Shown here one piece after another: positions 1 through 64,000 of a DNA stretch of 64,000 nt. The stretch's first letter is position 1; every line of letters starts with the position of its first letter. The translations under genes and the position numbers were made by a program. Location of the stretch: assembly GCA_004764695.1 (NCBI GenBank), contig SMSO01000036.1, forward strand, positions 2,418,001 through 2,482,000, read 5' to 3'. The DNA is from Schizochytrium sp. TIO01. Taxonomy: Eukaryota > Protista > Bigyra: Labyrinthulomycetes. The notes under the pieces were generated by a model, which made no database searches, was not told the DNA's origin, and saw only the letters and a program-made list of their open reading frames with translations.

Positions 1-2
1 CC

Positions 3-380
3 GATGGCTCCCTCGACAAATACAGCCTGCACGGCGGCTGCCCTGTTATTGCAGGCACCAAGTACAGCGCTAATGTTTGGATCTGGAACCGCCCCAAGCC
101 TGGTAAGGATCAGGCCAAGGATGGCAAGGCAAAGAATGATGACACTAAAATCGAGATGCAGTTTCACAATGCGCGTAATGAGCCTATTGAGCTCTTCTGG
201 GACAACGGGTCCACAGAGGGCGTCTTTCAAGTTCTCATCGACCCCGGCATGTACTCACCAATGACCACTTATCATGGTCACTCCTTTTTTGCTCGTCCTG
301 TTGGGAGTGCCGAACGCATCTTCTTTTTCACTGCTAGTGACGCCATGAAGAGTAAGGAGTATGTTGCGCAGATCGTGTAA
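3..380 (+). CDS. Prolyl 4-hydroxylase (2OG-Fe(II) dioxygenase) C-terminus followed by a VHL-beta-like domain; 5' partial
   Basis: Frame from nt 3 reads DGSLDKYSLHGGCPVIAGTKYSANVWIWNR (P4H distal His and 2OG-binding Lys motif D..SLHGGCPV..G.K..AN.W). It continues in frame into ORF 156..380 FHNARNEPIELFW...IDPG...TTYHGHSFFAR, stop TAA at 378-380. Confidence 0.85.
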   Translation, partial: DGSLDKYSLHGGCPVIAGTKYSANVWIWNRPKPGKDQAKDGKAKNDDTKIEMQFHNARNEPIELFWDNGSTEGVFQVLIDPGMYSPMTTYHGHSFFARPVGSAERIFFFTASDAMKSKEYVAQIV

Positions 381-3300
381 ATCAAAGGTTGCCTTGTTCC
401 TGTCTCCATTCTTACACATGCCTCCATGGCGTGCATACACAAACATATGCATGCATGCATACATACAAACGACGATATATACTTACCTACTCGCATGCAA
501 ACATCTACTAGGACCTTTGGTTTTCTTTGTCTTCATCATCATTGTTTCCGCTGGTTTGACATGATGTTTTCAACTGTCCACAGTATTCGGCTGTCTGACA
601 ATAAACTTCAAAATAGCTGTTGTGCTCCCTTGGCTAGCCATTTTGAGCCACCATGACAGTTCTTCCTAAAATCGACCATTACTAATATTCTTATTTTGTA
701 TTATACCTAGCTAAGGAAGGCGGCGAGGAAATATGTCAATTCCAACCCACATTACGTTTAGTGGACGGAGCCAGCTTCGATCTATTTGATAGAATTCTGT
801 GGAGGTAAGGCTGCTTCGTTGCCCCTATCATCAGTCCAGATTTTAGATATCAACATTCTCCTAAAAGCGCACTTGCTCGAATAACTTTGTATATCTTGCC
901 TCCTAATTCTATCTTGTGCTCGACTCCTCCTGTTTAACCCTCTATTTCTTTCGAGTATAGAGGCTGAAAAATGAATACGGTCAGCGAGAGGTTCATTATG
1001 GGAAGAGGGCTGAAGAATGCATCATAAATTTTGGCTTTTGGAATGAACATCCGTTATCCACAGAACTGGGTACTAAGGTGGACTCATTTATATAACAATT
1101 TTGGGACTGAGTCATATCTTTTCTGTATCTTATGGTGACGCAAATCTGAAGAGGCTAGGTTATCTAATTCAGTCATCTTTAGATTTCGCCATATTAAGTC
1201 TATTGAAATTGTATGTATGCTGAAAGGTGGTTCTGATTAGCTTGAGGTTGACTGTAAAGATGAAGGCAAGAGGCTTGATGAAGGCTTTAAGAAGGTTGGT
1301 TTACGAGTCAGCAAACTGCTGTCCTGGGAAATGAACTCCAGGACAGATGCATTCATGTAGTAGTTAGGGAGATTAAGACATTCTTGAAAGTAGTTAAAGA
1401 TAATCGATGGGGTTAGGTTAATCCAACTTCTCCGACCATGGATTCAAGCTAAACCATGCCTGGGTGTAGGTAATGTGTATCCACACTTATAGTTCTTGGC
1501 TTCAGCAGTCACGTGAGTCTGGTTGCCTTATTCTTGCTCTATTGTAAACCTTATGTCTACTGGGGTTTTACAAAGGGACACCAAGAACTTTAGCAATGTC
1601 TTGTCCACTAGTTCCTTCGATTGGAGATCTCAGCAATGCATACGTTCAGTTGTTGGAGTTATTGGCTCCACAGTTTCGTATCAGATTGTCTAGTTCTAAT
1701 CCAATTTGTAAACTAATTATCTAGGACTTACATCTAGTAATACCGTGTCCTTATTGGGGCTTTAAGCAGGTATATTCTTTCGTACCTCTCTCTCTCTTAT
1801 ACCAATCTGTCAGTTGTGAAAATATATACTATTAAGAGATCAGATTTAGAGCGTTGAATGGCACTGATGTGTTCAATCTCTTTCTATTTCTCTTTTTCCG
1901 GATCTTGGATGCCACACTGATTTCTCTCAAACACTGTATGTATAATGCGAGGTTATTGTTAAGGTAAAAAATTAATGGAACCTGTGTGTAACTAGGTCAT
2001 TCTCTACATCATCGATTGTGCTTTTGCCTGAATTGCACTCTACTTGAGCGAAGTCAAAATCACGATTGCGTTCACGAGGATATCCAGCTTGAATATAACA
2101 TAGCAGCTCTTGGAGATCCACAGAACTGATAGAGGAAATCACCAAATCGTTCATATTTTGGTCCTGTGAAGTTGAGGTAATACGGGGAACTGAATCATTT
2201 TCCGTAGTAGAGGAATTACGTGTAGAGTGCATGGGAGGCGTTGGCTGAGAGTTAAAGGTAATCTGGTTGGGCAGCCCATGTCCACCCCAGGTAGCATCAA
2301 CTTCATTCTCATGAAGATCAACCCTCCGAACCTTGGCAGAATCCGATTCACTATCTCTGCGAGGTCTCTTATGTCCCATTCCTTCAGAGTTATCACACTG
2401 CTGAAGGATGAAAGTGGGGTGCTTAATTGCAGAAGCTGAGCTGCTATTGCCAATGGAAGGATCCCCGTTACTAATTTCACTAATTTCAGTGACTTTGGAG
2501 TTTTCCTGGTGCATCGTATTTGTATTGAGGATTGAAGAGTGGCTTTTGTTGGACATAAAAAAATAAATTTAATTTTCAAATATAAAGGCGAGAGACCAGA
2601 CGTTCGATTCTGAGGTTGAAATTGTTGGGTTGTTAGCAGAGCACGTGCAAAGGATGTTCTGGATTTGCTTGCCTCTCGACGCCGCCAAATAAATAAATAA
2701 AAAATCGAATGCCTGAGCTATAATATTTTCTTGTTCTCCGGCATTCTATTGCGTTTAGTAACTACTCATATTGAATTCAAACAGGACATAATTTCAAGGT
2801 ATTGATTGATAAAGAGCAGCAAACTATTTACTATTTCTTCAGTTCATGTTTTAAACCAAAACAAAAGAAGAGAAAAACAGGGAAAAAGGAAAGAAAAAGA
2901 ACATCATATTTATTTTTTAAACAAATATATGACTAAACACTTAAACTAATAATTTACAGAATACTTTTCCAGTCGAAAAATTGTCGTAAGGTCTACACGG
3001 ACTCAACCTGAGTCCTTCAAGACCCTCCATGGCTGCCATGCTGGCCAAGCCAATTTCAATCTGGAAATCCCATAGCTCCTCAAGATAAGACATCTGATCA
3101 TGCCGTCAGCATCGAGTTTCAGGTTTGCTTGCCAATTATCCAAACACGGGGGTGCTGCTAGTGCGGGGCTAGAAAACTATCAGGCTCCAAGCCAGGACCT
3201 CGCCTTGCTCTACTCGTCGCAACTTCTTTTGCAATGGAAAGATTCTCCATGAGATTTCCAGAATTCATCAACCCAGCCGACGGATTCTCCCAACTATTCA

Positions 3301-6300
3301 CCTTTTTCTTTGTGTAGTTGTAAAGAAAGAAGAAAGAAAGAAAGAAATTCATTCCAAATGTTTGGTACTAGTAAGTAAGTAATACTGTTGCTATCTACTA
3401 TTATTATTCTCCCACTTTAAATTCTCCCACTTAAAATTATCCCATTGGCGGATTGATTCTCCCATACTAATCCACAATTTTTCTTTGTTCTTAGTTGTAA
3501 AGAAAGAAGAAAGAAAGAAAGAAAAAATCCTTTTTTTAGTTAGTAATACTGTTACTATCTTCTATTATAATTATTATTGTTATTATAATTATTATAATTA
3601 TTACAGATTATATTATTTCTATTTCAAGAGCTAGCTCTACCATAAAATATATAATATATTACAGAAGGAGCTTTCCTAATCAGGTTGACGGTCAGTTTCC
3701 AGGGGAAAATGCGATGAGTATGAGACAAAGTCGGGTTAATTAATTTTGGTCCACGAGGTGCGAGCTGAAAAAAATGAAGAAGAGAAAACCTGTGTTGAAG
3801 AAAGATTGTAATTCTTTCAAACATCTTCTGCGTCGCTAAACTACTCTTGGAATGTGGGAAACCATTACTCAGAGCAATAAAAGTTAGACATTGCAAAAAA
3901 TACTTTATGAATTAAATAATTTCAAAATTCACAACAAACCATAAAATTTTCGGCCTGCCTTTAGAGATAGATGCATTGCACTTCTTACATTCCTCTTTGA
4001 AGCTTCAAAATGCGCTCTTTATCAATTTAGGCTTTTGAAATACACCAATGTAGGGTTTCCAGGTTACGACGAAGCAGTGCAATTTATACAGACCAAGTAG
4101 GGTCTTTTTACATGTTGATCTATTATTCGTCGTTTATATCATAATGTTTGCAGGTTGTTAATAAAATTGCGATTATTCTTAAAGTGACGACATAATGTGG
4201 TCCTGGAGTCCATGAGCAGTAGTGCTGCCTTCTTTGTTCATAGAAGGAAATATACGGCTGCCAAGCCAAGGCTGTGCTTACAGGGTCATTTTTCTGAGTT
4301 TATATTAATACAAAAGCCCTCGACAACAGGCTATGAGGTACTGAAATTTCAATCGCTTTTGGAGTATCTATAACACTATGTGACGATAGCAGTTAAAGGC
4401 ATGTGAAAATTACTGGAATAGCTCAAAGTTAAAGATTCCACAATTTGAGTCAACATGTGTAGCTTATATAAATACGCAACATGTTTGCATATGTTCAAAA
4501 CTGGTAAAATGATTACGGTCATATAAAGACATTGTCCTGTAGTGTTCAAGGTAACGATTGAGCGAAACTTTATAAGGCTTTGGTGGTGCCTTACAAACGT
4601 TGAAAGGAGAACTGGCACTACTGTAAATGCAATAAACAATTATGTATATAACACAGTACTCTATATGTATAATGCTACTTTTGAATATGTATTTATATCT
4701 TACAACTCGAATCGTATTCTGTCACTAGTACTTATGACTATGACAGAGTCTTTTAGGCACTTTAGATATCCATAATTTCAAATTAAAGATTCAATAATAC
4801 TAACAGCCTGGGGCTAGTACACATAGTACACAAGATGGGCTGTTCTTCGTAACTTTGGTTATCAGTATTAGAGTGAATAAATAGTTCAACAGGGTGTATC
4901 AGGAATTATCACAACACAAAGTGCTGTATCGAGGCTGGAGTAATGATCAAGAGCAGTATACATATGGGTGGGTAAGCAACTTCGTAATGTGAACTGGGTA
5001 TTCTAGGGTTTTTGCTCTTGGTTTATTAACTAACTTGTAATCCGTGAATGAAATTCCTTGCACGTCAAAGTTAAACGCTGAAAGTCTTTAATATCACAAA
5101 TGCTTGCAAGATATTCCTAATCTTATGTTTCTTATTGTGTTTTTTTGGTACTCGTATATGTGTTGGGGAATCTGCGGGGTGCAGAGCATTATAATATCTA
5201 TTGAGAAAGAGTTTTTGAGAAGAATGTCTGGAAGGACATGTAAACTCCGACAATACAGTCAGCGTGTCCTTGAAGTACTTCTTGGAAATCTCTCTCTGTC
5301 TTGAGTTTCAAAATAGTAGTAAGCACAAACCCTTCTGTGTCAAACTCTTGTAGATACTCGTAACTAAATCCGCATCATGGACCTTCTATTGTTGAGCTAA
5401 TGGACCTGCGAATTGATTAGTTGTCCCTCCTTCCCATTCGGATGAGACGCAGACTATGCGAGACTTTTTTGTTCGATCCAGACCCACATAGAGCAGGGTC
5501 AGGCTTTGCACCGTGCTGATTTTTACCCATTTCAAACAGTTTGACGAGAGAATCGTAAAAAAATCGATCTTCATCCAATTCAAAACCAATCATCGAATCG
5601 TTGGATGAAATTTTGACTTCTAGGAAGTCCTTGTCAAAAACCGGCTTTTCAACTGATACATGAGAAGGGTGGATGCAAGAACTCTGCTGGCTGAGCCCAA
5701 AGCGCATGGTGCACTTACCAACATCGGACTTGCCGCATATCCACAGATGTGCATGCACTTACTTGTCGATGAGTTTTTTGGCGTCTATGGAACGCAAGGC
5801 TACAATTCTGCAGAAGGGCAAGCGGGACCCTGCAAAAGATATTTTTCAAGCTACGCAGCTTGAACTCAATGTAGAAAACTGGCTCGCATGGCGTCAGGGA
5901 TTACATACTCGTGTGCCATTTTCCCGCGACGTTGAAGTCTGCACAGGTGTGTCTGGGCTAAGTGAGGCCTCCATGACTCGTCGCATTGCTGCCCGGCTCG
6001 GTTTTGGCAAGTACCTGCTAGATGAGGTACAAAAAATGCCAGCAGATACTTTGATGAACTATTACTCTGCGGAATTTTGCAAAGCTTGAGAGCCTGCTTC
6101 TACCTCAACCTATGTATTATCGTTTGACACAAAGGTCTTGGCAGCGCTCGAATATTATAAAAATATAGAGCTTAAGTGAACTCGTCCGGGTTTATAAACC
6201 TCAGATGCCAAGCTATTAGTCTATACTTTTGTACATCATGCATTATTATCTTTTTGTAGCCATGGTATTGCTGGAACTTCCATAGACCAATACTTCCCTC

Positions 6301-8305
6301 GGCGATTATAACCGTTAGACCAAATACCTAAACCATCTTTGTTGTATCTACTTTCTTAATTCACGTACTTTGAATGTTAATCTACTGCAATGGCATCGAT
6401 ATACCTTTTTACTTTTTCGATGAATTACAGAACCTAGTACGTAGGTATCACTCTTAAGAGGTAGCCTCCTTGTTTAATAGTTTGTTATCAATCTATTTGT
6501 TTCTTGTTGTCTTCCGTTTTGAAGTGTTCGTGTTATTTCGTGAAGTCCCATGTTCACAAAGAAGTGAAATTCGAGACAATGACAGGCACGACAAACTGAA
6601 TTGATATTTCCTCGCTCGACACGTTTTTTTTGTTGAACAAATCAGGAAACTAAGTTGGCCTCAAATCGAAATGGGGTTTTAAATCAAAATGAAATGTGTT
6701 AATACAAAAGAGCGACGGAAAAGGACACAATCAAAGTATGTAGGCTCAGTTTCAAAATAACTAAGAACACCATCGTATGAAATTACATTCTACTTTTCAA
6801 ACATATTATATTATATCTGCAACCAGTGCAAATTCTGTATGCTTTTAGATCCTAAAAGTACAATCGAAGAGGTCATAGGAAGCATCACTACCGCAAAGTA
6901 CATCTGACAATCTGCGAGTCAACACGTGCGCTTTAATTTTGCCTCCGTTCCCTTTCTAACCCCTGAATGTCTTGTTTGCTTTCAAAAGTCCCCAAACGTC
7001 ACATGCAAAAGCTATTTTCTTTCTCGTTCCTTTCCTCTATTTTCTGATAATTTCAAAAGATCGTGCTCTGACCATTGCAATGAGGCGCACTTATTTTAGT
7101 CACAAGGATTCATGTTTCGAATCAGTGTGCAATAAACGAGCAAGCGCAAACAACGAAAAGAAAAGTAGGTATATCTCGAACGCCCCTAAATAGTAGGGGT
7201 TCTGTACTTTTCGTCATATTATTATGCTTTTTGCAGAACCGTGCTATAAACACTCTCGGTTCTCTTCTACGAGGTAATTGAAGGCCAACCATCATGACAT
7301 CCAGTCTCAGGCATGTGTGTGGCTAAGCAGAAGTACTATATTATCCCTGGTCAGCTGGAAAAATCAAGTTGGAAAGAAACCTCTGCGTCTCCAGTGCTAA
7401 CGTTTATCAAAGCTGTTGAGTTTTTAGTGATCTCTTTAAATTAAAAGAAATCTGACTCGGTCGCCTTTCTTTTTACCTGAGTCAAACGTGACTCTACTGC
7501 CCGTGAAAGCAGACATTTTCTTTAAACTGAGATTTTATTCATATGGAAGCATTGCGCATACAATCTTGAGACTAGTGCTTCCTCCTCATGCAATATCCTT
7601 TGATTTAAGGTGCTGCCTATAAATTCTTAATGGTTTTCAACCCACGAGTCCATGCCTTGTCTTTTGCAGATTTTAACCTCTTGATTCTCTTTTAGCTAGC
7701 TATCGATGAGAGGCGGAACTGTTAGCAAACTCTATGCCACAGGTGAAAAAAAAGTGATGCCAATCATGATGGCAGAAAATTAGATATTTCGGTACCATGT
7801 TCAATAAAGGGGTAAGGATGATGGACGCAGCTTAGGCCGTAATAGCAGGAGCAGCAGAAAATGCCTGCTATCTTATAATAGCGGACGGTAGTTTGGCAGC
7901 CTCATAAAATTAGCGCTCAATTTGCATTTTAGTACTCGAGTCTACGTGCTCTAGCATATCATGCTGATGAACTCGTTCCATTAAAGCAGTAACGCCAAAA
8001 TTATAATGATTGTGCTGATGTTTGAAGATATCAGACAATGATTTCTTCCAATGACCAGGTCCAAATAAATTTTCAAGACATTTACAAACACATCCACGTT
8101 TGCCGAACGGGCGACAGAGTTTATTACTAAATTTGAGAGTTGCATTGCATAAATGACAGCTCGATCCAATCCAGATGGGCCTGCAGCTCGACCTATGTAA
8201 AGCGATCGCTAGTTTAGTGGTTTGGCCTGGAACCCGTATTGTAGCTCCACAGAGCAAACAGATATCCGTAATTCATACCCGGGATTAAACTTTTTCACTT
8301 CACCA

Positions 8306-8578
8306 ACAGTTACTTCTCATTTGATTGTTACCTTTACTTTGTCTGCTTTGGTGTGGGTAGGTAAACTATATGTAGGTATTAAACATCACGGTATTCGTAT
8401 TTTGGGTGTTCTTTTGCCTGGAGTTATTCCTTTTGCAATGGTGCCTTTTTCCGTAGTTGTTGAACTTTTGAGTTTTTTTATTCCTCTAGCCGCATTGGGT
8501 ATTCGACTTTTTGCAAACATGATGGCTGGTCACATTCTTATGAAAGTTATTATAGGTTTTTGTTGGTCTATGCTACTA
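8306..8578 (+). pseudogene. atp6: Nuclear mitochondrial insertion (NUMT): internal fragment of ATP synthase F0 subunit a
   Basis: Translates TVTSHLIVTFTLS...HG...LLPG.IPFAMVPF.VVVELLSF...LGIRLFANMMAGHILMKV..GFCWSML, containing the atp6 signature RLFANM.AGH. T-rich organellar codon usage; similarity begins and ends abruptly with no atp6 N- or C-terminus. Confidence 0.9.
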
Positions 8579-8833
8579 TCAATCAAACACAGATTTCACT
8601 GTTGAAGGTTCTACAAAGCCTTACTCCAACTATGTAGAACAAACATTATGTTCAAACTTGCATCCAAACGAAAAGAACAAAATTGAACTCATCCTCTGGA
8701 CAAACTGTTCTTACAAGACTTATTCTCAAAAACAAAATTAAGGCGGTTATGAAGGAAGAATATCTCCAAGATCTATTAAAATGCAATCGAAGAATAATCA
8801 AAGCTTGGGCTTATAGGGTGAAGTTTTAGGAAG

Positions 8834-11516
8834 CTACTCTAGCTCAAATTCAGCCCCAACAATATCTGGAGTTAGCAACGGCTCGAGTTTAGCTCTCAGA
8901 ACGCTTGGAAGACTTCTGCCTTGTATATTTTCGCTCCAGTACATACGCAGACGCTCCGCACGAACCACTCGCCACGCCTCATGCACTTGCTCTGGAGAGT
9001 CAGGATAATATAAGTCGACACTACGTCTTCTGCTGCATTTTCTTATATGAGTGTAGCAAGCTTGCTTGTTCTTGGAGCTGTATTCAAGACACCAAGCACA
9101 AAACCGATGCCCGCAGCCACCATTGCCACAGATCACAGCAGAGCATCCCTCAAATTCGTCAAAGCGAGCCTTACAATTTGGACAGCTCGTAATCAAGAGT
9201 TTTTCTTTCATGTGCTGCAAATGCATCTTTGCTTCTAAGCTCAGCCCGCCTTCTTCAAGAATCACTGCCATGCGCTTTTCAATCTCCTCTTCGACCCGAA
9301 CTAAAGCATCGCTTTCCGCTTTCATCTGCGCGATCCGCAAAAGGTGTCTCAGAGCCCTTGGCGCAAGGCGCGCAATATCTTGGCCCATGATTCTTCCATC
9401 GCATTTAACCTCCACGCATTTCATCGTTCCATCGGCACCCACAGTCACAGAGGCTTCTGGGTCCGTAGCAGCTTCTACTGAGCTTGCGATACAGTCTCGG
9501 CAAAGGAAATGTTCTCTCTCGCAGCACGTGCCCTCGGAAAGCGGGATGTCATCCAAGCATACAGGACACCTTACTAAAGGGTCTGCGGCAACCCCGAATG
9601 CCTCAAGCGCTTCAACGGCACTTGGACGATGCTCAGGATTTATCGCTTTGAGAGAGTTTATGAGCGACTGTATTGCAGATGTTCGCTCACGGGGATATAG
9701 CTTCTCTAGGACTACACCCACAGAGTACATATCCATTGCAGTTTCGAACCTGTCTACGGGCCCAGTCTGCAATTCAGGAGCAAGGTACTGTGCCGTCGCC
9801 TGAAGAGATGTGTATGTTGCTGTGGAATCCGCTACTTTCATACCATCGAAATCCCCAAGCAGTGGGGTCTCGATACTCGTGAGGAAGATGTTCTCTGGCT
9901 TGATGTCGCAGTGTACGATGTTCAGAGCATGCATGTCAGCCACCCCAATGAGTAAGCCTGAGGCAAGTCGGTTCCGCGTAGCTTTGTCTGCGTTGGGGTG
10001 TTTTTCAATCCACTCCGCCAAGTTGCCTTGCTCGTAGAAAGGCATCACGATGCATCCGCGTGGTACTTCGTGTACGATACTAACGAAGGCACCGATAATG
10101 CGGATTACATGATGCGAAGCTACCTTGCCTAGATTCGCAACCTGCGTGTAGAATGCCCTAATTTGACTTGGATGCCCGAGTTGAAACTGCTTCAGAACGA
10201 GGCTTCTGCCGGTGCTGTCTAACACCTTTTGTACTGTCTTACCACCCCTTGAAGCCAGAAGCTCTCCAACAGGCTGGAAATCCGAAATTTCTACGTTTGC
10301 TAGCCAGAGATCAGAACAAGCCACCTCAAGGACACCGTCTGCACTTACATGTACCTTTTTGAGCCATGCTTGGTTTTTTAGTAGTTCTGGGTAATGCTCC
10401 TGCGCGTGTTGCAGAGTTTCGGCAAGTTTATGCCGAAATGTTTTGCTCAGCTCGACAGGGCTACCTTCGGAGAGAATAAGCTCTTGTTTTTTGATTCGAC
10501 GCTCGAAGTACGCTTTATCTTCTTCCTCCAGGCCCTTCCCCTCGAGGTCTCTTTTGGCTCTCTTGATAATTTCCGTCGCATCTCGCGACCTGCCAAGTTT
10601 CTCGTATAGCTCTTCAACACAAGAGACATTGGTTTCCTTCGAACTCAAAAGTACATAGTCGTATAACTCCGCAATGTCCTCCGGTGAAAGAGTGATAGGT
10701 TCATCTACCTTGAAGTCTTGCGTTGATTTCTCCAAAGCATCAAATACTGAGCTAATAGCGCACAGTACTTCTGTCACTGTGCCACGAAACGTATCTCCTT
10801 TCAGGTCTTCAAGCTCTTCCTGCAGAGCATTTTGAAGTTCAGAAAGCTCAGGCTTCAGTCTCGTGGCCTTTTCAGGCTCCCTCATAGCAACCCTGAATGC
10901 GTCACCAAGTCCCAACTCACTCACTCGCAAGATGACTTTTTCCACCGCTGCTTCGCTTCGTTGATTAACGTTACTCTGATAACTGCTTTGGCTCGCCTTG
11001 TACTCTTTGACGCACTTGTCAGCCCGACCAAGCAACTCCTGGCAGCCTTTGAAGTCAGCCGCACATGCACGTTCAACCGATGATGTGCCACTTATGCTCA
11101 GACCCTGCAACAAACTGGCAAGCCTTTCCTTAAAGTCACGAACTTGAATCTCATTGCTTTCGTAGAACCCAGTCCGAACCCAAGGGTGCACATTTTGCAC
11201 GAGTGAACGCAGGCGCATTCTTTCATCGTTTCGCTCCGCAATGAGCTGAGATAAACCAGCCGGAGAGCTTTCACGAATCCGGGCTTGGCAAGATTCTAAT
11301 CGTTCTTTGGAGTTCGTGATGTCACTGGAAGTCTGTTTCAACTTCAATTGAACAAAGTGGCCTTGAATGACTGGTCCTGCGAACTCCTCAAACAATGCAA
11401 TCGCGGTCTGCAGGGAGTCCTCTCTAGCCACACCAAGGCCTGCCCGCGTGTGCGAGACTTCCTTGGCGAGTTGGACCACGTCAGCAAAGCTCACCCCACC
11501 CATGTCCGGTGGTTCT
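8834..11516 (-). CDS. Terminal exon: helical region, Ser/Thr protein kinase domain, RING1-like and RING2/Rcat-like zinc fingers
   Basis: Kinase motifs VLKQF, HCDIKPEN, GDFDG, YLAPE, DMYSVG. RING1-like CPVC..CCEREHFLCRDC..CVEVKC. RING2-like CPNC..FEGCSAVIC..CGHRFCAWCL..HIRKC. Confidence 0.9.
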
Positions 11517-14500
11517 CTGAGGTATGGTTGGCGAAACGCAGTAATAGCAGATGCTCAAGTCAGGATTCCATTCGATAGATGCTTCAGCACAGCTCGTGCA
11601 CCAGACATTTATTTCAATCACGACGGAGAGACTCAATACCCCTACACCAAAGAATCAAACTTACATAGCATCTTCTGAGCTCTTGGGCTCTGGACAAGGT
11701 TCGTTCCCCTCATGAATGGAGACACAGGAATCAGGGTCCGGGGCTGTAATATCCTCTCCAGGAGTACACACCTTTGCAAACAATTCTTTGGGGGTTATGT
11801 AGCCTCCAAACTCACACCTGTGTCAAGTCAATCAAATATTCAATACGAGGTCTCGTGAGAACAACAATTCGTGAATTTCAAGACAGCCTTGCAGCTCCAG
11901 GACCGACATTGATGACACAGCCTAGGCAAACCTGACAGCTAGCTGCGAGCGACGACGGAACTTACCAGATTCTAACAGAAGGGCATGTTTTGTGCAGAGA
12001 TTTAGCAATTGCCTTGGCGCCGTCGATGCCGATGTTATTGTGTTGGAGACTGTGTGGTCACCAATAAGCGATTGCAATGTCGCGACATGTCAGTTCAGTG
12101 CGTTCGATTCTCGACGGTATTGAGCCGCACCCATATACTGCACCACTCTCCTTTCCTTGTGTTCGATCTTGGGATTTGGCAAAAGGCCGCTTCGGTTGTT
12201 GCTCTTTACCAACGGTTCACCCATTTATTCCCTGCATTCCTCATGTCCGTAAATATTTAGTGCTCTTTCATTGACTGTTTCTTTCTCGCTCTGTATTTCC
12301 TTTTTTTTTCTCTCTCTCTCTCCAGTTTCGAATCTCAGCGCGCAGCTCTCTTTCTGCCCTCTTTCTGCTCTACAAACGTACTCCAATTGAGTGAGGTTTT
12401 TGCATCCCTTCAGTGCTTTGGCGACTGCCTTTGCGCCCTCAGAGCCAATGTTGTTCTGCTTAAGACTGTGTACGAGTATTTTCCATTCGTTGTGCAATAC
12501 AATTATTACGCGTCAGTCACTTGAGTGTTTTCCAATACTCCAAACAAGCGCTTCCCCGCCACCACAGGAACCCAAACAGCGTTCTCAACGTCATGTTCTG
12601 TATGTGCTGTATCTCTATAATTCTTCTCTCCTCAATCAATGAAACGTTGTGCATTCTGTTTCCATGATAACTCATCACCGTTGCTATCTCTTGCTCTGTT
12701 CCTGAAAGCGCTTCTTCAAGATCTACCGCCCAATCTTGAACTTTATGTCCTCAATTCTCTGTCTTTGCAAGGTGACTTTCCCGTTTTATCAACTTCGCAA
12801 CTCAGCGCAGCGCAAGTTTTCGATTTTACGAACGTACTTCACTATCGTCAGCTTCTCGCAACCCTCAAGAGCGTTGGCGACTGCCTTTGCGCCCTCTGTG
12901 CCAATGTTGTTCTCGCCAAGACTGTGGAGTAAATATCAAATATCATTCGTTGTGCAATCCAATGATTACAAGTCAGTCAGTCAGTCAATCAGTCAGTGAG
13001 ATCGTGAACTGCTTTCATGTCTGCGTCTCAAGTTCTTCTGCGAAGCAATACTTCTTCAACTTCACAACACTGATTCTCTACATTCGCATTCTCTGCTCTG
13101 CTCTGTCTGTCTTTGCATCATTCGTCCTCAGCATTCGAAATCCTACTCATCGCTTTTGACAGTTCTTTTTGAGTTTGTTTTCACATCATTTCTTCGGTTC
13201 TTTCTTTCCAAACAAAGGAACTCTTCTGCAACACATATTTTTTTCTCTCTTTGGTCTCTCTTCTTTCTTTCGTTCCGAGTCGACCATTTCTCTTCTTTTT
13301 CTTTTTCTTTTTCGTTTTCGCATCTCAAAGACTGAAATGAAATACGAAACAGCAGACTTTTCCAAACGTACTACAATTCAGTGAGGTCTTTGCATCCCTT
13401 CAGTGCTTTGGCGACTGCCTTTGCGCCCTCAGAGCCAATGTTGTTCTGCTCAAGACTGTGTACGAGTATTTTTCATTCGTTGTGCAATACAATTATTACG
13501 CGTCAGTCACTTGAGTGTTTTCCAATTCTCCAAACAAGAAGGAACTCTTCTGCAACACATATTTTCTCTCTTTGGTCTCTCTTCTTTCTTTCGTTCCGAG
13601 TCGACCATTTCTCTTCTTTTTCTTTTTCGTTTTCGCATCCCAAAGACTGAAATGAAATACGAAACAGCAGACTTTTCCAAACGTACTCCAATGTAGTGAG
13701 GTCTTTGCATCCCTTCAGTACTTCGGCGACTGCCTTTGCGCCCTCAGAGCCAATGTTGTTCTGCTCAAGACTGTGTACGAGTATTTTCCATTCGTTGTGC
13801 AATACAATTATTACGCGTCAGTCACTTGAGTGTTGCTTTCCAATACTCCAAACAAGCGCTCCCCCGCCACCACAGGAACCCAAACGGCGTTCTCAACGTC
13901 ATGTTCTGTATGTGCTGTATCTCTATAATTCTTCTCTCCTCCATCAACGAAACGTTGTGCATTCTGTTTCCATGATAACTCATCACCGTTGCTATCTCTT
14001 GCTCTGTTCCTGAAAGCGCTTCTTCAAGTTCTGTCGCCCAATCTTGAACTTTATGTCCTCAATTCTCTGTCTTTGCAAGGTGACTTTCCCGTTTTATCAA
14101 CTTCGCAACTCAGCGCAGCGCAAGTTTTCAATTCTACGAACGTACTTCACTATTGTCAGCTTCTCGCAACCCTCAAGAGCGTTGGCGACTGCCTTTGCGC
14201 CCTCTGTGCCAATGTTGTTCTCGCCAAGACTGTGGAGTAAATATCAAATATCATTCGTTGTGCAATCCAATGATTACAAGTCAGTCAGTCAGTCAATCAG
14301 TCAGTGAGATCGTGAACTGCTTTTATGTCTGCGTCTCAAGTTCTTCTGCGAAGCAATACTTCTACAACTTCACAACACTGATTCTCTACATTCGCATTCT
14401 CTGCTCTGCTCTGTCTGTCTTTGCATCATTCGTCCTCAGCATTCAAAATCCTACTCATCGCTTTTGACAGTTCTTTTAGAGTTTGTTTTCACATCATTTC

Positions 14501-17500
14501 TTCGGTTCTTTCTTTCCAAACAAAGGAACTCTTCTGCAACACATATTTTCTCTCTTTGGTCTCTCTTCTTTCTTTCGTTCCGATTCGACCATTTCTTTTT
14601 TTTTTTCTTTTTCGTTTTCGCATCTCAAAGACTGAAATGAAATACGAAACAGCAGACTTTTCCAAACGTACTACAATTCAGTGAGGTTTTTGCATCCCTT
14701 CAGTACTTCGGCGACTGCCTTTGCGCCCTCAGAGCCAATGTTGTTGTCCCCAATACTGTGTTTGGTTGGGTATCCCATTCGTTGTGCAATACAATCAATA
14801 CTACTCAGTCAATCGCTGTCCATCTGAATGCCTTCTTTCTTCTCGTGTCTTCAGAGAACTAAGAATGTCTCTCTCAGCGCCATTCTTCGTTGTCTCTGCA
14901 ATATTCATCCGCACTTTCAAATTCACCACTTTCGTGGGAGTGCGATTTCTCTATTTTTTTATTTTTTCCCCCCCAAATAATCGAATTTTGCTTATTCTTC
15001 CTTGCAACTTTAATCTTTGAAAGAGTGTTCTTGAAAGATCATATATGTGTTCGCTCTTTCTTTTGTGCGTCTGTTTTATTACTTTCTCTCATTCTCTCTT
15101 TCCGAACCATAACGCATCGATAGTATGATGGTACCATAACTACTGCGCAGTGGAGATTCAACACGATCATAAAACATACCTCAATATGGTGAGATTATCA
15201 CGATCTTTCAGTGCGTTTGCGATGGCTTTTATGCCCTCTTCGCCAACGTTGTTCTGGTCAAGACTGTGTTCATGTCATTGGTTGTTAGAAGAGAATATTT
15301 TCAAAGTTAGTAAAAAGCTGCATTACTTGAGAAGTGTTCTTTTAACATCACTACTCGAATGGCAGAACTTTCTCTCTTTTCGCTGTGAGGAATCGTTGTT
15401 CTGAAGAGTCTTCCTTCTCTCGATAAGTACCAACATTTAAGCAACACGTATATTGCTTCTGTACACTTCATTGTTGTTCTGCAAACTTTTACTCCGATTA
15501 CACCTTCCTTTTTTATATTATATTATTTTTTCATGTTTTTCAATTAAAAATTAAAATGAACAATTGGTACTGTTCTTTTCCTCTTTGAAAGAAGGCCCCC
15601 ATCACTAACTACCAATGTGGGTACTCTTTCAAACAGCTGTTGTATAGACTTATATATCAATCAAACGTACCTCAAGTCAGTGAGACTCTTGCATCCCTCC
15701 AGAGCGATTGCGATGGCCTTTGCGCCCTCTGTGCCGATTTTGTTGTAATCGAGGCTGTTTTGTGCAACACAACAAATACGAGTCAGTCAGTCAACCGCTT
15801 TCATGTCTGCGTCTCAAGTTCTTCTGCGAAACAATACTTCTACAACTTCACAACACTGATTCTCTACATTCGCATTCTCTGCTCTGCTCTGTCTGTCTTT
15901 GCATCATTCGTCCTCAGCATTCAAAATCCTACTCATCGCTTTTGACAGTTCTTTTTGAGTTTGTTTTCACATCATTTCTTCGGTTCTTTCTTTCCAAACA
16001 AAGGAACTCTTCTGCAACACATATTTTCTCTCTTTGGTCTCTCTTCTTTCTTTCGTTCCGAGTCGACCATTTCTCTTCTTTTTCTTTTTCGTTTTCGCAT
16101 CCCAAAGACTGAAATGAAATACGAAACAGCAGACTTTTCCAAACGTACTCCAATGTAGTGAGGTCTTTGCATCCCTTCAGTGCTTTGGCGACTGCCTTTG
16201 CGCCCTCAGAGCCAATGTTGTTCTGGTAAAGACTGTGTACGAGTATTTTCCATTCGTTGTGCAATACAATTATTACGCGTCAGTCACTTGAGTGTTGTTT
16301 TCCAATACTCCAAACAAGCGCTCCCCCGCCACCACAGGAACCCAAACAGCGTTCTCAACGTCATGTTCTGTATGTGCTGTATCTCTATAATTCTTCTCTC
16401 CTCAATCAATGAAACGTTGTGCATTCTGTTTCCATGATAACTCATCACCGTTGCTATCTCTTGCTCTGTTCCTGAAAGCGCTTCTTCAAGTTCTGTCGCC
16501 CAATCTTGAACTTTATGTCTGTCTTTGCAAGGTGACTTTCCCGTTTTATCAACTTCGCAACTCAGCGCAGCGCAAGTTTTCGATTCTACGAACGTACTTC
16601 ACTATTGTCAGCTTCTCGCAACCCTCAAGAGCGTTGGCGACGGCCTTTGCGCCCTCTGTGCCAATGTTGTTCTGTGAAAGACTGTGTAGTAAATAGCAAA
16701 TATCATTCGTTGTTCAATCCAATGAATACAAGTCAGTCAGTCAGTCAGTCAATCAGTCAGTGAGATCGTGAACTGCTTTTATGTCTGCGTCTCAAGTTCT
16801 TCTGCGAAGCAATACTTCTACAACTTCACAACACTGATTCTCTACATTCGCATTCTCTGCTCTGCTCTGTCTGTCTTTGCATCATTCGTCCTCAGCATTC
16901 AAAATCCTACTCATCGCTTTTGACAGTTCTTTTTGAGTTTGTTTTCACATCATTTCTTCGGTTCTTTCTTTCCAAACAAAGGAACTCTTCTGCAACACAT
17001 ATTTTCTCTCTTTGGTCTCTCTTCTTTCTTTCGTTCCGAGTCGACCATTTCTTTTTTTTTTTTTTCTTTTTCTTTTTCCTTTTCCTTTTCGCATCTCAAA
17101 GACTGAGATGAAATACGAAACAACAGACTTTTCCAAACGTACTACAATGTAGTGAGGTTTTTGCATCCCTTCAGTACTTCGGCGACTGCCTTTGCGCCCT
17201 CAGAGCCAATGTTGTTGTCCCCAATACTGTGTTTGGTTGGGTATCCCATTCGTTGTGCAGCACAATCAATACTACTCAGTCAATCGCTGTCCATCTGAAT
17301 GCCTTCTTTCTTCTCGTGTCTTTAGAGAACTAAGAATGTCTCTCTCAGCGCCATTCTTCGTTGTCTCTGCAATATTCATCCGCACTTTCAAATTCACCAC
17401 TTTCGTGGGATTGGGATTTCTCATTTTTTTCATTTTCCCCCCCCAAATAATCGAATTTTGCTTATTCTTCCTTGCAACTTTAATCTTTGAAAGAGAGTTC

Positions 17501-20500
17501 TGGAAAGATCATACGTGTGTTTGCTCTTTCTTTTGTGCGTCTGTTTTCTCACTTTTTCCCATTCTCTCTTTCCGAACCAAAACGCATCGATAGTATGATG
17601 GTACCATAACTACTGCGCAGTGGAGATTCAACACGCTCATAAAACATACCCCAATGCCGTGAGATTATCACGATCTTTCAGTGCGTTTGCGATGGCTTTT
17701 ATGCCCTCTTCGCCAACGTTGTTCTGGTAAAGCCTGTGTTCATGTCATTGGTTGTTAGAAGAGAATATTTTCAAAGTTAGTAAAAAGCTGCATTACTTGA
17801 GAAGTGTTCTTTTAACATCACTACTCGAATGGCAGAACTTTTTCTCTCTCTCTTTTCGCTGTGAGGAATCGTTGTTCTGAAGAGTCTTCCTTCTCTCGAT
17901 AAGTACCAACATTTAAGCAACACGTATATTGCTTCTGTACACTTCATTGTTGTTCTGCAAACTTTTACTCCGATTACACCTTCCTTTTATATATTATTAT
18001 TATTTTTTCATGCTTTTCAATTGAAAAATAAAATAAACAATTGGTACTGTTCTTTTCCTCTTTGAAACAAGGCCCCATCACTAACTACCAATGTGGGTAC
18101 TCTTTCAAACAGCTATTGTATAGACTTATATATCAATCAAACGTACTGCAAGTCAGTGAGACTCTTGCATCCCTCCAGAGCGATTGCGATGGCCTTTGCG
18201 CCCTCTGTGCCGATTTTGTTATTAGAGAGGCTGGTTTGTGCAACACAACAAATACGAGTCAGTCAGTCAACTGCTTTCATGTCTGCGTCTCAAGTTCTTC
18301 TGCGAAACAATACTTCTACAACTTCACAACACTGATTCTCTACATTCGCATTCTCTGCTCTGCTCTGTCTGTTTTTGCATCATTCGTCCTCAGCATTCAA
18401 AATCCTACTCATCGCTTTTGACAGTTCTTTTTGAGTTTGTTTTCACATCATTTCTTCGGTTCTTTCTTTCCAAACAAAGGAACTCTTCTGCAACACAAAT
18501 TTTTTTCTCTCTTTGGTCTCTCTTCTTTCGTTCCGAGTCGACCATTTCTTTTTCTTTTTCTTTTTCCTTTTCGCATCCCAAAGGCTGAAATGAAATACGA
18601 AACAGCAGACTTTTCCTAACGTACTACAATTTAGTGAGGTCTTTGCATCCCTTCAGTGCTTTGGCGACTGCCTGTGCGCCCTCAGTGCCAATGTTGTTCT
18701 GCTTAAGACTGTGTACGAGTATTTTCCATTCGTTGTGCAATACAATTATTACGCGTCAGTCACTTGAGTGTTTTCAATACTCCAAACAAGCGCTCCCCCG
18801 CCACCACAGGAACCCAAACAGCGTTCTCAACGTCATGTTCTGTATGTGCTGTATCTCTATAATTCTTCTCTCCTCAATCAATGAAACGTTGTGCATTCTG
18901 TTTCCATGATAACTCATCACCGTTGCTATCTCTTGCTCTGTTCCTGAAAGCGCTTCTTCAAGTTCTGTCGCCCAATCTTGAACTTTATGTCTGTCTTTGC
19001 AAGGTGACTTTCCCATTTTACCAACTTCACAACTCAGCGCAGCGCAAGTTTTCAATTCTACGAACGTACTTCAATACTGTCAGGTTCTCGCACCCCTCAA
19101 GAGCGTTGGCGACGGCCTTTGCGCCCTCTGTGCCAATGTTGTTCTCGCCAAGACTGTGTAGTAAATATCAAATATCATTCGTTGTGCAATCCAATGATTA
19201 CAAGTCAGTCAGTCAGTCAGTCAGTCAGTCAATCAGTCAGTGAGATCGTAAACTGCTTTCATGTCTGCGTCTCAAGTTCTTCTGCGAAGCAATACTTCAA
19301 CAACTTCACAACACTGATTCTCTACATTCGCATTCTCTGCTCTGCTCTGTTTTGGCATCATTCGTCCTCAGCATTCAAAATCCTACTCATCGCTTTTGAC
19401 AGTTCTTTTTGAGTTTGTTTTCACATCATTTCTTCGGTTCTTTCTTTCCAAACAAAGGAACTCTTCTGCAACACATATTTTCTCTCTTTGGTCTCTCTTC
19501 TTTCTTTCGTTCTGGGTCGACCATTTCTTTTTCTTTTTCTTTTTCGTTTTCGCATCTCAAAGACTGAAATGAAATACGAAACAGAAGACTTTTCCAAACG
19601 TACTACAATTCAGTGAGGTTTTTGCATCCCTTCAGTACTTCGGCGACTGCCTTTGCGCCCTCAGAGCCAATGTTGTTGTCCCCAATACTGTGTTTGGTTG
19701 GGTATCCCATTCGTTGTGCAGCACAATCAATACTACTCAGTCAATCGCTGTCCATCTGAATGCCTTCTTTCTTCTCGTGTCTTCAGAGAACTAAGAATGT
19801 CTCTCTCTCAGCGCCATTCTTCGTTGTCTCTGCAATATTCATCCGCACTTTCAAATTCACCACTTTCGTGGGAGTGCGATTTCTCATTTTTTATTTTTTT
19901 CTCCCCAAATAATCGAATTTTGCTTATTCTTCCTTGCAACTTTAATCTTTGAAAGAGTGTTCTTGAAAGATCATATATGTGTTCGCTCTTTCTTTTGTGC
20001 GTCTGTTTTCTCACTTTTTCCCATTCTCTCTTTCCGAACCAAAACGCATCGATAGTATGATGGTACCATAACTACTGCGCAGTGGAGATTCAACACGCTC
20101 ATAAAACATACCCCAATGCCGTGAGATTATCACGATCTTTCAGTGCGTTTGCGATGGCTTTTATGCCCTCTTCGCCAACGTTGTTCTGGTAAAGCCTGTG
20201 TTCATGTCATTGGTTGTTAGAAGAGAATATTTTCAAAGTTAGTAAAAAGCTGCATTACTTGAGAAGTGTTCTTTTAACATCACTACTCGAATGGCAGAAC
20301 TTTTTCTCTCTCTCTTTTCGCTGTGAGGAATCGTTGTTCTGAAGAGTCTTCCTTCTCTCGATAAGTACCAACATTTAAGCAACACGTATATTGCTTCTGT
20401 ACACTTCATTGTTGTTCTGCAAACTTTTACTCCGATTACACCTTCCTTTTATATATTATTATTATTTTTTCATGCTTTTCAATTGAAAAATAAAATAAAC

Positions 20501-23500
20501 AATTGGTACTGTTCTTTTCCTCTTTGAAACAAGGCCCCATCACTAACTACCAATGTGGGTACTCTTTCAAACAGCTATTGTATAGACTTATATATCAATC
20601 AAACGTACTGCAAGTCAGTGAGACTCTTGCATCCCTCCAGAGCGATTGCGATGGCCTTTGCGCCCTCTGTGCCGATTTTGTTATTAGAGAGGCTGGTTTG
20701 TGCAACACAACAAATACGAGTCAGTCAGTCAACTGCTTTCATGTCTGCGTCTCAAGTTCTTCTGCGAAACAATACTTCTACAACTTCACAACACTGATTC
20801 TCTACATTCGCATTCTCTGCTCTGCTCTGTCTGCCTTTGCATCATTCGTCCTCAGCATTCAAAATCCTACTCATCGCTTTTGACAGTTCTTTTTGAGTTT
20901 GTTTTCCCATCATTTCTTCGGTTCTTTCTTTCCAAACAAAGGAACTCTTCTGCAACACATATTTTCTCTCTTTGGTCTCTCTTCTTTCTTTCGTTCCGAG
21001 TCGACCATTTCTTTTCTTTTTTCTTTTCCCTTTTCGCATCCCAAAGGCTGAAATGAAATACGAAACAGCAGACTTTTCCTAACGTACTACAATGTAGTGA
21101 GGTCTTTGCATCCCTTCAGTACTTTGGCGACTGCCTTTGCGCCCTCAGTGCCAATGTTGTTCTGCTTAAGACTGTGTACGAGTATTTTCCATTCGTTGTG
21201 CAATACAATTATTACGCGTCAGTCACTTGAGTGTTTTCCAATACTCCAAACAAGCGCTCCCCCGCCACCACAGGAACCCAAACGGCGTTCTCAACGTCAT
21301 GTTCTGTATGTGCTGTATCTCTATAATTCTTCTCTCCTCAATCAATGAAACGTTGTGCATTCTGTTTCCATGATAACTCATCACCGTTGCTATCTCTTGC
21401 TCTGTTCCTGAAAGCGCTTCTTCAAGATCTACCGCCCAATCTTGAACTTTATGTCCTCAATTCTCTGTCTTTGCAAGGTGACTTTCCCGTTTTATCAACT
21501 TCGCAACTCAGCGCAGCGCAAGTTTTCGATTCTACGAACGTACTTCACTATCGTCAGCTTCTCGCAACCCTCAAGAGCGTTGGCGACGGCCTTTGCGCCC
21601 TCATCGCCAATGTTGTTCTGTGAAAGACTGTGTACGAGTATTTTCCATTCGTTGTGCAATACAATTATTACGCGTCAGTCACTTGAGTGTTTTCCAATAC
21701 TCCAAACAAGCGCTCCCCCGCCACCACAGGAACCCAAACGGCGTTCTCAACGTCATGTTCTGTATGTGCTGTATCTCTATAATTCTTCTCTCCTCAATCA
21801 ATGAAACGTTGTGCATTCTGTTTCCATGATAACTCATCACCGTTGCTATCTCTTGCTCTGTTCCTGAAAGCGCTTCTTCAAGATCTACCGCCCAATCTTG
21901 AACTTTATGTCCTCAATTCTCTGTCTTTGCAAGGTGACTTTCCCGTTTTATCAACTTCGCAACTCAGCGCAGCGCAAGTTTTCGATTCTACGAACGTACT
22001 TCAATACTGTCAGCTTCTCGCAACCCTCAAGAGCGTTGGCGACGGCCTTTGCGCCCTCTGTGCCAATGTTGTTCTCGCCAAGACTGTGTAGTAAATATCA
22101 AATATCATTCGTTGTGCAATCCAATTATTACAAATCAGTCAGTCAGTCAGTCAATCAGTCAGTGAGATCGTGAACTGCTTTCATGTCTGCGTCTCAAGTT
22201 CTTCTGCGAAGCAATACTTCAACAACTTCACAACACTGATTCCCTACATCCGCATTCTCTGCTCTGCTCTGTCTTTGCATCATTCGTCCTCAGCATTCAA
22301 AATCCTACTCATCGCTTTTGACAGTTCTTTTTGAGTTTGTTTTCACATCATTTCTTCGGTTCTTTCTTTCCAAACAAAGGAACTCTTCTGCAACACATAT
22401 TTTTTTCTCTCTTTGGTCTCTCTTCTTTCTTTCGTTCCGAGTCGACCATTTCTTTTTTTTTTCTTTTTCTTTTTCTTTTTCGTTTTCGCATCCCAAAGGC
22501 TGAAATGAAATACGAAACAGCAGACTTTTCCTAACGTACTACAATTGAGTGAGGTCTTTGCATCCCTTCAGTACTTCGGCGACTGCCTTTGCGCCCTCAG
22601 AGCCAATGTTGTTGTCCCCAATACTGTGTTTGGTTGGGTATCCCATTCGTTGTGCAGTGCAATCAATACTACTCAGTCAATCGCTGTCCATCTGAATGCC
22701 TTCTTTCTTCTCGTGTCTTCAGAGAACGAAGAATGTCTCTCTCAGCGCCATTCTTCGTTGTCTCTGCAATATTCATCCGCACTTTCAAATTCACCACTTT
22801 CGTGGGAGTGCGATTTCTCATTTTTTAATTTTTTTCCCCCCAAATAATCGTATTTTGCTTATTCTTCCTTGCAACTTTAATCTTTGAAAGAGAGTTCTGG
22901 AAAGATCATACGTGTGTTTGCTCTTTCTTTTGTGCGTCTGTTTTCTCACTTTTTCCCATTCTCTCTTTCCGAACCAAAACGCATCGATAGTATGATGGTA
23001 CCATAACTACTGCGCAGTGGAGATTCAACACGCTCATAAAACATACCCCAATGCCGTGAGATTATCACGATCTTTCAGTGCGTTTGCGATGGCTTTTATG
23101 CCCTCTTCGCCAACGTTGTTCTGGTAAAGACTGTGTTCATGTCATTGGTTGTTAGAAGAGAATATTTTCAAAGTTAGTAAAAAGCTGCATTACTTGAGAA
23201 GTGTTATTTTAACATCACTACTCGAATTGCAGAACTCTCTCTCTTTTTTCGCTGTGAGGAATCGTTGTTCTGAAGAGTCTTCCTTCTCTCGATAAGTACC
23301 AACATTTAAGCAACACGTATATTGCTTCTGTACACTTCATTGTTGTTCTGCAAACTTTTACTCCGATTACACCTTCCTTTTATATATTATTATTATTTTT
23401 TCATGCTTTTCAATTTAAAAATAAAATGAACAATTGGTACTGTTCTTTTCCTCTTTGAAACAAGGCCCCATCACTAACTACCAATGTGGGTACTCTTTCA

Positions 23501-24257
23501 AACAGCTGTTGTATAGACTTATATATCAATCAAACGTACCTCAAGTCAGTGAGACTCTTGCATCCCTCCAGAGCGATTGCGATGGCCTTTGCGCCCTCTG
23601 TGCCGATTTTGTTATTAGAGAGGCTGGTTTGTGCAACACAACAAATACGAGTCAGTCAGTCAACTGCTTTCATGTCTGCGTCTCAAGTTCTTCTGCGAAG
23701 CAATACTTCTACAACTTCACAACACTGATTCTCTACATTTGCGTTCTCTGCTCTGTCTGTTTTCCTTCAGCATTCAAGTTCTATTCAATGTTTTTTACTT
23801 CTTCTTGAGTTTGATTCGTATCATTTGTTCGGTTCATTCTTTCATTCTTTCCAAAGAAAGAAACTCCTCTGCAACAAATACTTTCTCTCTTTGGTCACTC
23901 TTCTTTCTTTCCGAGTCCGAGTCGATCATTTTTCATTCTTTTTTAACATTCCAAAGGCTGAAATGAAGCACCGAATAGTAGACTTTTCAAAACTTACTCC
24001 AATTTAGTGAGGTTCTTGCATCTCTTGAGTGCATCTGCGAGGGCCTGAGCCTGCACAGCGCATATGTTCATGTTACGCAGCCTATGTTTGTTGGAGATCA
24101 AGGTATGCGATTCTCAGTTCATTAGTTCTAAATCTTAGCTTTAAAATAAATTGCTCAAAGGCCATGCCTCGATCTGTCTACCCCTCTCTCCAGCATGCAC
24201 TTACAGCACCTGCGTCGTATCATTGGTGATTGCCCCGATACTCCATGCAGTCGTCAT
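8834..24257 (-). CDS. Multi-exon LRR(26x, RI-like) - helical/coiled-coil - protein kinase - RING1/RING2 (RBR-like) protein, about 1690 aa
   Basis: Manually spliced, all introns GT-AG and phase 2. Exon 1 24257-24205 (MTTAWSIGAITNDTTQV). 84-nt exons: 23998-24081, 23540-23623, 23047-23130, 22540-22623, 22000-22083, 21544-21627, 21088-21171, 20609-20692, 20112-20195, 19604-19687, 19070-19153, 18625-18708, 18147-18230, 17650-17733, 17143-17226, 16598-16681, 16149-16232, 15671-15754, 15180-15263, 14672-14755, 14146-14229, 13687-13770, 13372-13455, 12838-12921, 12382-12465, 11966-12049. Linker exon 11665-11817 (153 nt); terminal exon 8834-11516 in frame with the 889-aa ORF. Total 5073 nt, with no stop in exons or junction codons. 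Confidence 0.88.
12374..24000 (-). repeat. Higher-order tandem array of LRR exon+intron modules (5-exon unit E-D-C-B-A, period about 2452-2476 bp, about 4.5 copies plus local duplications/deletions)
   Basis: Equivalent exons recur at near-constant offsets (20609/18147/15671; 20112/17650/15180; 19604/17143/14672; 19070/16598/14146; 18625/16149/13687). Intron sequences are near-identical apart from T-tract/microsatellite length and scattered substitutions. Exon consensus LxxNNIGxEGAKAVAxALxGCxxLTxL. Confidence 0.95.
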
Positions 24258-27200
24258 TGTCTTTCAGTCTTAACCTTGAGCAGACGTATCACGCTTTCCG
24301 TCTTTTGCGTTCCTTTCTTTTGCACGATCAAGATCAGATGGCCTGCTCTCGCTAGACAACAGCAACTCGAACTTCAAAGCCTCAAGGAAGAACGGACTCC
24401 ACGCGAATAAGCGCGAGTGTCTTTGCAGAGCAGAGCGAACCCCTTCCCCCAATCAACGCGACGTGTGGCTCAGGAAAAATCGCGGGTGTATCGAGCGCGC
24501 TCGCTGCCTTCTGTTCAAGCTTTGCCGGCTTCGGCGCGAATATATCTCCTCCTTTTCCCTGCCTTATTCTTGGAGGTCCGTTGGATCAACTTTTTCCTGA
24601 GAGCGCAAATGCTAAAAATGGATTCTAGGAGTCGACCCCAGGCGGCCCTTACGCGTGTACAAGGTTGTAGTAATTGGTTGCATAGAAGGCCTTGAATGGG
24701 GCAGCTGCAACAACTAGTGAATGCGTAGATGAGGATAAGTCGCTTGTAATAGCCTTTTTGCTTCGAGCATGGGCAAGTAGTATTGAAAGCCTGAAATATG
24801 TCCCATTGTGTAAACGTCACGTCAGTAAGCAAGGTACTTGCGTTTGCTCTATACATACACACTATTGAGTTGAGGCCGTCTTTACGAGTTCAGTGAACGA
24901 TATATTCGTACAAGTATATACATGTTGCCTTTCATGGAGTGCGAAGTGGCATAGGAAGACTTGCAATTTCATCATGATTAATATGACTGGAGAGGCAACC
25001 ACAAGGACACTGAAGGCCATACTTTGGGAGGGGAAGGGTGGCTCATCTATGAGTAAACGCTTTTATGAAACAGTGTACACAATACATGCATGCTCAAGAG
25101 ACGCCGCAACAGTTCGGCGGACTAGACCTGGATACCATTTGACCATGATATGCAATCCTAAAACCTCAGCGAAAACAGCAAGGCCACAATGCTGGCAATG
25201 AGCCCTTCTTGAGATACTTCAATTCTTGGATAGTTGCTGGTCTTCTTCGCGACCTTTGAATCCCCCTTTTGAACGTGCAACCTTTCTAAGCTCCCAGCGT
25301 ACAGGAACACCGTGGCATCACTTCTGACTCGTCCTGTAAAACCAGTAGTTTCAAGGGTTTTTTCAGTCATTGCTATTTGAAAAGAAGATGCACAAGCAGT
25401 GGAATATTTGATGAGCCAAAGAGCTTCTCCTTGGTCAAAGTATTCTTGGTCATAGTGCTGGCAGATACTTTAAGACTCAGCGAAGCATATATGTTGAAAG
25501 TCTAGCACCTGAATACGGAAGTTTTCCTTGGCTATAAATATGAAGGGTTGGTGTAGAGTAGAACTCCGGCAGAGACGATCATTCAAAGGCTGAAACGTAC
25601 GGTACTTTGGCATTCCTTATATTTCTACCCAGTGCGATCTAGTGAATTTTAAAAAGCACATTCGACCATAATACTAGCCTCAGGACAATCCATGCTTCTG
25701 ATTATAAAGCATCTAGAACAAGCCTGTGTAGAGCCCCATTTGAATTTGTATGGAGGTCCCCAAAGAGTCCTTTCGAACCAAAACGTATATTTGGGACTGA
25801 GTGGATCGCTGGTACATCCATGAGTCCTGTAATCGAAGAGTCCGCTCAGAACCTGAAGAAAATGCGGTATCAGAGCCATCACTTGCTACCACGAGAAAAA
25901 GACTTGACGGTTTCAAGTTTGGCTCGCGTGTTGCCATCCTGGTTTGCTCCCAACCAAAGAACCTGACGCCTATTCTTTCCTGAGGGTCCTGCATTAATTT
26001 TGTCCAGAGGCTGCTTAGCATTGATTCGGGTCCATCCTGGCAAAAGACTTTAAAGAGTTGAATTCTTTGCGACATTAATTCTCCATCGGCTCGGGACCCG
26101 ACATCTTCAGTCAGATCAACTACAGTCCCGTGGGGGAATTCAAAAGTGTCATTAACGAGGGTACACCTTGCACTGTAGCTTATTGTCTCCTGTATCAGCG
26201 GGCGCGTCCCATACGTGATACTGCATTATGAAGGAGATTTCTGACATCGAGAAAACCATCATAGCCGTTTGAATCGTGAAAGTGCTCCAAATTTTATACC
26301 TAGGTAGATGAATCGATTGGATGATCACAAGCTGCTTCCGGGAAAACCCTTTCGCTCTGTGTCTCAAAGGCTTGATGTTTCGTTTGTGCAATAACAACCT
26401 GTCATTTTCTTAATTTCGACGAGACTAAGTAGCACATTTTATACCCTACCTTTTCGTACAATAAATACGTGTCATAACTGTTCCGGTTGATGCAAAATGT
26501 GAATATAGTTTGAGAACCAACACCATGCTGGTGTCAGAATATATTTCTTGGACTGTTGAAGTCCTTGTAGAAGAAATTAAGCACTTGACAAACCTAGGGC
26601 TATTTATATCATCATCATCTCACTTAGGTCTAAGTGTATTACTTAATTTAAATGAAGTAAACAGGTTTTCTAAAATTTAAAGACCAGAGAACATTCATCG
26701 AACATGCACGGTGGAGGCCTTCGCTGACGGAACTGCCATTTAGTTTCTTTAAGTTTTTGTGAAGCAAATTTTGTAACGAAGTTAATCCAGGTTGAGGGGG
26801 GGGGGGGGGTGCGGACGAGAGCAGTCTGCCTTAAACAAAAAATAAAGCAATTTATACCTCGCATGAAGAGATTGAATCTGTGAATCTATATTGCAATGGC
26901 TTTCTCTGACTAAGTAAGTAGACGGAACATTGTCTCACTCTCCGGTCACCGAAACAAAAAAGAAGTTATTGACTCATTTCAAACCTAATAAAATCCTGCA
27001 AACAACTTGAGGCATTGGACGTTTCCACCCGCAACTGAATTGAATTAGTGAGGAACTTCCTCCAACCGGAATACGATGTCACGGCTCATCTTGCAATCAC
27101 TCTCCAGATGAGCGTGATTCTGACGTACGAAGAGTTTTGGTTGCATAAAGAAAGTGCCAGCGCTCTCGAATTATGGATGCTGCTGTTATGCAAACAAACT

Positions 27201-28847
27201 GTTCACGCAGATTGCTCTGTCTCTTTGCCTTTTGCGTCCTGTATTGAAGAAAGACAATGTACTAAGATAAACTTTGCGCTCTCCGCAACAGAGCCAAGCA
27301 AGAAGTACACGTCTTCAGAAAATTCCGCCCTGCTAAGTTTTAATGCTTTGTCTATGATGTTGTGTTGAGGATCTTTTTCGAGAATTTCATCTGTGCTATC
27401 TCCTGAGCTGCTGGGCTGTACTTTTTGTTGTACTTGACAGATTTGACGTTTCTAATCCTGGAGAGATGTGCAATGTTCTCCCCTGGAACTCGAAATTTCT
27501 GCACACTTTTATGCTCGTTCCTTATTTCTAACTTGAAATATACCCGGGCTAGAGCTTATACTAAGACATTTTGAATTTTCTTAGGCAAACAAAAGCAAGT
27601 CAGTACCTCCTGGCACTACTACCATCAAGTTTCTTTCCACCGCTTTTGAACGCAGGGGCGAGGTAAGTTAAGACAATTCTTGCAAAAAACACGATAAACA
27701 ATGGCTGGTTGAAAGGACAATCCCTGTTGGTAATCTGTCTCTCGCTACTGCAAATGATGTCTCAATTTAAAAAAGGTTCACTATCTATTAAACGTGTAAT
27801 CTTGGACCCAACCCACGTCCTTGGGGCCATATTAGTAAATATATGAAATTCTGGCTGGCAGTAGCACTTGTTTTCACGTGCTCCGATTTCTTTTATAGAG
27901 TTGAGTTCTCAACTTAAGTTAAAGAAGGGTATGCTTGGCCAGTGGGCATGAGTTTCTACAAGTTGAGCTATGACACTCAGAAAAATCCATAATGAGCGAT
28001 ATACTATACTTAAACATGCCGAGAGTCACCCGGGAATCGAGGTAGAAGTACAAACCATCAATTGGCCATTCTGATGAGCTTTCAGAGCCGCTTTTTGTTC
28101 CCAATGCTACTTAGACGAGAGTTCTCCACAATCTGCACAGGTAGGTAGGTATTCATTACTATCGATATTTCCACCCAAGAGCGACTAGGAGTACGAAGCG
28201 CTCTCATTACACTCTTAAAGTACTTCTCAAACTTTGAATTCGCCACTCTAAAAAGTAAAGCCCGTTGCTATAAGATGTTACTTAACGATAGTAGTTTTTG
28301 GAGTTTGGGACTCCTGCGCAGCAGTGTGGCGCAAGCCGCACTCGTTTTGGAGCAAGGTTTGTTCCACATTAAAAGACAGACAGATCGGGGGTTCCGGTAG
28401 TTTTTAAATAGGGTTTACTATAACCTTCGTTCCCTTGTCTATGGTTTCTCTTGAGAACGAGGTGAGAACGAAAAGAACAAGAGAACCTCAGTAGGACTTC
28501 ATACGAACACTAAGAATCAATTTTGAAAATTTAAACTATAGGTATAATGGTAAAAAACATTGAAAAAGCACTTCAGGTTGTTTCTAAACTTGTGCCTCGA
28601 GAGAAAGCAAACCCCAAACGGCCCCAGCTTCAGATCAAACTTGCACGAGGCTTTGAGGATCAGACCCCGAACGCCGACGCGGAGCTCAAGGTTTTCGGGG
28701 ACCATTCACCCGACCAACTAGCCCAAGCACTTCAACCAAGTGCTTAATTGTACTGTCCAAACAAGAATTGCTTAAGCTTGTTCTCTCTAACCTTAATAGG
28801 TCCCTTCTAACCAGAAGGAACCGAGGCTGATTAAGGATTTGAGAGCG

Positions 28848-30851
28848 ATGGACTCTGTCTACGATGACCTTTCTCTGGACGATGGAGCTCATCTGTACGA
28901 GAGCTTGTTCGCCGCGAATGGCTTAGCAGAACCCGTAGCCGACGCATTCTGGGATCCAATTTATGAAGCTCCGTTGGGTTTGCAAACAAAGGACTTTAAT
29001 TCAAAGAGCACAGCGCCGATGGTGAGCGTTAGCATGCCGGTACCGACTCCAACGACTACAAAGTCCACGACCACCAGCAGAACACCGGGAACCCATCGTG
29101 CCATTGATCTCTTGGAGACCTGGCTCAAAGTCTACAAGATGACCTCGTGCGAACAAAGCCGCACGCTGTATGTTCAAGCTTTGTTCAAGGATCTTAATGC
29201 ATCCCACGTTTTTCGCACTGCGCGCAACGGTGGCCTTGTCTCGTTCAATCTTTCCGAGGCCGCCTCATTTGCACAAATCGGGCAGGACAAGCTGATTTCT
29301 ATGGATCAGACGCAAGGTTTCATCTTTGATCTACAGTGCAATGTCCTTAGTCGCTACGTAGATTCTGATCCTGCATCTACAAACGTGAGCAGCAGTGTTT
29401 CCTTGTGTCGTTCGAGCACCTGGGATTTCAACACCTGGGAGGCTGATCCTGGGCTCTGTACTACAGCCTCTGAATCAACTTTCCGCAATGAGGATGGATC
29501 GGATATGAAGTCCATCAACACTTCATGGACCTCTTCGTGTGCGCTGAATCGGCCCCTCACGAGATTACGTTGTGAGCGAATCGCAACAAGTAACATGCAA
29601 AGAGCACTGTCTGCCAAGCATCGAGCCTTGCTACAAGCTCCACGTCTAGCGTGTAGTGATGAGGGCGAGCCTACTCTGCAAGAGAGAAGACTCGAGGAAC
29701 TATGCTACGAAGTTTTCTGGGAGGTGCTTCTCAATAACGAGCGTCGTACTCTTATGTCTTTCATGACCAATGAGCGAAATAACTTCCATCGCCAGCTTGA
29801 CAGATATATTTTGGGCTCTTCAACCAAGCGTGGTGGATCGAAGTCACGTTCAAGTCAAGATGGACCATTTTGGTCAATCTTGAGGAATGCCCTAGGGTAT
29901 AACGAAGGTGATAAACTCCCTACTATGCGTGAGTTGTTGGCAATTCTCCCGACAGACCCTGCGCCATGGAAAAGAGCTCATCAGACAATGCCTCTTGATG
30001 AAAAACATATCCCAAACAACTTTGCAGCAACCAATTGCTTGTTTAACTTTGGCTGCGACTTCTCTTGGAAAAAAACCTTTTACCCTCCTACTCCCGGTAA
30101 GTTGAACATCTATCGAATGCGTCATCACCTGCTCAGAACGTTTCAGGCCTCATATTATCCATTTACCGAAGAACCTTGCAAACTAACATGCCTGAACACA
30201 GTTGGAGTCCATGAACGCAAATGCAAGATTGCAGTTTTGTTGCTTTCTTTATGTCGTCTTTTGTTTCCTGCTGACCACGACCACGGCAAAGGCACACAAG
30301 CTTCGGATGCTGTACTCACTTCTTGTCTTGAACAACTGTCGCTCTCTGAGCTGGGCAATCCTCGTATTCAACAGCAGCTTGAGATTCTTTGGATGACCAT
30401 GCTCCATCGCTATTGCGGCTGGATTGACCGCGGTGATCCCCGCGATGAGGACGCTCGCGATGATGAAAGTGAGTATTCTTTCGACACACAGAGCCCCCCA
30501 AGTGTTTCTAATGAGCCATCGCGAGTAGTAAAAAACTCACATCAACGTACAGGCAAAAACCATCGCCGGCTTACATTGCATAAAGTTCTGCACTGGTTTA
30601 ACCTTTTCAGGAACTCAGACTCTGCGCAAGCGTTCTTTTCCTCTGTGATCAATGTAACTCTACCACTTCACACATCCATTCTGCAAGGAGCAAACGTTCA
30701 GAGCAAGGTGGGCGCCGTCACGCCGGCGAGACGAACCAGTAGCGCAAGTAAACGGAAGCGAGTTTCTGCTACTTATGCTGGAATGTCCCCTGCCAAGAAA
30801 CCTGCGAAGGTGATTGAACCGTATTCTTCCTGGAAGTCCAGCGGTTTCTAA
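28848..30851 (+). CDS. Hypothetical protein (about 667 aa), possibly nuclear; may have an upstream exon at 28547-~28740
   Basis: Long uninterrupted ORF with first ATG at 28848; no recognisable domain; basic C-terminal stretch SKRKRVS...PAKKPAK resembles a bipartite NLS. An acceptor-like CTCTAAC..AATAG at 28785-28799 is in frame, but I found no convincing donor. Confidence 0.7.
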   Translation: MDSVYDDLSLDDGAHLYESLFAANGLAEPVADAFWDPIYEAPLGLQTKDFNSKSTAPMVSVSMPVPTPTTTKSTTTSRTPGTHRAIDLLETWLKVYKMTSCEQSRTLYVQALFKDLNASHVFRTARNGGLVSFNLSEAASFAQIGQDKLISMDQTQGFIFDLQCNVLSRYVDSDPASTNVSSSVSLCRSSTWDFNTWEADPGLCTTASESTFRNEDGSDMKSINTSWTSSCALNRPLTRLRCERIATSNMQRALSAKHRALLQAPRLACSDEGEPTLQERRLEELCYEVFWEVLLNNERRTLMSFMTNERNNFHRQLDRYILGSSTKRGGSKSRSSQDGPFWSILRNALGYNEGDKLPTMRELLAILPTDPAPWKRAHQTMPLDEKHIPNNFAATNCLFNFGCDFSWKKTFYPPTPGKLNIYRMRHHLLRTFQASYYPFTEEPCKLTCLNTVGVHERKCKIAVLLLSLCRLLFPADHDHGKGTQASDAVLTSCLEQLSLSELGNPRIQQQLEILWMTMLHRYCGWIDRGDPRDEDARDDESEYSFDTQSPPSVSNEPSRVVKNSHQRTGKNHRRLTLHKVLHWFNLFRNSDSAQAFFSSVINVTLPLHTSILQGANVQSKVGAVTPARRTSSASKRKRVSATYAGMSPAKKPAKVIEPYSSWKSSGF

Positions 30852-31613
30852 TGACATATATATAGCCCAGCAGAGCACCATACTGAGACGCTCGCTGTTG
30901 AAAATTACCAGTCAAGCGCTATTATGGCTGTGAATGCATGATCCTTCACTCATATACATATTCGAAATCTACTACATTAATTTCTCAAGGTTATCTATCA
31001 CCTTGTTAATAAATAAATAAAATTAGAACACACGCTGTCCTCTTTGAATGCTCTTTAGGATAATCTTGAATAAGAAATACTTACTTTGAGCCAAACAAAT
31101 GCGCGATTGGTGTTATTGGAAATAGTAATTATACAAAAATAATGGGTAATTCTTAAAATTCTAAATTTGTTTTTTGTTTTTGCAAGGTTTCTATTTTTTG
31201 TTTGTGTGATATTGGCGTATTCGAATAGTTTCGCAGGTGGGTGGTGTGACATAAAAAGAAAGGATGTTGACAAGGAAACTTCCGTAGTCTAAAAACCCAG
31301 TAACGGAGGGTTCAATCTTGTTCTTTCGTGTAGTACAAAATTTATTCCTGTGCATGAATGCGATGCCGACCACCACATACCCCCTTAAAAAAAATTCTAT
31401 GAGAGTTCCATGTTACAGTTATCCGAAGCTCAGGGAAAACAGGGTTTTCGATCAGGAGAAAGTCTCTTGTGGATCGAAAATCCTGAACTTCATCATCAAT
31501 CGAAGTTATAAATCATGAGCACGGCCATCCAACATGAATTAGAAATAAAGACCCTCATCATGAGTCCATTAAAAAGAGTCGATACTTGCATCTTACTGTC
31601 TCTCTTTCTCCTC

Positions 31614-32846
31614 TTACTGAGCACTGCCTCCGAGTCCAAGCATGGACCAGATAGTTCCCGAAGATCCGGCCGCTTGCTGTGCAGGTGCTTCCTCCTCCTG
31701 CGCCTTCTGTCCCGGGGGTGGGAGGTTGTTTGCCTGATCAATCGGCGTCATACCCATTGGCATTGGCGCCATCTCTGGTTGCGGTGCCGCCGCAGCTTCG
31801 GCGTGCTGAGGCTGGTGCTGAGCAGGTCCTCCAAACAGTGCTCCCTTGCGGATCGCGCCTCCGAGAGTTCCTCTCTGTTGCTGCTCGCGCTGGGCATTGC
31901 GTTCCATGAGTTCCTGCTTGAAAGCAGCTCCAATATCCTTGCCCTTGTACTTGGCAAGCTCGCGGCGCACGTCTTCAGGATCGCGCATTGCAAGGTCCTC
32001 AAGGAAGGGCACAAGGTCGTAGAGAACACGGTCCTCCTGGGTAGGGTCATTGAAGGGCTTGACGGGGATGAGGTTCTCAGACTGTTTGGGAACGGCCTCC
32101 GGCTTGTCATCAATCATAATGACTCTCTCAAGCGGACGGTTGAGGTGCGAGAGGTCCTTGATGTGCTCACCGTTCTCGTACACAGTGGCCTCGCGGAAGA
32201 GCTTGGACTGCATGACGCCAGAGGTGTCAAGGCTGTACACGAAAGGTTCAAGAAAGAAGCTGTTGCCGCTTGTGAAGAGCACAATCTCATAGAACATAGC
32301 GAGTCGGTTCAAGAAGTAGTCAGCACCAGGACGCTTCGCAGCACGCCAGCCATGGCGAGAGTCCCACTCCAAGTGGCAAAGTGTGTCCTCAAAGTCCAAG
32401 ACCAGGGTCATCGGCTGCGTCATACCAGCGGGAAGGGTGTCCGCAGGGAAGTCCGGAAGAAGCTTGTCGCTAATGGGGTCCGTGAAGGACTTCATAGATG
32501 TCTTAACTTGGTCACTGGCCCAATCCACAGCATCTCCAAGAGGGGTGCCCTTGTAGACATTCTGCATGAACCACTTGTTGGCATCCGGGTGAAATGTGAA
32601 GAAGGCACCGACTCCAGCCACACCACCAAGACCCAAAAGCCAGCCAAGGGTGCTTGTTCCACCTTCGGCGTCGCGAAGGAGAGCCTCGTCCTTCTCACGG
32701 CGCTTGGCTGCGAGCTTCTCAGCAATCTCGCGGTTCTTCGTGGCCTTGGAAGAGGACGAAGACGAAGTAGTGCACAGAGAACGCTTTGTGCAGGAAACCT
32801 CACGACGGGCGGTAGTCCGCGCGAGCGTAACGATGGAGCGCAGCAT
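31614..32846 (-). CDS. TIM50: Mitochondrial import inner membrane translocase subunit TIM50
   Basis: Basic presequence-like N-terminus, single TM (WLLGLGGVAGVGAFF), FTDP.SDKLLPD, FCP1/NIF-like domain TLVLDFEDTLCHLEWDSRHGWRAAKRPG..YEIVLFTS..HIKDLSHLNRPLERVIMID. Confidence 0.95.
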   Translation of the reverse strand: MLRSIVTLARTTARREVSCTKRSLCTTSSSSSSKATKNREIAEKLAAKRREKDEALLRDAEGGTSTLGWLLGLGGVAGVGAFFTFHPDANKWFMQNVYKGTPLGDAVDWASDQVKTSMKSFTDPISDKLLPDFPADTLPAGMTQPMTLVLDFEDTLCHLEWDSRHGWRAAKRPGADYFLNRLAMFYEIVLFTSGNSFFLEPFVYSLDTSGVMQSKLFREATVYENGEHIKDLSHLNRPLERVIMIDDKPEAVPKQSENLIPVKPFNDPTQEDRVLYDLVPFLEDLAMRDPEDVRRELAKYKGKDIGAAFKQELMERNAQREQQQRGTLGGAIRKGALFGGPAQHQPQHAEAAAAPQPEMAPMPMGMTPIDQANNLPPPGQKAQEEEAPAQQAAGSSGTIWSMLGLGGSAQ

Positions 32847-34145
32847 GGTGGAGATGATATATCTGCTTTGATAAGCGTTTATGTTTGACTTTGATGGTAA
32901 AGGTCCACAGCGTCCGACGAAATCGACGACGAATGGACGAGAAAACGAAGGCCTACAAAGCGTAGCTACAGAGCGAATAGATGGGAGACGAAGGCCCTAC
33001 GAGGGACGCTTCGATGAGGGTACGAAGAGGAACGTCGACTCGCGCGCAACAAAGGCGGCAGAGATCGAAATGAGTTTCTGCTGCTATGCGCCACGAGTCT
33101 CTCGATCCTTCTCGATGCACTTAATGGTGAAAAAAGCCACAATTTGCATGGATGAAATAGGCAAAACATTTTTCATAGAATGCATAGGATCCCCTGGTCG
33201 TTTACCTGCTATTAAGAATATTCAGTAAGAGGTATTTCCTAGTAGTAGTATTAGACTCCTAGTACCTTCTTACTACAAGAAAAAGTTGTTGGGAGACTAA
33301 TCTAGTCGTAACAAAAGAAATGTGTATATATATACATGCATGTAGACATTCATAGAACGTTAGCTCCTCGAGAGGCTGAAGAATGATTTGGGATATAGGA
33401 ACTGACACGTAGACGAGAGGGAGGGCACTCTGGCGGAAATGAGCTTGGTGCTTATGTTTTCGAATGGGGAAATAGAACAATTTTGACTGGCAGATTCCAG
33501 CACTGCGTATAAATGCTTAGAAGCCGGCACGTAAGGGGCCTGTTTCGCCTCATAAGAACATAACAAGAGCTCGTTTTATAGGACCATTGGCGTGCATAAT
33601 GTGTCGTCTTCTAACCGAATGGAAATCTAAGGGTACGTACAAACAAAATCATGGTTGCGAAAACCTTGATATATGAAGCATTGTTGAGGGAGAGCAAAAT
33701 TTGCAATATCGTCGTAACGCGGTTCCATGCTGCTGAGTGAAAACGAACGTTCGAACTAAAACCCCAGGCCAAATTTCTGACATTGTAGCGTCTTCCCCCA
33801 AATCATGACACAATTTATAAAAAAAGAAAGACAACAAAGAGAAACAAAACATGGTAAAATAAAATCATCTTTTCTGATGCTGAGAACGCAAGAAAAAAAC
33901 AAGCAATATTTGAGAGCTCGACCGGAAGGCTTCTTTTCCCACAATGTCCTTCTGCATCTTTACTGTCTGTGGCGCACTGCTATTTCCCTGAGAGCCCATT
34001 CTCACTTTTCATGTCCACATAGTTAGTAATCGTAACATGGGACTACTTTTCAACGGCTAGATTTGCAGGTCGGCACAACTGAACAGGTCATATAATTAAG
34101 GGCCTGAAGCAATCCACAAAAAGGGTCCACGAGGGTACGCTTGGA

Positions 34146-36839
34146 ATGTTGGCGGCAAACTCTGCTGCCCGGCTTCCTTCTCGGACGTCGAGGTCCTGGG
34201 CGCAGTCCTCCTCGCAACACCTTCATCATGACCATTATGAGAATACTCATCAGGGCCAGCAACATCTCAACAGGGTCGATGCGCACAATAGTAACAACAA
34301 CAATAACAACAGCAGAAATAGGGATGATATTCCATGTCCAATGAACTTTTCTGCGTTCGCGATTCAAGGGCGGGGCGGAAGACGACTTCGATTACAGACC
34401 AAGGCTAGGACGGGCAAAGGCAGCTCGCTGACGTGGGAGTCCCCTCCGCGAGTAAGTTTCCCACAGGAAATTCTCTTAGACTTCCCGCTGGCGCAAGTTC
34501 ATGAAATGCGTATTTTGTGCCATCCTGCAAAAACTCCTTCGAGTGCACTTATCTTTATCGGCAAACCTGGCGAAGATCCCGAGCAGCTTGGACGAGTAGA
34601 ATTTGCTAACGGAGTAGCGAATGGCTACACCACATGTGAGGTTAAATGTATCTCGATCCAGCGCACCTGTAGTTTTGTACATATTGTAATCGAAGGTTGT
34701 TTTGGTAATGCATATAATGTGGACATGCAGGCTCAAATTTCAGGCCTCGTGGTAATTGGTCAAACACTTGCAACCAGCTTTGGTGACGATATCGAGGACT
34801 TTGAGCAGACACAGTATTCTCGATTCGCAGAAACACCACGAACTAGGACATCGCGAGTACAGGATGCTATGGATCGACTACAACGTATTCTTGAGGGACC
34901 CTCTCCACGATTTGATCGACAGCAAAGAGAACAGGCCGAGCACATGAAACAACGTTTGGAGAGCCTGGAGACTGCAAAGGATCGGGCCGTTGCTGCGGAA
35001 GACTTCGCCCGTGCTGCAGAACTGAAAGTTTCCTTGCAAACTTTAGCAGGGCGGGCACTCGTGCAGCTTGATGCAGCTTTGCGCAAACAATCTTCGGATT
35101 TACATCCTGGCAATTCAAGTGCGCGAAGTCTTGAAAGTGCGGCGAGCTTTCGCGCCGCACAGAAGGCAGCTAAGGCTGTGATTTTCGGCCCTCAAGGTGA
35201 TAACCCTTTTTCTCCCCAACCTGAAACAAATGAATTGAACGAGATTAGAAGATCCCCAAAGGTGACCGGGCCATTAGATAGATCATCACACTATGGGGAT
35301 GAAACTTCCCAGGCTCTTGTATCTAGAGGTTCATCAGCCAAGAGAATCCGCCCAAAGGTAAACATGCCTGCCAGTCTTATTCGTGGAGGCTTACGCTTAA
35401 GTGAGCGTCTCTCAGAGCGCAATGGTAACCCTGTACACCGTATTGTTGTAGGCCAAGAATCAAATCAACGCAATGCTTCGGAGGGAAAAGAAGCTGGACT
35501 TGATAGTTTAAGTCTTGTAAAGGTTGGCCCCAATGGAAATGAGGGTAGCATGCGAACACTTGACACAGACCCAGGCACTTTGGAGTCAGTCCTTGATCCT
35601 GATAACGCTAACGAGAAGAATGCCTTCCCAATCGAAAATTGGGATCTTGCGCTATCCTCAGTTACGCATGACAATCAGTCAGATCATGACCCGTCATCGT
35701 GGTCAAGACGCTCCATGTCTGATAGGTCCGAATCATCGGAGTACTCCACGGATGAGTTGCGCGAGGTAGAGTCTGCGCAGCCGATTGAAAATGTTCCTCA
35801 AAGTTCGAGAGACACTTCTCCACTCGACCAACTCGAGCATCAACTGAGGCGGGTAATTGAGGAGTCCATTCGTGTAGATGCTTGGGAAGAGGCTACACGT
35901 GAATATGCAGAGCTTGCAAGGCGCGGTTTGGCCTCGGGTCGGCCAAAGGCTGTGACATTGGGGCTTGACCTGCTTGAGGTCGTAGCTCTGCGCTTTGCCG
36001 AACTTTCTGAAGAGCACGTTCAGGAACACCACAAAGACCTATTTGCTTTATTGATGACTTGCACTGATCTTCTTCGTGATGAAGATACTGATGGATTATT
36101 GCATGCGCGAATCACAAAGTCAATGCAGACGCTTGTGGGCACCACACAGGAATCTGCTACCATTATCTCCACCGTCTTCAAGTCTCAGGTCGTCGATGTT
36201 GTTCTATCAGGAGAGGCTCAAGGGAAAAGTTTTGCGTCAACTTCATTAGCGGGGCAAACGCAAAGTTCAGCGCAAGATTTAGAGACTCTGCAAGGCCAAG
36301 CTTTTATTGCTCATCAGCTAGAGGTGCTTGATATCTTTATGGATGCTGTCAGTAAGGGAAATCCTTATTTAGTAGAGCAACTGATCGATCTTATCAAGAC
36401 AATACCTGTTCACATGGGACCTTCGCAGGCAACAGCACTTCAAAACAGATCGTTCTCTTCATCAATTGAAGAAAAGAACATTGGTCTAAAAGAATATGGT
36501 ATTGAAGCAGAGGAGAAGCACCAAACGGGCCATTTTGAATTATCCCAATCTCTTGACCCTGTGCAGTGTACATTGCGTCACCTCGAGGGTTTGCTTTTAA
36601 GCCGTGATTCTGAAACTCTATCACCTTCCTCCCCACCTTCCTCTTCTCCGCCTTCTCAAGAAAACGACGAGGCTAGCAGCAATCTGGCTGACAAATCTGC
36701 TAGCACTACGAAGTCATTATTTGGGGATAAGTTAGGTGATTCTCAGACAAGTAAATCTGAAGATCCTTCGAACACGTCCTCTGAGGTTCACGGATCTTCA
36801 TCGAGGGCTTCTTCAAGGGCTTCTTCAAGAGCTTCATGA
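34146..36839 (+). CDS. CEP104/FAP256-like protein (N-terminal jelly-roll domain, AV.xEDF coiled coil, helical region)
   Basis: WESPPRVSFPQEILLDF..HEMRILCHPAK..QLGRVEF..NGY..CEVKCISI..NAYNVDMQAQISGLVVIG matches my recollection of the CEP104 N-terminal pattern; LESLETAKDRAVAAEDFARAAELK matches its coiled-coil motif. Confidence 0.65.
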   Translation: MLAANSAARLPSRTSRSWAQSSSQHLHHDHYENTHQGQQHLNRVDAHNSNNNNNNSRNRDDIPCPMNFSAFAIQGRGGRRLRLQTKARTGKGSSLTWESPPRVSFPQEILLDFPLAQVHEMRILCHPAKTPSSALIFIGKPGEDPEQLGRVEFANGVANGYTTCEVKCISIQRTCSFVHIVIEGCFGNAYNVDMQAQISGLVVIGQTLATSFGDDIEDFEQTQYSRFAETPRTRTSRVQDAMDRLQRILEGPSPRFDRQQREQAEHMKQRLESLETAKDRAVAAEDFARAAELKVSLQTLAGRALVQLDAALRKQSSDLHPGNSSARSLESAASFRAAQKAAKAVIFGPQGDNPFSPQPETNELNEIRRSPKVTGPLDRSSHYGDETSQALVSRGSSAKRIRPKVNMPASLIRGGLRLSERLSERNGNPVHRIVVGQESNQRNASEGKEAGLDSLSLVKVGPNGNEGSMRTLDTDPGTLESVLDPDNANEKNAFPIENWDLALSSVTHDNQSDHDPSSWSRRSMSDRSESSEYSTDELREVESAQPIENVPQSSRDTSPLDQLEHQLRRVIEESIRVDAWEEATREYAELARRGLASGRPKAVTLGLDLLEVVALRFAELSEEHVQEHHKDLFALLMTCTDLLRDEDTDGLLHARITKSMQTLVGTTQESATIISTVFKSQVVDVVLSGEAQGKSFASTSLAGQTQSSAQDLETLQGQAFIAHQLEVLDIFMDAVSKGNPYLVEQLIDLIKTIPVHMGPSQATALQNRSFSSSIEEKNIGLKEYGIEAEEKHQTGHFELSQSLDPVQCTLRHLEGLLLSRDSETLSPSSPPSSSPPSQENDEASSNLADKSASTTKSLFGDKLGDSQTSKSEDPSNTSSEVHGSSSRASSRASSRAS

Positions 36840-37544
36840 CAGGTCTCTACAACAAAGTGAAATGTGTCTATTGTGCAACCAAACAATAACGCCCGGACGT
36901 TATATTCTTGAATCAGCCTCACTGTTAAACTTTGATAATTAAAATTTGTCTCCTTTCATTTTATTCTTAGCAACAAGCTTGAAATCAAAATACTTCGAAT
37001 CTACATCAAATTTTTGAAAGTAAAAGGTTGGTCATAAGATAAGAACGAAAACTATTTTATTGTTTGTGTGTAAAGATCACTGTTGCCTGATTGTTTCGTT
37101 GGCTGGTTGCATGGATGTTTAATTATATTATGGGGTAAATGCAGATGCGTGCTTCGTGAAATTGCAGATGCATCATGAAAATGAATAGTAGCCAGATCGC
37201 TTATCTGAACCAAGTCACTCCTGGCTCATGCCCAGTTTGCTCCTCACACACGCACAAATAAGAAGAAAGGGTTCTGTTACGCTTCATCTAGCTCATGTAG
37301 CATTCACCAGAAGATTTTCCAGGACAAGATTGTAGTAATAGCAGTGTAGGGAAATGTGTATGCCACAGGGTTTAATTTCGTTCGAAATTATTCAGGCGCA
37401 CAATCACTTTACACTCTAGCAATCAGCCTTGCAAATGGTACATTTCTTCTTAATCTGCATGTGAAAGGTCTGCTCTTGAGCAAATAAGGATGTTTTGTAA
37501 TTTTTGGTGTTGCACACGTCTCGTCGGTGAGAACGAGAGCAAGA

Positions 37545-37880
37545 TTACTCCTTCCACTGTTGCTTACACCGCGTACATTTGAGGAAAATAGTCATGGGCT
37601 CATCTGCCGAGCGAGTCTGGATCTGCATGTAGTATGCAGAGTTGTTGCCACACGCCTCGCAGCGGGCCTCTGTTTGCGGTGCGTTCGCCCAGGCGTCTTC
37701 GCCACCGAGGACGTCGCTCTGCTCCTTAACGCGAACCAGTTCTCGCACACGAACCGGGGCACCACGAGCGATCTCATTGACGTAGGGGCAGGCTACGCAG
37801 CGGAAGCGGTAGGTATTTTCGGCGCTGCGGTTGTCAACGATAAGGAGAAGACCATCCCATGGGCAGTAGCGCATACTCAT
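37545..37880 (-). CDS. RPC11: DNA-directed RNA polymerase III subunit RPC10/C11
   Basis: 111 aa; DVLGGEDAWAN, C-terminal TFIIS-type ribbon CEAC..YYMQIQTRSADEPMTIFLKCTRC..WKE. Confidence 0.95.
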   Translation of the reverse strand: MSMRYCPWDGLLLIVDNRSAENTYRFRCVACPYVNEIARGAPVRVRELVRVKEQSDVLGGEDAWANAPQTEARCEACGNNSAYYMQIQTRSADEPMTIFLKCTRCKQQWKE

Positions 37881-38484
37881 GGTGGCAAAAAATCAAGTAG
37901 AACAACCTCAGACCACGACAACGCTACTTCCAAAGCGAAACACCGAAGCTAGCCGCTTTGATTACCTCTGCCCTGGTACAAGCCACCCGAGGCCGAGGCC
38001 GTCAATTTTGATTTAGCATAGAAAACAAATTGAATTCTTTGGTTGGCATTCATTGTCATTCATTTATTATTACTCACTCACTTATCCATACAGAGGCCTA
38101 TGTTTATTCATTCAATTATTCAAGTATTCATTAACAAAACATGGCAAAGAAATGGCTCAGATCGTCCATGGAATTAACAATGTCAACATTTGCGCATTCG
38201 TCGTCCGTATTTTAAGCAAATATGCTCTCTTCGTTGGCGTCTAGAGAGATGACCTCTTTGGCTTCAAATTTGATGCTTAGTGTAAATGATTTGGTAGATT
38301 GACGGCACATTTATTCACGTAAAAAAGAATAGCAAAAGTGATTTATAATATTCAACGAAAGCAAGCAGATTTGACGAAGACCACATAGGAAGTGCAATTG
38401 CGAGGCAAACCCGAATCAACGTTAGGGTTTCTGCTGGAGGTCCTCTGGAGGACTTCAGATTGACAACGTGTAGAGCACTCTGAC

Positions 38485-39600
38485 ATGCGAAAGGCGGTAA
38501 CAACGGGTGGTGCAGGACTAGCAATGGCGTTCTGCGAAGGAGGGAGTAGAGCCACAGTGGTCTGCTCAGAACTCCGTGACCAAGTCATAAAAGAACGAGG
38601 AACGACACAGTGGGGAGTCCGCAAGGCATCTGGGCAGACATTTCAGGCAAACTTAACAACGTCTGCAGCAAAAATGGATGTTGAAGACATTGATACTCCA
38701 TTTGACAAGCTTCCAAGAGGCGGAATGTACAATGGTGAACTCTTTGATGTAGACTGCAACCTTACCCACGACATGCTGAAAAGCCTCGGCGTGGAGCAAA
38801 TTCTCCAAGTTGCACGGGACTCAGGTGTGGAAGCGGTTTTGGTTCCTGGTTCGAGTGTGTCATCTAGTCGTGAAGCTCTCGAGTTAGCCAAATCTAGAAT
38901 TGGTGAAGTCAATACAAGAATCTTTGCCACAGCGGGCATTCATCCATACGAAGTCGAACGGGAGTCTCAGACTCACGAAAGTCTGAAGTCGGCTATGCGA
39001 GAGCTTAAAGCAATGGCGTCAGATGCCGCTGCTATTGGAGAGTGCGGTCTTGATTTTTCTGAAGGCTTTCCAGAGCGAGAAATCCAAATGCAATGGTTCG
39101 AGCCACAGGTGGCACTTGCCTGCGAGATCGGAAAGCCTTTGTTTCTTCATGAGCGTCTTGCTCATGATGATTTTATCGCTGTGCTGAGTAAATTTAAGCA
39201 TATCCTCCCACCTGTCATTGTGCATTGTTTCACAGGAAATGCGGAGGAACTCCAAACGTATCTTGACATGGGTTTCTCTGTTAGCGTGTCAGGTCTCATT
39301 TGCAGAGAGCAATCCGGCCAGGAGCTTCGAGATGCCTTTGCAAAGGTGCGCCCTTCACTTGACAAGATTATGATTGAAACAGATGCACCTTACTTGGGTT
39401 TCCCAGGTTGCCAAACCGCAATGATTCCCAAGGATGCCTCAGCCAAGATTCGCAAAAAGATGCTAAAAGCAGTTTCTCCAAATGTGCCCAGCGCCTTACC
39501 TTCTGTTCTTGAGACCCTTGCGGTAGTTTTGCAAACTGAGAAAACTGCTTTGTCTCAAGCCACGTATGAAAATGCGTGTTCCTTCTTTAACGGGCGTTAG
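38485..39600 (+). CDS. tatD: TatD-family deoxyribonuclease
   Basis: DVDCNLT, ATAGIHP, AIGECGLDF, KPLFLHER.AH.DF, VIVHCFTG, IMIETDAPYL motifs. Start could be 38485 or a downstream ATG (38674). Confidence 0.93.
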   Translation: MRKAVTTGGAGLAMAFCEGGSRATVVCSELRDQVIKERGTTQWGVRKASGQTFQANLTTSAAKMDVEDIDTPFDKLPRGGMYNGELFDVDCNLTHDMLKSLGVEQILQVARDSGVEAVLVPGSSVSSSREALELAKSRIGEVNTRIFATAGIHPYEVERESQTHESLKSAMRELKAMASDAAAIGECGLDFSEGFPEREIQMQWFEPQVALACEIGKPLFLHERLAHDDFIAVLSKFKHILPPVIVHCFTGNAEELQTYLDMGFSVSVSGLICREQSGQELRDAFAKVRPSLDKIMIETDAPYLGFPGCQTAMIPKDASAKIRKKMLKAVSPNVPSALPSVLETLAVVLQTEKTALSQATYENACSFFNGR

Positions 39601-40006
39601 GCTCGGCAAATGTGTAAAGAAATTTGAACTGTGTTGGTTTTAAATCCTGATACCAGCCTATTTATATTCTAGGATCGTACGTCAATAATGATGTGAGCTA
39701 TGCAACCTTTGATTGTACCATATTTGGAAAAAGTGAGACATAATTGTACATCTAAAAGTATTTATCCCTGCGCTTGTATTGTTGTGTATATGCCCAATTC
39801 TTAGTTTCCACAAGACCTACTATTCCTATGGGTCGATACTAAAATTTGAATTAGGTTTATTCTTGCGAGAAAAGAAGGAACCCCGCGCTTCTCTTGCAGG
39901 GTCTTTGAAAATGTGTATAGGTCTTTCTTATAAGAAGATGCAGACTTTTAGGTTGCACAATTTGTGTATAAACAGGCGTAAATCAAGTAATAGGTTTCTC
40001 CTACGG

Positions 40007-41887
40007 TTACGATGTGAAGGAACTCAGAATCAGCCCGGCGCTCTTCGTTAAAGCCTGTTTAGCCTCCTCACGAAGATTGGAAGCGGCCTCTTTTACTGCC
40101 GTGGTCGTGCTATTTGAGAGAAGTTGGGCGATTGCTGCTGTTACCTTCTCAATAAACACTTCCTCACCTTCATGTGCCAAAATCTCCCTTGAAACATGCC
40201 GCGCAACGCCTTGTGCCTCAAGGCGATCTGCCCAGAGAGGCTGGTCAGTCCATAACATAATAGGCACAACTAGAGCAGGACAACCGCTTTCGACAACGCG
40301 GGCGCTCGTCCCAGCACCGCCGTGGTGAACAACTATGTGACACTTTGGAAAAAGAAGCTCGTGGGGGATCTCTCGAAGAATTAAGGCATTTAAACTCGGC
40401 ATCTCTTGGGTATCTTCTGGTACATCGGGGTCCACCACAACCAGTCCAAAATCCTCACTGGCGAAACTTTTCAAGATTGCATCAAGAATTCCGAGCTCCC
40501 GTGCAGCTTTCGTCATTGACCCAAAGTTAATGCAACCAACATAACGATGCTTCTTTGTTACAAAAACATCAAATACTTCCACAGTTTTGGTGTCAGCCAA
40601 CGACGACAGTGAATCTTGAGACACCAATGATCTTGATGAGCACGCGGCAGGGGCTTTCTCATCACCGTCGAGAAACCATGATCCGGTAATAGTGCAATTT
40701 AAGGGCCAATCGGCAGGCTTTGGAACTAATGTAGGCGAGAATGCGCAAATCTTGGGGATGCTACGAACCTGTCTGATACGCTTGCCACCTCCAAGAGGTT
40801 TGAGTCCAAGTGTCTGCGTGCGAAAATCTTGTTCAGGGTTACCACGCCCGCGCAAACCACGACGAGCAGCAAGCCCAAGGCGCCCCCAGTGCCAATACCA
40901 ACGCACAATATTCAAGAGACCAATTGTGGAGGTGGGTGTGTTTGGAGGTGAAAATGCTCGTGTTGGTTGCTCAGGCGCTAATGCTACAACCCAACATGGG
41001 ACGCCATAGTATTCTGCCAGTGTGAGACCGAAACCGCTAGTCACTCCCATAGCAATGATCATGTCACAATTTTTACAGGCATTCATAAAGCCTTTGGCTA
41101 CTGTGGGGTATTGATCAAGAATACGTCCCTGTGCAACGTCGGCAAGTTCAGAAATGTGTTTGGCAGTGCGCCAAATAGGCCGGTGAAGCTCCAAGTCAAC
41201 CATCCCACAGTCTGCTGCCTGCAACCCATGCCGTTCAACGAGATCGCGAAACTTTGCCATAGTTGCAATTACAACATCCGCTCTGCCAGTTGATTCTAGA
41301 GCTCTACCCAGTGCGATAAATGGCTGTACGTCGCCACGGCTGCCCATGGTCATAATTACTACTCGGCCCTTTTCGCCCTTGGGGACATTTCTAGTCAAAG
41401 GAGGAAGGTCAGCACAAGGAGGTATTTCAAACATCTTGCTGGTCGAGCCTTCGCCAAACATAATCATAGCCATAAGCAATGCCATCTCTACTGCCCAGAC
41501 CCACCAACCTGCCTGCATAGCCCATGCAAGATAGAAGCTATTTACACGAAGTGATATCCCACATGCCTTGCGGCCCGTGGCCAAACTCACAACTTGGAGA
41601 ATCCCAGCAAAAATTGTTTCAGCCTTGACAATCCAAACTGATAAATCTTGGACACTTACTGACCCCGCTAAGTCTTCATGAAGTTCCAGATTCTTGTCAT
41701 TATTTCTGCTGTACAAGGTTGCAAGACCCAAGAGTGTCAGAGCCTCCAGGCCGACCGCCGCCGATTCCGCAGTGCCGAGGAGCTCTGGCCAGAACTTGAA
41801 CCCCCGACGGAGCCCAGTAGCCTCCAAAAGGCGTAGCACCACTGGTACGCCTAGGATAGCGCCCAGTGCCGCTAAGTATGAGTTCAT
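40007..41887 (-). CDS. UDP-glycosyltransferase family 1, sterol 3-beta-glucosyltransferase-like, with hydrophobic N-terminal extension
   Basis: TMGSRGDVQPFIALG..L, FSPTLVPKPADWP...ITGSWFL, NFGSM, IPHELLFPKC..VVHHGGAGTS..G.P..VVP...DQPLW. First ATG at 41887 (the track start is TTG). Confidence 0.92.
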   Translation of the reverse strand: MNSYLAALGAILGVPVVLRLLEATGLRRGFKFWPELLGTAESAAVGLEALTLLGLATLYSRNNDKNLELHEDLAGSVSVQDLSVWIVKAETIFAGILQVVSLATGRKACGISLRVNSFYLAWAMQAGWWVWAVEMALLMAMIMFGEGSTSKMFEIPPCADLPPLTRNVPKGEKGRVVIMTMGSRGDVQPFIALGRALESTGRADVVIATMAKFRDLVERHGLQAADCGMVDLELHRPIWRTAKHISELADVAQGRILDQYPTVAKGFMNACKNCDMIIAMGVTSGFGLTLAEYYGVPCWVVALAPEQPTRAFSPPNTPTSTIGLLNIVRWYWHWGRLGLAARRGLRGRGNPEQDFRTQTLGLKPLGGGKRIRQVRSIPKICAFSPTLVPKPADWPLNCTITGSWFLDGDEKAPAACSSRSLVSQDSLSSLADTKTVEVFDVFVTKKHRYVGCINFGSMTKAARELGILDAILKSFASEDFGLVVVDPDVPEDTQEMPSLNALILREIPHELLFPKCHIVVHHGGAGTSARVVESGCPALVVPIMLWTDQPLWADRLEAQGVARHVSREILAHEGEEVFIEKVTAAIAQLLSNSTTTAVKEAASNLREEAKQALTKSAGLILSSFTS

Positions 41888-42477
41888 GACGCCAACCTGT
41901 TCGTTCAACTTTTGCTATTGCATGACGATGATTTTGCATGTGCTTCTTCTGTTTCTAAAAGAAATACTAAGGGGTTCCCAGTCCAGTGATTCCCGGATCG
42001 TTCCGTGGGGGAGTGAGGTTGTTCACAATCTTTGGCGGAGTTCTGTTCACCTGACCATGGCGTAGAGAATAGATGGCAATGATGAAGGGAGAAGACACGA
42101 AGAAGAATATTCATTCAAGCTATTGTTATTAGTAGATAGAACACATGGGCAGTCGCGGGCGAGGTGGTCAAGAGGATACCTCGAGAATACATCGCACACA
42201 CCATTCGGAGACAGCCAACAAAAAACCATATCAATTGCGGCATAATTATAATTGCTTGAAAAAAAGTAGAAGCATGTCTTCAGTGCAAAATAGGAGAACG
42301 GGCTGAATATGTCACCACCAGGGGAAACGCTTCCTCCAAAAAGTAGGACAATGGCCTACACCGTAAGATGTCTTGTTGCGGAAGACAGATTTGGCTTTGT
42401 TCATAGGGCCAAACGTTACGTTGCACATGCATGCATGGTGAAATAAAAGGGAGACGATTAAACCACGAATGAAGGGT

Positions 42478-45400
42478 TTACTGAGATCCACCATCTGACA
42501 CAATGTTTGCACGTGCTTTAGCAGAAGAGTGAACATTATCCTCTTTATCGTCTGCAGGCGAGCAGGACTTCCTTTCCTTATCCTCCTCGTATAGGTTGTT
42601 GATCGTTGGCTTCATAAGCGCAGGTGGGAGGGGTTTCGTCTTTTGGGTATCTGATTCTTCCGAAGGGGATGCTGCTTGTCCAGGTTGCGAGGACGATGCG
42701 GACGATGATACTGAAGATACGTCATTACGCTCAGCCTCATCTGAATTTTCTTCTTCGGCACTCATCATAATTTGCTTAGCAGCAGCAACAAGTTTCTGCT
42801 GCGCTTCTGAGGGAGTGCTATTATCACCTTCTCCATCAAAATTGATCGTCGCACGGGTAACGTAGTTGGCAAAGATACCGTCCTTGCGTTTTACAAGCTC
42901 CGATGCGCGACCCTGTTCAACAACGCGACCCTTGTCGAGAACGATGAGGCGATCCACATGCCGAAAATTAGAAATTCGATGAGCAACAGAGAGGATTGAA
43001 AGTCGTCGGCCAGACTGCTCGTAAAGCGCCTGGATAGCCTCTTGAACCTGGTATTGAGATTCCTCGTCCAATGCAGAGGTAGCTTCATCTAGAATTAGGA
43101 TGCGTGGTTTAGCAAGGATAGCACGAGCGATACAAAGGCGCTGACGCTCACCGCCACTGAGATCTGCTCCATTGCGGCCAATATCAGTGTGCCATTGTTG
43201 GGGAAATCGTTTCGTGTCAAAGAAGAGGTCTTCACAACGCGCCATGCGCAAGGCAGCCCTCATTTCCTCGTCGCGCTTGTGCTTGTCCTTAATGGGAACA
43301 TCAAAAAGACCATACGCAAGGTTCTCCTTAACCGTGCGAAACGGGAGATAAATGTCCTGCGATACGATTGCAATATGCCGCCGCAACCAGAGGGGGTTCC
43401 ATTCCTTAATACAACGTCCACCCACCTTGACACTTCCTGCATCAGGGTCGTAAAGGCGCATCACTAGTGAAATTAGGGTAGATTTGCCGCACCCAGATTC
43501 ACCCAGAATTCCAACCTGTTCGCCCTCTTCAATCTCAAATGACACATTGGTGAGTGCCTTCACTTGCGGTCGTTTGGGGTAGGCAAATGTGACATTCTCG
43601 AATGCAACGGACCAATTCACAGAATCCTCATCGGATGGCATTTCCGAGATAGGAGGGGAGTCAATGCCAATGCCTGGCTGGTGATTAAGGAGATCATACA
43701 TTTTCTCAGCAGAGTCCACAATGCCATTGTTAGAAAACAAGCTACGGAACTGGTAAAACACAGCGCGACCGCGCTCAAACGCGTACGAGGCCGTGGACGT
43801 GAAAGAGGCCAAGTCAGACACGTCAAGCTCACCCCGAGAGGCAAGCGTGCCACCGTACCAGAGAGCAGCAATTTCGACGGAGTTATCCACAAGAGAACGC
43901 AAAATTTCAAAGATATTGTAGAGAAGCGTGACACGATCATTGGAGCGGTCCTTGACCTTGAGGCCTTGAGAAAACATAGCAGTTTCTAAAGGCTCGCGTC
44001 CAAAGCAACGCAGAGTGCGCAAACCAGTTGGGTTGACGAGGATAGTCCACACGTCGCTAAAGTTAGTCACCTGGGCGGTGAGCATGCTTGATTCAATTTG
44101 ATATTGAACCTTATAAAGAAGCTCAGACACAAGAACGCGCAAGGGTAACATGACAGCCATAAATGTACTAAGTTTGTGGTTTTTATGCCACAACATCAAA
44201 GCACTTGCACTCATGCTTGAAACATTTTGAATTGTGTCGATCGGAAGATCAAAAAGAGAAAGGCATGTGTAGTCTGTGTTTCCAATAACCTGCCGTGCCT
44301 CATAGAGGTCGTGGGTCTCAAAATATTTGACATCTTGAGTAATGAGGCTTCGAAACAAGTCTGTTTTGAGTTTCAGCACAAATTGGCGGCGGCCCATGGA
44401 CTTTGTCTTGGTGCTGACAAAGTCACTGATTAGACCGAGGATCTCCAACATGAACAAAGTTTGAATGGTTTCGCGAATCCGCATGGCTCCCGCTGCACCC
44501 GCGGCTGCTGCAGTTGTGCGCTCATAAGCAAGTGTCATGACCTGGCTCATATAGTGCGCGCGTAAGGCATAAATTGAACCGTGCACGATCGATAAGATAC
44601 CTGAAACAACCATATATGGAAGCTGGGTCTTTGCACGTTCCAATAATACTAAAGTCTTGATAATCTGGTTAGTGCGTCGCAAACGAATGACGTGTTTAGC
44701 CTTTTGTACAGCCTCACGCATAGCCTCACGATACGGACCCTTGTCGAGGCGAAAAGTATCAGCATGTTCAAAGATTTCTTCCTCAAATTCAAGCTGCTCG
44801 ATGAGCTTGCTTGCTGTCGAGGATGTGAGTGTAGAAGCCGACTTTTCTGGGTCTACGAGATCATCAAGCTCCCCAAGGTGCAGGATGTTATGACAAACAG
44901 CGCGTGAGGCACCCAACAAACCTTGGTGCACCAATGGATCGCTACGGTCGAACTGGGCAACGTCTTCTGTTGCATCAATAATGACAGCGACATCTACGAC
45001 ATTTTCATCTTCGTGCTCTGCGGCTTCGGAATCTTCTCCATCATCCTCAACGCTAGCACTGTCTCCACTGTCCTGGTCATCGCTAATAGCATCACTTGGT
45101 TCCACAGCATCACTATTTTCTTCTTTGTAATCAACGTTCTCAGGTTTAGAACTGCGATGTAAACTCGTAACCCCGTTATTGACGTGGCTATCTTCATAAA
45201 GTTTAGGATCTTCTCCTACTGCCGCTGCTGCTGCAGCCATGATAGGGGGTAATGAGCTATCGGCTTCTGATGACCCCGCTTCCACCATCGCAGCTGTCGA
45301 CGCTGCTGACGTTGATTCTGATGTCGAAGAGGCAAGATTACTCGGTTGTCTTGAAGTTTCACTGCCAGCATCCGACCTGGTGGTAATTGATCCCCGAGAC

Positions 45401-45807
45401 CGAAGTCTAGCCCTCTGACGTTTTGCTGTAACTTCCTTGAGCTTTGTATCAGCAAATGCGAGCACGCCTTCAAGGCGGTCGCGCTGCTTGGCCAGCTCGC
45501 CACGGATCCAGGACTCTTCATCTGCATCCATCTTGGAGTTTAGCCTAGATTTATACAGCAAAAGCACTGCGCTTGCTGTGAGAACCCATGTCATTTTGCC
45601 GCCATGACGAACTAAGAAAGGGCCCCCATTGCGGTTATTTTCGATACCCCCACTCAGGAAGTCAACGAGAAACTCACGAACCTTGGTCCGAAGAGAGTGA
45701 CGTTCTGAAAGCCATGCTGATGCGAGCACTATCACAATCCAAAGTAGTGCCTTAGAGTTCTTGGGCCCCGGAGCGCTCGCAATGAGCTTTGTAGAGCCTC
45801 GTGCCAT
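42478..45807 (-). CDS. ABC transporter, B-family half transporter (TMD-NBD) with long N-terminal extension
   Basis: Walker A GESGCGKST, Q-loop IVSQD, signature LSGGERQR, Walker B ILILDEATSALD, H-loop VAHR; upstream ABC membrane domain (LFRSLITQDVKYFE, ALWYGG). Confidence 0.95.
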   Translation of the reverse strand: MARGSTKLIASAPGPKNSKALLWIVIVLASAWLSERHSLRTKVREFLVDFLSGGIENNRNGGPFLVRHGGKMTWVLTASAVLLLYKSRLNSKMDADEESWIRGELAKQRDRLEGVLAFADTKLKEVTAKRQRARLRSRGSITTRSDAGSETSRQPSNLASSTSESTSAASTAAMVEAGSSEADSSLPPIMAAAAAAVGEDPKLYEDSHVNNGVTSLHRSSKPENVDYKEENSDAVEPSDAISDDQDSGDSASVEDDGEDSEAAEHEDENVVDVAVIIDATEDVAQFDRSDPLVHQGLLGASRAVCHNILHLGELDDLVDPEKSASTLTSSTASKLIEQLEFEEEIFEHADTFRLDKGPYREAMREAVQKAKHVIRLRRTNQIIKTLVLLERAKTQLPYMVVSGILSIVHGSIYALRAHYMSQVMTLAYERTTAAAAGAAGAMRIRETIQTLFMLEILGLISDFVSTKTKSMGRRQFVLKLKTDLFRSLITQDVKYFETHDLYEARQVIGNTDYTCLSLFDLPIDTIQNVSSMSASALMLWHKNHKLSTFMAVMLPLRVLVSELLYKVQYQIESSMLTAQVTNFSDVWTILVNPTGLRTLRCFGREPLETAMFSQGLKVKDRSNDRVTLLYNIFEILRSLVDNSVEIAALWYGGTLASRGELDVSDLASFTSTASYAFERGRAVFYQFRSLFSNNGIVDSAEKMYDLLNHQPGIGIDSPPISEMPSDEDSVNWSVAFENVTFAYPKRPQVKALTNVSFEIEEGEQVGILGESGCGKSTLISLVMRLYDPDAGSVKVGGRCIKEWNPLWLRRHIAIVSQDIYLPFRTVKENLAYGLFDVPIKDKHKRDEEMRAALRMARCEDLFFDTKRFPQQWHTDIGRNGADLSGGERQRLCIARAILAKPRILILDEATSALDEESQYQVQEAIQALYEQSGRRLSILSVAHRISNFRHVDRLIVLDKGRVVEQGRASELVKRKDGIFANYVTRATINFDGEGDNSTPSEAQQKLVAAAKQIMMSAEEENSDEAERNDVSSVSSSASSSQPGQAASPSEESDTQKTKPLPPALMKPTINNLYEEDKERKSCSPADDKEDNVHSSAKARANIVSDGGSQ

Positions 45808-48477
45808 GGCGTACGTCGCCTGCGACGAAGTAAGTAGTAGCTTCCTGTAGTGGCAAACCCAAACTAGAGATTGCTTTAAACCTTAAAACAATAGACTTCC
45901 GCGTATCGAGTGAGAAAGTTAACCTTCAACAAGACAGGTCGCAAATTGAAGACAAGGGCGCAGAGACCTTTCGATTTCACCAATGCTGCGTCCACAGGTT
46001 TTCTCGAGCCTCAGCCCCCAAAAGCTTTGAGAAAACCTCCCACTGGTGATTCACGACGCACCGTAACAAAGTTTCTGCTCGAGGGATCTATGGGTAATCT
46101 TAAGAGCGAGTGCTAACGAGATGCGAGCCCTACAAGGCCGTCTTCGTGAGCGTCTAAATGTCTTCTGCTGTCTCTCCAATATTTAATATTCAGAGCTCTT
46201 CGATCGGCGGCACTGAATGAGGAATATAAGGAGTGAATAAATCGATGAACGAATGCCGATGGCGCGGAGGTCTCGCTGGCGAGTTCGCTGGCAGCGCCAC
46301 GAGCGACCTCGAGTGAATATACCCCGCTGCGGAGCGGAACGCTGCAGGCGCAGCCGTGAAGCCGCCTTCCTGCCGGTGTTAAAGGGCTGCGGACACGGGA
46401 GCCCGCGTCAGAGAGTTCCGCGACTGGCCGCCTTAGCGCCTTTTCAAAATAATAAAACTGATTGATCTCAAGAGACACAATGATACAATACAAACACGCG
46501 TAATATACTGTACACACCTTTGGCATACTCCGTTCATGCAAACCGGGTTGGCGCTGCCATACAGGAACCGGAGCATTATAAGCGCTCGCGAAGAATACGG
46601 TTGTTTAGACCATTTACGCAGGAGGGAGAATTTCAATACCAATGCATGAGATAAAATACGCGGACGTGCTATAGTTTAGCATATAAGGTGTTCTAGGAGA
46701 GCAATTTCAGACGGAAGTCCAGGTAACCTGTGGAACCTGTGGAACAAGAAGAGGATAGAAGCTCAGTAGGAGTTTGTAGGCGCGAGTTAGAGGTGCAGAA
46801 CGCAAAAGGAGAATGGGGTAGAGAAATAGACCATTTTGCAGACTGAGGACAGAGGATGGAGATGGAGATGGAGATGAACTCAGTTGTGGAGAAATACTTG
46901 AGGATGTCTGAAACAAAACTGAGGCGTCAACGCATGGTGTTGCTTTGAATAAACTCTGGAAATTCATGGAGCAACGAGTTGACTCTGTCGCAGATGAACA
47001 TGCGTGTCAAGTTGAGGGAGAAGAATGTTAACTTAGTGCCTATGTCCGTCTCTTCGAAATGAAGTGGGCGAACAGTTAAGAAATCGGTCTCAGTCAGATA
47101 CTTAGTTTATGCCATACTGCAAAGATGCTCTACGGGAACTCGTAATATTCGCGTGATAGGATTTTAGTTGTCAAAATGCAACCTCGTGACCTATTCCTCC
47201 CAAGATGCCTTGTTGTGGTTTTGCACAACGCAAGACATGATTTCTCAGATTTACTGCTCAAGTGCTTCGCTCGTTTGCACACCACCTTGTCTTGGGTTTC
47301 TGCCAGCCAGAATTCGTGATTATGGAGCGTCTTACTTTGGTTGATGACTCGTGTTAATTTGAGAGACCTTGCATTCTTAGGTGGGGGTAGGTTAATTTAT
47401 GAAAGATACTGTTCATTGGTGCGATCCGTTGCCCGATTCTGTAACCATTGTAAGTGGGAGTAAAGCTTGTATAGAGGTTTATAAAAGAGATTAGTTTAAG
47501 AGGTACGATTCGTAGTTAGAAGCCCTACAATTTGGTTCGAAAGGTTAATGCTTGGTGACCGCATACGGACTAATAGGTAAATCATGTAATGCGAAAGGCT
47601 AAGAATATGTAGCAGTATGTACCGAATATGGGATGATATTCGTAACTGTCTATATTGTTGGAGGATCAAAGAAGTTGATAAAAGTGATCCTTCATGATTT
47701 CTCAAAAGCAAAATTTGGCGCTTTTTAATCATAGCAACTAGATCATTAGATGGACACTCTGGATTTTCGTCTACTGGAGAAAATGTTGTAGAGTAAAAGA
47801 ATAGATGAGCTTTTTAGAAACTTTACTTAAACCTTCGTTGCATATTGTTCTTTCAAAGGTCTCATAACTTTGTGTTTTACATGCTGACTGCAGAGAATTA
47901 GGAATATCCTACAACCCAACACAACAATTTACAAGCACAAGGTTTTGATGAAATACGAAAAATACTTCAATCCTAGAACTATTTAGTTCGGGCAAATCAG
48001 GGAGGTTATTTGTTACCTCTTGACTTTAGTGGCCAGTGAATCGTTCATGCTCAAATCATAACAAGGGGCGACTTGCCCATGACAATCATGCAATAGTGTG
48101 CTAATTATCACTGCTGCGAAGTCACATTAAGGAGGGTTCGTTTACTTTAAGTGATGGTTTGGAATATATTGCAATGTTTGGTTGAAATATCATGATACGT
48201 TGGTTTTCAAAGAAGATTCAGTTTCTTGATTGTTTGTTTGCTTGCTTGCTTGCAGGTCTACTAGAAATGTGATGAGGAGGACAGAATGCTAAAAGTCTGA
48301 TGCACAAGAGGAATGAAGAAGAAAGGAGGACTCTGTGCAGCTGCTACTCACTTGGAGCAGCAAGGGATTCTTGATAACATTCCAAGTCCCACGACACTAC
48401 GCAACGCTATGCAATGTGATGCGTGTGAAGTGCCTGCCACAGGGCTTACTAGGTACACAGAGACAGAGGATTGGAAT

Positions 48478-49764
48478 TTAGGGCTTCTCGCCACGGCGGC
48501 AGATGTAGTACTTGATGAGCTTCTTAAAGCCAGGCTGATTGTTCTTGGCACGCTTGAACTTGATGTAGATAAGAGACCACATAACAAGGTGGTAGCCAAA
48601 GTACATGAGGAAGTCCATGCCAGTGGGCTCAGGGTTCCATCCAAAGAGAACGCGCATGAGGAGCCAGAACTGGTTATCAAGACCGCAGCAGCCGGTGACG
48701 TCGTAAACAATGCGGTGAATAGGCTTGCGATCCTCTTCGGGGTCCCAGGTACCGAGCACACCAGCCTCGAGGAGTTCACGCCAACCGTTAGACCAAACAC
48801 CAGCACCGATAAAGACAAGAAGGATCATAGTAGCACGGAAGAAGAGCTTGATAGTGAGCTTGCCACCACCCTTGTAAAGAAGGACACCGCAAGCACCACC
48901 GATGACGATACCAAGGAGAGCAGGGATAGGCAGGGACTCGGGCGGGTAGGTCGCAGTAATACCGACAAAGAAGACGACAGTTTCGAGACCTTCACGGATG
49001 ACAGCAGTAAAGGAAAGGAAGAACATAAGCTCAGCAGTGACCTCACGCTCAATGTCGGCGCGATCCTCATGATCGAGCTCATCGAGAACGAGGCCGTTTC
49101 CGCTGGTGATCTTCTCAATGGCAACTTCCTCAGCCATGACGATGCCGTCAGTGGTCTCACTGCCGCTTCCGGAGCTGTTGCCAAGGGAGGAGGTCTTCTC
49201 GGGTCCAGCAACACTGTCGGTCTTCTCAAGAGCGGGGCTAACAGTGGCAGTGTCAATATCGGTTAGGAGTCCAGCATCGTTGCTGTCAGCAGATTCAACA
49301 TCCTTGAGCTTGGCATCCACGGGGGAGTTACCCTCGCGGCTAAGACGTTCCTCCTCGGCCTGTTTAGCTTGGACCTTGGCAAGGATCTTGGCCTCGATAC
49401 GGTCCTGGATAGCATGAATGTCACCAATAGAAAGAGCAACAATGGCGATGAGAACAGCGGCGATGATACTAATGGAGCCCTCGGCAAGCTCCTCCTTGTT
49501 ACCCTCGAAGAGAGTATCCTTTGCATAGTTAATGAGAAGAATGACAAGGATGGCGCCAGCGATGGTGAGGAAGAATGCAGAGCCTACGCCGATCCATACC
49601 CATTTCTTGAGGTGGGGCATGCCGACACGGCTGAGAAGACCGAGAAGGACACTAATGACGATAGCGGCCTCCAGGGTTTCACGGAGGGTGATGAAAAGGG
49701 CAGGAATGGCGAAGAGGCCGACGCTCTCGCCATCCTCGAGCGCTGTAATTTCAACGTAGCCCAT
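48478..49764 (-). CDS. FTR1: High-affinity iron permease, FTR1/EfeU family
   Basis: Two RExxE motifs (FITLRETLEAAIVISVLL; FTAVIREGLETVVF), multiple hydrophobic helices, C-terminal LFGWNPEPT..Y..Y; biased codon usage. Confidence 0.95.
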   Translation of the reverse strand: MGYVEITALEDGESVGLFAIPALFITLRETLEAAIVISVLLGLLSRVGMPHLKKWVWIGVGSAFFLTIAGAILVILLINYAKDTLFEGNKEELAEGSISIIAAVLIAIVALSIGDIHAIQDRIEAKILAKVQAKQAEEERLSREGNSPVDAKLKDVESADSNDAGLLTDIDTATVSPALEKTDSVAGPEKTSSLGNSSGSGSETTDGIVMAEEVAIEKITSGNGLVLDELDHEDRADIEREVTAELMFFLSFTAVIREGLETVVFFVGITATYPPESLPIPALLGIVIGGACGVLLYKGGGKLTIKLFFRATMILLVFIGAGVWSNGWRELLEAGVLGTWDPEEDRKPIHRIVYDVTGCCGLDNQFWLLMRVLFGWNPEPTGMDFLMYFGYHLVMWSLIYIKFKRAKNNQPGFKKLIKYYICRRGEKP

Positions 49765-51877
49765 GGTGGATTTTTATGTGTGTTGTGATACTCAATCAAA
49801 TTCGTGTCTGATTAAGCAGGTTCGTACGCACTTGCGAACGAACGAAGTTCCCCTAGAGCTTGATTCCTCAAATCGGGAATCACAGCTCTGTCTTTATGAA
49901 TATTAGACGCAGGCCTCGACACTGGCCTCGCCACGATTGCTCTTCGGGAGATGCGGGTTTGCTGCTCGCTCATGCCTGATTTTGCTCCTCCCTTTTCTCC
50001 ATTGCTCTGATAAACTGATTCTTTCTTTTACTGCCATAAATTATAAAAAAAAGTGAGTGCAAAAGCCTTTCATTTTTCAATTCTTTGTCCTTCAAAAAAG
50101 AAAGAAAACATTTGTTATTTTACTCTCTCCGCCTTTTCCAAAGTTACTATCCTATAAAACATACATCATTAAAATTTAAAATCAATCTTGAAAAAAAGAA
50201 AAGAAAAGAAAAGAAAAAAAGCGAGGAAAGAAAAGCAGTCTTTGTACAGGTAAGCAAATAATTCAAAACAGCTCCATCCATTCGCCCTCACAAGAAGAAG
50301 AAGCCATCTCTCAAACGCCTGCGACAGCCTTAATTGATACCTACGCGTCTCAACAACCAAACTTTCGCGACCCCTAAGCCCATATCGTGGCGACTTAGTA
50401 GCTCCCAAAGTGTTTCTCCTCTTCATTCAACAACGTCCTTTTAATTCCTCTCAACTCCTTTCACCACTTTCTAAATCCCCTTCTTTTTAATAAAATAAAA
50501 CTTTATTTATTAAAAAAAATAAAAAACAACACAAAAACACTATTTTTTTTTTTCTTTCTTCAAATAACCGGGGATCGATAAGACGAGTGAGTGAGTGACC
50601 TTTCTTTCGCGTGGTCGAAATATCTGCCGCTCGTAAAAGTAAGTTATCTACCCACGGTAGGAGCGGCCGTGCCTGGTCCAGCCTCAGTTCTCCTTTTCGA
50701 CTCTCTTTCTTTTCGCGCGCCGTCCCTGCCTCTTTACGAGGCGCCAATCAACGGCGGCACGAGGCTTTTCATCATTCCTTTAATTCTCCTCTATTCTATT
50801 TCTTTCTTTCATTCTTTCATTCTTTCATTCTTTCATTCTTTCATTCTTTCATTTAAAAAGAAAAAAGAAAAAGGAAAAAGAAAAAGAGGACAAACAATTC
50901 TATAGACTTTGAAGGTAGGTAAAGTGAAGACAGCGACTTGCTTGTTGACAATACGCGGGATAGGATTTTCAACGCAAGCAAGCTCAGCGCCTCCCTTCGA
51001 CGCGCCTGTCGTGGCCTCTGAAGGACGGAGCGGCCTTCGGCGGTCCTGGTCGCAGGCGCTTTCTTTCCTTTCCCACTCCTGCACGGCGATCGATCAGGCA
51101 AGAACCCGAAGAATTCACGTACATTATCCGCGGCAGAGAGAAGAGACCTCATACGCCACACACACACACACACACTACGCAAAAGCAGACCAAACTCGCA
51201 CATTTTATGGATTTCATACTATGCGTTTTGTGCACTTCAAACTTTTATTTAAACATTCCAATAAGGTAAAATAAAGTAAAATAAAGTAAAATAAAGTAAA
51301 ACACCTAGAACAAACAAGAACAACAACAACCCTACACTCGCTGACTTCTCGCCCGTCTTTTCTCTTCTCCTTGCCTGCAGCGCTCTCCACTGTCTAGCTA
51401 GCTAGCTAGACGCCTCCTGCCTATCCTCCGCGTTGAAGAGGACTCGACCCGCAGCCTTCTTTCTCTCCCTTTCTCAGGTCTCGTTTTCAGGTTTCGAACT
51501 TTTCTTCACAGTCTTTCTGTTTTCAGTTAAATGGCACATCTTTTTGCATTGTTCAGGCCATATCCAAAGTACTATGTACGCACTCCGCAGCGCCTTCGTG
51601 TGGAGGGGACGATATTCAGGTGTCACCTAACGGAAGAAGGGGGCGCTCGACTCCGTGCCGATCCGAGTGGAGTCTTTTATTTACTTTTATTTAAAAGGGC
51701 AAACAAAAGGTACCACTTCTATATCGCATTGCCTCAGCCACTGGAATATCATCATGAAAGCAGGCGTAGTATATTTGAAATAGCTAAGGACTAGCGGCCA
51801 CTTAGCTGCGAGTAGTGGAAAGAGCATGAGAAGAAGGACTCATTCGAGTAAGTTGAATATGGATGATGGATAAGGCA

Positions 51878-52055
51878 GTGAATGAATGAATGAATGAATG
51901 AATGGATGAATGGACGAATGAATGGATGAACGAATGAATGGATGAATGAGAAAATCAGAGGATGATTCTGTTTTGTTTGTTTGTTTGTTTATTTGTTTGT
52001 TTGGTCAATTGATTGATCGATTGATTGATCGATTGATTGATCGATTGATTGATTG
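51878..52055. repeat. Compound microsatellite (GAAT)n, (GTTT)n, (GATT/GATC)n
   Basis: Directly visible tetranucleotide tracts. Confidence 0.9.
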
Positions 52056-52990
52056 GAAAAGGAATCACGAATCATACGCTCGAATTGCGGAAGAACTTGA
52101 GAACCTGTGGCTATTCGAAGACGCGGAAACTCCAAGTAAGTGAGTGGTCTCAGCTCTTCTGCCCAGAATAGCAACCTTCATTAGCATATTGGATGAGCTT
52201 GGCTCAAGAAAGTCTTACTTTTCGAATGCCACTTATTCATTGCCTTCCAGGTTTTTGCCTGATCTCTCTCTCCTGCAATCTTTCTATCAGCTAGCTACGC
52301 AGAAAGGTAAAACTACAGGAACTACCCTCAAACATTCAAGACAGCGTCATCATCAAATGAGGTTAGATCAAATGAGATTAGATCAATCAAATCAAGTCGA
52401 GTCAAATCGGGTTCTTAAATCAAATCTCATTCTTAAAATCAGATTGAATCGAATTCTTCAAATGAGCACAAGCCAACTTGAAATTCAACTCGAGAAGGAG
52501 GAGGAGAAACCTGAAAAAGTGCGTGCAATCATGGGAAACATGCGTCAATTGACCTCTGTCCATGGTCACTTACAAAGCAGACGGCCCGTACTCCTCGGTT
52601 CTGAAGACGTCTTTAGTTTCTTTCTTATGCTCAGGTAAGTTTTCACGAAGAAGGCTCTGCTTTGGGTGGTTCTGTTCCACTACACGAGAACACCAAGAAC
52701 TTGAACACGTCCTCTTCTTCTTCTTCTCCTTCTTCTTCTTCTTCGTTGTTCTGTTCCATCCGGGCACTCGAAGCGGCTCAGCCAATCAGCCTCAGCCATT
52801 TAGAAGATGGCACTTTGAAGAAGTGAGAGAGGAACACTTCCCGAGCGAGCACGAGAACACGAATTGAATAGGAACAAATAAATAAATAAATGTAAACAGA
52901 GAAATGCCTTCGCTCGAAAGTGCGTGCCGCTGTTGTTTTAAATAGAATGGACGCTGCAGAGAAAAAAAGAAATCTTCGCTGCGATGACTA

Positions 52991-53026
<36 letters not shown>

Positions 53027-53567
53027 ATTGATTGATTGGAATGGCTGAGAGGCCAACTTTCCTTTCCTTCTGGCAGAGAACACGCAGGAGAAATAGTCGA
53101 AATGTGTGCGGGCGTGTTTGACACAGACCTATCATGCCTAAGGCCTCACGTTTCTCAGCATTCATTCTCCAAAGGGAGAGAGTCACTCAAAAGTTGTTTG
53201 TTTATGCAGGGACGAGGAAAGCGAGGGTTTCCGCTTTCTTTCCGCTGACAGCTATTTTCTTTTCAAAAGTTATACAAAATTTAAAAATAAAAAATCAAGT
53301 TATGCATATTTTCAGATTAAAAAGCAAGTAACTGAGAAAAGAGGTTTGCTTCGAGCAAGGATCCTCTTATTTTAGAACGAAAGGACCATCATGCTAACAC
53401 CGCGTAAACACTTTCACTTTCAACATAGATTATATCTGTTCATTTTAACTTTTAAATTCATACTAAATAATCTGTTTTATTGATATCTTTATTTTTAAAA
53501 ACTCTAACAGCGAAAGAAGTGAAATTATAGTATTTTACTATACGCAGATAAGAAGGAGGGCCTTTTG

Positions 53568-53616
53568 GTTTGTTTGTTTGTTTGTTTGTTTGTTTGTTTG
53601 TTTGTTTGTTTGTTTG
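53568..53616. repeat. (GTTT)n microsatellite
   Basis: About 12 copies; similar tracts near 55110-55152 and 58462-58511. Confidence 0.9.
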
Positions 53617-56600
53617 CAAGTCTGGCTGTCTATCTGTCTGGCTGTTGGCTGTCTGTTGATCAGCGATCCCTGCGCCTAGCGAGGTCCGGAGGCTGCGCTG
53701 GCCATGCATTCGGCGCGGCTCGTGGCGCGCGGCTCGACATTCATCAATAGCTATCTACAGCTTTGGCAGCGCATTGGCGATTGCCTGATCGAGCATCGAT
53801 CGATTGCATGAAGAGTTCACGGAGCGAGGAATGAGGGAAACATACGATATGTATAGGCCATGTGTATCTATCTATCTATCTACCTACAGAGCAAGCACCG
53901 CGAGCCAGGTTCCAAGTGGAGTCCCGAGAAAGGTCTGCGGGGCCCACAGTGCTGGTGTGGGAACCGTCGCACGTGCTCGCGTGCATGCCTGGGAACCCGC
54001 ATCGCCAGGCTCGCTCGCGCCTCTTCCCCTCCTCCTCTGTATCTTTCTTTGCGCAGAAGGAGGCAGCGGAGCCGCTGTCTCGTCTATTCCTGGGCACATT
54101 CGCCTACGTACTACAGGATTTATGGCCAAATGCTTGTTTTCGAAATGATCTCCATTCCTTCCTTCATTCCTTGATTGATCGATTGATTGATTGATTGATT
54201 GATTAATTAATTGATTGATTGATCGCTGCCCGAGACCTTTGCGGGGGCCTAATCTCGCAAAGTGATGATTTTGCCGCTAAATTCCTCGAATTGCGAGAAC
54301 TAAAGAAAGAAAGAACACAGGCAACAAAGAAAGGAAGGAAGGCCTAGCTGGCGGTAGGCCTCGCTAGTCACTGTGAATGCCTCTCTGCACGTCTGTTGTT
54401 ATTTCTCAGGAGCTCTGAGTGCCGAAGACGCTCGCGATGGTATCGGTTGTCTGTTGAAGACCTGTGCTGCTCTGCTGTGCTCTGCTGTGCTCTGCGGAGC
54501 TCTGCTGTGCTCTGGAGAAGAGGCAAACGCCAGCGAAAGCAACGGTACGCTGGGAGAAGAGAGCGAGCGGCCAGCACCTCTTCAGAGGCGTGTTCTGTCG
54601 TTCTCTCCAAAGCGGCCAATCGATTAGATTATTAGAGGAGCCAAGTTCATGCCTCAAACATACTGAAAGTCTTTCTTCTGCTCCTGATTCAACAATCTGA
54701 AGAAGGCAAGGAAGCAGAAGGAGGCCTGGGAAAGGGAGAAGGAGCGAAGTTTAAGCATGCATTTGAGAGTAGGACTTGGTGAGTGAGCGATCATCATCGT
54801 TATCATCATCATTATCATTATCATTATCGTCGTCATCGCCGTTCTTCTTCGCCACAGAGAACAAATTGAAACACCCGTTCGCCCATTCGCTGTTCCAAAC
54901 GACGGCCAAGCTTGAGTGGATGTGCAAGCAGGTGGTCCGTAGAAGTTCCTACAGTCCTTCTACCTGGCTCCTTTTCAGGCCGGTGTTCCAAAGACCACGG
55001 GCAGAGAACCAGAGAACGCACGTTGAGCGAAAGCGCGCGCCTTCTGTTCTAGTTCCTTTGCTTGTCATATATGTTGAACGTTTGTTTGTTTATTTGTTGA
55101 TTGAAATTGTTTGTTTGTTTGTTTGTTTGTTTGTTTGTTTGTTTGTTTGTTTGTCGGACCGCTGTCTGACTGTCAATTTGTTTATTTATTTGCCGACGGA
55201 GAGCAGTTCCAAGCGAAGTCTGAGGCACTTGGGCATTCAAGATGGCGTTAACAAGAGTCACTTCGATCCGAACTATCTGCAAAGCTAGCGCGCGAGTGGG
55301 AAGTAGTCGCCTCTGTTCTGTTGCAATCGTCGATCCCAAAGAAATCACTCATTTTTATCAAAGTAGGCTCTCGTAGTTACTATGAATCGGAAGATACAGC
55401 AACTGGCGACAAACAAGAAAATTTAATTTAAAAAGAAAAGAAAAGAAAAGAAAAGAAATACTAAAACTTGAAAAGTGATAAATTATTTTCTGTTTTAGTC
55501 TTTTGGGGGGGCAAGTTTTTTTACGGGGAAGGAGAGGAGGAAAGGATTTCTTTCCTTCTCCAGTTCTTCCGGGTTTTCCCTTCTTTCATCCACCAGCGAT
55601 GAGCTCATAGCGGCGCCCTCTGTAAGATTTCGGTTTCGTAGGGTAGTACTACACAGCATTCTTGAACAGGCGTCGTCTATTCTGTAATACCGCCCTCACT
55701 GGCACCACTGGAACTACCTGAAAGTAGTACTAATCACGAAACCCTGTCAAATAAACACATCAAAGCTGATATATATACCTATGATGTTTAATTCGAAATT
55801 ATTACATTTTATAAAATGCTTTTTTAATCAAAACGGGTCATAATAGCCTGAGATAGATAGTTGGATAAATAGATGACCGTAAGCGAGAGATTAGGCGCCA
55901 AAGGGACTCCAAGTCGCCTGGAAAAGCTGCTCTGCCTTCGATGGTCTTGGAAAGAACGGCATTTTGGGCGCAGGTCTACGCGTATCTGTCTTAGTCGAAG
56001 CAACTCAAAAAGGAGTCTTGGGTGTGTCTAATTCACGAAACACAAGGCCGCATTTCATGTACTGGTGGATCTTAGGCACTACTACGTCATCGCCATCTGC
56101 AGATTACTCGCCATCGCCATCTTCCTGTGAAGTCTCGGCCCAGAAATGAATGTTTTGCAGAACCAAACAAAAAATCAAAACGACGAATAACAATTACAAT
56201 AGAAAGGCCTCCTGGAGCTCAAAATGGCAGGTAAGAGCGGCGCCGCTGCCTGCTGATACGAAGGAATTGCAGACATTTCAGGCGAGTTGAAGGTCGGTCT
56301 TCTTGCTTGATTGATTGATGAACGAATCGACTCAAGTTTGAGTTGCCTGGCGAAGGACGGACGCTTGTCTATCTGTCTGTGGCGACATGCTTCGACAAGC
56401 TTGTACAGCTTTCGAAAATCGCCACCAATCTTCACATAAGAGGTACCTTCTTACTTGTTGCAGTGCGTTAATTAGTTAGACAGGTATGCTTTTTATATTT
56501 ATATAGATAGTTTGGCTTTAAATAAAAAAGCTGCAAACTTAGAAAGAATGAAAGAAAGAAGCTGAGAATAAAGTTTAGAAAGAAAGTGCTTTAATTTTGA

Positions 56601-56618
56601 TTAAAAAGCTGCAAATCT

Positions 56619-56649
<31 letters not shown>

Positions 56650-59600
56650 GGCAAATTGGGCATTACGCGGAGAAAGTACAGTGGAACAGGTTCAACGGCG
56701 AGATGTGAGGATGCAAACGATAGAAACTGATCAGTTGAGCCCCACCTGACCCGCGTTTCGGTCAGGTCCTCTCAGGTTTACATGGTAATTTGTCGAGGCT
56801 GCTGTCAGTTCTTGGTTTTCTCCCATAACTTTTAGCTCCTGAGCTTGAGACTATTAGAGACTATCATAGTTGTAGCACACACCGAGCTGGCGCTGTCTTC
56901 TGCCGCAAATCTGAAGAAGCACCCATCCCTCGCTGTCATTTGAAGCATTCCACTCGCCGGGGGAGTGAAGGAGCGAAGGCAACGTCCAGCAGCTGTCCCG
57001 TAGGCCGCCTCGCCGAGTTTTTGCGAGATCTGGGCAAGACGTCTTCGCTTCATAAGCGTTGAAGTTCGCCCTTCGAAATCTCCATCTTCTGCAGCACCTC
57101 CGCAGACTGTAACGTGTGCGTTATGAATTAGTTAGGGTGGTCCTGCGTGTGAGAATTCATCGGTTTTGGCTCTCAAAGTGGTTTCTCCGCTGCGGAAGAG
57201 ACTGTTCCTTCCCGCGTAGGTCTCGCCTGATGGAGATGAGAGCTGAGCTGTGCTGTGCTGTGCTGCCCTGTGAATGGGGCGGGCTGGGCCGTCAATTTTC
57301 TCAAAAGACAGCCTCAGGAACTCCAACCTTTGGAATAGATTCGAAGAAGGAAGAGGTCCTTTCATTTGCACTTTCGAAAATGTTTTAGTACTATTTTTTA
57401 AAAAAAATAAAATTAAACAAGTATTAAGCAAGATTTAAAATCAAAACAAGACATTGTAAAAAGTGTTAATTCGTTTTTAAAATTAAAAAATAAATAAATT
57501 CAAAAGGAGACGAAAAGAATGAAAGAAAGAAAATATGGCGAAATGTGCCGAGGAAAAGATAGAATAAGGCTAAGGAATAGAGAAAGTGCTGGGACAGCAT
57601 TGCCTACGCAAGGCTAAACGGACGCTGCTTCATCCTCTGAAGCGCAATTAGAGCTCCAGTGTGACTTTACATCGATCGAAGGAATTGACTCACTCAAGTT
57701 CTTTATATGCGAGTTAGCGCGACTGCTAGGCGTTGCCTACCTGACTACCTCTAGAGTACCCACTCACTTACGTACGTACTTTCACCCTCTCACTCAATTA
57801 TCACCGGGCAGGGCAGGGTATTAGCATATCGCCTAGGTGCGTGGTTAGCAGGATTGGTCGATTCCGTTGCCTCGTTGAAGATGGGTCTCAATGAGTTTGT
57901 TTGATTATTGTTCATTGTTCATTGTTTATTGTTCATTGTTTATTGTTTATTATTTCTTTGTTTCTTTGTTTCTTCGTTGAAAGCCCGTTGGACACCTGGA
58001 TAAGGCGGCTGAAAACACGGCCAAAGCCGGCGGGAGTAGCGTGCATGTGCACCATACGCGACGAATCGATGCACATGGAGCTGAAGAAGCGCAGCTTGGC
58101 GATGAATCGCGCGAGAAGAGCGCCGAAAAGGCCTCGCCCAAAGTCTCAACTGCTGCTTTCTAACAGAGTTTTCAGTTATTCCGTGGAAAGAATGAGCCTG
58201 AATCATAGCGGAAAAGCCAAAGCCGCCTTTTTCTTCTTTAGTACCCGTTTCCATGAACTGTGATTTAGGGCGACCAAAGATAACAAAAGAAGAAGCGTGT
58301 GGGAAAAGGGGCGTCTCAACGTTCGAAAATATCAGCTCGAAGGGAGAAGAAGAAGAAGGAGACTTGGACAAAGGCGAGATTGGCCAAAGGGAAAGGGCCT
58401 GGAGTGCGGAAGAGGGCGCTTAAGGTGAAGTTGAAAGGGTTTCCGTTGGTTGCCACCACTTTGTTTGTTTAGTTGTTTGTTTGTTTAGTTGTTTGTTTGT
58501 TTGTTTGTTTGTAAGAAAGAAATCAATGAATGGTGGAAAAGAAAGTGGAGTAGTACTGCTTCCAAAAAAAAAAAAAAAGGGTATATTTTGCCTTTTTATC
58601 TCTGTTCAATCTATATTTTCTAAACTGACTGGTTTGATACTATTCTTTTTCTTTTTCTGAAAAAGAAGAAGAAAAGCGATTTCTAAAGCTGCAGAGATTT
58701 TATCAGAAAGCTGACACTATTCTATGAAAGCGAACGATCGACCTGAAGAGACCCCCGGTTTATTCGCTCTCACGTCTGTTGTTGTTATGACTGTTGTCAT
58801 AATTGCTGCCATTCATTAATGTTCGAAGAGGAAGAGAAAGGCTAAAACCTAAAAAAAGAAGAAAAAAAAAAGCAACAACCAAAACTAAAACACTTCTTTT
58901 CTTCGGTTATGTTAGTGTTGGACGAAAAGTGAAACCAAGGCATCCGAAAAGACCAAAATCTCACCCACTTCTCCTCGTTACAGGTCCTTGCGTCCAGTTA
59001 AACTCGCGAGCAAGCTGGTGGTCGAGACGCGAAGCAGAAAGCAGCGGCATTGAAGAACGCAGGAAACGTAAAGGCCCGTGCTGAGTCTTCAACAACAAGT
59101 CGGCTTGGCGTTGAGTTTTTAAGTTTTTCCATCTTCAAACTTCTTGGACCAATTCTTACGTAGCTGCTCCTGGTACTTACTACCTTCTGCTTGAGTTCGC
59201 AGGACCTCGATGTACCTTGCGAATACGAACGTACAGAGTACTGAGTTGAACCTGCATAGATATTCCTACACGAAAAGGATTGTCGCCTTTGGTTGAGGAA
59301 GCCAAAGCGCCGGGGAATAATGAACTTTGAAAGCAACCGAGGCGACGGAAAGATTGAAATCCATCGTCAACGAAGGCTTTTACTCGTCATGATATGATCC
59401 ACGATGCACGAGGATCCACGATCCATGAGCGTCGGTTGGGAAGGAGGATGGGCGCATGCAAAGAGGTCTGGCGATGGTAACGGCTGTGAGGGAACATCCG
59501 CCGTTTCCACGAAGGTGTTGAGCGGCCGCCTTGGAGGGGCTTATGGGTCTTGGCACAGCTGCTGCGCTCCATCGCGATCCTGGGCGTGAAGTTATAAGCC

Positions 59601-59819
59601 GAAGTTCAAGCGGAGGTCTTCCTCGCCCAGTCGATGCATATCACAGCGGCACTCTTGCAGTTGCCATCAAGATCGCAGAAGCTCCGAGCCAGCGAGGAAA
59701 CCGGAGGTAGACCTTGGCGCCTCGATCGCTCGCCCCATGACATCGTGATCTTGCCAACCCTTGTAGAAAACGATATTGGAGATCTTCAAGATATAGTCTC
59801 CATGCTCGAGTTTTCAACA

Positions 59820-59880
59820 TTCAAATTCAAATTCAAATTCAAATTCAAATTCAAATTCGAATTCAAATTCAAATCTAAAT
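59820..59880. repeat. (TTCAAA)n hexanucleotide repeat
   Basis: About 10 near-perfect copies, decaying into TTCGAG units near 59940-59960. Confidence 0.9.
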
Positions 59881-62800
59881 AGCTCGAACTTCAATATTTC
59901 AAATTCAAATACCCAATTCAGACTGCGAACCAAATAGAAGCTCGAGTTCGAGTTCGAGTATGAGTTGAAGGTGGTCGTAATTTGTAAGCTTCTGGCGGAG
60001 GCCACGGGTCGTGGCAGATGCTTAAGCGATAATCGGCGGCGGATCGAACAGACGCCGGCGCCTGGATTCGGAGTGACCTCTGAATTCTCAGCGTGCGTGT
60101 CACTCGAATCATAGTCACCGAGATCTTCTTCCACTCCGACATCCTCGGTTTCAAGTCCTTCCCCAGAGGAACATGACAGACAGATAGACAGGCATTTAGT
60201 AGAGTTTCGTACCTTACTTACGAAAAACACTCACAAGAAACAAACTCTGTATGCGAGAATGGGCTTTGGCTCAGGCTCTGATGCCGATGGCAGGTCGAAG
60301 GCTTTCTCCGAGTAGCGTGGATTGACAAAAGGGTTGAGTCTTCTTCAAGCTGAAGCCTACCACGATCGATTTTCAAACAGATGATCCTTCATTCATTTTC
60401 AACAAGAAAGAAGCGCTTTTCGCTTTTGCCATGAAGGTGTCTGTCTAAGTAGGTAGGTATAGCTCCTGGAAATAAACAACAAGAATGGCTTGGAAATGAT
60501 TGTCTCTTTTCAGGCTGGCTGAAGCGAGATGAGCTGTCGTGCCAGCAAGATCGAGGCGTGGGCCGGGCAAAGATCTTTGGTTCTGAACTCGAGGCGAGAT
60601 AGGTAGTAGGTTTTTAAGAGCTCCGGAAGCCTCAAAACTAGCCCAACCGGCGACTCCTCTCCTCAGGATTTCGCTTTTCGAGGTAAAAGCAGTTCTTCTA
60701 ATTCATTCTTTATCAGCTCGTTTGAATGCTAGTTCATAGAATGTTTGCGATGGCTTTGACTGCTGTTGCTACCACAACGGAAGGCTTGATTGTACCTAGT
60801 ATTTTACGAAAACATGCATATTCTTTCTCAAGGCTTTCTTTTCTTTGCAGATATACATTTTGAAACATTTTATCACTGCACATTAAAGAATACATATTTA
60901 AAAAGTAATTGTTTGAAAAAAAAACAAAAAATAAAACTACGAGAGTCTCTGCTAGAACCACTAAACGTTGATAGATGATATATTCATTTCGTTTAAAATA
61001 TTTGTTTAAGTTTATTTATTTATTTTAGAATATCTATGACTAAGTAGAAACATTTATTTGAAGTTATTTCGGATTATAAATGCTGATTTTGAAAAATGGA
61101 TAAAAAACATTTTCAAACACAAACAAACTAAGAATAAGGAAACTATTAATTGTAAGTGTTTTGTTTAAAGAAGTTGCCACGCACAATATAAAATAACCAT
61201 CCCATCTTGAAAAGGACACTATCGGGGAAAGCGTCTTCGTGCAATACGCTCTCCGTCCGGAAACCTTCTCCTATGCGTGCAACCCCACGCGAGAACAAGT
61301 TATCAATCGAAATCCCATGCCCTTCTTCTCTCGCTAACACTTTCACATTAAAGTATTATGAAAGATCCAGCTGCCTCAATGACACCATTTCAACTCCATC
61401 ATCATGCAAATACATAAATACCTACTACTCACTTTTGTACTACGAAATACCTAGGTACCTGCTGCCTACCACCCACCGTTTAAAATTGATGCTGTGTTGT
61501 AATGAAGAAGAGCTAGTCATGGTAACCAATATGCAGCCAGCATCATCTTACGATTCAGGCCAGGTGGTCTCCTCGGATGGCAAAGAAAAGCGGCGGCATG
61601 ATTCATTTCACCAGTGCTGTGAGCAAATCCAAGTCTGGTCAAGAACGCCACGAATGCTAGGTCCAGTGAAAACGTAGACACACGAGAATCCAGAATCACG
61701 ACCAGAGAATCTAATTGGGCTGCGGGCCATCCAATAATTTTAGCTTGAAATTTACCCATTATGGCAAGGTGCGAAGTCGCTTTACTCATTCTCCAGAGGG
61801 TGACGCAATAGAAGAACACCTCTACAGATGAATGAATTCTCATCAGATTTGCCTCACTATCGATAGCACGTCTGGCGTTCAAGTTGATGAGATTATCTGG
61901 GTTTTGTGGGAAATGTGGCGGTTTTTAATCATCTCGGGGTTGATTCTAATTTCGTCGAATTGGTCGAATCATGCTGCTACATTTTGACGGTCTACCCATA
62001 AATGCGCAAATGATCGATTTCAACAAGCTTGAAAATGCACATTCTATTTGATATTCTTCTTGTTACAAAGTTCGGGTGTCTTGAAAGAGTAAAATTCCAT
62101 AATGTAGCTGCATGATTCGTAAGCCCTAAATACTTTTTTAGACAGAAGGCAACCCAGTATGCTAATAATCCCATACTACCGAAATGTCGTACAAATATAC
62201 ACTCAACTTGACTGTAAATAAAGTACTCCATAGTTCTTTATAGCTCTTCCTAGGTTATGGCAGGTACCCTGCCTGCGAGCTATTTGTAAAAATAAAAGAG
62301 CTAATCAGTTGATCAATTTATCTATCCAGACGATAACAAAAACTTTCCTTGTGCATGCATGATATCTTGCAACTTGGATCGATCAGCTGCATTTATGGAC
62401 GTCTTCAGACCATTGATAGTGCCGGAATATACACATTCCAGTTTCAGAGTGACTCTCACATAGCTTAGAGCAATGTAACTTCCTTCATTCTGGTCGCTGC
62501 AGGTGGCACATTAAAATAAGCCATGGCATTGCAAAAAGCTGCTACCCATGCTTCACTTCCACTAACTCCAAGTCCATAAACACTGTATTCGCAACCAGTC
62601 AAGCTATCCATCCTTTCAAAGTCAAATCTACTCCATTTGCCTCATCATCCTCGCCTCACAATTTCATTTATCCCTCCAAAAAAAGAAAAAGGAGAAAGAT
62701 TCCAAACTTGGTACGATAATCCCAAACTTCAAAACGATTAGCACTCGTGCGAGAAGTGACAGACTTCATGCTGAATCGCAGCTCCATCCGTCAGCCACCT

Positions 62801-63421
62801 CCATCTCAAAGAAAGAAGAAATCTCCATTTCCTCAAGCTTCTACCCAGCTAATACCAGCTAGCTGTGGCTACTGGCCAGATCCCACTGTTTCCAAGACCC
62901 CAGCAGCAGGCTCAAGGTCCCCCATTCACGACATGGAATCCATCTTCGCCTTCGAAACACGAAGCACGAAAACTTTGTTCGGGCTACCACAATCACACAC
63001 AACGAAGGAACTCAGCACGCGACTGCACGTGGGCTCTTACATTTACCTGTTCCTGTTCCTTCTCCACCTGCCTCTCTGCGCCGCGACCCTCCTTTGAGCG
63101 AGTGGGTGAGCAGGCAGGCTGGAGGTCGCTTTCGAGGGCTCTGTGGCGCCGCCGAAGATCGCAGAGTGACCGGAGCAAGAAGGAAGGCGCAGCTGTCGAG
63201 GCCGTCGAAATGCATGAGAAGCGCGCACGCGAGCACGCACGCACGCAGGACTAGCTAGCTAGGTATGGGCAGCAGCAGCAGCACCACTCGGCTATTGGCT
63301 TTGCAGGCGTTCCGCTCCGCGGCAGTCACTCAGGCAGGCGCAAGCCAAGCTTTCGGAAAGCTTCTGAAGGTCTCACGCGTGCATCGTCTGTGCTGTTGTT
63401 TGATTGGTTATTTGTTTGTGC

Positions 63422-63575
63422 GTTTGAATTTTTGGGCGTTTGAATTTTTGGGTGTTTGAATTTTTGGGTGTTTGAATGTTTGAATGATTGAATATTTGAA
63501 TGTTTGAATGTTTGAATGTTTGAAAATTTGAATGTTTGAATGTTTGAATGTTTGAATGGTTGAATGATTGACTAA
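63422..63575. repeat. (TGTTTGAA)n octamer tandem repeat with degenerate 16-mer variants
   Basis: Directly visible tttgaatg repeats and tttgaatttttggg variants. Confidence 0.85.
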
Positions 63576-64000
63576 ATGATTGATTAAAGCGCTTTGAACG
63601 ATCCATTGACAACAATCCGCAGAACTTGAATGAAAAACATCGTCTCTCAAAGTATGAAAGGAAGGGAGAAAGGGAAGAACCCAAACAAAGAAGTAGGCAC
63701 AGCCACGGTTAACGTAAACACTAGGTAGAAGATTAGGGACTGCCGAAGGGAGTCTCTAAAAAGCAAAAGTCTCAAGGTTTCCGAGGAAAGGCTGAGGGGT
63801 CAAAAACTAAGATAAACAAATTGAAATTGAGGCGAGAGCGAGCTCCTCGCGCCGCAAGGAGCCGCCACCTGACAGAGAAGCGTCCTGAGGCGTGCCCAGG
63901 GACGAGCAAGGGAGGAGGCGGCGGCAGCGCCACCAGAGAGACGGAGAGCCAGACAAGCTCGGCACAACTCCGTCAAGCAAAAAGGTTCCACGCGCTTGCA

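Follow-up and report, generated by a model that had tools for sequence, protein, structure and literature searches.

Our analysis concerned a series of 84-nt exons encoding leucine-rich repeats (LRRs) on the minus strand of the window (the whole analysed stretch of 64,000 nucleotides from Schizochytrium sp. TIO01), located next to a large exon for a kinase and a ubiquitin ligase. The locus raises the question of whether these exons form one gene and, if so, whether its product could be a diversifying intracellular immune receptor, as the original prediction proposed. All coordinates below are window positions, and all features are on the minus strand.

A single open frame of 1690 aa is obtained from 29 GT..AG exons running from the ATG at 24257 to the stop at 8834. 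The spliced coding sequence, produced by a local script joining all exons, comprises 5073 nt (1690 codons) without internal stops; all 28 introns are GT..AG, with conserved acceptor (a)cag and donor gta(c/a/t)gt. The gene consists of a 53-nt start exon (24205..24257; ATG, 17 codons and two bases, donor GTAAGT), which is also 53 nt long in a segmental duplicate of the locus (C32), an array of 26 LRR exons of 84 nt each with introns of 231-461 nt (11966..24081), a 153-nt linker exon rich in Cys, Pro and acidic residues and without a Pfam match (11665..11817), and a terminal exon of 2683 nt including the stop (8834..11516, residues 797-1690). Scanning for AG, then 84 nt, then GT, open in one phase, recovered exactly 26 LRR-like exons, with upper coordinates from 24081 down to 12049. 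Every LRR exon contributes one base at its start and two bases at its end to a split codon and is therefore symmetric (phase 2-2). Both the 26 consecutive AG/GT exons and their stop-free joining to the start, linker and terminal exons had been predicted, and both were reproduced. Pfam and fold searches were run exon by exon, and the joined 1690-aa sequence was used for the frame and hydropathy checks. Neither a transmembrane (TM) segment nor a signal peptide is apparent, again as predicted: the maximum Kyte-Doolittle value in 19-aa windows is 1.55, the peak window falling within the kinase, and the N-terminus is polar, not hydrophobic. Judged by hydropathy, the protein is probably cytosolic and does not have the signal peptide plus TM helix of receptor-like kinases. 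A non-coding RNA reading was rejected, as Rfam gave no match within the window.

The 84-nt exon array is not due to chance, because its five exon types follow each other in a repeating order, the same exon structure recurs upstream of paralogues, and the 84-nt LRR exons of a paralogue are matched one by one by an MMETSP transcript. This transcript (P0161 of MMETSP0960) maps 99-100 % onto a paralogue, including the 84-nt LRR exons and the terminal exon, and confirms exon-per-LRR splicing in that paralogue. Peptide P0025 (MMETSP0961) carries a linker resembling the 153-nt exon, spliced to LRRs. MMETSP transcripts of Aurantiochytrium match the genome.

Tandem arrays with the same unit sizes (366-529 bp) have been published from the same organism group. 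These LORE-TEARS of Aurantiochytrium limacinum were described as non-coding subtelomeric spacers without database similarity, and a function in maintaining chromosome ends was proposed for them (bioRxiv 10.1101/2023.06.15.545109). If that role extended to the ~450-500-bp periodic DNA at this locus, the array would be a structural satellite serving chromosome-end or rDNA maintenance, and its reading frames would be incidental. However, the locus is chromosome-internal, amid ordinary genes and away from the chromosome end, each unit contains an open phase-matched 84-nt exon with canonical splice sites and a match to Pfam LRR_6, and the paralogue transcript is spliced exactly at the 84-nt exons. 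The open, spliceable exons and this transcript contradict a satellite-only reading, which we regard as extremely improbable. Unlike the LORE-TEARS as published, each unit found here is a module of exon and intron within a protein-coding gene, and the present copy is not subtelomeric.

The 26 LRR exons belong to five sequence types (A-E) recurring in order, and their consensus of 28 aa, LxxLxLxxNxIgxeGa..La.aL, is that of RI-type LRRs. Single exons score 14.9-19.5 bits against Pfam LRR_6, below the cut-off of 23.4, because each exon splits the model; the paralogue transcript P0014 matches the same model with E 1.4e-33. The exon-by-exon matches agree with the RI-type assignment made earlier. The C32 segmental duplicate is colinear with the locus at 92-95 % identity and contains 7 LRR exons versus 26 here, with only one five-exon unit. 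The excess is an amplification of this unit (A-E, ~2.46 kb) that followed the recent segmental duplication and enlarged the array from ~7 to 26 repeats. The amplified part of the array (13372..23623), without a single counterpart in the duplicate, holds about four copies of the unit, plus single-module duplications; within the LRR array, the latter are represented by a 456-bp repeat (21124-22090) and a 315-bp repeat (13207-13856). In other paralogues the number of LRR exons, counted within 10 kb upstream, varies from 5 to at least 17. As one repeat occupies one symmetric phase-2 exon, unequal recombination can insert, remove or reshuffle repeats with the frame kept.

Comparison of the amplified copies with each other revealed 38 variable sites out of 420 in exons versus 98 out of 2017 in introns (p = 0.0014). 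The exon differences are mostly non-synonymous (29 versus 4 synonymous) and at surface positions, and none is frame-breaking. They are concentrated in codons 1, 3, 4 and 27, a choice made partly after inspecting the data: 23 of 60 sites vary there, versus 15 of 360 at the remaining exon positions (odds ratio 12, p = 2e-14). Outside these four codons the exon varies at the intron rate (4.9 %), whereas within them variable sites are eight times denser than in introns. At 20 other loci, which together gave 137 distinct LRR exons, entropy is likewise highest in these codons. They correspond to the predicted ligand-facing positions of the concave-face beta-strand, where the substitutions cluster. 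Multi-base codon swaps occur, which suggests patchy gene conversion between repeat types, a process able to mimic positive selection. The claim that the gene is diversifying is upheld by at least 51 paralogues, 26 LRRs versus 7 in a 95 % identical duplicate, and substitutions at concave-face codons; the opposite case named in the original prediction, a single-copy gene with invariant LRRs, fails, since the gene is multi-copy and its LRRs vary in number and sequence.

The same amplification might be neutral tandem-repeat instability in a recent duplicate that is untranscribed or decaying and bound to become a pseudogene. The 26 repeats are indeed far above the 7 in the nearest paralogue, a third close relative (C7, 85 %) carries a stop, and broken fragments of the family are present in the genome. 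Moreover, protein collections contained, in the length ranges that the searches covered, no peptide near-identical to the terminal exon or its last 289 aa, the best relatives having at most 67 % identity. Nevertheless, 29 of 29 exons are open, 56 of 56 splice sites are intact, all 26 LRR exons including the amplified ones retain the frame and the LRR scaffold residues, and copies differ in the non-synonymous, frame-preserving manner described above. Decay of the locus therefore seems improbable.

The terminal exon was originally described as kinase-RING-RING. The kinase and RBR-like RING1 and Rcat domains were recovered, but a helical domain of ~400 aa between the linker and the kinase had been overlooked. 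This all-helical region (10304..11503, residues 802-1201) consists of helices only in the AF2 model (pLDDT 78.7), and fold searches yielded no convincing PDB match for it. Two candidates were considered. First, an MLKL-like four-helix bundle was suggested by Atlas, with a feature match to MLKL_N clusters of only 0.79-0.80. Fold searches did not support this lead: MLKL was absent among the Foldseek and VIA matches of the region, and the best Z (10.2) is of a size that generic helical bundles also reach. Second, alpha-pore-forming toxins (ClyA, MakA, Smh; Foldseek E ~0.3) were taken as generic helical-bundle noise.

The protein kinase core (9695..10240, residues 1223-1404 by the Pfam span) matches Pfam Pkinase with E 1.9e-25 and 90.2 bits versus a cut-off of 31.7, which places it in the kinase superfamily. 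The VLK lysine and the HCD..N, DFD and APE motifs are kept, as they are in paralogues and in distant homologues, out to Sphaeroforma. The glycine loop is degenerate, reading ..LASRGGKT.. with no canonical GxGxxG, and the alignment of kinase homologues, a sequence-only comparison, contains no conserved alpha-C Glu. Given the degenerate loop and no obvious alpha-C Glu, kinase activity could be altered.

The kinase is followed by an RBR-type RING1 (9401..9568), whose profile matches RING1 of RNF216. Its ligands C1447, C1450, C1462, H1467, C1469, C1472 and the pair C1497-x4-C1502 form a C3HC4 pattern with an RBR-like last pair and show little or no variation across 22 aligned sequences, H1467 being replaced by Asp in some paralogues. 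An Rcat (RING2)-like zinc finger with two zinc sites (9035..9184) has the spacing C1575-x2-C-x9-C1588-x4-C-x4-C-x4-C-x2-C-x13-H-x3-C, invariant in the alignment, with C1588 in the catalytic position; besides a weak Pfam IBR_2 match, it is identified by profile and fold matches. Profile searches with RING1/Rcat gave RNF216 with E 6.7e-8 and the Rcat of parkin and ARIH1/2 with E 2e-4 to 5e-3, and the top Foldseek matches of the AF2 model of this part (pLDDT 85.7) were all RBR ligases: RNF216 (E 4e-6), HHARI, parkin and HOIL-1. The IBR zinc finger of RBR ligases is absent: there is no Cys/His cluster between C1502 and C1575, and long helices are modelled by AF2 in its place (9197..9385). The Rcat has no His two residues past the catalytic-position Cys, where parkin and HHARI have one, and ligase activity could be altered by its loss. 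The protein ends in a conserved helical tail (8837..8995, end ...LLTPDIVG..), seen in the alignment and the AF2 model. The ubiquitin-ligase module is thus putatively of an IBR-less RBR type, and the predicted combination of a kinase with an RBR-like ligase is borne out by the Pfam, profile and Foldseek results.

A search for paralogues of the terminal exon, suggested along with the original prediction, revealed at least 51 full-length copies in the genome (~55 by hand count of open frames of at least 870 aa). Many of them adjoin subtelomeric rDNA, with paralogues 10-20 kb from 18S-5.8S-28S clusters. The kinase-RING1-Rcat module also occurs in unannotated proteins of Hondaea, Sphaeroforma, Chromera, dinoflagellates and Euglena, whose N-termini include Ank, WD40 and RanBP1 domains; by these matches, it is not unique to this protist and is widespread in protists. 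The statement that the architecture is not a described family holds in that nothing relevant on a kinase-RBR or thraustochytrid LRR family was found in the literature searched; the kinase-RING1-Rcat module is shared with other protists.

The age and spread of this module, its N-termini that do not look variable, the many copies in recombination-prone subtelomeres next to rDNA, and the lack of any defence domain (NACHT, TIR or death-fold) would all suit an ordinary signalling scaffold, for example in the cell cycle, the ectoplasmic net or stress, whose copy and LRR variation results from subtelomeric recombination and concerted evolution and not from selection for specificities. Drift and homogenisation, however, do not predict concave-face codons that are eight-fold more variable than introns in exons otherwise evolving at the intron rate, and a family of at least 50 members with variable repeat number is atypical of housekeeping signalling. 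We therefore consider a scaffold function rather unlikely.

The locus probably holds an intact gene from a large family of thraustochytrids (Aurantiochytrium) whose products, cytosolic LRR-linker-helical-kinase-RBR proteins, form a candidate germline-encoded recognition repertoire. The immune-receptor role is what we infer from sequence features. In such a receptor, the LRR surface would bind a variable ligand, non-self or otherwise fast-changing, and binding would free the kinase. The freed kinase might then switch on, in cis, the RBR module that is normally auto-inhibited, following the PINK1-to-parkin logic within one chain, and/or phosphorylate substrates, after which the bound target or downstream factors would be ubiquitinated; the family as a whole would serve as the germline-encoded repertoire. 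More tentatively, thraustochytrids may possess a germline-diversified, NLR-independent innate recognition in which exon-cassette LRR solenoids gate a fused kinase-to-RBR cascade and LORE-TEARS act as a recombination nursery of new specificities, possibly against the persistent mirusviruses of the host. The published subtelomeric "spacer" repeats would then be re-read as coding exon arrays. Aurantiochytrium can be grown in culture, and a virus that persists in it is known (PMC12606086), so that direct tests would be feasible for ligand recognition, for activation of the RBR module by the kinase in cis and for the part played by subtelomeres in generating receptor diversity.

Several known systems resemble this gene in part. 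Pfam gave no match to NACHT or NB-ARC in the terminal, linker or LRR exons and none to ROC or COR in the terminal exon, consistent with the earlier remark that NACHT, NB-ARC and ROC are absent. Membership in NLRs, ROCO proteins or receptor-like kinases (RLKs) was rejected, as there is no NACHT/NB-ARC, no ROC-COR and no signal peptide or TM segment. Vertebrate NLRs of the NOD/NLRC type are cytosolic sensors with RI-type 28-aa LRRs on 84-nt exons; in contrast to them, the protein described here has no NACHT/STAND ATPase and no CARD/PYD, and its family is far more variable in repeats. LRRK2 and plant LRR receptor kinases likewise have their LRR sensor and a Ser/Thr-type kinase on a single chain, but the former has ROC-COR and the latter a signal peptide and TM segment, which are absent here. 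The plant RLK FLS2 recruits separate ubiquitin ligases (PUB12/13), whereas here the ligase is in cis. With RBR ligases (RNF216/TRIAD3, parkin, ARIH1/HHARI, HOIL-1) the module shares the C-x4-C last pair of RING1, the Rcat Cys spacing and the Cys in the catalytic position; unlike them, it has a helix of ~60 aa without zinc ligands replacing the IBR and shares its polypeptide with a kinase and an LRR array. In the PINK1-parkin system a kinase and an RBR ligase act together, RBRs being auto-inhibited and activated by phosphorylation. These are two proteins, with ubiquitin/Ubl as the phospho-target, whereas here both parts are in one polypeptide and activation might occur in cis; no description of such an effector pair in one chain was found in the literature searched.

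A close parallel in the LRR part is provided by the LRR-ROCO genes of the brown algae Ectocarpus and Saccharina, which encode candidate immune receptors (Zambounis 2012; PMC11378527). These are also stramenopile genes for cytosolic proteins, with one LRR per exon and all LRR introns in phase 2, and they too show exon duplication or shuffling, variable or positively selected concave-face sites, and a multigene family with pseudogenes (PMC11378527). Their exons, however, are 72 nt long and encode LRRs of 23-24 aa, compared with 84 nt and RI-type LRRs of 28 aa here, and their effector is a ROC-COR GTPase instead of a helical domain, a kinase and an RBR-like ligase. The thraustochytrid family would represent a second, independent exon-per-LRR receptor diversification in stramenopiles.

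The minus strand was scanned mechanically for 84-nt segments that are flanked by AG and GT and open in a single phase. This recovered 26 LRR-like exons (upper coordinates 24081 down to 12049); the remaining matches were low-complexity intron translations or fell inside the terminal exon. Local joining with exon 1 (24257-24205, minus strand, 53 nt), a linker exon (11817-11665, minus strand, 153 nt) and the terminal exon (11516-8834, minus strand) gave a CDS of 5073 nt, or 1690 codons, with a single stop at its end. All 28 introns are GT..AG, and their acceptors and donors are very regular. Each LRR exon begins with codon position 3 and ends with positions 1-2 of a split codon, and is therefore phase 2-2 and symmetric. 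Coordinates, counts and phases of the original prediction were all correct, and its statement that no signal peptide or transmembrane segment is apparent agrees with the polar N-terminus and a maximal 19-residue window hydropathy of 1.55. On the plus strand, a GC skew near -0.22 and an AT skew near -0.24 between positions 12000 and 24000 reveal strong strand asymmetry across the array, whose introns thus have a purine-rich coding strand. Several of these introns contain short (AGTC)n runs (16731-16761, 19203-19241, 22135-22163).

The encoded protein combines LRRs, linker, helical region, kinase, RING1 and Rcat; the queries in database and fold searches were single exons or segments of the terminal exon. 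Individual LRR exons match Pfam LRR_6 (RI type) with 14.9-19.5 bits, missing the cut-off only because the model is split at every exon; their 28-aa consensus is xLxxNNIGxEGAKAVAxALxGCKxLTxL. The 400-aa stretch from linker to kinase is all-helical in an AF2 model (pLDDT 78.7), and fold searches found no convincing structural relative for it. An MLKL_N reading of this region, a weak lead (0.80) from the Atlas feature search, had no support from the fold searches. The kinase predicted in the terminal exon was recovered by Pfam (Pkinase, E 1.9e-25). Its beta-3 Lys (VLK), HCD, Asn, DFD and APE are kept in paralogues and distant homologues, its glycine loop is degenerate, and no obvious alpha-C Glu was seen in the alignment of these sequences.

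An MMETSP transcriptome supports the exon-per-LRR model indirectly, via a paralogue. The ABC transporter encoded in the window matches a peptide from MMETSP0958 at 100 % identity and a Hondaea fermentalgiana one at 74 %, and MMETSP0961 carries ORGANISM="Auranti..." in its header. On these grounds the genome belongs to Aurantiochytrium, a thraustochytrid; we take MMETSP0958-0961 to be A. limacinum ATCC MYA-1381. Protein P0161 (MMETSP0960), a complete ORF of 1240 aa with LRR_6 and Pkinase, maps to a paralogue of the focal gene at 99-100 %: residues 189-216, 217-243 and 245-271 correspond to one 84-nt exon each, and residues 329-1240 to one terminal exon. P0025 (MMETSP0961) has LRRs and a linker similar to the focal one. 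Both P0025 and L037 (C31:8498633-8499445) are short family variants in which RING1-Rcat directly follows LRRs and linker, without helical and kinase parts; the open frame of L037 has 340 aa, and P0025 is 94 % identical.

A terminal-exon search of the 64-Mb genome produced a paralogue family: the gene is not single-copy but has at least 51 full-length matches, of which those on contigs C32 (95 %) and then C7 (85 %, one stop) are nearest, the others being about 56-61 % identical. That the focal gene is itself a silent or decaying duplicate is improbable; it is intact. A second genome search yielded, by hand count, about 55 open frames of at least 870 aa, plus short variants and broken fragments. 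Within 10 kb upstream of paralogues lie arrays of 5 to at least 17 LRR exons of 84 nt. A second such array, repeating about every 385 bp and lying on the opposite strand, was found upstream of paralogues on C13, C34, C30, C12 and C6 (10-kb regions L021, L023, L027, L028, L030), which suggests head-to-head pairs of LRR-cassette genes.

Complete 18S-5.8S-28S clusters lie near contig starts, with several paralogues at a distance of 10-20 kb; this agrees with the subtelomeric rDNA arrangement reported for A. limacinum (bioRxiv 10.1101/2023.06.15.545109). That account of the LORE-TEARS subtelomeric repeat arrays does not mention LRRs or kinases, and gives chromosomes of 1-4 Mb; contigs C30, C31 and C13 of the focal genome reach 7.5-9.8 Mb. 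Inverted-orientation family clusters inside contigs (C34 2.83-3.0 Mb, C30 1.67/1.73 Mb, C33 1.95/2.0 Mb) could be marks of joined chromosome ends. The focal locus has ordinary genes as neighbours (CEP104-like, TatD, glycosyltransferase, ABC transporter, FTR1). Two long ORFs without Pfam match, of 670 and 457 aa, lie upstream of the focal gene (28839-30851 and 31515-32888, plus strand).

Five types can be distinguished among the 26 focal repeats. They follow one another as A-B-C-D-E, a series that recurs about four times at intervals of about 2.46 kb; single-module duplications also occur within the array. Colinearity of the C32 locus with the focal one (92-95 %) starts 2 kb ahead of the ATG and includes the terminal exon; C32 contains a single five-type unit, with 7 LRR exons in total versus 26. 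Repeat number is thus variable, and about 8-10 kb of the focal locus reflects amplification after the duplication, or contraction in C32. Among same-type copies, 38 of 420 exon sites are variable versus 98 of 2017 ungapped intron sites (p = 0.0014), and the classified exon changes comprise 29 non-synonymous and 4 synonymous ones. Four codons, those for the x residues of LTxLxLxxN (27, 1, 3, 4), account for 23 of these 38 sites; 38 % of their sites vary, versus 4.2 % in the rest of the exon and 4.9 % in introns (odds ratio 12, p = 2e-14). At other loci, too, these residues rank highest in entropy, as computed over 137 distinct LRR exons. LRR variation is surface-focused, and a purely structural satellite is a highly improbable reading of the array. 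The youngest duplication, of a 456-bp single module, involves exons 6 and 7 (21088-22083). Their downstream introns are identical (372/372), whereas 10 of the 84 exon bases differ, and exon 7 is a mosaic of types D and E. Patchy conversion between repeat types is therefore a contributor, and some of the variation signal may have arisen by recombination and not by point mutation.

Beyond this genome, a full HMMER scan gave 78 cluster representatives at E <=1e-30, many aligning in one stretch from kinase through Rcat. Kinase-RING1-Rcat proteins occur in Chromera, Durusdinium, Polykrikos and Euglena; the N-terminus is ankyrin, or ankyrin plus LRR_6, in Hondaea, RanBP1 in Sphaeroforma and WD40 in a protein from an ENA assembly. 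Such proteins from these six genera (P0013, P0022, P0028, P0042, P0040, P0027, P0053, P0114) are unannotated 'protein kinase' entries. The effector module is old and modular, as it is spread across protists with differing N-terminal domains. The LRR-cassette version, with expansion to at least 50 copies, was found only in the focal genome, its MMETSP transcriptomes and a few other assemblies.

We infer that the LRRs would recognise a ligand in the cytosol, that the kinase would activate an auto-inhibited RBR in cis, and that the family would have an immune or non-self role. Beside the surface-focused variation and the family expansion, an ordinary signalling scaffold is a less likely alternative. 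No description of the LRR-kinase-RBR architecture, or of the coding nature of the arrays, was found in the literature searched. The focal locus contributes to the picture of the family a member outside the subtelomeres, a dated expansion of the array and a contrast of exon with intron rates.

The ligase module was examined in a 22-sequence alignment. RING1, downstream of the kinase, has invariant cysteines whose last pair, C-x4-C, is typical of RBRs; Rcat, spaced C-x2-C-x9-C-x4-C-x4-C-x4-C-x2-C...H-x3-C, follows after about 60 aa that hold no zinc ligand. The RING1-Rcat profile matches RNF216 (E 6.7e-8) and parkin, ARIH1 and ARIH2 (E 2e-4 to 5e-3), and the AF2 model of the region (pLDDT 85.7) has RNF216 (E 4e-6), HHARI, parkin and HOIL-1 as Foldseek neighbours. 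The predicted RBR-like ligase therefore stands in profile and fold; it differs from RBR ligases in passing from RING1 to Rcat without an IBR and in having no His two positions past the Cys (C1588) that occupies the catalytic position.
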